32,000 bases of DNA from Acaryochloris marina MBIC11017 (GCF_000018105.1 NC_009930.1:145163-177162), one strand, 5' to 3'; shown: positions 1-32,000, counted from the stretch's first letter. Notes: generated from the sequence alone by a model not told the origin. Translations and numbers: made by a program.

Positions 1-846
1 AAGATCTAAGGATCTAATCCCCGCTGCTCCAATTTCGACAATTCGTTCCAAGAGGTAGAACGCCAAGACAAAATTAGCGTTGGGGTCTAGATAGAGTGCC
101 AGCAAGAATACGGATTGCAAGAGCTGCTTCGCGGCCAGGGGGAAAAACTCATCTCCATTATCAGCGGCTGTTTTCGCTAAGTTCTCGCTAAGGACTTCGG
201 CAACGACTCCAGCCCCATCTTTATCTTCATAGGCTTCTCGGCCAAACCGAGAGCGGATCATCTGATAGATATTGAAGACATCCGAGTCGTCGTATCCTGG
301 TGCAATTATTTTGACTTTGTACCCGTGAAGCCTGGCATAACCCGCAATCTCTGAAGAGGGGCAAGTGGAGGTCTCTGACTCTTCATGACCTTTGGCATCA
401 AACACTGCCAGAGGATAGCCCAGCTTGATCATGCATCGCTGGAGAGGATTGAGAAGTGAGTAACTTTTACCTGACCCCGTTGAACCTAATGCAACCAGAT
501 GTTCTTCAAGATGAGATAGTATCCACGAATTGACATAATCTCTGGGAATGAATATCTCTCTAGCTTCCTTATCAACCACCACCCCTTTAGGTTCTCCCAC
601 CCACAAGGCAACTTTGTTGCGCTTGCGCTCCTCCATCATGTCAAAGCCATAGGTCTTAGCTTTCTTTACCTCTTTCGGAGTCGCTTTACGGGCATCGCCA
701 AGCTTTTGCTTTTTACTGAAGCCGTCTTTGAAAATCAGCAAAATGATGAGTATTAGAAACAAACCACCCATCAAATAAACCTGGAAGTCAATCTGAGGCC
801 CAAATTGTTGAGGGGGCTGAGGGGGTTGCTCGGTATGTTGTGGCAT
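1..846 (-). CDS. Type IV coupling protein-like P-loop ATPase (VirD4/TraG/TraD superfamily). Only the N-terminal 282 codons are present; the C-terminus runs off the window start.
   Basis: The minus-strand frame is open from the ATG at 846-844 to nt 1. It is absent from the ORF track because it is open-ended. Hand translation gives MPQHTEQPPQPP..., one N-terminal hydrophobic helix (LMGGLFLILIILLIF), Walker A GSTGSGKS (nt 463-486), then DNGDEFFPLAAKQLLQSVFL, which resembles coupling proteins. It is adjacent to the other conjugation genes. Confidence 0.75.
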   Translation of the reverse strand, partial: MPQHTEQPPQPPQQFGPQIDFQVYLMGGLFLILIILLIFKDGFSKKQKLGDARKATPKEVKKAKTYGFDMMEERKRNKVALWVGEPKGVVVDKEAREIFIPRDYVNSWILSHLEEHLVALGSTGSGKSYSLLNPLQRCMIKLGYPLAVFDAKGHEESETSTCPSSEIAGYARLHGYKVKIIAPGYDDSDVFNIYQMIRSRFGREAYEDKDGAGVVAEVLSENLAKTAADNGDEFFPLAAKQLLQSVFLLALYLDPNANFVLAFYLLERIVEIGAAGIRSLDL

Positions 847-876
847 AGGTGAAATTTCCGAAGGATATCTCTATCG

Positions 877-893
877 GAAACTTACCCAGAATT
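877..893 (-). promoter_or_regulatory. Exact 17-nt motif (minus strand AATTCTGGGTAAGTTTC) in the leader of the coupling-protein gene, followed by a 7-bp hairpin (855-861 / 874-880).
   Basis: The 17-mer is identical to the one at 3915-3931. It lies 30 nt upstream of the ATG at 846. The hairpin arms are tttccga / tcggaaa. Confidence 0.4.
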
Positions 894-914
894 AGTATTA
901 CTGGTCTTGATGTC

Positions 915-1283
915 TTATCGCTGCCATTGTCGCCATTTTGGATTAAAAGCATCAAACAAAGCTTCAGCTTCCTCAACTGTCATACCGTTCTCACGAGCAT
1001 AAACATCGACAGGAGGCCAACCTCGCATTGAATCAGTAACAACAACCCAACCTTGATCTGAGTTACGTAGCGTTGCTGAACTACCAGCATGTCCATCAGT
1101 CCAACTTACTAATGCAAAATTCCCTACAATTGCAACTTTATTAATTACTGCTGAAGGAGATAACGCAGAACTGGCAGTAGCAATTACTTCCTCAACTTGA
1201 TCATTTGATTGGACTTGCGCGATCGCAACTGGAGAACTCAGAACAAACATTAAGACAACTGCACTCAATATTTTCCCAATCAT
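915..1283 (-). CDS. Small secreted protein of unknown function, inside the conjugation gene block.
   Basis: The ORF track gives 915..1298. The signal-peptide-like N-terminus is MIGKILSAVVLMFVLSSPVAIAQ. The internal ATG at 1283-1281 overlaps the upstream TGA (1282-1280) as ATGA, so it is the preferred start; 1298 remains possible. Confidence 0.5.
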   Translation of the reverse strand: MIGKILSAVVLMFVLSSPVAIAQVQSNDQVEEVIATASSALSPSAVINKVAIVGNFALVSWTDGHAGSSATLRNSDQGWVVVTDSMRGWPPVDVYARENGMTVEEAEALFDAFNPKWRQWQR

Positions 1284-3886
1284 CTTGTTACTCTCCATAT
1301 TTGTGTTTGAGGATTGTCAGACAAGTATCTTGAATTATCATACGTTCCATCAAAATTCCTATCTGAAACCCAACTAAACGATGCACGACCAGAAGAATTA
1401 GACAGAATCTGACTACAGCCTACATTCATACATACACCAATGTGTTGATAACCTTTTGAAAGGGCAATATCTCCGGGTTGTGCTTCAGAAGGATTGACTT
1501 GCTTACCTCGGCCAGCAGCAAACTTATCAGCCCAAGTCGGAACCCAATCAGTCTGCATAGGCTGAATTCCTGCTCTAGCTAGTACATGATCTACAGACCA
1601 AGCACAAGCTTGATTCCCACCTTCAGGTCCACCTGATGTATCAAATCCCCGCATTTGCTTAGCCGATTCAAAGATAGCGTTATTGATTTCTCCCGCTTCC
1701 GGTGCTGGACCTTGAGCAAAAGTGGCTGAGCCATTGGTGGGCTGGCAGAAAGGAACCCCAAAAGATGCAGTGGCACCCGTTGGAGTAACCGGAGCATTGC
1801 CATTAGGACCATAGACTTCAAGGGCAACTGGATCATTCCACTTCACATCTTCCGCTCCTCCAGGGAGACTGGTGAACTGATTACGCCCCAACAAATAATC
1901 AGCAGCCTCAAAATTACCTGAACGAATATAGCCGATGATGTCATGGCCGACTTCCTGACCATAGATATCAATCCAAGCTAATGCAGCACGATCACGCTCT
2001 TCTTTGCTTTCAGACCAAGCATCAATACCTGTCCTAGTAAAAAGCGTATTTCGACTCTTCTCGATGAATTGATATTCACCATATGCACCCGTATCAGGAT
2101 GTGGCCCAATATCAGTTCCTCCAGTAGATTCACCATACGCAATGCGGGCTAGATATTGATTGATATGATGTTGTTCACTGTTTGGAGGTGAGCTACCATC
2201 AGCACCACCAGTCGTCTGATTTGAATCGGTGGTATTGTTCGTTTGTGCTGAGGCAACCAATGTAGGTTCCCGGCAAAACTGCTGTTGACTGGGCTGGAGA
2301 TTACGGATTGCATCAGGAATGCCCCCAGATCGAGCTAGAAGCAACATGATTCCACCTTCTTTAATGCGCCAGGGGGTTGGAATCCTGATGAAATGAGGGG
2401 TGTAATGACTCCCAGTAATTGGATCTGAATAGCCAAACTGCCATGCCGTGGACAACCGGGCAGATCCCACCTCATCCCCTGACCCTTCCCTCATGTCTTC
2501 CAGGTACAGCTTGACATTGCCTGCCACCCAAGGCTTAATCCCGGTGACCTCCTTGCCATTGGCTATAATTCTCAACCAGCCTTGCCCACCGGGCACCATC
2601 TGATCTGGCCCTTGAATCCAGGCTTGCCCTGATAACTTCGTGGGTTCGCCACCCCCATCAACATTGTCCAACTCAAAGTGACGACAGTTCTTGGTATCTT
2701 TCCCATCGATTTTGCAGGGTGCAGGTTTAGGAATTTGGTCTTTGGTCCCACCACTGATTACATAGTCGATGTTATCGACCACTGCGGCAGCATCGGTCGT
2801 ATCAATTCGCCCCAGCAAATCCAATCGAGTGAAGCTCAACGCTAACGCTAAATCAATCTGGTCAAGCGGTACATCTTTGAGGCCAGGGACTTGATTGAGG
2901 GTCTTATCTTCAGAACCGGGGATATCCTTAATCGCTGTCTCTCCCACACCAGGAGCATCAGCCAATCCCAGCTTATCGAGGGGCAAGGTTCCAAGGGGTA
3001 AATCCTTTATTGCTTTGGCGATTTTGGGATTCTTCATCAACTCTTTGATCAGAACTTTGGACCCTTCTTTGATCGCTAAATCCTTAGCCTGCTTTTTGAC
3101 GGTATCCCAATCCCCGTTGATAATCCCCTGAGTTAATGGGATGAGCTGCTTTAAGGGCAGTTTCCGCAGACGATTATTGACCTTGCTTAAAGTCTTCGCT
3201 AGCTTGCTCCGTTCCTCTTCTGTGAATACGTCACCCCAGTCTCCCTCTATTAAATCTTCAGCAGGGATATCTGAAATCTCTGGGTTAGACGCTTTCTGTT
3301 CGATAAAAACAATGTCTGTTTGATCAATGGGTTCATGTAGAAGCGGTTCGTCCTCGTAGTATCCAAATGCAGATTGCACCACTGCGGGGGCTTCTTCTAA
3401 AGATTGTTCAGCCGCACCAGGATTAATTTGCAGATACTCTCCCACTGTCATTGTTGATGCGATTGGAACCTCAGACAGGGTTACGGTTGCGGGGTCTTTG
3501 CCACTGGCTTTCAAAACCTCATTGATATTCAATTCCGTAAACTGCTTAAACTGCGGATGATTTTTCAGGTGTCCGATCTTGAGAACTTGATCTGAGCTTG
3601 CGTTTGCGGGCCATGCCCCATTGAGATAGGAGGGTGCTTGGGAACCTGCGGGCAATCGAATACTCCCCGCTGTTTCAGAGGCTGGACTATTGGCAAAGGT
3701 CGGTGCGACGACACCAGATGGGTCATAGTACAGGCCTGGTATCGTGCCTTCTTCCTGGGTTTGAGTATTTTGATTAGCAGCCTTTATGGACTGCTGGTTG
3801 ATAATCTGTGCTACTGCTGGGAACGATTGTAGGGTGAGTACAGCAGCAGGTAGTAGGCTGAATATTCGTTGGGGATATCGAGGCAT
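1280..3886 (-). CDS. Large secreted bifunctional cell-wall hydrolase: lambda-lysozyme-like (GH104-type) lytic transglycosylase plus a C-terminal CHAP/NlpC-P60-like cysteine peptidase.
   Basis: The 870-aa track ORF starts at TTG 3892; the ATG at 3886 gives the signal peptide MPRYPQRIFSLLPAAVLTLQSFPAVAQ. The motif IAYGESTGG...GAYGEYQF...DRAALAWI...FTSLPGG (about nt 1860-2180) parallels phage lambda R (EG...GRYQ...QD.A...W.SLPG). The C-terminus has NQACAWSVDHVL...YQHIGVCMN, a Cys/His pair (about nt 1380-1610). Confidence 0.75.
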   Translation of the reverse strand: MPRYPQRIFSLLPAAVLTLQSFPAVAQIINQQSIKAANQNTQTQEEGTIPGLYYDPSGVVAPTFANSPASETAGSIRLPAGSQAPSYLNGAWPANASSDQVLKIGHLKNHPQFKQFTELNINEVLKASGKDPATVTLSEVPIASTMTVGEYLQINPGAAEQSLEEAPAVVQSAFGYYEDEPLLHEPIDQTDIVFIEQKASNPEISDIPAEDLIEGDWGDVFTEEERSKLAKTLSKVNNRLRKLPLKQLIPLTQGIINGDWDTVKKQAKDLAIKEGSKVLIKELMKNPKIAKAIKDLPLGTLPLDKLGLADAPGVGETAIKDIPGSEDKTLNQVPGLKDVPLDQIDLALALSFTRLDLLGRIDTTDAAAVVDNIDYVISGGTKDQIPKPAPCKIDGKDTKNCRHFELDNVDGGGEPTKLSGQAWIQGPDQMVPGGQGWLRIIANGKEVTGIKPWVAGNVKLYLEDMREGSGDEVGSARLSTAWQFGYSDPITGSHYTPHFIRIPTPWRIKEGGIMLLLARSGGIPDAIRNLQPSQQQFCREPTLVASAQTNNTTDSNQTTGGADGSSPPNSEQHHINQYLARIAYGESTGGTDIGPHPDTGAYGEYQFIEKSRNTLFTRTGIDAWSESKEERDRAALAWIDIYGQEVGHDIIGYIRSGNFEAADYLLGRNQFTSLPGGAEDVKWNDPVALEVYGPNGNAPVTPTGATASFGVPFCQPTNGSATFAQGPAPEAGEINNAIFESAKQMRGFDTSGGPEGGNQACAWSVDHVLARAGIQPMQTDWVPTWADKFAAGRGKQVNPSEAQPGDIALSKGYQHIGVCMNVGCSQILSNSSGRASFSWVSDRNFDGTYDNSRYLSDNPQTQIWRVTR

Positions 3887-3914
3887 GATCAACAGAGTTG
3901 AGTGACAGTCTGTT

Positions 3915-3931
3915 GAAACTTACCCAGAATT
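3915..3931 (-). promoter_or_regulatory. Second copy of the exact 17-nt motif AATTCTGGGTAAGTTTC, in the leader of the hydrolase gene, followed by a 7-bp hairpin (3889-3895 / 3910-3916).
   Basis: Identical to 877-893. It lies 28 nt upstream of the ATG at 3886. The hairpin arms are tcaacag / ctgttga with a 14-nt loop. Confidence 0.4.
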
Positions 3932-3974
3932 TTGGGATCAGGATTGGTTAATTTAGTCTAATTTTTTAGCCCAA

Positions 3975-4008
3975 ATGTACAGTACATCGCTATTTGCACA
4001 GATGTACA
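3975..4008. promoter_or_regulatory. Cluster of TGTACA-type palindromes upstream of the hydrolase gene; possible operator.
   Basis: ATGTACaGTACAT is a 13-bp palindrome at 3975-3987. TGCACA lies at 3995-4000 and TGTACA at 4003-4008. All sit in the 216-bp gap between the NLR stop and the hydrolase start. Confidence 0.3.
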
Positions 4009-4108
4009 AAATTAGTGCTCCGATTGACGAATCTGCTGGGTTTCAATTTTTGCCAAATTCCAGTTATTCAAAATTACTGCACACCTAAGTTCATTATTCA
4101 TCAAACAG

Positions 4109-6640
4109 TTAAGTATCCAACTCCTTTATTTTTTTACAGCAATCGTCAAAATTGCTCTGAACTTTAAATGTGTATGGATGTTCATCACCCAAGAGGTTCT
4201 GGAGTATATTCAGGCTTTGTTCGTAGAGGGATTTCGCTTTGCTGTACCGTCCTTGGATATCGTAGAGTTCTGCCAGGTTATTGAGGCTACGAGCAACATT
4301 GGGGTGTTCGTTGCCCAAGAGTTTCTGGAGCATCTCCAAGGATTGCACATAGAGGGGTTTCGCTTTGCTGTACCGTCCTTGGATGTAGTAAAGTTTTGCC
4401 AGGTTATTGAGGCTTTGAGCGACATCGGGATGTTCGTTGCCCAAGAGCTTCTGTCTCATCTCCAAGGCTTGGTCATAGAGGGGTTCGGCTTCGCTGTACC
4501 GTTCTAGGGTGTAGTAGAGGAAGGCCAGGTTATTGAGACTTTGAGCGACATCGGGGTGTTCGTTGCCCAAGAGCTTCTGGCACATTTCCAAGGTTTGGAC
4601 ATAGAGGGGTTCGGCTTCGCTGTACCGTCCTTGGCTTTCGTAGAGTCCTGCCAGGCTATTGAGGCACACCGCGACATCGGGATGTTCGTTGCCCAAGAGC
4701 TTCTGTCTCATCTCCAAGGCTTGGTCATAGAGGGGTTCGGCTTCGCTGTACCGTCCTTGGCTTTCGTAGACTGTTGCCAGGTTAATGAGGCTTGTTGCGA
4801 CATCGGGGTGTTCGCCGCCCAAGAGCTTCTGTCTCATCTCCAAGGCTCTGTCATAGAGGGGTTCGGCTTCGCTGTACCGTCCTTGTTTGTAGTAGAGTGT
4901 TGCCAGGTTATTGAGGCACATCGCGACATCGGGATGTTCGTTGCCCAAGAGCTTCTGGCACATTTCCAAGGCTTGGTCATAGAGGGGTTCGGCTTCGCTG
5001 TACCGTCCTTGCCTGTCGAAGAGTGATGCCAGGTTATTGAGGCTTGTTGCGACATCGGGGTGTTCGCCGCCCAAGAGCTTCTGGCACATTTCCAAGGCTT
5101 GGACATAGAGGGGTTCGGCTTCGCTGTACCGTCCTTGCCTGTCGAAGAGTAATGCCAGGTTATTAAGGCTTTGAGCGACATCGGGGTGTTCGCTGCCTAA
5201 GAGCTTCTGTCTCATCTCCAAGGCTTGGTCATAGAGGGGTTTGGCTTCGCTGTACCGTCCTTGGTTGTAGTGGAGTAATGCCAGGTTATTGAGGCTTGTT
5301 GCGACATCGGGGTGTTCAGTACCGAATCTTTTTTTTGCCTGTACCAGGCATTTTTGTCTCCAGGGTAAAGCTAAACCATAGTTTCCTTGCCCTTCATAAT
5401 ATCGACCGATACCTTGAAAAGGTAGGATCAAGTCATCATCACTGAGATGGTCAATCCATTTTCTGATAAGTTCCTCTAGATGAGGAATGCAACCTTTTAT
5501 CTCAGTAATTACATCAATCGTTGGACGTTCATCAATACCCTGTTCAATACCCACTATTCCTCTGCAATAAGCCGTTTTGAGGGATTCCCCCTTGTCAGTG
5601 CGCTCATGCAACTTAATCCGAAAGAACTCCTTTACAATTTGATGGAGTTGATAGGTACTCTCTTCCACTCGTTTGAGTAAATTTCTATCTCTTAAACCTT
5701 CATCTCTAAGGTCTTCCAGATCATCATTATCCTGATCAAATAGACACTCTTCAACCAGATGCCAAGGAATCGGTGCAATCGCAAACATGCCTAATAAACA
5801 GGCAAGTTCTTGTTCTACCTCACTTAGTTCTACCCAGCTCAACTCCAATGCAGAAGCTACCCCTAACTGAGCCGTCATCCCTGATTCTTTGGCAATAAGA
5901 GCTTTCGCTGTTAGTTTCTTGGATTCAAGACGCTCAACTAGTTTTTCAAAGGACCAGTCTAATTTTCTCGCTAGAAATCGTCCCAACAATTCTAATCCTA
6001 ACGGTAGGTTACCCACCCAACCACATAGGGTTTTAGCAGCTTCTAGCTGTGAATAAATCCGGTCTGGTCCCACTAGCGTTTCTAGAAGTGCCAAGGCACT
6101 TTCATCATCGAGTTCTTCAATGGACAAAGACTGCACAGAGCTACCCAAGTTCAAACGAGTTGTCAGCAACACTTTGAACTTCGGATCTGAGGGAGGCAGA
6201 TAAGGCTCAACTGCATCAAACTCAGTTACATCATCGAGAACAACTAGCACATCCCCCTCTCGCCAATGTCCCCAGGAATAGTCAACCTGGCCTTTTTCAT
6301 CTAATCCATCTGGGAGAGTAATACCCAGCTTGGTCTGAGCAAACGACACAATTTGGGTTGCGATCTCTTGGTCCCTGGCTCTTAGCCAGCAAAATCCACC
6401 GGGGTATTGCTCCTGTTCTAATTGAGCTATGGCGTATTGCAATGCCAGCTCTGTTTTACCAATGCCCCCCATCCCAGCGATGGCTGTAATCGCAATCCGC
6501 TGGTTGTTTTGTAATTGCTCGCGAAGGTCTTGAAGCTTTTGGTTACGGCCAACAAACTCCTTGACACCACTTCGGGGAAGGTTAGAGGGAATGCCAGTAG
6601 GAGGATTTAACTTTGCCCAGTCCCGCTCAGGCGACTCTAG
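4109..6640 (-). CDS. NB-ARC (STAND P-loop NTPase) plus nine 42-aa TPR repeats. This is the C-terminal part of an NLR-like gene that continues in frame from 6641..7069 across one TGA.
   Basis: The track ORF 4109..6472 begins with a Met inside the Walker A (IAG-M-GGIGKT, nt 6452-6475). The 56 codons 6473-6640 are open and in frame, with no ATG, GTG or TTG. VLVVLDDV is Walker-B-like. Nine near-identical repeats follow (EHPDVAxSLNNLAxLYxxQGRYSEAEPLYxQALEMxQKLLGx). Confidence 0.85.
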   Translation of the reverse strand, partial: LESPERDWAKLNPPTGIPSNLPRSGVKEFVGRNQKLQDLREQLQNNQRIAITAIAGMGGIGKTELALQYAIAQLEQEQYPGGFCWLRARDQEIATQIVSFAQTKLGITLPDGLDEKGQVDYSWGHWREGDVLVVLDDVTEFDAVEPYLPPSDPKFKVLLTTRLNLGSSVQSLSIEELDDESALALLETLVGPDRIYSQLEAAKTLCGWVGNLPLGLELLGRFLARKLDWSFEKLVERLESKKLTAKALIAKESGMTAQLGVASALELSWVELSEVEQELACLLGMFAIAPIPWHLVEECLFDQDNDDLEDLRDEGLRDRNLLKRVEESTYQLHQIVKEFFRIKLHERTDKGESLKTAYCRGIVGIEQGIDERPTIDVITEIKGCIPHLEELIRKWIDHLSDDDLILPFQGIGRYYEGQGNYGLALPWRQKCLVQAKKRFGTEHPDVATSLNNLALLHYNQGRYSEAKPLYDQALEMRQKLLGSEHPDVAQSLNNLALLFDRQGRYSEAEPLYVQALEMCQKLLGGEHPDVATSLNNLASLFDRQGRYSEAEPLYDQALEMCQKLLGNEHPDVAMCLNNLATLYYKQGRYSEAEPLYDRALEMRQKLLGGEHPDVATSLINLATVYESQGRYSEAEPLYDQALEMRQKLLGNEHPDVAVCLNSLAGLYESQGRYSEAEPLYVQTLEMCQKLLGNEHPDVAQSLNNLAFLYYTLERYSEAEPLYDQALEMRQKLLGNEHPDVAQSLNNLAKLYYIQGRYSKAKPLYVQSLEMLQKLLGNEHPNVARSLNNLAELYDIQGRYSKAKSLYEQSLNILQNLLGDEHPYTFKVQSNFDDCCKKIKELDT
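4182..5317 (-). repeat. Nine tandem 126-bp coding repeats (TPR_10/12-like, kinesin-light-chain type).
   Basis: Strings such as ggggttcggcttcgctgtaccgtccttg recur every 126 bp. Several spurious alternate-frame ORFs in the track (4178..4507, 4541..5026, 4834..5181) come from this periodicity. Confidence 0.9.
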
Positions 6641-6643
6641 TCA
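6641..6643 (-). other. Single in-frame TGA separating the N-terminal domain from the NB-ARC/TPR body. The context is UGA CUA G.
   Basis: The minus strand reads AAG ACC GTT TGA CTA GAG TCG. Both flanking ORFs are in the same frame (168 nt from 6473 to 6640). Confidence 0.9.
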
Positions 6644-7069
6644 AACGGTCTTATTGATGGTGATGTTTTCACCTTGAAAAACCTCACCACCTGAAATGCT
6701 GTTTTGGAAGTTGGTTCCACCGTAGTTATTTTGAACTTGGGTGTTTGTGTCCTTACTGATATGAAAATTAATTTCTTGGGCTATCTGCCGTAATTCCCCA
6801 GCAAAGGCTTCATCTAGCATTTCTACGCCTAGCAGAGTAGCGACGGTTTCAATTGCCTTTTGATTACCTTGTTCTGCCTGGGTTAAAGCCTGTCCTGCCG
6901 CGTCATGCTTACCACGCAACCTATCCCAAATCTTCTGACGGAGCTTTCCCATCAAGGTAAGGGCATCAGCAGTAAACTGTTGTGCTGCTTCACCAGCGCT
7001 GGATTTTAGAAACTCTTGAAAGGCAAGATTAGCAATTACAGCGGCTGTTAGGGTAACTGGTTCAGTCAT
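6641..7069 (-). CDS. N-terminal all-alpha domain with a G/N/Q-rich tail (142 aa from ATG 7069). It is probably the N-terminal effector/adaptor domain of the NLR-like gene.
   Basis: The track ORF is 6641..7138. The internal start MTEPVTLTAAVIANLAFQEFLKS... at 7069 is preferred. The sequence is helical-looking and ends in ...QVQNNYGGTNFQNSISGGEVFQGENITINKTV followed by TGA. Confidence 0.6.
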   Translation of the reverse strand: MTEPVTLTAAVIANLAFQEFLKSSAGEAAQQFTADALTLMGKLRQKIWDRLRGKHDAAGQALTQAEQGNQKAIETVATLLGVEMLDEAFAGELRQIAQEINFHISKDTNTQVQNNYGGTNFQNSISGGEVFQGENITINKTV

Positions 7070-7365
7070 GGCTTTTTGTCTGGCAGATATCGTTAAATTA
7101 TCTGGGGAAAGCCATAAAATTACGCGGCCCTTTAGCAAGTTTTGATAATCGATTGACTAATAGAGAATCGACTGATCGGAAGAAATAGTGCAACTAATTC
7201 CTTAAAGAATTTAATTTTCTCTCAGAAACAGTGCATCCATCTCTTGAAAAATCATCCTTGAGTATCATTACCTATAAATCAACAGAATACTCTCTGAGTT
7301 CAGTTTGTAGCGATTCAAAGTTGTGCAGCTAATTCTATAAATTGCTCATTCTTGTGCATACAAAG

Positions 7366-7537
7366 GGGTCTTGTCCTCTTTTGGTGAAACAGAAAAAAGT
7401 GTTGTAATTCTGCTCACAGATAAGAACTAAACAAGGCTAAAACCCTTGATATAGCGTTATATTTCTCACTCAATTTGGCAAGTAATGAGGCGTTAAATTG
7501 TATTTCCTACGCAGATCACCAAAAGAGGACAAGACCC
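7366..7537. mobile_element. MITE-like element, 172 bp, with perfect 22-bp terminal inverted repeats and an 8-bp flanking direct repeat.
   Basis: The left TIR is gggtcttgtcctcttttggtga (7366-7387). The right TIR is tcaccaaaagaggacaagaccc (7516-7537). ATACAAAG flanks both ends (7358-7365 and 7538-7545). There is no ORF inside. Confidence 0.55.
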
Positions 7538-7618
7538 ATACAAAGAAATAATGGACAAAAGCTCAAAGCGAATTGTTCATTCAAAGAGTAGTTATACTCT
7601 TTGAATTATTTTCATTAT

Positions 7619-8434
7619 TTAGGAATTAAATGCTGTCAATACTAATATAATTCCAAGCACGACAACAATTTGATTGAAGCTTAAATATATAGGTTCTATT
7701 TTTGGAAAAGTACTTTCTCTTTTGGCAGAATCAACTCCATAATCCAAAGAAAGAATTTTTTTTGCCTGAAGACGCTTTTTCCTCATCTGAAGGCGCACTT
7801 TCCTCATCTGAAGGCGCACTCTCCTTATCTGGTAAAGCACTTCATTTATTAGAATATTGATTTTTCCATTTGAAAAATACTTGGGAAAGTTTGAAAATAT
7901 TTCGCGGATTCCGGAACAAAGACTCGACCAAAATCTATACCGGAATGGATTTCTAGGTTTGCTCAAAGAATAAAATTTATTTACTATTTTTTTTCTAAGT
8001 TTACTTATATGCTTAGCCTTTATCGATTTAATTTCCTTTTCAATCAATTTAATGTCTTCTTTAATAGAATCAATTTCTTCCTCCTCTATTATTTTTTCCA
8101 ATAAGACAATTTCTTTTCGTGCTTTACGGGCACGAAGTATATGCTTACGAGCAGCTTTTTCAATTCTTTTAACAGCGCAATATCCAACTCCTCCAAGCAA
8201 AATCATTATAGCCCCGAGGAAATAGAGCAAATATTGTCTAGCTATAGTATTTTTTTCCAATTCCCAAACTGAAATATAGGCAGCAACAATGGCAGTAGCA
8301 GCGACTAAGATTTGAAATGTCAGAGATGATCGAAGTGATTCGTGATGCCGAACGTGCGTCCATTGATCTTCGTAGTATCTAAAATACAGGTCATGATTAT
8401 TCGATTCATTCTGATTTTCAGTAGAGTTAGCCAT
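7619..8434 (-). CDS. Membrane protein with two N-terminal TM helices, a long charged coiled-coil region and a C-terminal TM helix. Function unknown.
   Basis: A 271-aa ORF in DNA of about 30-35% GC. Hydrophobic segments are LTFQILVAATAIVAAYISVW, LLYFLGAIMILLGGVGYCAV and IVVVLGIILVLTAF. The EEEEIDSIKEDIKLIEKEIKSIKAK stretch is coiled-coil-like. Confidence 0.5.
   Translation of the reverse strand: MANSTENQNESNNHDLYFRYYEDQWTHVRHHESLRSSLTFQILVAATAIVAAYISVWELEKNTIARQYLLYFLGAIMILLGGVGYCAVKRIEKAARKHILRARKARKEIVLLEKIIEEEEIDSIKEDIKLIEKEIKSIKAKHISKLRKKIVNKFYSLSKPRNPFRYRFWSSLCSGIREIFSNFPKYFSNGKINILINEVLYQIRRVRLQMRKVRLQMRKKRLQAKKILSLDYGVDSAKRESTFPKIEPIYLSFNQIVVVLGIILVLTAFNS
7781..7822 (-). repeat. 21-bp tandem duplication inside the 271-aa ORF.
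   Basis: cctcatctgaaggcgcacttt (7781-7801) is followed by cctcatctgaaggcgcactct (7802-7822). Together they encode RVRLQMRKVRLQMRK. Confidence 0.85.
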
Positions 8435-8787
8435 TTAAATATCCGTAAAATAAAGAATTACAGTGAAATCATACATATCAAATATTCATGTGATTTTATC
8501 TATCTTCCTTACACTTCACAAAGTTTCCATCATTAACCAGAACTCAATCTATCAATATACCTGGATAACGTGATGTGCAACTTAGATTTTGGATAATCAC
8601 TTCGCTTGTAATGCTATCTATACAAGGACTACAGGCTCATTAGAGTATTTAGAAAGCCCTTTTATTTCTAAGATTTATAACCTCTAATGAGAATATTCGC
8701 ATTTGAATTTGGAAGAAATATGAACCTTACACTAATTTAAAGGGCTGAAACAACGTAAACCGGTTGAAATTATAGCTGGACATCCCG

Positions 8788-9186
8788 TTAGATAAGAATC
8801 AGCAGACTAGTTAAATCATGCCAGCACCCTCGACCCAAATCATATAGGGTGTCAACAAATATCCTCCTAGCTTGCCTCTCAAGAATATCTTCGACTCCAG
8901 CCCGATAACGGTTCCACGAATCTTCAAGACTCGTCGCTGGCCGATCAATGAACTCCATTGGAGAGTATCTCATCGATAAATCAATAGGTTCTGCTTGTCT
9001 CTCTTTGACATAATTGGATACAAATTCTGACCGTTGCTCACAAGTCGGATACTTCGCCCTCAATTCATCAATTGTTGGAAGACCTACATGCTGAGAACTG
9101 ATATAAAAAAATCCGATGATTACAATGGCGAACGGCGTCAGAAAAAACAAAGCAAAAAAGGCTGGGATACCTAAAAATTTCTTCAT
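8788..9186 (-). CDS. Small N-terminally membrane-anchored protein, unknown function.
   Basis: A 132-aa ORF with the hydrophobic N-terminus MKKFLGIPAFFALFFLTPFAIVIIGFFYI. The context is AT-rich. Confidence 0.45.
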   Translation of the reverse strand: MKKFLGIPAFFALFFLTPFAIVIIGFFYISSQHVGLPTIDELRAKYPTCEQRSEFVSNYVKERQAEPIDLSMRYSPMEFIDRPATSLEDSWNRYRAGVEDILERQARRIFVDTLYDLGRGCWHDLTSLLILI

Positions 9187-9344
9187 CAGTTTTCTCTAAG
9201 AACCCCTGTACCCCAGGCCAGGGTGGATCAATTGATTGATATTGTTATCATGCTGTAATAGTTCATTTGTAATATAGTAGATTTTTACCTTGATTTTTCA
9301 ATTTTCAGAGATAAAAGCCCCCTGCGTCACAACCTATGCTTAAT

Positions 9345-9767
9345 TCACTGAATATTTACAACCTGATACTTGGCCCGACTCGTAGGCACCACAAATAGCA
9401 CATGCTTAGCCCCAGAGTTCGTTACGATCACGAGCATTGATGACCCATCAGAGTTTGAGAGTTTACCCTTGATATTTTTGGGTCTGACCCTCGTCAATTG
9501 CAGCATGGAAGGAGCCTGCCCTTGGCATTGCTGTACCCCAGTACAAAGCTGACCATCCAAGGGATAAAGCTCAATTTGATTCGGTGGCTGAAGGCTCAAA
9601 CCCTGAATCTTGTCACCATTGTTGAGGTGGACAATCACCCCGGATGGATCAACGGCAATGGGCCGCATATTGGTTGTTCCTTTGAGGTTCAACTCTCTAA
9701 CTTGCTGTGCTGAGGCGACCGTTGACCAGCTCAGTAGAAATAGTAGTGGAACTAATAATCCCTTCAC
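9345..9767 (-). CDS. Secreted conjugation-cluster protein, last gene of the operon. A VirB9-N-like beta domain is a guess.
   Basis: A 140-aa ORF with a GTG start overlapping the upstream stop (GTGA). The signal peptide is MKGLLVPLLFLLSWSTVASAQ. Confidence 0.55.
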   Translation of the reverse strand: MKGLLVPLLFLLSWSTVASAQQVRELNLKGTTNMRPIAVDPSGVIVHLNNGDKIQGLSLQPPNQIELYPLDGQLCTGVQQCQGQAPSMLQLTRVRPKNIKGKLSNSDGSSMLVIVTNSGAKHVLFVVPTSRAKYQVVNIQ

Positions 9768-11200
9768 AGACGCACCTCTCTTACAAAATAGAGCTGAACT
9801 CTTTTACCGCCAAACCGAAATACGCCAATCTTGGTTTGCGTTAGGCCATTAACAGATTGTCTTAGTCGTTCCCCAATCCGTCCAGTGGCTCCCTCAACAA
9901 AAGCAGCGGTGCTATTGAGATCGCTGTTGTTCGTGGAAAGGAACGTTTGGTTCCCATTGGTAAAGGAGGTTTGGCTAGTAGGATTATTCCGGTTACTGGC
10001 CCAGGTCTGAACCCCACCTATCCCGATATCCAGAGCCGTCTTCAACCAATTACTATTCCCTCCTTTCGTCTCCAGCTTGGCAATCATCGTCGGATCGCCA
10101 TCTTGATGGATTTCAACGGCTCCTGACTGGACAAACTTAGATCCAATCTTAGTGAGATTGACGGAGATTAAGCCTTGCTCTGTGGCCTGGGTGACAAAGC
10201 CAAGGGCTATCGTGCCTCGACTCGCAACGACATCCCCTGCACCATCCTTCAAATCGTCCTGAAGCTTCAACCGTACAACTTTCCCTTTAGCTAGCTTTGG
10301 ATTTTCCGGTATCCATGAGACACGATTAACCACCTGAGCAGAAACAGCGGTATCCACGGGAATCACCGCTTGGCTAGCCGTTGCCACAATCTGATTCATG
10401 TAGGGGTTTTTGAGGTTACCAGAGAGGTTTCCAAGCTGCCGGGGTTGAGGCTGAGGAATGGACTTAGACGCACTCGCGATCTGGGTAGGAGGATTAAACA
10501 ACTTAACGGGTTTCTGAGTTGTCTTAAATCCTTCAGACTTGGTTAGCTTCAACAATTTCCGTTGACCAGATACAGGAGACTTTCGGGTTGCAGCCAAGGG
10601 AGCCGTAAAGTACCCCGCATTCGGATCGTCCACTTCAGCCTGTGCGGCCACTGCCACCGGGCGTTGGACTGAAAACTGTCGTTGAGGTTGCTGAGGGGGT
10701 GGAGCAACAGGTCTCGGTCGATAAATCACCCGTGGAGGGGTCACGGTTCTTTGTGGCGTCACGGAGACTCTAGACCGTGAGGGTTGACCCAGTGTAGAGG
10801 GTGCAGTGACGCCTTTGTTCTTGTTAGCCAACCTTCGACCTTGCTGATCCTGGCGGTTAAAGGTTTCCCGCTTTAAGACCTCTTGCAAGAGCTGCTTATC
10901 TTCGGGTGACAGGGCGGACTGGGCAATAGCTTGGGAGGGATTGAACTGCTGCTGCTGTTGAGCCGTGATAGCGCTGCTGGAGTTCATGATCAGCAGTAGC
11001 CCCCCTCCCAGAATCAGAACGATGCTCACACAGGCACCCACGAGGATAATTTTAGTTTTGGGATTTTCGGCAAAGTTGTATTGGGTACGGACGGTATAGT
11101 CCTGATCCCCATCATCAATCTCTACCGTCGTGTCAATCAAAGACTCATCTTCCAAGCCGTCATTAACGGTATCTTTCCATTTATCTAAAACAGCGGCCAT
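9764..11200 (-). CDS. VirB10/TrbI-like bitopic protein (call based on architecture).
   Basis: 478 aa: an acidic N-terminus, a single TM helix (ILVGACVSIVLILGGGLLLI), a Q/P-rich linker (PRPVAPPPQQPQRQ) and a C-terminal beta-rich domain. It follows a VirB8-like gene after a 2-bp gap. Confidence 0.55.
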   Translation of the reverse strand: MAAVLDKWKDTVNDGLEDESLIDTTVEIDDGDQDYTVRTQYNFAENPKTKIILVGACVSIVLILGGGLLLIMNSSSAITAQQQQQFNPSQAIAQSALSPEDKQLLQEVLKRETFNRQDQQGRRLANKNKGVTAPSTLGQPSRSRVSVTPQRTVTPPRVIYRPRPVAPPPQQPQRQFSVQRPVAVAAQAEVDDPNAGYFTAPLAATRKSPVSGQRKLLKLTKSEGFKTTQKPVKLFNPPTQIASASKSIPQPQPRQLGNLSGNLKNPYMNQIVATASQAVIPVDTAVSAQVVNRVSWIPENPKLAKGKVVRLKLQDDLKDGAGDVVASRGTIALGFVTQATEQGLISVNLTKIGSKFVQSGAVEIHQDGDPTMIAKLETKGGNSNWLKTALDIGIGGVQTWASNRNNPTSQTSFTNGNQTFLSTNNSDLNSTAAFVEGATGRIGERLRQSVNGLTQTKIGVFRFGGKRVQLYFVREVRL

Positions 11201-11202
11201 TA

Positions 11203-11925
11203 CTAGCTCCTCTCGTTAAACGCTTCAATTCGGATAATCATCAATCCCCGTCGCCTCACCTCGGCATAGATTTGCTCAATGGGCGTAAATGCTGCCCGCT
11301 TTTTGGGGGCCTCAACTTCAACGAGGTGGATGACGTTGTTGAAGGGGGTAGAGGCATAGGCATCGTCATTTTTGTCCAGGTCAATCAACTCAGCGAACAC
11401 CAAGACTTCCCAGCCCTTCTCGGTTTTCTGAGGGGGTGCAATCCGAGTGATATTGAGTAATCGAGCTTCACCCTGATTAAACTTTTTAGGCTTATAGTCA
11501 CTAATCCCTTGTCGAAACGCTTCCCGGTAGGGAGAGGCCAGGGCATTACTGTAGACATCAATCAGGGTGGGAAGGGGGCCATATCGCGTATTGCGACCTG
11601 GATCAATGCCCGTAGGATGAACGTCTGGACTCACCCGCTGACTCCAGGCAAACAAGGCAGGTAGGGCCTCTTTGATAAACTCTTTGGCGTTCGCGTCTGG
11701 ATTCAGCCGTTCGGCGGAAATCAGTTTGGCATCTTGACCCACCTGGACCACGGGTGGACCCGCTTCAATCGCCGTCAGGCGACCATTGATGGAGGCCAGT
11801 TGCCAAAACAGGGGGGATAGGACCACCAAGCCCCCCGTCGTCGCAATCAGAGCTTTGAGTAAAAAGGGCGTCAGTCCTGACGGGGTATCCCTCGCCACCT
11901 GTTCAAAGATAGAGGTTTTCAGCAT
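11203..11925 (-). CDS. VirB8-like bitopic protein (call based on architecture).
   Basis: 240 aa: a short N-terminus, one TM helix (LIATTGGLVVLSPLFWQLA), then a globular domain of about 180 aa. Its position in the operon fits. Confidence 0.45.
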   Translation of the reverse strand: MLKTSIFEQVARDTPSGLTPFLLKALIATTGGLVVLSPLFWQLASINGRLTAIEAGPPVVQVGQDAKLISAERLNPDANAKEFIKEALPALFAWSQRVSPDVHPTGIDPGRNTRYGPLPTLIDVYSNALASPYREAFRQGISDYKPKKFNQGEARLLNITRIAPPQKTEKGWEVLVFAELIDLDKNDDAYASTPFNNVIHLVEVEAPKKRAAFTPIEQIYAEVRRRGLMIIRIEAFNERS

Positions 11926-11927
11926 AT

Positions 11928-12977
11928 TTATCGTCTCCTAAGTAATCCAAGGGCAGACAAGCCAAACCCCAGTCCACCACCAGGGGGGCGTCGTGCCAGA
12001 TAAACGACAGCGGGAATCATAACGATCACCAGGAAGATCGGCAGCAGCAGCGGATCTTCCCCAGGCAGCAAAAGCATGACCCTGGCAATTAACACGAGAA
12101 AAATCTTGAAGACCAACTCGATTAAGAACAAATCCATAAACAAGCCCATGCCAAAGACGATGGGTGGGTTGTCACTCGGGACAAAGGTCAGTCCCACATA
12201 TAGGGGCATAATCAGGGCCACAATCGGCTTGGCAACCCGCAGCAGAATCATAAATGCTGCGGTGATTAAGAACAGGATTGAGGCAATTAGCTTCCTAGCG
12301 GTGTCGGCGATAAACAGCTTGATCTCCTTCTCCACGGTCTGCCCAATCACCTTGTCGCTATAGGCGACATAATCATCCGTAATCTCACCAAACAAGGCGA
12401 TTGAATCTTTCCTGAGCTTCTGCGCCCATTCCACATTCCCAAAGGGTGCCGTGGCAGAGGTCACCCGCTGCTGTCCCTCGATGATGCACTGCTCTCGCTC
12501 CTCCCCAGAGGGCAGCTCCGAACAACGCTGGAAATCCTCTTGCATTCGGGCTTGAACTGCCCGCTGTACCTGGAGTTCATTCAAGGAACTGTTCGGTCCC
12601 GTTTCCAGCTTGTCTAAAACCATCTGAGTCAGGGCATTGCCGAGGCGATCCGCATTGACCACCACATTCCCTAACAGCTTGCCGCGATTCGTGGGGGTGC
12701 CCAGCAGGATAAGCAAGAGGATGGCAATGAGAAAGAGACGGATGCTATCTGGGGCTTGGTTCATTTCTGGATCAAGCCAGTGACGCACGAGGCGAAAGAA
12801 CCAAAACGCCGCAAACAAGAAGGCGATAATCGCCCCCAAGTTGGCAATCTCGATAAATAGCGGGGTATTGAGGACATCCCACAACACTTGCACTGCCGCT
12901 TCCACTCGGTTCGTGAGTTCGTTGGCGTTATCGATAATGTCTTGGGGATTATCGGTGATGGCAGCTAGGGTGATCAT
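11928..12977 (-). CDS. VirB6/TrbL-like polytopic membrane protein.
   Basis: 349 aa with at least five hydrophobic helices and a central soluble loop. It overlaps the upstream gene by 4 bp. Confidence 0.55.
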   Translation of the reverse strand: MITLAAITDNPQDIIDNANELTNRVEAAVQVLWDVLNTPLFIEIANLGAIIAFLFAAFWFFRLVRHWLDPEMNQAPDSIRLFLIAILLLILLGTPTNRGKLLGNVVVNADRLGNALTQMVLDKLETGPNSSLNELQVQRAVQARMQEDFQRCSELPSGEEREQCIIEGQQRVTSATAPFGNVEWAQKLRKDSIALFGEITDDYVAYSDKVIGQTVEKEIKLFIADTARKLIASILFLITAAFMILLRVAKPIVALIMPLYVGLTFVPSDNPPIVFGMGLFMDLFLIELVFKIFLVLIARVMLLLPGEDPLLLPIFLVIVMIPAVVYLARRPPGGGLGFGLSALGLLRRR

Positions 12978-13981
12978 CGGTTATTCGCCACAAAGGGAGG
13001 GGCTTGCTGAGTTTGAGCCGTCTGTAGGTTGGGATTGACGGGATCAGTTTGCTGGCCGGACTGGGCGACGCTAAACACGAGGTTCTGGGCATTGGCGAGG
13101 GAGAGGTTCTGGGCCGTGCGTTCAATTTCATCCTTCCAGTCCTTTTTCTGGTTAATCTCCAGATTGGCGAGGGTTGTATCGTGAACTCGATTCACGGAAA
13201 AACGGGTCTGCTGTTGCTCAGAGAACTGGAACTGTCCCAGCAACTGGCCGTTGGCCTCAATCTGAGCGCGGATCTTCTCCACATCCTGGGTGGAGTTCGC
13301 GTCATGGGCCTGGTCCACCATTTCACCGGAGGTGCGGATCACATTGGCCACAAAGTCTCTCGCTTCCTTGGCAAAGGTCTGACCATCCTCCCCAAACAGA
13401 ACCTCCAAATTCTTGCGTTGGGCACGGGTGACGGCCAAGTCACCCACGAGGGTCTGATAGGCATACCCGCTCAGCCCCAGTGGACCCGTGGGATCTGGGA
13501 CGGAGGCGAGGACCACGGAGGCGATCTGCTCTCTGACTTTTGCGGGATCGATCTGACCATCGACCCCATAGACATCCCCAATCGGCGCGCCATCAACGGT
13601 AACCCCGTTTTCCTGCTGCTGCCGAGGCACTTTACCAAACAGCCATTCTCCGTACGCTAGGTTGTTATCAATATGCTTAAGGAAGCTGAAATGCTTGCCA
13701 ATGCCAAACAGGCCCCCGACCAGATCAATCACGGGCTTGGCCTGCTGATAGATTTCAACCCCCTTCTTGAAGTCCTTGGAGATCTGGGTCTCTTCCCCGG
13801 TTTTCTTATCGACCTCAAAGAGTCCTTTGTTGTTGATGGGCTGATCTTTTTTGAAGACGCTGTAGTCCACATCGGTTGTACGCCAATAGTCATTCTCTCC
13901 TTCCGCAACGTTTTGGGCGGCAACTGGTGTGGCGATCACCAGAAGGGAGATGGGGAGGAGTTTTAAGTATCTATTACACAT
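12974..13981 (-). CDS. Secreted conjugation-cluster protein (a VirB5-like minor pilus or adhesin role is possible).
   Basis: 335 aa with the signal peptide MCNRYLKLLPISLLVIATPVAAQ. It overlaps the VirB4-like gene by 8 bp. Confidence 0.5.
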   Translation of the reverse strand: MCNRYLKLLPISLLVIATPVAAQNVAEGENDYWRTTDVDYSVFKKDQPINNKGLFEVDKKTGEETQISKDFKKGVEIYQQAKPVIDLVGGLFGIGKHFSFLKHIDNNLAYGEWLFGKVPRQQQENGVTVDGAPIGDVYGVDGQIDPAKVREQIASVVLASVPDPTGPLGLSGYAYQTLVGDLAVTRAQRKNLEVLFGEDGQTFAKEARDFVANVIRTSGEMVDQAHDANSTQDVEKIRAQIEANGQLLGQFQFSEQQQTRFSVNRVHDTTLANLEINQKKDWKDEIERTAQNLSLANAQNLVFSVAQSGQQTDPVNPNLQTAQTQQAPPFVANNR

Positions 13982-16900
13982 GATCGATCACCTTTTGATC
14001 TTCAGATTGCTGCTGGAGGTATAGGGCCAAAGCACTGGCCTGCTCGTATTTATCCGTGGCGTTGCTCTCGGCAAAGATGCGGTCGCGCAGCTCCACCTCA
14101 TCGAGGTTGTTCATCGTCAGCCCGAAGCTGGCAAAGTCGGGATAGTGATAGCCAAAGTGATATCGTCCCCCCGTGCGGATCAGCCATTGAGAGGCAAATT
14201 CTAAGGGGGGATTGTCCCGATCTGGGTTAAAGTCGCTGTCGGTGCAGTATCGAGCAATCTCAGGGTTAAAGCCGATCTCCGTTAAATCTTTTACGGCAGT
14301 GTCCTTAATCGCCCCGACGAGATAGGTGCCGACGTTGTCTAGGATGGAGCTGGCTTCATCCTTATGCTGGAGCAGGATGTTAAGGGATTGACCCACCCAA
14401 CAGGCCCAAACCCCGGATTTGGCTTTCCCCGTAAACCACTCCGCGACAATGCCCCGATAGCTTTCAAAGCGCCAGAGGTTGGTGGATTCCTCGGCCACGA
14501 CCCAGGTCCGTTTGCGGGTAAAGGTCTGGTTGAGCATACTGGCTTGAGCGGCCAGCAAGGCGGGAACCATATCTGCATCATCCTGGACAGACCCCAAGCC
14601 ATAGACCACTAGGGGCTTATCGACTTGGAAGGAGGAGGGTTCAGAGATGGCTTTCCCGGACTGGCGCTGCATCAGGGCCACTAAGGACATCTTGATCCGT
14701 AAAATGGCTTGCTCTGCCTCATCAGACTGTAGCTCTGCGGGCAGACGGGCGAGGGCGATATAGTCCACGAATTTGCGTAGGCAAGGCATCTGACGCCATG
14801 CCTGAGTTCCATATCCTTCCGCATAGGCGTTGGCATAGGCGGTCTGGACGGGTGGCTCAGACAGGTAGGCCGTGACTAAGTTGGTCAATATATCCGTATA
14901 GAACTTGATCAGGGTGGCCGTATCATCACGGGTGGTGGTTAGGTTCTTGAGGGCACCCACTAGAAATTTCTTAAACAACCCTTCGGCGATATCCCGCTGC
15001 TCTGGTCGCATAATTCTGGGATCTGGTTTCTGGAAGATATTGAAGAAATCCGACCCCGCATCAAAGTGAGAAGCGTCCACGAACTGGGTATAGGCATCAA
15101 AGCTGCCTGTGTTATCCTCCCGGCCCGCGTCAATAATCACGACTTGGGTATCGGGTTGCGAGAGGACGTAGGTGGAGATGGCCTGGACGATAAAGGACTT
15201 CCCGGTACGGGTCGTGCCCATCAGGATCATATGGTTATGGGGCTTACGGCCAAAGGGGTCCACCTTTAAGGGGGAACCTGCCTTGGAAATAAATTCAATC
15301 CCCCGCTGGTCAGGCCGTCCGTCCATCACCAAGGGCATCATCCCAATGGCCGCAGCGGTGGTCTCTCGCATTTGCCGATTAAACTTCTCGGTGAGTTTAG
15401 CCAAGGATCCTTTCAAGAGAACGCTGGTGGTCACGGGCTGGGCTTCCAGAAATAGGGAATCAAAGTAGCCCGTTTCCCGTTTGGCTTTCTCCCCAGCAAA
15501 GATGGGGATGGAAGAGAGGCGCTGAATGGCTCGGTCTAAGGACCGCTTATCTTTCCGGTACACAATCGCCATCCATCCCACTTTGAGGGTATGCCCCCCT
15601 TCCCTGAGCTTCATTTCTGCTTCTAGGCTTTTGCGAGTGTTATAGATGGCCCCTCCATCCAGGCGCTTACGGTTCTCCGTCATCACCAAGGACTGGTTGG
15701 ATTGACCCGTATTCCGCTGGGAGGTCTTGAGGACCGCTTTTTGTGGCTCCGCTTCAAAGGTGGCGATGATCTCTAGGTTAGAGAGGGCATCGGGTTTGAC
15801 GGAATGCCGATCTCCGAGGATGGGGGAGCTGGCATCCAGTAGCTGGTCTAGTCGTCCCGTGTGGGGATGATACTCTCGGTTGGGGCGTTGGTTCAGGACC
15901 AGGCCCCCGGCATACATTTGCCGACCGGGAAGCCAAACCACGGATTTACCGTAGTCCGGGGTGTTCTGTAAGAGGACTGAGGAAATGGCCCGGCGACCAT
16001 TGCGATGGGCCGTGATGCTCTCTCGGGTGACGACAATCACCTGGGGAATGGGGGGAACCTCACCGGAATTAAAGCGACGGTAGACCGCAGCCCAGACTTG
16101 TTCAGGAGTCATGGGCCGAGCGGACAGCCCACATTTATTGAAGAAATTTCGGTAGTGGATAAAGGATTCATCGTAGGCAGAGATCAGCAGCTCATGTAGC
16201 CGCTGGTCGAGCTGCTGGCCCTTGCGTCGCTCATCCCACCAATCCACGATGCTTTGCACGGTGGAGGTGAAGGGATCTTGATGCCGCCCCATTGCCCCTA
16301 AGTCATGGTGGATATAGAAATGCAGAAATTTGGGTTGATATTTCCCCCGCTTCTGTAAGGCTCTGACCCGTCGTCGAATCCAGTACAGAAGAAATGAGAT
16401 CGGTTCACTGGGGCACTGTTCCCCCTGGCGATTAATTTCCCGGATGCGGTCCTCGCAGTTGGCAAAGGCCCCCATATGCATGGTCAATGGATCGCCGATG
16501 CGCAGGTCTCTAAATCCTTCTTGGATTTTCTCTGCGGTGACGCGGGCCTGTTCTCGGGTGCTGGTGGAGGGAATGCCATCTGAATCCTTCATCCAGACGG
16601 CCTGCAATTTCCCCTCACGCTGGAGCAGGAGGGCACCGCATCTAGGATCTGGATCAAGCTGGAAGTCAATCACCGCTGCGATATCGATATCATCCTCTGC
16701 GGGGCTAACTTTCCGCTGGGCCGTTTTGGGGCCAATGGTCTTGGTTTTACCGATTCGCTTCTTAAGGCCCGACCCAATATCCTTCTCTGTTTTGAGGTTG
16801 GCATTGACTCTCAGTTTGTCTGGGTGGAGTGCCCCCATCACCTTCCAAGGCTGAGACCCCAAGAGCATCCAGTAGCTGACGGTCAATCCCAGCCATAGAC

Positions 16901-17075
16901 CCAGAACGGGAATCCAGGGCAAGGATAGGTGCAGGGTGGCGATGATCGATTGGAGGAGGACGATCAGGACCAACACCACGACCCCAAAGACAAACACCTC
17001 ACGGGGAATCATGAGGATATGGGGCCGCTCGTCCAGGGCGGGCGTATATTGAATCGACTTTACTTCTTCTGTCAT
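13974..17075 (-). CDS. virB4: VirB4/TrbE-family conjugation ATPase with an N-terminal VirB3-like membrane domain.
   Basis: 1033 aa. The N-terminus has 2-3 TM helices. Walker A is GTTRTGKS (nt 15195-15218) and WVVAEESTNLW is Walker-B-like. Size and position after the pilin-like gene fit. An AAGGGGGG Shine-Dalgarno sequence precedes the ATG at 17075. Confidence 0.85.
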   Translation of the reverse strand: MTEEVKSIQYTPALDERPHILMIPREVFVFGVVVLVLIVLLQSIIATLHLSLPWIPVLGLWLGLTVSYWMLLGSQPWKVMGALHPDKLRVNANLKTEKDIGSGLKKRIGKTKTIGPKTAQRKVSPAEDDIDIAAVIDFQLDPDPRCGALLLQREGKLQAVWMKDSDGIPSTSTREQARVTAEKIQEGFRDLRIGDPLTMHMGAFANCEDRIREINRQGEQCPSEPISFLLYWIRRRVRALQKRGKYQPKFLHFYIHHDLGAMGRHQDPFTSTVQSIVDWWDERRKGQQLDQRLHELLISAYDESFIHYRNFFNKCGLSARPMTPEQVWAAVYRRFNSGEVPPIPQVIVVTRESITAHRNGRRAISSVLLQNTPDYGKSVVWLPGRQMYAGGLVLNQRPNREYHPHTGRLDQLLDASSPILGDRHSVKPDALSNLEIIATFEAEPQKAVLKTSQRNTGQSNQSLVMTENRKRLDGGAIYNTRKSLEAEMKLREGGHTLKVGWMAIVYRKDKRSLDRAIQRLSSIPIFAGEKAKRETGYFDSLFLEAQPVTTSVLLKGSLAKLTEKFNRQMRETTAAAIGMMPLVMDGRPDQRGIEFISKAGSPLKVDPFGRKPHNHMILMGTTRTGKSFIVQAISTYVLSQPDTQVVIIDAGREDNTGSFDAYTQFVDASHFDAGSDFFNIFQKPDPRIMRPEQRDIAEGLFKKFLVGALKNLTTTRDDTATLIKFYTDILTNLVTAYLSEPPVQTAYANAYAEGYGTQAWRQMPCLRKFVDYIALARLPAELQSDEAEQAILRIKMSLVALMQRQSGKAISEPSSFQVDKPLVVYGLGSVQDDADMVPALLAAQASMLNQTFTRKRTWVVAEESTNLWRFESYRGIVAEWFTGKAKSGVWACWVGQSLNILLQHKDEASSILDNVGTYLVGAIKDTAVKDLTEIGFNPEIARYCTDSDFNPDRDNPPLEFASQWLIRTGGRYHFGYHYPDFASFGLTMNNLDEVELRDRIFAESNATDKYEQASALALYLQQQSEDQKVIDHV

Positions 17076-17085
17076 TAGACCCCCC

Positions 17086-17544
17086 TTAATTGGTTCCTGG
17101 ATTCACAACGCCACCGATGGGTGTGCCACCAGTGGTTGTGTTACTGGCAGTTCCAGTCGTTCCGTTCCCCAGGAGATACCCCCCGAGATAATTAATGCCA
17201 ATAATCAATAACAGTGCGGCCAGGATGGCTACGAAGGGGGCCATATAATCTTCTTCCCGCCGAAGTTTGTGAACGAGGGGGACGGCCAATGCCACAAGGA
17301 TGGCCATCACCAGGATTTGCACGACAATGAAAAAGAAATCAATCATGGCGACTGCTTTGGTGTCCTGGGATAACACTGCATTCCCCCGCAGTACATCTTT
17401 CGGGCCGCACAGCCAGCCCACGCACTGCGCGAAGGTGGGTTCACAGAAGGCGAAGGCTAGACCAATCGCGGCAAGAATGACCCACTTATATTTATTGAGA
17501 AATCGATAGAGTTGACGGCGCTGGATGGGATTGAGTCGAGACAT
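17086..17544 (-). CDS. VirB2/TrbC-like pilin candidate.
   Basis: 152 aa: a long basic leader plus signal sequence (…WVILAAIGLAFAFCEPTFAQ), two hydrophobic helices and a G/T/N-rich C-terminal tail. Confidence 0.5.
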   Translation of the reverse strand: MSRLNPIQRRQLYRFLNKYKWVILAAIGLAFAFCEPTFAQCVGWLCGPKDVLRGNAVLSQDTKAVAMIDFFFIVVQILVMAILVALAVPLVHKLRREEDYMAPFVAILAALLLIIGINYLGGYLLGNGTTGTASNTTTGGTPIGGVVNPGTN

Positions 17545-17586
17545 AGGAAATATCCTCTAAAGTATTGCTGTGTGGGCATTGAAACG

Positions 17587-17865
17587 TTATCGATAGGCTT
17601 TCCACCAAACGACCCCAGCCGTTAGGGCAGTGGTGATCAGGATAAAGACGGCCAGGGAAGCACAGATCCCAGATAAGGTACCGTTACCTGCGGTGAATGC
17701 CCATGAACCGATGTGGCTAATTCCCACGGTGATCAGGAGCAATCCAGGGCAGAACAACAGGAGAACTCGCCACGGATGGGCTTCTGTCTGATACACCATC
17801 TGCTTAATCAGGGGAAGGGCTGCTAACCATTGAATGAACACATCTGCTTTAGCTATCTTTTTCAT
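17587..17865 (-). CDS. Small integral membrane protein in the conjugation operon.
   Basis: 92 aa with 2-3 hydrophobic helices. Confidence 0.45.
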   Translation of the reverse strand: MKKIAKADVFIQWLAALPLIKQMVYQTEAHPWRVLLLFCPGLLLITVGISHIGSWAFTAGNGTLSGICASLAVFILITTALTAGVVWWKAYR

Positions 17866-17895
17866 GGCATTTGAAACCTTTAATGACGTGAGTAA

Positions 17896-18798
17896 CTACC
17901 CAGCCCAGGGGTGGAACCGATTAATAAGAACGGCTTGACGGCTGGCCTGAGCTAGATACGGCCAGGGATCTACAGGCTGACCGTTCATAATCATCTCGAT
18001 ATGAGCATGGGGGCCTGTGACTAATCCCGTTGCCCCGCTATCCCCGATATGCCAACCTTGCTCCACCCATTGACCGGGCTGAACATGAATCTTGGACAGG
18101 TGTGCATAGCGAGTCTTCAGCCCCGTACCGGGATGCTCAATCACCACGGATTTGCCATAGCCCCCTTCCCAGTCGGCATGTATAACCCGTCCGCTCAGCA
18201 TGGTTAGGGTAGGGGTGCCGTGGGGTGCGCCTAGGTCAATGCCAGCGTGGAAACTGGTATTACCCTGGACCGGATGTTCTCTCCAACCAAAAGCACTGGT
18301 AACGGCAAATATTGAGGTCAGGGGATACCCTATCGTTTCTACAATGGTTGTGGGCACGGGCTGACGATAGGCAACACCGGAAGAGGGCTGAATCTGTTGT
18401 CTTGGCTGAGGGGGAACGGATGTCTGAGGTTGCGGTGCTGGCGTTGGTAAAGGGGCCTGATAGGGAGGTTCTAGAGGCGTTGAAGGTATTTCTCCATAGG
18501 GTTGATTTGTTTCCTCTAATGCGGGTTTAGGTTGCTCCAATGGAGGAGCGAGGACCGCTGAATCATCTGCTAATGGCTCTGGAACGGGAATATCGATAGG
18601 GACTGGGGGAACCGTGGCAGTCTCCAATGGGGCATCTGTCTGAACGGCTTCGGGTTCAGGGTTTGGCTTGGTAACGACTGGCTCTGTTTCGACGGGCTTG
18701 GGTTGCTCTCCAATGGCAGGGGCAATGTTCCCCTCTCCAATAGATGGAGCTACATTGAGCTGCCCAAGGAGTGACAGGAGGATTAGAGGCTTGATCAC
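17896..18798 (-). CDS. M23 (LytM-type) metallopeptidase with a Pro-rich N-terminal region.
   Basis: Contains HAGIDLGAPHGTP...GGYGKSVVIEHPGTGLKTRYAHLSK...GDSGATGLVTGPHAHIEM, the HxxxD and HxH motifs of M23. The GTG start overlaps the upstream TGA. Confidence 0.85.
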   Translation of the reverse strand: MIKPLILLSLLGQLNVAPSIGEGNIAPAIGEQPKPVETEPVVTKPNPEPEAVQTDAPLETATVPPVPIDIPVPEPLADDSAVLAPPLEQPKPALEETNQPYGEIPSTPLEPPYQAPLPTPAPQPQTSVPPQPRQQIQPSSGVAYRQPVPTTIVETIGYPLTSIFAVTSAFGWREHPVQGNTSFHAGIDLGAPHGTPTLTMLSGRVIHADWEGGYGKSVVIEHPGTGLKTRYAHLSKIHVQPGQWVEQGWHIGDSGATGLVTGPHAHIEMIMNGQPVDPWPYLAQASRQAVLINRFHPWAG

Positions 18799-19757
18799 TT
18801 CCCCACGCCTCCATGTCCCAAAAGATTATTGAAAGTCACGGGCGGTAAGCCCGATAGCTCTAGCGCTTCTTCAATGCTGCGCCCTCGTCTAAGCCAGATA
18901 GCGGTGTCTTGAGCTTGTCCAAATTGGGGTGTGTGGGTGTTGATTTGATTCAGCCGTTCAGCCTGGTACAACCCTCTCAGGAGATAGCGGGCAATTCCAT
19001 AGTTGTCCAAGCCAGAGCGCGCGATCAGTTGCTTCTGAGTCGGCGTCTCAATCGTCGCTTTGGCCTGGAGCGTCTTGGGTGCGCGGATCAGGGGCAATGG
19101 TTCAGACTGGGCTGTTTCAGCCTTCTCTTCAGTCGTTGGCTCAACTGAATCGGGTACGTCAGACTCCTCTGTCTCTTCAGGTGCAGGCTCCTTTGCCCTT
19201 TTTGCTGGTTGGGGTTCATCGACTGGCTTGGATGCTACAAAACCAGATGAGAAAGCACTACTGAACTCCTTGGAGACCTTTAGTTTCTTAGGCTTTTTGC
19301 CTTTCTTCTCTTTGTGGATCTGCTTAACGGGCCTGGGAGGAGGTGAAAATATGTTTGTGACAGATTGAGTGGGCTGAGGCTGGGCAGCATAGACAGGTTG
19401 ATTTCCAATCAGGGTAGTGGTCTGACTGGGAATCCCCTTCACTCGCTTGAGGACATAAGATTTAGTTGTTTCCTTGCCCAGACCATCATCAATAATCAGG
19501 GTGAGGGTGGTGCTGTCCAACTTGGCCCCTGGCTTGAGTTTGACGAAGATAAATTTGGCATTGGGAATCTGGGGATGTTCACCAAAATCAAATGCCTCAA
19601 ACTGTCCAGGCCAAGCTTTGACGATCCGGGCTTGGGAGCCTTCCAGGGTAAAGGTATGCCCATGTCCTTCAGAAATTTCGACAACGGGTGTCGTCTGCGC
19701 CCGCACCATAGCGGGTACAGCGGCCATCAGTAAGGCCAAGGAGATAGATTTGTACAT
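18795..19757 (-). CDS. Secreted protein, first gene of the secretion operon. Function unknown.
   Basis: 320 aa: signal peptide MYKSISLALLMAAVPAMVRAQ, an N-terminal beta-like domain, a P/E/K-rich linker and a C-terminal helical region. Confidence 0.55.
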   Translation of the reverse strand: MYKSISLALLMAAVPAMVRAQTTPVVEISEGHGHTFTLEGSQARIVKAWPGQFEAFDFGEHPQIPNAKFIFVKLKPGAKLDSTTLTLIIDDGLGKETTKSYVLKRVKGIPSQTTTLIGNQPVYAAQPQPTQSVTNIFSPPPRPVKQIHKEKKGKKPKKLKVSKEFSSAFSSGFVASKPVDEPQPAKRAKEPAPEETEESDVPDSVEPTTEEKAETAQSEPLPLIRAPKTLQAKATIETPTQKQLIARSGLDNYGIARYLLRGLYQAERLNQINTHTPQFGQAQDTAIWLRRGRSIEEALELSGLPPVTFNNLLGHGGVGK

Positions 19758-19885
19758 GATAATTACTCGGAATGAACGATGAGAAATAGTGAGTCAATTA
19801 ATCAGTTTTCAAGGACTTAAGCACTAGAAAATATATGCCAATAGTCAAGCTAAATAGCCCAAGTTAATTAGCTAAGTACATTGAA

Positions 19886-21316
19886 TTAACTAATTTGTAA
19901 CTGATTAATTGAAAGTCTTAAAAATGGTCTAATCGAATTGAAATATTCTATTTTTGGCTTTGTCTTTTTCCTTGAGAACTGACAGTGGTGAACTAAAGGA
20001 ATCTTTAAACGAATCCTCAGTTTTACCTTCTTTTTTGAGTAACGTCCTTGAGTTTTGCCCCGACATCTCCAGCGATCTCCGCTGCGGCATCGGTATTGAT
20101 CACTTCCGCGAGGCGATCCGGGCCAATACCCCAGGAATTGAGCAATACAGTTAAGAACATGCCAAAAAGAGTCCAAAAGAAATTTCGGGCCATCCCTTAA
20201 ACCTCCTGAATCAATCTGATGAGTATTTACTCGTGAATGAGTTGGTTTATCACGATTCACAAATTGCCATAACCGCTGATACCAAACAGAGTATTGAGTT
20301 GAGGGTTCTACTGGTGCTTGAATGGCAATTTCAGGATCTGATTCTGGCAATACCTCTGTAGAGCTTTGAGATACTGTCAGTTGTGATTGGACAGGTGCAG
20401 TGTGGTTATTTTGGTGGAGACGCTTCAGTCGTTTTAGTTGAGCAACGACCACATTAAATATCTGAGACAATCCAGTTGCTAGAAAGAATTTAGCAAAGAC
20501 AAAATTGCGCCATTCCAATAGGGGGAGAGGTGGAAATTCGTTAATCTCGCCTTGAAGGAACTTCCGCAGAAGGTCTAAAGCTTGCTTGTAGAGTTTCCGT
20601 ACCTTTTTTGCGGGTAGACCCAGATAATCACTAATCTTTTGAAAAGACAGTTCTTCCCAGTGATACAGGTGCAATATTTCCCGCTGGCGAGGATGCAGCT
20701 TGTCCACTAAATCCAATAGTTCTGATGAGAGAGCGGGATCTAGGCTTCCTTGGCAATCATCTGCTTGCTGATCCAATAGCTCAAGATTCTCGCGAGTACC
20801 CGTGACACTGTTGAGGGAAACGGGCTGAGATATCTCTTGTAATGTCCTGATTCGCTTCTCTTTTATCTCGGTTCCTTCTGCTAGCTGGGCAACAGTGGCA
20901 TCCTCACCCAATACAGCAGTAGCTTTCTTTAGTTTAGAGAGCTGCTCATAGGTCGATTTAGGCAGTCGAATATGGTTTTTCTGATGAACGGCTTCAGATT
21001 GGAACTTGTAAATCTTGTCTCTACTGAAGGTACGTATATTGGCACCTTTCTCAGAACTCCATTGATCAATGGCCTTATTTAACCCAAAGTATCCTTCGCT
21101 GATCAGCTCACCATCTTCAATGCCTTTGCGGGACAAGCTTCCCCCCATAGAGCAGATCCAGGCAAGATTTGAGTAAATCACGGTTTGCCTTGCGTCGTTA
21201 TCACCATCCTGAGCTTTCAAGATCAGCTCAGCTTCTTGCTCAGGTGACAAGTTAGGATGTCGGGCGATGGTGGCGATGATATCGGGTGAGGGTCGAAGTC
21301 CAGTGCCTTTGATCAT
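19886..21316 (-). CDS. Sigma-70-family RNA polymerase sigma factor with a C-terminal extension of about 220 aa.
   Basis: Region 2 is ELISEGYFGLNKAIDQWSSEKGANIRTFSRDKIYKFQSEAV. Region 4 is LHPRQREILHLYHWEELSFQKISDYLGLPAKKVRKLYKQALDLLRK. The frame then stays open for about 220 further codons. Confidence 0.75.
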   Translation of the reverse strand: MIKGTGLRPSPDIIATIARHPNLSPEQEAELILKAQDGDNDARQTVIYSNLAWICSMGGSLSRKGIEDGELISEGYFGLNKAIDQWSSEKGANIRTFSRDKIYKFQSEAVHQKNHIRLPKSTYEQLSKLKKATAVLGEDATVAQLAEGTEIKEKRIRTLQEISQPVSLNSVTGTRENLELLDQQADDCQGSLDPALSSELLDLVDKLHPRQREILHLYHWEELSFQKISDYLGLPAKKVRKLYKQALDLLRKFLQGEINEFPPLPLLEWRNFVFAKFFLATGLSQIFNVVVAQLKRLKRLHQNNHTAPVQSQLTVSQSSTEVLPESDPEIAIQAPVEPSTQYSVWYQRLWQFVNRDKPTHSRVNTHQIDSGGLRDGPKFLLDSFWHVLNCIAQFLGYWPGSPRGSDQYRCRSGDRWRCRGKTQGRYSKKKVKLRIRLKIPLVHHCQFSRKKTKPKIEYFNSIRPFLRLSINQLQIS

Positions 21317-21539
21317 GAGTCGGTACTCCGAATGAAGGGGTGGAGTGAATGAGAGAGTGCATTAAGAGATTGAGGGGATACTCGGTTCTAGCGAATATCG
21401 GGTAAATGTAAAGTTCGATCGCAATACTGGCCATCTTTGCGGTACTGCTTGGTGTCCAGGTCAATACCATTTGCTGGTTGTTACTTGCCGTCAGCTAAAC
21501 ACCAGCAAACTGGTTGGAATTTCTGGAGTACGCTTTTTA

Positions 21540-21710
21540 TTAGTTGTGCTCAGTATCTGAAAAGTCTAAATAATGAGACTCTTCTTGAGAGATGGTCAGT
21601 TTTTGGATTTCCCCTACGGACCGATCTATCGGAACCGTCGCAGGATTCGTGAAGGCTGACGTGGATTTGATCGCCAACAGCCCAAGTGGTAAGAACGTGG
21701 TTTTAAGCAT
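21540..21710 (-). CDS. Small secreted peptide, paralog A (56 aa).
   Basis: MLKTTFLPLGLLAIKSTSA is signal-peptide-like and is followed by a 37-aa acidic tail. The start was chosen to match paralog B; the track ORF 21540..21758 has an unconserved extension. Confidence 0.45.
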   Translation of the reverse strand: MLKTTFLPLGLLAIKSTSAFTNPATVPIDRSVGEIQKLTISQEESHYLDFSDTEHN

Positions 21711-21776
21711 TTTATGTCTGGTCGAATACCTATACAGGGAACATAGGCAGAATGGCACTTGAGGTGCAAATTTGCC
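21655..21776. repeat. Direct repeat copy A (about 120 bp, period 294 bp), covering the 5' end and upstream region of peptide gene A.
   Basis: gctgacgtggatttgatcgccaacagcccaagtg... aligns with 21949-22068. Confidence 0.8.
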
Positions 21777-21791
21777 TTAACGATAGGTGTT

Positions 21792-22004
21792 TCAGTGACC
21801 GACGCCCCCGTGACATACGACCAGCACCACTAGGTTCGCCCTCTTTACCAAGTTGCTGAATTTCATTACTGGATAGGCGAAGCACCAAAGAATGCTGGGG
21901 GTTATTGAGAAAACTTGTTCGATGTGAATGGTGGCAAAATGAGCGAGAGCTGACGTGGATTTGATCGCCAACAGTCCAAGTGACAATAATGTGGTTTTGA
22001 GCAT
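21792..22004 (-). CDS. Small secreted peptide, paralog B (70 aa).
   Basis: MLKTTLLSLGLLAIKSTSA is followed by a divergent 51-aa tail. Across the first 19 codons, A and B differ at 7 nt, of which 5 are synonymous. Confidence 0.45.
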   Translation of the reverse strand: MLKTTLLSLGLLAIKSTSALAHFATIHIEQVFSITPSILWCFAYPVMKFSNLVKRANLVVLVVCHGGVGH

Positions 22005-22068
22005 TTTCTGTGTGGCTGATGAGCTACACAGGAAGGGTAGGTAGGGTCGCCCTTGAAGTGCAAATTGG
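21949..22068. repeat. Direct repeat copy B.
   Basis: gctgacgtggatttgatcgccaacagtccaagtg... ; see copy A. Confidence 0.8.
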
Positions 22069-22086
22069 AATAGTGGGTATACTGTT

Positions 22087-22109
22087 TAAGTACAGACACC
22101 TTGTACTTA
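22087..22109 (+). promoter_or_regulatory. Probable yefM-yoeB operator: 8-bp inverted repeat TAAGTACA-N7-TGTACTTA, just after a TATACT -10-like hexamer (22078-22083).
   Basis: The arms are at 22087-22094 and 22102-22109, ending 2 nt before the ATG at 22112. They contain GTACA / TGTAC half-sites like the TGTACA core of the E. coli yefM-yoeB operator. Confidence 0.5.
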
Positions 22110-22111
22110 TC

Positions 22112-22405
22112 ATGCTCTCCAAAGATATAAGCTATACCCAAGCTAGAGCGAATCTGACTGACACTCTCAATGATGTGGAAGACAATCGTTCCATTGTTGT
22201 CATTCGTCGTCGAGGGCGGCCCGGTGTAGCTTTAATTGCGGAAGATGAACTGACCAGTCTCATGGAAACAGTTCACCTATTGAAATCACCCACCAATGCT
22301 AAGCGCCTTTTCGAGGCATTGGATGAAGTACAATCAGGGGATTTCGAAGTGGCTGATAGCATTCACGAACTGGCTGAGGAGCTAGGGCTTGAGCAAGAAG
22401 CGTAG
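22112..22405 (+). CDS. yefM: Phd/YefM-family antitoxin.
   Basis: MLSKDISYTQARANLTDTLNDVEDNRSIVVIRRRGRPGVALIAEDELTSLMETVHLLKSPTNAKRL... has a typical YefM N-terminus. It lies directly upstream of, and overlaps, a YoeB-like gene. Confidence 0.85.
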   Translation: MLSKDISYTQARANLTDTLNDVEDNRSIVVIRRRGRPGVALIAEDELTSLMETVHLLKSPTNAKRLFEALDEVQSGDFEVADSIHELAEELGLEQEA

Positions 22406-22682
22406 TCTATCAGCCTCGAAAGACTCTACTGAAATCGCTTTCTCGCGTAAGTTTAGAGAAGACTTGCAGTATTGGGTTAAAACGGATCGAAAGACTGCCC
22501 TACGATTACTCGATATCGTGGATGCAATTGAGCGTGATCCCTTTAAGGGAATCGGTAAACCTGAGCCATTGAAGTTTGCTGGATCCGATTTGTGGTCTCG
22601 GAGACTGACCCAAGAACATCGAATTGTCTACTTAGTCGAACACGAGAAAGTCTATTTCTTAGCTGCCAGATTCCACTATTAG
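22389..22682 (+). CDS. yoeB: Txe/YoeB-family toxin (mRNA interferase).
   Basis: ...LQYWVKTDRKTALRLLDIVDAIERDPFKGIGKPEPLKFAGSDLWSRRLTQEHRIVYLVEHEKVYFLAARFHY parallels E. coli YoeB, including the C-terminal R(Y/F)HY. The only start in frame is TTG at 22389, so the exact start is uncertain. Confidence 0.85.
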   Translation: MSKKRSLSASKDSTEIAFSRKFREDLQYWVKTDRKTALRLLDIVDAIERDPFKGIGKPEPLKFAGSDLWSRRLTQEHRIVYLVEHEKVYFLAARFHY

Positions 22683-22765
22683 TCAGGAACATCAATATGA
22701 TGAGATACTTTCCAAGCTGAGTTCCCAGAATGATCCTTTGAATAGGAGTATCCCTGCATTGAGAC

Positions 22766-22798
22766 ACATCATCAAAGGCTCGTGACTATTGATGGTGT
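22766..22798. terminator. Hairpin between the convergent yoeB and 170-aa genes. Possible terminator, but it has no U-tract.
   Basis: acatcatcaa (22766-22775) pairs with ttgatggtgt (22789-22798): 10 bp with one G-U pair and a 13-nt loop. Confidence 0.25.
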
Positions 22799-22850
22799 CG
22801 ATCTGGACTCTAAGTTTTCTAGGTTGAAAGTCTGAGTGGATCGAGTATTT

Positions 22851-23363
22851 TTAGCAGCCTTGAAGATTCAAGGGTTGTTCATCCTGCCTTGAAGGATAGG
22901 TCAAAGCGGTGAAGAGCAGGAATACAACATCAAAGACAAGATGCAAGGCCACTTTTATCACATCCCTGAGCATCACTAAAACACCCATCAACAGGAGTCT
23001 CATTAGCGTTAATCTTGTCCGGGAGACTGAACGGGACTTGAAGGTAATCAGCTTCCCAGGTAAACAGACGAAAATCGATAGGGCGATCACGTTGACGATC
23101 AATAAGCCTAAAAGCAGGTAACCTCCAATGCCAGCTAGAAAGGAGCCTTTTTCAATGGAGGGTATCAGCTTAATCAAGGCTGCTAAGACTCCCACCATAC
23201 TTAAGGGAGCTAGCCAGCTGGGAAGGTTGATACCTTGGGTGAAATCCTTTAGTAGATGTAACCCTTTATTGAGGGCAAACCCAAACCAATCAATCTGGCA
23301 ATCTGACATCACTTGCACCCAGAGACATTGCCGATATTCTAGCCACGCTTTTAGCGTTGTCAA
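22851..23363 (-). CDS. Polytopic membrane protein, unknown function.
   Basis: A 170-aa ORF with 3-4 hydrophobic helices. Confidence 0.45.
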   Translation of the reverse strand: MTTLKAWLEYRQCLWVQVMSDCQIDWFGFALNKGLHLLKDFTQGINLPSWLAPLSMVGVLAALIKLIPSIEKGSFLAGIGGYLLLGLLIVNVIALSIFVCLPGKLITFKSRSVSRTRLTLMRLLLMGVLVMLRDVIKVALHLVFDVVFLLFTALTYPSRQDEQPLNLQGC

Positions 23364-23501
23364 TATTGGATTCAGACCCCAGGTAAGATATGCCCCAATG
23401 GTGTAGCTCTCGTCAATTCATGAACAGTTTTCTCACTGAGTCAAATCAGAATCAACGATCCAGAATAAAACCAAGTGCAGCCTGATCAGCGTGGCCTAAG
23501 C

Positions 23502-23756
23502 TCAAGAAGCAGATTTGACCTGTAATTGATTGCAAGGAATACTGTCTACTTGAAGTGCCGTTGCTAGTTCACTGGAATGGACTTCAAGGTGCGCTCTTGG
23601 CGGTGCATGGAATAGTAATTTTTGGAGTGGAAAAACGACCCGCTCAAAATACCAATTCTCAATATTGGAGATGCGGACGATTTGTACCTGGTGAGTTGGA
23701 TTTCGATAGCAGCACAAGAGCAAATCTGTCTGCTGTGACTCAAGAGTAGTATTCAT
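23502..23756 (-). CDS. DUF1830-like small cyanobacterial protein.
   Basis: LLCCYRNPTHQVQIVRISNIENWYFERVVFPLQKLLFHAPPRAHLEVH matches my recollection of the cyanobacteria-restricted DUF1830 pattern (CxYxN...IxRIxNIxxWYFERVVFPxQ...FEAP). The start was taken at ATG 23756 (MNTTLESQQ). Confidence 0.55.
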   Translation of the reverse strand: MNTTLESQQTDLLLCCYRNPTHQVQIVRISNIENWYFERVVFPLQKLLFHAPPRAHLEVHSSELATALQVDSIPCNQLQVKSAS

Positions 23757-23770
23757 AAGAAGGTATAAAA

Positions 23771-23800
23771 CAACCTTTAGAATCAAGATTCTAAAGGTTG
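23771..23800 (-). terminator. Perfect 30-bp palindrome (14-bp arms) followed on the minus strand by TTTTAT. It could be an intrinsic terminator or attenuator, or an operator, 14 nt upstream of the DUF1830-like start.
   Basis: caacctttagaatc aa gattctaaaggttg spans 23771-23800, with aaaa on the plus strand at 23767-23770. Confidence 0.4.
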
Positions 23801-24035
23801 AGCTGAGGATTTTAGACGAAAGTGATGCGCACGCTTAACGATGGATTTATGTTCTATGGGAACTGTCTAAGCAAGAACAAAATCACGCGAATTTTCAAGT
23901 CTTGCTGACAAGAACAACATTAACAAACCTAAATTTTATTCTCTGAATCGTTATATTAATTTGCAATTTTATCCTTTCTGTGTATTAGGTATCTTTGAAT
24001 ACTTTGATTTCTATACAGGATGGTTTTTGTGATGA

Positions 24036-24944
24036 CTATGTACCGACCTGCAGAAAATCGAGAATAGCTTCGTTGACTTGCTGCGGTTGGGCTAAAGGTA
24101 AGTCATGCCCTGCGTTCTTTACGACTGTAACTTGAATATCGGGAGCAACTTTCTGCAGCCTGTTGAGGGTCTTGGGAACTGAATAGATGATTTCATTCTC
24201 ACCTGTTATGAACAGGGCGGGAATCTTCAAGGCTTGAAGTTCGGCATCTTTGAATACTTTGGCAAACACAATTGGCTGTGCTTGGTGGCTTTGAATGCCT
24301 AAGTAGATAAACTCAAACCAATCCTCAAACTTTTCCTCACCCTGACTTTGTGTTTTGATAAAGTCTTCAAACATCCACCTCGTCAGCTGCTTAAATAACA
24401 ATTTGCTGCGAAATTGGAACAAACTTAAAAAGAGTGCAAACGCTATAAACTTGACTGGAAATGGAGAAATACCAGCGGGGGCAATCAGGCAAATCTTATG
24501 GAGTCTTTGGGGGTACCTCAAAGCATATCGACTGACCAACCACCCCCCATAGGACAATCCAGCGAGGTTAATCCCTTGCTTTAACCCCAATCCATCAAAT
24601 AGCTCTTCAAGCCAGTAGTTGTAATCATCAATTCCTTTCATCACTTTCGTATAGGTACTACGACCGGGATCTGAGATGATATCGACGACATAGGTTCTGT
24701 ACTGCTGAGACAGTTCTTGGATATTCGGCAACCAATTGAGCCCATTCTCAGAATGACCATGTAGCAATACCAGAGGACTGCCTTCGTCTGGACCACTAAC
24801 TCTTACGAAGGTTTGACCATAAGAAGTATCGATGTAATGCTCTGTGGAAGGTATCGGCCATTTTTTTGCCCGAGCATCATAGTGAGCTAAGTATGTTTCT
24901 TTGGCCTCTGCTGACCTGAAGGGATGATAATCGCTGATCTTCAT
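24036..24944 (-). CDS. Alpha/beta-fold hydrolase.
   Basis: Contains VLLHGHSENGLNW (the oxyanion HG region), the nucleophile elbow GLSYGG, and a C-terminal NAGHDLP with the catalytic His. Confidence 0.8.
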   Translation of the reverse strand: MKISDYHPFRSAEAKETYLAHYDARAKKWPIPSTEHYIDTSYGQTFVRVSGPDEGSPLVLLHGHSENGLNWLPNIQELSQQYRTYVVDIISDPGRSTYTKVMKGIDDYNYWLEELFDGLGLKQGINLAGLSYGGWLVSRYALRYPQRLHKICLIAPAGISPFPVKFIAFALFLSLFQFRSKLLFKQLTRWMFEDFIKTQSQGEEKFEDWFEFIYLGIQSHQAQPIVFAKVFKDAELQALKIPALFITGENEIIYSVPKTLNRLQKVAPDIQVTVVKNAGHDLPLAQPQQVNEAILDFLQVGT

Positions 24945-24968
24945 TGGTTGGGTTGTGCAATTTATTTC

Positions 24969-26015
24969 TCAATTTATTGGTTCTTTATCATTTGGTATTT
25001 GTTCCAGTTGCTCTTGCAATACTTCAATAGGCGGAAGTTTGTCTTGAACGGGTAGGGGTAGCTGATCACCAAGGTGATAGGTGGAAACGCCAATGGCTTG
25101 GTTCATATCTCGCAATGAGTATTCAATGATGGTTTGATTCTTAGATTTGCAAAGGATTAAACCAATCGTCGGTTGATCACCAGGTGATCTGAGCAGATCA
25201 TCAACTGCTGCCACATAGAAGTTCATTTTCCCTGAATATTCAGGCTTAAACCCTGTCATCTTCAATTCGATGACGACATAGCAGTGCAGGCGGACATGAT
25301 AAAACAGCAGATCTAAATAGAAGTCTTCTCCTCCAATGGTTAACGGGTACTGATTCCCTAAAAAGGCGAACCCAACTCCTAGCTCTAGTAAAAAATCTCG
25401 CATGTGATGCAGGAGAGCGTTTTCCAGATCGCGCTCTTGGACCTCTTCAGCGATACCCAGAAATTCTAAGTGGTAGGGATCTTTGAGCAATGCTTGGGCT
25501 AGGTCTGATTGAGGTTGGGGTAAAGCACGGTCAAAATTGGTGATCGCGCTTCCTTGTCGTTTGTGTAGATCGCTTTCAATTTGATGGACGAGAACACTCC
25601 GACTCCAGCCATTCTCAATGGTTTTCTGGCTGTACCATTGCCTAATCTGTGGGTCTTTTACCTTGTCTAAAAGAACGCAATTATGAAACCAGGGTATTTG
25701 TGCAGCAGCTTGCTGCACTATTTGTTGATCATCATAGGCTTCTGCAAAAGCCCGCATATATTTAAGGTTACGAGCAGAGAATCCTTTCATCTCTGGGAAT
25801 TCTTGTCGCAAGTCTTTGGACAGCTGATCGATGACTTTTGCACCCCATCCCTGCTGTTGCTGACGAGTCAGGATCTCTCGGCCTATTTGCCAGTAGAGCA
25901 ATACCAATTCTTGGTTAACGGCTAGTTTGGCCTTGACTTGAGCAGCCCGTATACGAGTTTTGACATCATTCAGAAAAATGTCATATCCCTCAAATGATGA
26001 TAATGAACCTGCCAT
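24969..26015 (-). CDS. DUF1016 / YhcG-family PD-(D/E)xK nuclease.
   Basis: Contains FPEMKGFSARNLKYMRAFAEAY...DPYHLEFLGI...FLLELGVGFAFLGNQYPLTIGGEDFYLDLLFYHVRLHCYVVIELK. The D...ELK core and N-terminal helical domain are typical of YhcG. Confidence 0.75.
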   Translation of the reverse strand: MAGSLSSFEGYDIFLNDVKTRIRAAQVKAKLAVNQELVLLYWQIGREILTRQQQQGWGAKVIDQLSKDLRQEFPEMKGFSARNLKYMRAFAEAYDDQQIVQQAAAQIPWFHNCVLLDKVKDPQIRQWYSQKTIENGWSRSVLVHQIESDLHKRQGSAITNFDRALPQPQSDLAQALLKDPYHLEFLGIAEEVQERDLENALLHHMRDFLLELGVGFAFLGNQYPLTIGGEDFYLDLLFYHVRLHCYVVIELKMTGFKPEYSGKMNFYVAAVDDLLRSPGDQPTIGLILCKSKNQTIIEYSLRDMNQAIGVSTYHLGDQLPLPVQDKLPPIEVLQEQLEQIPNDKEPIN

Positions 26016-26204
26016 GAACGTCCCTAGCGTTGTCCATAGCTGTTATACCGCTTGTCTAAAGCCGTGGCAATTCGTCTAATCGATTAGTGGCTTTACTGGG
26101 GGATGGTGTTGCTGATTCAGCTTAAAACTCTTTCAAAAAAAATATTTTGAAGTTTCAGATACCTAATAAATGCACTAAAACTTCAATTTCTTTTAGGATA
26201 CAAA

Positions 26205-26495
26205 CTATTTTCTTGATTGCTGATGGGTTGAAGTTTTCATTTCTGCTGTGGTGTATGACAGAACAATCAAATCTTCTAGCTCAATTAAACGAGTCCCTGG
26301 TTTCCGCATCTGGTTGATACACATGATCAACTGATTAAGGCGTTCTCCATTGAGACGTGGCATTTCTGACTTTCTCATGTTGGATATTGAATTACTACTA
26401 ACACCCATCGATTCAGCTAAGGCTGAAGTTGTGATGCCATGCTTATCCATAGTTTGTTTAAGCTTCCAAGTTATCAATGACCCATTCTCACTCAC
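26205..26495 (-). CDS. Small XRE/Cro-type helix-turn-helix regulator.
   Basis: Contains WKLKQTMDKHGITTSALAESMGVSSNSISNMRKSEMPRLNGERLNQLI. The GTG at 26495 is preceded by GGAGG five nt upstream and is preferred over the track TTG start at 26543. Confidence 0.65.
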   Translation of the reverse strand: MSENGSLITWKLKQTMDKHGITTSALAESMGVSSNSISNMRKSEMPRLNGERLNQLIMCINQMRKPGTRLIELEDLIVLSYTTAEMKTSTHQQSRK

Positions 26496-26580
26496 AAAAT
26501 CCTCCAAATTGTAAGTTAGACAAGGTTTTACCTTATATATCAAATTGAAGTCTAGTTCATATTATTTTAAATTGTTTGAA

Positions 26581-26637
26581 ACAAGTTTAACTTGTATGAT
26601 ATAAGCATAGTATCCACAAATTAGTTTGCAAAACTAA
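26581..26637. promoter_or_regulatory. Two short palindromes upstream of the HTH gene; candidate operators.
   Basis: acaagtt-t-aacttgt lies at 26581-26595 and ttagttt-gca-aaactaa at 26621-26637. Confidence 0.3.
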
Positions 26638-27136
26638 CGTATAAATACCTGGTGTAAGAGCTTACAGATGGAAAATTCGACCTTACTTCTATAGTCCAAA
26701 CCATGTCGATTGAAATAGTGTCCAGTGGATATTGGATATTGGAATAAAGTGTTTAATCCAACAAACAATCGATCTCGTTCAACAAAACTGGTCTGAGTCT
26801 TCCAAGCAGTTCTTCAGGTAAATTAACCATTCTGCAATAAGCCATTGATACTTCATTCACTCAAGTTGTCGATGTGCAAACCAAAAATCTATTTACAGGG
26901 AGGTGATTATTTGATAGCTTTAGTGCAAATTTATCTATCCTTAATGAGAAAGATTATTATCTAGCTACGTAATTCTCATTCCGTTCTCTGGCCTGAAGAT
27001 AGAGAGAACACCAACATTAAATAAATGTCTACCGGGGGGTATGACATGAATAACCCATATAGATCACATCCTGCAACAACTTCAGAATTCCTAGCTTTTC
27101 ATTCCATTCTGCCTAGATTGCCAACCAAAAACTGCT

Positions 27137-27182
27137 CTCTAACCGCTTCCAAACAATCAGAGAGCCATAAACCTTAAACACA
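27137..27182. repeat. 46-bp direct repeat, copy 1 (43/46 identical to copy 2).
   Basis: ctctaaccgcttccaaacaatcagagagccataaaccttaaacaca. Confidence 0.85.
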
Positions 27183-27229
27183 ACAATAGGCTGAGCAAGG
27201 TCTTCAGCCTTACATAAAATTCAAAGACC

Positions 27230-27275
27230 CTCTAACCGCTTCCAAACAACCAGAGGGCCATAAACCTTACACACA
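27230..27275. repeat. 46-bp direct repeat, copy 2. It ends 26 nt upstream of the second sigma-factor ATG.
   Basis: ctctaaccgcttccaaacaaccagagggccataaaccttacacaca, 93 bp from copy 1. Confidence 0.85.
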
Positions 27276-27301
27276 GATTACGGATCTGAAAGGTTTCAAT
27301 T

Positions 27302-28585
27302 ATGGTAGCCACACTTGTATCGGATCGACAATCGAATTTATCAGAATTTAATGACCGTCAGTCGCAATATACTCTGATTATCCAGGCGCAAGCTGGGGAT
27401 TTAAGGGCTAGAGATCGATTTATTCGCCAAAATGAAGGTCTTGTTTTTCAACAAGCTCATAAATTCCGAGGATTAGCAGACTGGGACGATCTAGTTAATG
27501 CAGGAAATCTTGGGTTAGCCATTGCCATCCAAAAGTTTGATGTTGCCAAAGGCTATAAGTTCAGTTCCTATGCCGTCAAGGTTATTAGAACTGAAATCAG
27601 ACGATTGATCCATGAGTTCAAGGGAATTAGCATTGAAATCTCCTTGCACCTCAAGGAGATTGAACAAGCCTCTCAAGCCATAAGGATGGACTTAGATCGA
27701 GAACCTACGATCACAGAGCTATCTGATGAGACGGGGTATTCCCAGCAGGTGATTTTCAATGCTTGGAATAAAGCGAACGTCGTTGAAACGGCTAGCTTGA
27801 ATATTCCTTTGAATGATGATCAAGGTTGCGAACAGCTCGATGTCATTGGGGTTGATGACCGAACTTGGGAATTCACTGAAACCCTCGATCAGAAGAACTA
27901 TATTGCTCAACTCCCAGATCGAGAGGCTTTTATCGTCAGAGCCAAACGAGACGGTTTCAGCAACAAAGAGATCGGAACAATGTTAAGTCTGTCTGGTGAG
28001 AGAGTCAGACAACTGTTGAAACAAGCTCGTGCCTTTCTCAAGCACTTAATGACTTACGGGGCTTGTTTCGTTCAGTTTCCCAAGCCTGTTCCAATTTCTC
28101 CAGTGAAGAGTAATAAGCAAGTCCTAAAGCGAGTGGACGCTACACGTCTGGGTGGACGCATCGGCAAGGTCATTACACAGGTTTTCAATCCATTTAAGGA
28201 GTGGCTGATTGAAGAGAACGGAGGGCTAAACCATGCTCAGGAACATTTTTTGGATTTTCGTCGGTGTAGCAATCACGGGGCTGTTGATGTCGCGAGGCAT
28301 CAACTTACCCCAGTGAATCAGCGATGCCATCAACTGGAGAGACCTCAAGTCAATTGGCTAGGATATCTGGGATTCAACCCAGTAATTCTCAATATACTTT
28401 TACTGCCATTAGCGCTTGTATCTAAGAGCATTAGAGGATTTCAGAACAATGATAGACCGAACATAAGGAGGCCAATGATGTCGTTTGTTATTACAGGTGT
28501 ATTTGGAGATGTAGGCATCGGATATTGGAAAGAACACCCTCGACCGCCGAATGATTGCCCAGAGACTAACGAAAGTTTGCACTAA
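27302..28585 (+). CDS. Sigma-70-family sigma factor with a C-terminal extension of about 170 aa that contains hydrophobic segments.
   Basis: Region 2 is DDLVNAGNLGLAIAIQKFDVAKGYKFSSYAVKVIRTEIRRLI. Region 4 is LPDREAFIVRAKRDGFSNKEIGTMLSLSGERVRQLLKQARAFLK. The extension includes WLGYLGFNPVILNILLLPLALVS. Confidence 0.75.
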   Translation: MVATLVSDRQSNLSEFNDRQSQYTLIIQAQAGDLRARDRFIRQNEGLVFQQAHKFRGLADWDDLVNAGNLGLAIAIQKFDVAKGYKFSSYAVKVIRTEIRRLIHEFKGISIEISLHLKEIEQASQAIRMDLDREPTITELSDETGYSQQVIFNAWNKANVVETASLNIPLNDDQGCEQLDVIGVDDRTWEFTETLDQKNYIAQLPDREAFIVRAKRDGFSNKEIGTMLSLSGERVRQLLKQARAFLKHLMTYGACFVQFPKPVPISPVKSNKQVLKRVDATRLGGRIGKVITQVFNPFKEWLIEENGGLNHAQEHFLDFRRCSNHGAVDVARHQLTPVNQRCHQLERPQVNWLGYLGFNPVILNILLLPLALVSKSIRGFQNNDRPNIRRPMMSFVITGVFGDVGIGYWKEHPRPPNDCPETNESLH

Positions 28586-29087
28586 TCAAGCAGCGAATCT
28601 CTTCATTCTGATACGAGGAATTAACCGATGTTTTTCTTCTTCGGATCATATTGCCTCAGATCCTGAAACCCTTGATGATCTTTTGTTTTAAAGCCTTTGC
28701 GTATTGAGGGCTGAAGCGTAGTATGGTTCACTAAGAATCTTTGTATTTTTCCCCAGGAGGTGACGATGCCCTAAAAAAAAGGAATCCCAGCTACGGAAAT
28801 AGCCAGGGCTCCAGGAAAAAACAAATATTTTTTCGAGATTGCGGGATCTAACTGATTGCTTTGAGCGGGCAGAAAGTTAGTGATCCACGAGGTGTGTTCT
28901 CATTATTCTAGAACAGCCGACTTTGTGCTGCAAGAATTTTGTAATTGAACTTTACTTATAACACCTCTCTATCTCGCTACTGATAAACGATAGAGGGACT
29001 TTCCATGCTTTCTATATTCGTGTATCCTGAGCCGCTAATGGTTCGGGAATCGACTCATATACCCATGCATCATCAAGGAGGCCATCA

Positions 29088-32000
29088 ATGACCTCCACCA
29101 CCTCACTCAATCTGAACACACCTCACCTTGGCTTTGGCACCTCAACGAGAACCCCATCTAAGCTGACCCCCTTCCGAGGAGCAAACCACTGCCCCATCTG
29201 TGACTCCCACGATGGCCGCTGCCGGGGCGGTGGTGAAATCGTTCTCTGCATGTCCGAGACTCAGGACATCGGTGTCGTCAACGGCTACAAGTTCCGCAAG
29301 CTCACCAAAAACTATCTCTGGGGCATCTGGGCACCCCACGCGAGTGAAGACTTCAATGCCATTGACTGGGAAACCCGCAAAGCCTTAAGGGAAAAGCAAG
29401 CAGAAGAAAAACGACAACAGCGGATTGCCAGAGAGCTGCCCCCACAACTCCGCGATCAGCAATATCGACAACTCCTCTCTGACCTCTCCCTCTGCTCAAT
29501 GGATCAGGGAGACTTAGTTCGTCGGGGCATGTCCCAAGCTGAAATTGATGGCTTCCCAGCCTTCTCCGTGGGCCAGTTCCAGCGAGTCCAAGACCTGTCC
29601 CCAGATCTGCCCGGTGTCTTACCCGGTGGCATCCTCAATTCTCAAGGGGGCTATCTCTGGCCCCTCTACAATGTCCACGGTCAAATCACAGCGTTGCAGC
29701 TCAGGAAGCGGAATGTTGATAAAGACAATCGCTACATCTGGCTATCCAGCTCTACCAAACGCAATCCCAACGGCAATGGTCCTCATGTTAACGGCGAAAT
29801 TCCTTTAGCCATCTACAAGTCCTTTGGTCCATACTCTCGGATTGCCCTCGTTGAAGGAACGGGGGTTAAACCCTATTTACTCTCTCAACGATTAAATCTA
29901 CCCACGATTGGAGCAGCGGGGGGACTCTGGGCTTCCTCTCCTGAAACCTTGCAGGAAACCCTGACCGTCTTATCGAAAGATGCTGAGCAATCCCCAATTA
30001 TCACCCTCTATCCAGATGCGGGTGCTGTGCGGAATCTCAATGTCTTCCGTCAGTATCAGCGAGTCATCCGCTTACTAGAAGAATGGGGCTATTCCGTGGA
30101 AGTGGCCTGGTGGGGACAGACCTACAAGGAGAACTCCTGCGATATAGATGAACTCACCTCATTGGAACTAGCTCAGATTGGGTTCAAGCCCACTTGGTTC
30201 TTCAATAGCTTGGGTCTGGAATATGAACTGGGTCAGTTATTTCTGAAGCTCAATGGCTTATCGGATCAAGCCACGACGATTATCAACAAACAGTACATCG
30301 AACTCTCGGATCTAGGCACGATTGATCCGGGGTCCGTCGTCGCTATTGCATCCATGTGTGGCACGGGCAAGACGGAGATGCTGAAGTCGCTGGTGGGCCA
30401 GGTCAAGGGCCAGGTGATTATGCCAGGGTATCGGAATAACCTGCTGTTTAATACTGAGGACCGATTCATTGAACAAGACGCCAACGGCAATACCCTCTAT
30501 AAGCTGATTCACTTGTTCCGACTCAACAAGGAATACCAGGGCAATATCAGCATGGGCTTTCGCTCTGAACGGTCCATCCTGCTCTGCTTTGATAGTCTTC
30601 TCAAGATTGAACTTGATGATATTGAACCCGATAGCTGCATCATCCTAGATGAAGCCGATGCTGCTTTATTCCATGTTCTCAGTGGTCAGACCTTGGGGGA
30701 TCGGCAGAATCAGATCTTGGAGCATTTTCATGCGATCGCAAACCGGGTCTTAGAAACTCGGGGCAATATCATTCTCTTAGAAGATTCCCTGTCTCAAATT
30801 CCCATTGACTATATCAAGGGCATTACAGGCGGGAAGTACAACACTAAGATTGTCGTTAATGAATACAAGCCCGATGATAACTTTCCCACGAAGGTGTTCT
30901 CTGGGCAGACTTCTCAGTTTCTAGAGAGAATCCTCAATGCCGTAGCCGCCAATGAGCGGTTTATCGTTGTTGCGACCTCTCAGGAATTCCTAGAGAAGTT
31001 AGAGCGGATGATTGCGGAGATGAACCCGGAGTTTGCCAAGGGGATTTTGCGTCATGACCGCAAGACTTCGGAGCGCACGGAGAACAAGATATTCCAGGCC
31101 AATCCCACGGAGTTTGTCGAGGACTATCAACCCACGGCATTATTTTTGAGTCCCACGGCAGAAAGTGGGGTCAGTATTGACGAACCTCGTCTGATTCCCT
31201 ATTTCAGTCGAGTCTTCTGCTATGCCTCATCCAACCATGCCCGCAGTGTCTATCAGCAGCTCTGGCGATATCGGGCCAAGGTCACTCGTGAAATCTATGT
31301 GACTCGCAAGGCTCATATCCCTGATATTCCTTCGATTAAGTCCGTGGAACAAGTCATCATGCTCCAGTCCAAATATGGACAAGATGTGGCTGCCTCCATT
31401 GATTTAGAACAGCAGTTGATCCATGACCAGTCCCCGGAAACGGCTCAGCAGTTAGCGGCACTGAAAGCCTATCAGCAGAATCCCAACAACTGTCACAACG
31501 TCAGCTTTGCTCGATATCAGACTCGCTCGATTGCCTCACTGTTAGCTCTCAGAGAGTCCTTGATGCTGTTGCTGGAGGATCATGGACATCCTATTGAGAT
31601 GGAGGAACTGAGAGACCGCAATGCCGATATCGTCGAGTCCTTCAGTAAGGTGCGGAAGCAGATGGAGCGGGAGACAGCCGTCATGATGGGGACGGCAGAC
31701 GGGGAGCGATTCACGGTGGAGCAGGCCATACGAGTGATGGGGAGTTCTTCTGCCACCTATAAAGATACGTTGGATGCCAAAAAAGTCTTACTGCAAGATG
31801 AGCTGCCCGGTGTGGACCTTACAGATGAGTTTATTCATCAAGTCTGTGTGGAACATCGAGGGCGGTTGAAGAGTGCCACGAAGTTGCATTGGATGTCTTA
31901 TCACCCTGAAATTGCTGAGGAATTAGACCGGAGAAACTTTATGAAACAGCTCAATAGTCAGTTCGTTCTCACTCATCGGTTAACCAATAATCGCATCCAG
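29088..32000 (+). CDS. Large Zn-ribbon + Toprim-like (DUF3854-type) + P-loop helicase protein. It resembles the cyanobacterial plasmid replication proteins called CyRepA. The C-terminus runs off the window end.
   Basis: The frame is open for 971 codons from the ATG at 29088 (AAGGAGG seven nt upstream) to nt 32000, so it is not in the ORF track. It has CPICDSHDGRC (29190-29222), IALVEGTGVKPYLL...LYPDAG (Toprim-like), Walker A MCGTGKT (30354-30374) and Walker B IILDEAD (30639-30659). Confidence 0.7.
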   Translation, partial: MTSTTSLNLNTPHLGFGTSTRTPSKLTPFRGANHCPICDSHDGRCRGGGEIVLCMSETQDIGVVNGYKFRKLTKNYLWGIWAPHASEDFNAIDWETRKALREKQAEEKRQQRIARELPPQLRDQQYRQLLSDLSLCSMDQGDLVRRGMSQAEIDGFPAFSVGQFQRVQDLSPDLPGVLPGGILNSQGGYLWPLYNVHGQITALQLRKRNVDKDNRYIWLSSSTKRNPNGNGPHVNGEIPLAIYKSFGPYSRIALVEGTGVKPYLLSQRLNLPTIGAAGGLWASSPETLQETLTVLSKDAEQSPIITLYPDAGAVRNLNVFRQYQRVIRLLEEWGYSVEVAWWGQTYKENSCDIDELTSLELAQIGFKPTWFFNSLGLEYELGQLFLKLNGLSDQATTIINKQYIELSDLGTIDPGSVVAIASMCGTGKTEMLKSLVGQVKGQVIMPGYRNNLLFNTEDRFIEQDANGNTLYKLIHLFRLNKEYQGNISMGFRSERSILLCFDSLLKIELDDIEPDSCIILDEADAALFHVLSGQTLGDRQNQILEHFHAIANRVLETRGNIILLEDSLSQIPIDYIKGITGGKYNTKIVVNEYKPDDNFPTKVFSGQTSQFLERILNAVAANERFIVVATSQEFLEKLERMIAEMNPEFAKGILRHDRKTSERTENKIFQANPTEFVEDYQPTALFLSPTAESGVSIDEPRLIPYFSRVFCYASSNHARSVYQQLWRYRAKVTREIYVTRKAHIPDIPSIKSVEQVIMLQSKYGQDVAASIDLEQQLIHDQSPETAQQLAALKAYQQNPNNCHNVSFARYQTRSIASLLALRESLMLLLEDHGHPIEMEELRDRNADIVESFSKVRKQMERETAVMMGTADGERFTVEQAIRVMGSSSATYKDTLDAKKVLLQDELPGVDLTDEFIHQVCVEHRGRLKSATKLHWMSYHPEIAEELDRRNFMKQLNSQFVLTHRLTNNRIQ

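Follow-up and report, generated by a model that had tools for sequence, protein, structure and literature searches.

A single in-frame TGA separates an effector-like gene from an NLR-like sensor gene on a plasmid of Acaryochloris marina MBIC11017, and the locus raises the question of whether this stop marks a broken gene, a boundary between two genes or a codon that ribosomes occasionally pass. The analysis covered a stretch of 32,000 nucleotides (the window), in which gene A and the NB-ARC/TPR ORF occupy the same minus-strand frame with that one TGA between them (Table 1). Reading the sequence again bore out the structural points of the original prediction: two ORFs in one frame, a stop context of GUU UGA CUA GAG and, with coordinates re-derived, 56 open codons lacking ATG, GTG and TTG ahead of a first Met inside the P-loop. 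Its figure of one gene of about 986 codons with a single stop was recovered on recomputation (142 + stop + 843 = 986), and its NB-ARC followed by nine TPR repeats corresponds to PF00931 plus 9-10 TPR units in Pfam. All 843 post-stop codons are intact, the frame running uninterrupted as far as TAA 4111-4109.

Table 1. Features of the locus in window coordinates
Feature	Position	Strand	Details
Whole read-through frame	4109..7069	-	986 codons: effector, motif, UGA, linker, NB-ARC, TPR, TAA
Gene A, predicted effector	6641..7069	-	142-codon ORF, ATG 7069-7067, TGA 6643-6641
Bell-like helical domain (predicted)	6752..7069	-	residues 1-106; N-terminal hydrophobic helix + four helices
C-terminal N/Q/G-rich motif	6644..6742	-	predicted beta strands; ..QNNYGGTNFQNSISGGEVFQGENITINKTV
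Conserved in-frame stop UGA	6641..6643	-	stop at same position in 29/29 related junctions
Spacer CUAGAGUC	6633..6640	-	8 nt; +4 C, +5 U, +8 A; alignments A3, A4
5-bp hairpin	6615..6632	-	GCCUG 6632-6628, loop AGCGGGAC, UGGGC 6619-6615
Post-stop linker and beginning of NB-ARC	6473..6640	-	56 sense codons without ATG/GTG/TTG; ..IPSNLPRSGVKEFVGRNQKLQDL..
ATT (Ile), post-stop codon 17	6590..6592	-	non-canonical start implied by RefSeq WP_071820034.1
P-loop GMGGIGKT	6452..6475	-	Met at ATG 6472-6470 is the first canonical start (IAG-M-GGIGKT)
NB-ARC (STAND NTPase)	5903..6544	-	Pfam PF00931, E = 4.7e-16, post-stop residues 33-246
TPR array (presumed sensor part)	4196..5305	-	9-10 units, 42 residues each; Pfam TPR_12, TPR_10, TPR_NPHP3

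The comparison with orthologs that the original prediction had proposed returned 29 distinct related junctions of the same design in cyanobacterial plasmids, genomes and metagenomes, a count that overstates independent events since the loci are mutually related. They derive from Acaryochloris plasmids, Leptolyngbya, Stenomitos, Phormidesmidales, Pseudanabaena, Synechococcales MAGs and metagenomes, and from independent assemblies that include three Acaryochloris strains. Some stop occupies the site in every one of them and TGA in 26, while identity between the proteins of the flanking genes has fallen to 37-89%. Judged by this recurrence at the same position, the in-frame stop design is more than chance. 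The window-type loci do not resolve into two genes whose second member has a proper start, and none of the best 120 matches to a junction-spanning protein query covers both parts. Visible decay or rearrangement was seen in a few related loci, namely L004/L017 (frameshifted), L014, L032 and L106.

For an in-frame stop in a single sequence, the explanation by default is a sequencing error, a recent nonsense mutation leaving a pseudogene, or a gene-fission intermediate in decay, and the few decayed or rearranged relatives could be cited in favor of decay. Such explanations are barely credible here given the same stop at 29 junctions in independent assemblies and three Acaryochloris strains, together with a dedicated conserved RNA element described below. 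The retention of the stop across such diverged loci excludes a sequencing error. A recent pseudogene is excluded as well, since the window has one stop only and an intact 843-codon ORF, the downstream ORFs of related loci are likewise unbroken over as many as 882 codons, and dN/dS over post-stop codons 11-55 lies between 0.07 and 0.28 in nine locus pairs (window against L006, 0.17, and 0.11 over codons 11-33). A fission intermediate, also raised in the original prediction, is unlikely for an arrangement of this age and wide distribution that comes with a conserved RNA element of its own.

Gene A (GenBank ABW32968.1 / WP_012167890.1) is annotated as a hypothetical protein, and its mechanical ORF begins at TTG 7138, whereas its homologues begin at the Met of MTEP... 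The family consists of stand-alone cyanobacterial proteins, with 139-164 residues in all of the 120 best matches, and a family profile search yielded 436 matches. An AlphaFold2 model (pLDDT 68) places helices at residues 9-21, 34-51, 56-66, 70-83 and 87-106 and predicts strands over residues 110-133 within the N/Q/G-rich motif. This model agrees with the published description of the Bell/Babybell domain, the comparison being one with that description, and the N-terminus M-T-E-P-V-T.. is "MEPIS"-like. Neither Pfam, NCBIfam nor PADLOC gave a match for gene A, nor did Foldseek return one in the PDB for its model. Gene A is predicted to be a Bell-like, membrane-attacking effector, and its C-terminal motif is a candidate signaling or adaptor motif. 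Going by these family matches, the N-domain belongs to a large stand-alone effector family with a signaling motif (Bell/BASS-like).

Downstream of the stop, the sensor fits an NLR-like STAND NTPase, with an NB-ARC domain and its P-loop followed by repeats; the TPR units are nearly identical among themselves (TPR_12, E = 2e-179) and presumably form the sensing part. The NB-ARC match begins 24 codons upstream of the P-loop Met at which the original GenBank model starts (ABW32967.1, 787 aa), and the RefSeq model WP_071820034.1 comprises 827 residues against 843 post-stop codons. The first canonical start after the stop falls anywhere from codon 0 to codon 57 depending on the locus, and in seven loci (the window, L001, L006, L013, L126, L130 and L132) none at all comes before the P-loop. 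The P-loop itself lies 51-56 codons past the stop, with the sensor always in frame 0 and length differences in whole codons. Over 53 post-stop codons, frame 0 is free of stops in 18 of 18 loci tested, whereas frames 1 and 2 contain 0-6 stops, at least one of the two being closed in each locus. Taken with the dN/dS values, this frame is, by the usual comparative measures, protein-coding and under purifying selection, and it has no conserved start.

The junction also carries constraint at the nucleotide level. TGA is the stop at 26 of 29 junctions as compared with 7 of 45 ordinary two-gene relatives (Fisher p = 1.7e-10), and the next base (+4) is C in 24 of 29 junctions but in 9 of the 45 relatives, with +5 U and +8 A of the spacer invariant in alignments A3 and A4. 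Synonymous change is lowered in post-stop codons 1-10 (pS 0-0.21, against 0.4-0.74 just downstream). UGA-C is documented as a weak termination signal in bacteria (PMC5289835; PMC7026636); the likeness of the window context to the eukaryotic UGA-CUAG signal, drawn in the original prediction, is only an analogy, the bacterial evidence concerning +4 C. By this comparison, the stop and its 3' context are of the leaky kind. Three of the 29 junctions have much less leaky stops at the same site (UAA in L011, UAG in L026 and L038), and these count against read-through.

A small hairpin, at related junctions as in the window, lies 8 nt after the stop. Pairing holds in 99% of cells over 23 sequences, against 11-52% in slid controls; compensatory double changes affect three of the five pairs (U-A, C-G, A-U, G-C), and RNAalifold predicts the same helix, with a loop of variable sequence. 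Its shortness and unremarkable stability, not above that of shuffled sequences (z about 0), speak against read-through, as does the window itself, where two of the five pairs are G-U (the other three G-C) and another fold has the minimum energy. A pseudoknot between the loop and downstream sequence is weakly suggested. At about 8 nt from the stop, the hairpin would sit at the mRNA entrance of the ribosome, where it may act as a stimulator.

The nucleotide-level constraint immediately past the stop could instead reflect RNA processing or stability between cistrons, with the sensor translated by another, unrecognized route, and intercistronic hairpins that set differential expression are indeed known in bacterial operons. 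We regard this as quite unlikely: a 5-bp stem without a U tract is too weak for a terminator or stabilizer, and the strict frame, the TGA-C bias, the missing start and the missing motif would all be left unexplained. No terminator-like or promoter-like site was found between the two genes. Bacterial selenocysteine insertion likewise uses a UGA with a hairpin close behind, and recoding by a dedicated tRNA, whether for selenocysteine, for pyrrolysine or as a plasmid- or host-encoded suppressor, could be envisaged. The UAA (L011) and UAG (L026, L038) at the same site, the varying loop and the absence of a tRNA gene within the window make it very improbable. An Rfam search that included the SECIS families returned no match at E <= 1, and selenocysteine was rejected on this result and on the UAA and UAG stops.

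The main rival to read-through is non-canonical initiation or reinitiation, in which two separate proteins would arise through termination at the UGA and a fresh start of the sensor, either at the codon after the stop (GUG, CUG, AUA or CUA) or at a non-canonical codon such as ATT 6592-6590; the hairpin would then hold or pause the ribosome or a subunit, or set the product ratio. GUG directly follows the stop in L005, L009 and L014, the only loci with a start codon there, and several loci have CUG or AUA, both one-base neighbors of AUG; sensor models from the NCBI pipeline begin at ATT or ATA, and ordinary two-gene relatives are tightly coupled pairs. That bacteria can terminate and reinitiate where a stop and a start codon adjoin is established (Huber et al. 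2019, PMC6728339), and the locus resembles such adjacent, co-directed genes without a spacer. Coupling of this kind requires a start at or beside the stop, whereas the window and most of its relatives have CUA, the commonest post-stop codon, which differs from AUG at two positions. The L/V/I variation after the stop looks like conservation of an aliphatic residue. As for the ATT, Thr codons (ACC or ACG) stand at the ATT/ATA position in L003, L008, L009, L011, L091 and L098, so that it is not a conserved start. Neither candidate has a Shine-Dalgarno-like sequence ahead of it (CCUCC in the case of the ATT), the 16 codons from stop to ATT are open, and indels are of whole codons in three independent cases. 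A fresh start would, moreover, yield a sensor without the motif that its two-gene relatives carry. On balance we consider such a start improbable, though it deserves to be taken seriously.

This last point separates the two groups of loci. Among about 35-40 two-gene relatives, the sensor N-terminus repeats the effector motif (local scores 40-121). The copy is absent from window-type sensors (scores 13-28; the window scores 28 with a spurious alignment), so only read-through would attach a motif to them. Comparison of the loci thus reveals a conserved stop, frame, context and hairpin with downstream constraint, accompanied by neither a conserved start nor a second motif.

We therefore return to read-through, and think it probable, if well short of assured, that the locus belongs to an NLR-type immune or cell-death system of cyanobacteria and makes two products by programmed stop-codon read-through. 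The conserved stop and hairpin suggest that ribosomes occasionally read through, giving a free cell-killing protein and a sensor fusion, and the comparative evidence favors the programmed leaky stop of the original prediction, with its free 142-aa N-domain and a little full-length sensor. The occurrence and efficiency of read-through, the inserted amino acid and the signaling step belong to the following model. Most ribosomes would terminate at the UGA and release the effector, a Bell-like domain with its N/Q/G-rich beta motif, while a minority would decode the weak UGA-C with a near-cognate tRNA, probably Trp, aided by the conserved 3' context and the hairpin at the mRNA entrance. These ribosomes would enter the in-frame NB-ARC/TPR region and produce an effector-motif-sensor fusion of about 985 residues. 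Once the TPR sensor is triggered, the NB-ARC domain would oligomerize, and the clustered motifs of the fusion may recruit or template those of the abundant free effector, activating it as has been proposed for two-gene Bell/BASS-NLR pairs and for fungal HET-S/NWD2.

Among the closest known systems are the Bell/BASS-NLR pairs of filamentous bacteria, which are common in cyanobacteria (Dyrka et al. 2020, bioRxiv 10.1101/2020.01.06.895854). As in those pairs, a small gene here directly precedes a collinear NB-ARC/TPR gene; its product ends in a short motif, after some 100 residues predicted to be helical and to begin with a hydrophobic helix, and the two-gene relatives of the locus show the defining motif pair. 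Unlike such pairs, window-type sensors have neither a motif copy nor a start codon, and the two ORFs share one frame with a conserved stop and hairpin between them. Stop codons, read-through and in-frame arrangements are not mentioned by Dyrka et al. 2020, whose pair-based screen would not score window-type loci. The predicted logic is the same as in HET-S/NWD2 and in Bab/Agp, an E. coli antiphage system based on amyloid signaling (Ibarlosa et al. 2024, bioRxiv 10.1101/2024.11.07.622273), in that a motif-carrying sensor would convert a motif-bearing helical executioner. The executioner of those systems attacks the membrane with a buried N-terminal helix (the "MEPIS" region), which the N-terminus of gene A recalls. 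Both of those systems consist of two separately translated proteins, whereas the window sensor would acquire its motif, a predicted beta motif, only by read-through.

Programmed read-through is well known from viruses and from some eukaryotic genes, MuLV gag-pol being a further viral case for comparison. UGA-CUA and UGA-CGG signals with a 3' stem operate in alphaviruses and in tobra-, peclu- and furoviruses, and for viral signals UGA-CUA with a spacer of 7-9 nt and a stem is an established arrangement (Firth et al. 2011, PMC3159437). Like these, the window locus combines UGA, a +4 C (CUA in the window), a spacer of 7-9 nt and a phylogenetically supported stem with raised synonymous-site conservation after the stop, and it would likewise give abundant short and rare extended products. 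The viral signals act on eukaryotic ribosomes and eRF1 through stems of 10-12 or more base pairs or a pseudoknot, as opposed to a bacterial ribosome (RF2) and 5 bp here. In coliphage Q-beta, the bacterial ribosome reads the UGA between coat and A1 at a few per cent and adds a functional C-terminal extension (PMC7026636). The proposed event would be analogous, with a bacterial ribosome, a UGA and the extension of an abundant protein; Q-beta is, however, a phage gene, whereas the window represents a family of cellular and plasmid immune loci with a structured element. We know of no stimulatory structure for Q-beta coat/A1 read-through.

The fusion itself appears, from homologous proteins, to be a viable architecture, since stop-free Bell-motif-NB-ARC-TPR proteins exist in P0313 (957 aa, confirmed on DNA as a single ORF) and P0306 (967 aa). 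Their domains follow the order expected of the fusion made by read-through, from effector and motif to NB-ARC and TPR, and Avast2, an NLR with a MEPIS-type N-terminus, can be likened to it too. In contrast to the window locus, P0313 and P0306 have no stop and yield no free effector from the same gene, and the LESSDxDRTK/hairpin segment is absent from both.

We found no published description of this arrangement. To our knowledge, bacterial programmed read-through is essentially limited to phage Q-beta and a few isolated cases, and we know of no structure-stimulated read-through in bacterial cellular genes. If our reading is correct, bacterial cellular genes would use structure-assisted programmed read-through, and a conserved structured signal common to dozens of cellular and plasmid loci would amount to bacterial recoding of a new class and offer a natural setting for testing the effects of 3' context and structure on RF2. 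It would also represent a third wiring of NLR-type sensors to executioners, besides two-gene pairs and all-in-one fusions, in which a single cistron fixes how much sensor is made relative to executioner and ensures that both carry the identical signaling motif, so that two motif copies need not co-evolve. In practical terms, annotation pipelines give such sensors truncated or non-canonical starts (P-loop Met, ATT, ATA), and motif-pair screens for amyloid signaling would miss them.

The evidence leans, if only slightly, toward a portable cyanobacterial recoding cassette made up of a weak stop, in most cases UGA-C, and a small hairpin with covarying pairs that follows after an 8-nt spacer. Set between a gene for effector plus motif and an immune sensor in the same frame, it would give abundant free effector and rare fusion from one cistron, with the identical motif in both. 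A covariance model of the element (R1), with which the window scores 43.9 bits, recovered it in a search of 0.65 Mb only at such junctions, the held-out loci L029, L030 and L034 among them. The same search uncovered a new junction at L003 1050-1082, after an alpha/beta-hydrolase gene and in frame with an NB-ARC gene; as read from this arrangement, the junction is used with further effectors and further sensors as well.

Examination of gene A and the downstream NB-ARC/TPR sensor ORF confirmed that they form one minus-strand frame split by a TGA, as had originally been predicted; gene A comprises 142 codons, and its frame runs on for 843 codons past this stop. Also borne out were the predicted lack of ATG, GTG or TTG in the 56 codons after the TGA, the assignment of the first canonical start to the P-loop methionine (IAG-M-GGIGKT), and the stop context GUU-UGA-CUA-GAG. 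No promoter or terminator was found between the two ORFs of the window. By exact look-up, gene A is ABW32968.1 (hypothetical protein) on the 177,162-bp A. marina MBIC11017 plasmid, and the sensor is ABW32967.1 (TPR repeat domain protein, 787 aa), for which the GenBank start is the P-loop methionine. The 827-aa length of the RefSeq sensor model WP_071820034.1 implies a forced start at an ATT, and public annotations are inconsistent on this point. In sister loci (L001, L003, L004), the sensor start is called at ATA, ATT or a GTG within FVGR, and JGI gene calls of the metagenome loci L126, L130 and L132 likewise begin at the P-loop methionine. In the TPR array, near-identical units of 126 nt give rise to long spurious ORFs on the plus strand and render the region prone to mis-assembly and to change in repeat number.

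Features of the window and of related loci (locus handle or replicon given where the feature lies outside the window)
Feature	Location	Strand	Details
Gene A	7069-6641	minus	ATG 7069-7067; TGA 6643-6641
Sensor frame end	4111-4109	minus	TAA
P-loop Met	6472-6470	minus
ATT start implied by RefSeq	6592-6590	minus
NB-ARC	residues 33-246 after stop	minus	Pfam; begins 24 codons upstream of P-loop Met
TPR array	4196-5305	minus	Pfam; 9-10 units after NB-ARC
Spurious ORFs	4178-4507, 4541-5026	plus
Hairpin	6632-6628 paired with 6619-6615	minus	5 bp, 8 nt past stop; G-N-C-Y-G, loop 8-11 nt, C-G-G-N'-C
Junction, A. marina S15	unnamed15		..INKTT-TGA-CTA GAG TCG..
Junction, Acaryochloris sp. 'Moss Beach'	pMB04		identical to A. 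marina S15 unnamed15
Junction, A. marina S15	unnamed10		..VNKT-TGA-GTG GAG TCG..
Hydrolase effector gene with its junction	L003:135-1300
Hydrolase junction	L003:1050-1082
CHAT protease domain	L007:1929-2336		in frame after gene A homologue and stop/hairpin junction
Divergent STAND NTPase + TPR	L038:3954-5513		in frame after junction; stop TAG
TM + PsbP-like ORF	L023:3933-4529		in frame after gene A homologue junction
870-aa ORF	1280-3892	minus
Nine-ORF run	8788-17544	minus
M23 peptidase	17896-18798
Sigma-70-family, 476 aa	19886-21316	minus
Phd/YefM antitoxin	22010-22405
Alpha/beta-hydrolase	24036-24944
YhcG/DUF1016 PDDEXK nuclease	24969-26015
Sigma-70-family, 427 aa	27302-28585	plus

Related plasmid loci were retrieved by blastn of plasmid records (PLSDB) and others from genome and metagenome scans. 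Among the plasmid records, five Acaryochloris loci proved related, all bearing the annotation 'hypothetical protein' and then 'tetratricopeptide repeat protein', and three of them share the junction design of the window, their sensors starting at ATA or a mid-domain GTG in the NCBI annotation. Further junctions were obtained by searching the gene A profile against one genome per species and metagenomes, plus four exact look-ups, giving 29 distinct junctions of this design in total (type 1: gene A stop followed by an in-frame, start-less sensor). These derive from Acaryochloris, Leptolyngbya, Stenomitos, Phormidesmidales, Pseudanabaena, Synechococcales and uncultured cyanobacteria, and in 22 of the 29 the sensor is intact and in the same frame, with the P-loop 51-56 codons past the stop. 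When relatives were checked for a sense codon or a conserved stop at this position, a stop was found in all 29. Since it is kept across loci whose gene A identity to the window falls from 89% to about 37%, a sequencing error and a recent nonsense mutation or pseudogene, both raised as alternatives in the original prediction, are excluded. In contrast to the intact type-1 loci, L004 (A. marina MBIC10699 pREC3) and L017 are genuinely decayed copies of ordinary two-gene relatives (type 2), with the N-terminal domain of the sensor broken by frameshifts and stops.

The best 120 matches to the 142-aa gene A protein are all stand-alone proteins of 139-164 aa, and an exhaustive profile search with the gene A family yielded 436 relatives. 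These have in common a helical body and an N-terminus of the form M-x-(D/E)-P-(V/I)-T..LAFQEF, while a short C-terminal motif diverges and can be sorted into a few classes. An AlphaFold2 model of gene A (pLDDT 68) predicts a hydrophobic helix at residues 9-21, four more helices up to residue 106, with the C-terminal motif folded into three beta strands. This predicted topology and the N-terminus agree with the published description of Bell domains, helical effector domains of about 100 residues in which four helices cup hydrophobic helix 1 behind a 'MEPIS' N-terminal region, and which lie upstream of NLR genes and bear bacterial amyloid signalling sequences. Gene A had no match in Pfam, NCBIfam or PADLOC, and Foldseek of its model against the PDB returned nothing below E = 1; the assignment therefore draws solely on predicted topology and N-terminal sequence, and we refer to gene A as Bell-like by prediction.

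In type 2 (about 45 loci), gene A ends in any stop codon, and the sensor, which may be in any of the frames, has a start codon of its own and an N-terminal region that repeats the gene A motif (e.g., MTQNNYDNAKGWQTKVEGGTAYIG vs LIQINEGNAKGFQTLVTGGIANIG). Such a motif pair is the defining feature of Bell/BASS-NLR systems, BASS being the bacterial amyloid signalling motif. Unlike these two-gene relatives, the type-1 sensor has neither a motif copy nor a conserved start, and its frame is fixed; local alignment scores of the motif pair are 40-121 in type 2 and 13-28 in type 1. True fusions also exist: the proteins P0313 (957 aa, encoded by one ORF on its contig) and P0306 (967 aa) join Bell, motif, NB-ARC and TPR with no intervening stop, P0269 is a Bell-motif-CHAT-TRADD_N-TIR fusion, and none of these contains the LESSDxDRTK segment found after the type-1 stop. 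Seven type-2 pairs (L073, L075, L077, L094, L095, L097 and L104) carry TGA-CTN or TAA-CTAGAG right after gene A and an in-frame ATG 2-5 codons on (e.g., TGA CTC GCT ATG), and may represent intermediate stages in the evolution from one type to the other.

The stretch following the stop bears the marks of coding constraint. Across nine type-1 locus pairs, dN/dS (Nei-Gojobori) over post-stop codons 11-55 was 0.07-0.28; for the window against L006, its closest relative, it was 0.17, and 0.11 over codons 11-33, where neither sequence has a canonical start. Frame 0 is stop-free over 53 post-junction codons in 18 of 18 loci, while frames 1 and 2 hold 0-6 stops, one or both being closed in each locus. 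The P-loop lies 51, 53, 54, 55 or 56 codons from the stop, so every indel comprises whole codons; three independent ones precede the ATT/ATA position. The position of the first canonical in-frame start varies between codon 0 and codon 57 after the stop, and the window, L001, L006, L013, L126, L130 and L132 have none before the P-loop. Judged from this constraint, the part of the sensor upstream of the P-loop methionine is translated. The main rival account of its translation, (re)initiation of the sensor at something other than a canonical start, would be plausible where the codon after the stop is GUG (3 loci), CUG or AUA; we consider it improbable overall, as it is unlikely at CUA, the commonest post-stop codon and that of the window, and the ATT start of RefSeq is a Thr codon in six relatives.

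The junction stop itself differs between the two types, with TGA used in 26/29 type-1 versus 7/45 type-2 loci (Fisher p = 1.7e-10) and C at +4 in 24/29 versus 9/45. UGA followed by C is the weakest bacterial termination signal on record (PMC5289835; PMC7026636). Synonymous change is low in the 30 nt after the stop (pS 0-0.21 vs 0.4-0.74 in the next stretch), even where the gene A tails of the loci compared have reached saturation. The hairpin downstream of the stop shows pairing in 99% of cells over 23 sequences, and compensatory double changes in three of its five pairs (one pair is seen as U-A, C-G, A-U and G-C; stems changed in this way are GGAGG/CCUCC in L026 and UCGG/CCGA in L091 and L098), whereas sliding the partner by 1-3 columns as a control lowered pairing to 11-52%. 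RNAalifold predicted the same helix unaided, and single-sequence folding recovered it in most loci. Its folding energy is no better than that of shuffled sequence (z about 0); in the window, two of its pairs are G-U and the minimum-energy fold is a different one, while the stem is stronger in L001 and, with 6 bp, in L006. This predicted hairpin is supported by covariation and by conservation of synonymous sites rather than by its stability. A pseudoknot of the G-rich loop with a downstream C/U-rich tract is weakly suggested: summed duplex energy was below that of mononucleotide shuffles, the pairing is absent in three loci, and the C runs of the tract are accounted for by Pro codons. The hairpin matched no Rfam family. 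A covariance model of the stop, 8-nt spacer and 5-bp hairpin (R1), searched against 0.65 Mb, matched at such junctions only, including the held-out loci L029, L030, L034 and L032.

Viral read-through stimulators combine UGA-CUA or UGA-CGG with a spacer of 7-9 nt and then a stem (8 nt in MuLV; PMC3159437), and the structured element of type 1 occupies the same position. On these sequence grounds, programmed stop-codon read-through at type-1 junctions is probably the correct reading, because it accounts for five facts: the stop and the frame, neither of which is ever lost in type 1, the start-less yet translated N-terminus of the sensor, the leaky stop context with its structured element, and the absence from the sensor of the motif borne by all two-gene relatives. 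The majority of ribosomes would stop at the UGA and release free effector, while a minority would read on into an effector-motif-NB-ARC-TPR fusion; P0313 and P0306 have this domain order with no stop. Once activated and oligomerised, the fusion may nucleate or recruit free effector through the common motif, by analogy with Bell/BASS-NLR, Bab/Agp and HET-S/NWD2.

Other forms of recoding were considered and rejected. Selenocysteine insertion is contradicted by UAA and UAG variants at the same site and by the lack of an Rfam match; a search of the window for tRNA genes, including suppressor tRNA, found none. Bypassing of the T4 gene-60 type was dismissed as the pre-stop codon, which is GTT in the window and GAT, GCT or CCT in other loci, differs from the codon after the hairpin, and frameshifting as both parts share one frame and the other two close within a few codons. 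A Shine-Dalgarno role of CUGGAG/CUAGAG was discarded, the stretch lying inside the stem with no start codon 5-9 nt downstream. Full-text literature searches on read-through with bacterial NLRs, STAND proteins or cyanobacteria returned no account of the arrangement, and the BASS paper (Dyrka et al. 2020, bioRxiv 10.1101/2020.01.06.895854) mentions neither stop codons nor in-frame pairs. As proposed, the arrangement would unite read-through recoding with effector-NLR pairing through a common motif, each of which is already known.

The conserved stop, spacer and hairpin (the cassette) extend beyond gene A. R1 located a new case in L003 (Acaryochloris sp. 'Moss Beach' pMB04) at the stop of a GHSMGG-type serine alpha/beta-hydrolase gene, which ends in ..ISGGEVYQGENITINKTT-TGA-CTAGAGTCG (CTAGAG..) plus the hairpin, with motif and junction as after gene A. 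This gene is in frame with an NB-ARC/TPR gene whose NCBI start lies 42 codons later. The junction came from the covariance model rather than from gene A homology, and the hydrolase is a second predicted effector type on the same cassette. The alpha/beta-hydrolase of the window is unrelated to it. Because the junction occurs with the hydrolase (L003), CHAT (L007), STAND plus TPR (L038) and PsbP-like (L023) modules, the cassette is, by these sequence contexts, portable across effectors and downstream modules and not restricted to a single family of sensors.

The sensor gene of the window is followed directly by an ORF of 870 aa whose N-terminus resembles a signal peptide and which had no Pfam match. 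On the other side, nine closely spaced ORFs in one direction (132-1033 aa; 4-nt overlaps between several) had no Pfam match at all; as related plasmids are typed conjugative or mobilisable (MOBF, MPF_T), this run may represent a transfer or secretion module that has yet to be described. Two sigma-70-family proteins are unusually long, with regions 2-4 confined to the first half, and near their genes lie those for the antitoxin, the PDDEXK nuclease and the M23 peptidase. Four metagenome type-1 loci (L126, L130, L131 and L132) sit in a defence-island-like neighbourhood among toxin-antitoxin genes (PemK, YoeB, PIN), a NERD protein and a NACHT-WD40 gene, and in L130 and L131 a YhcG/DUF1016 nuclease is encoded directly upstream of the type-1 locus.
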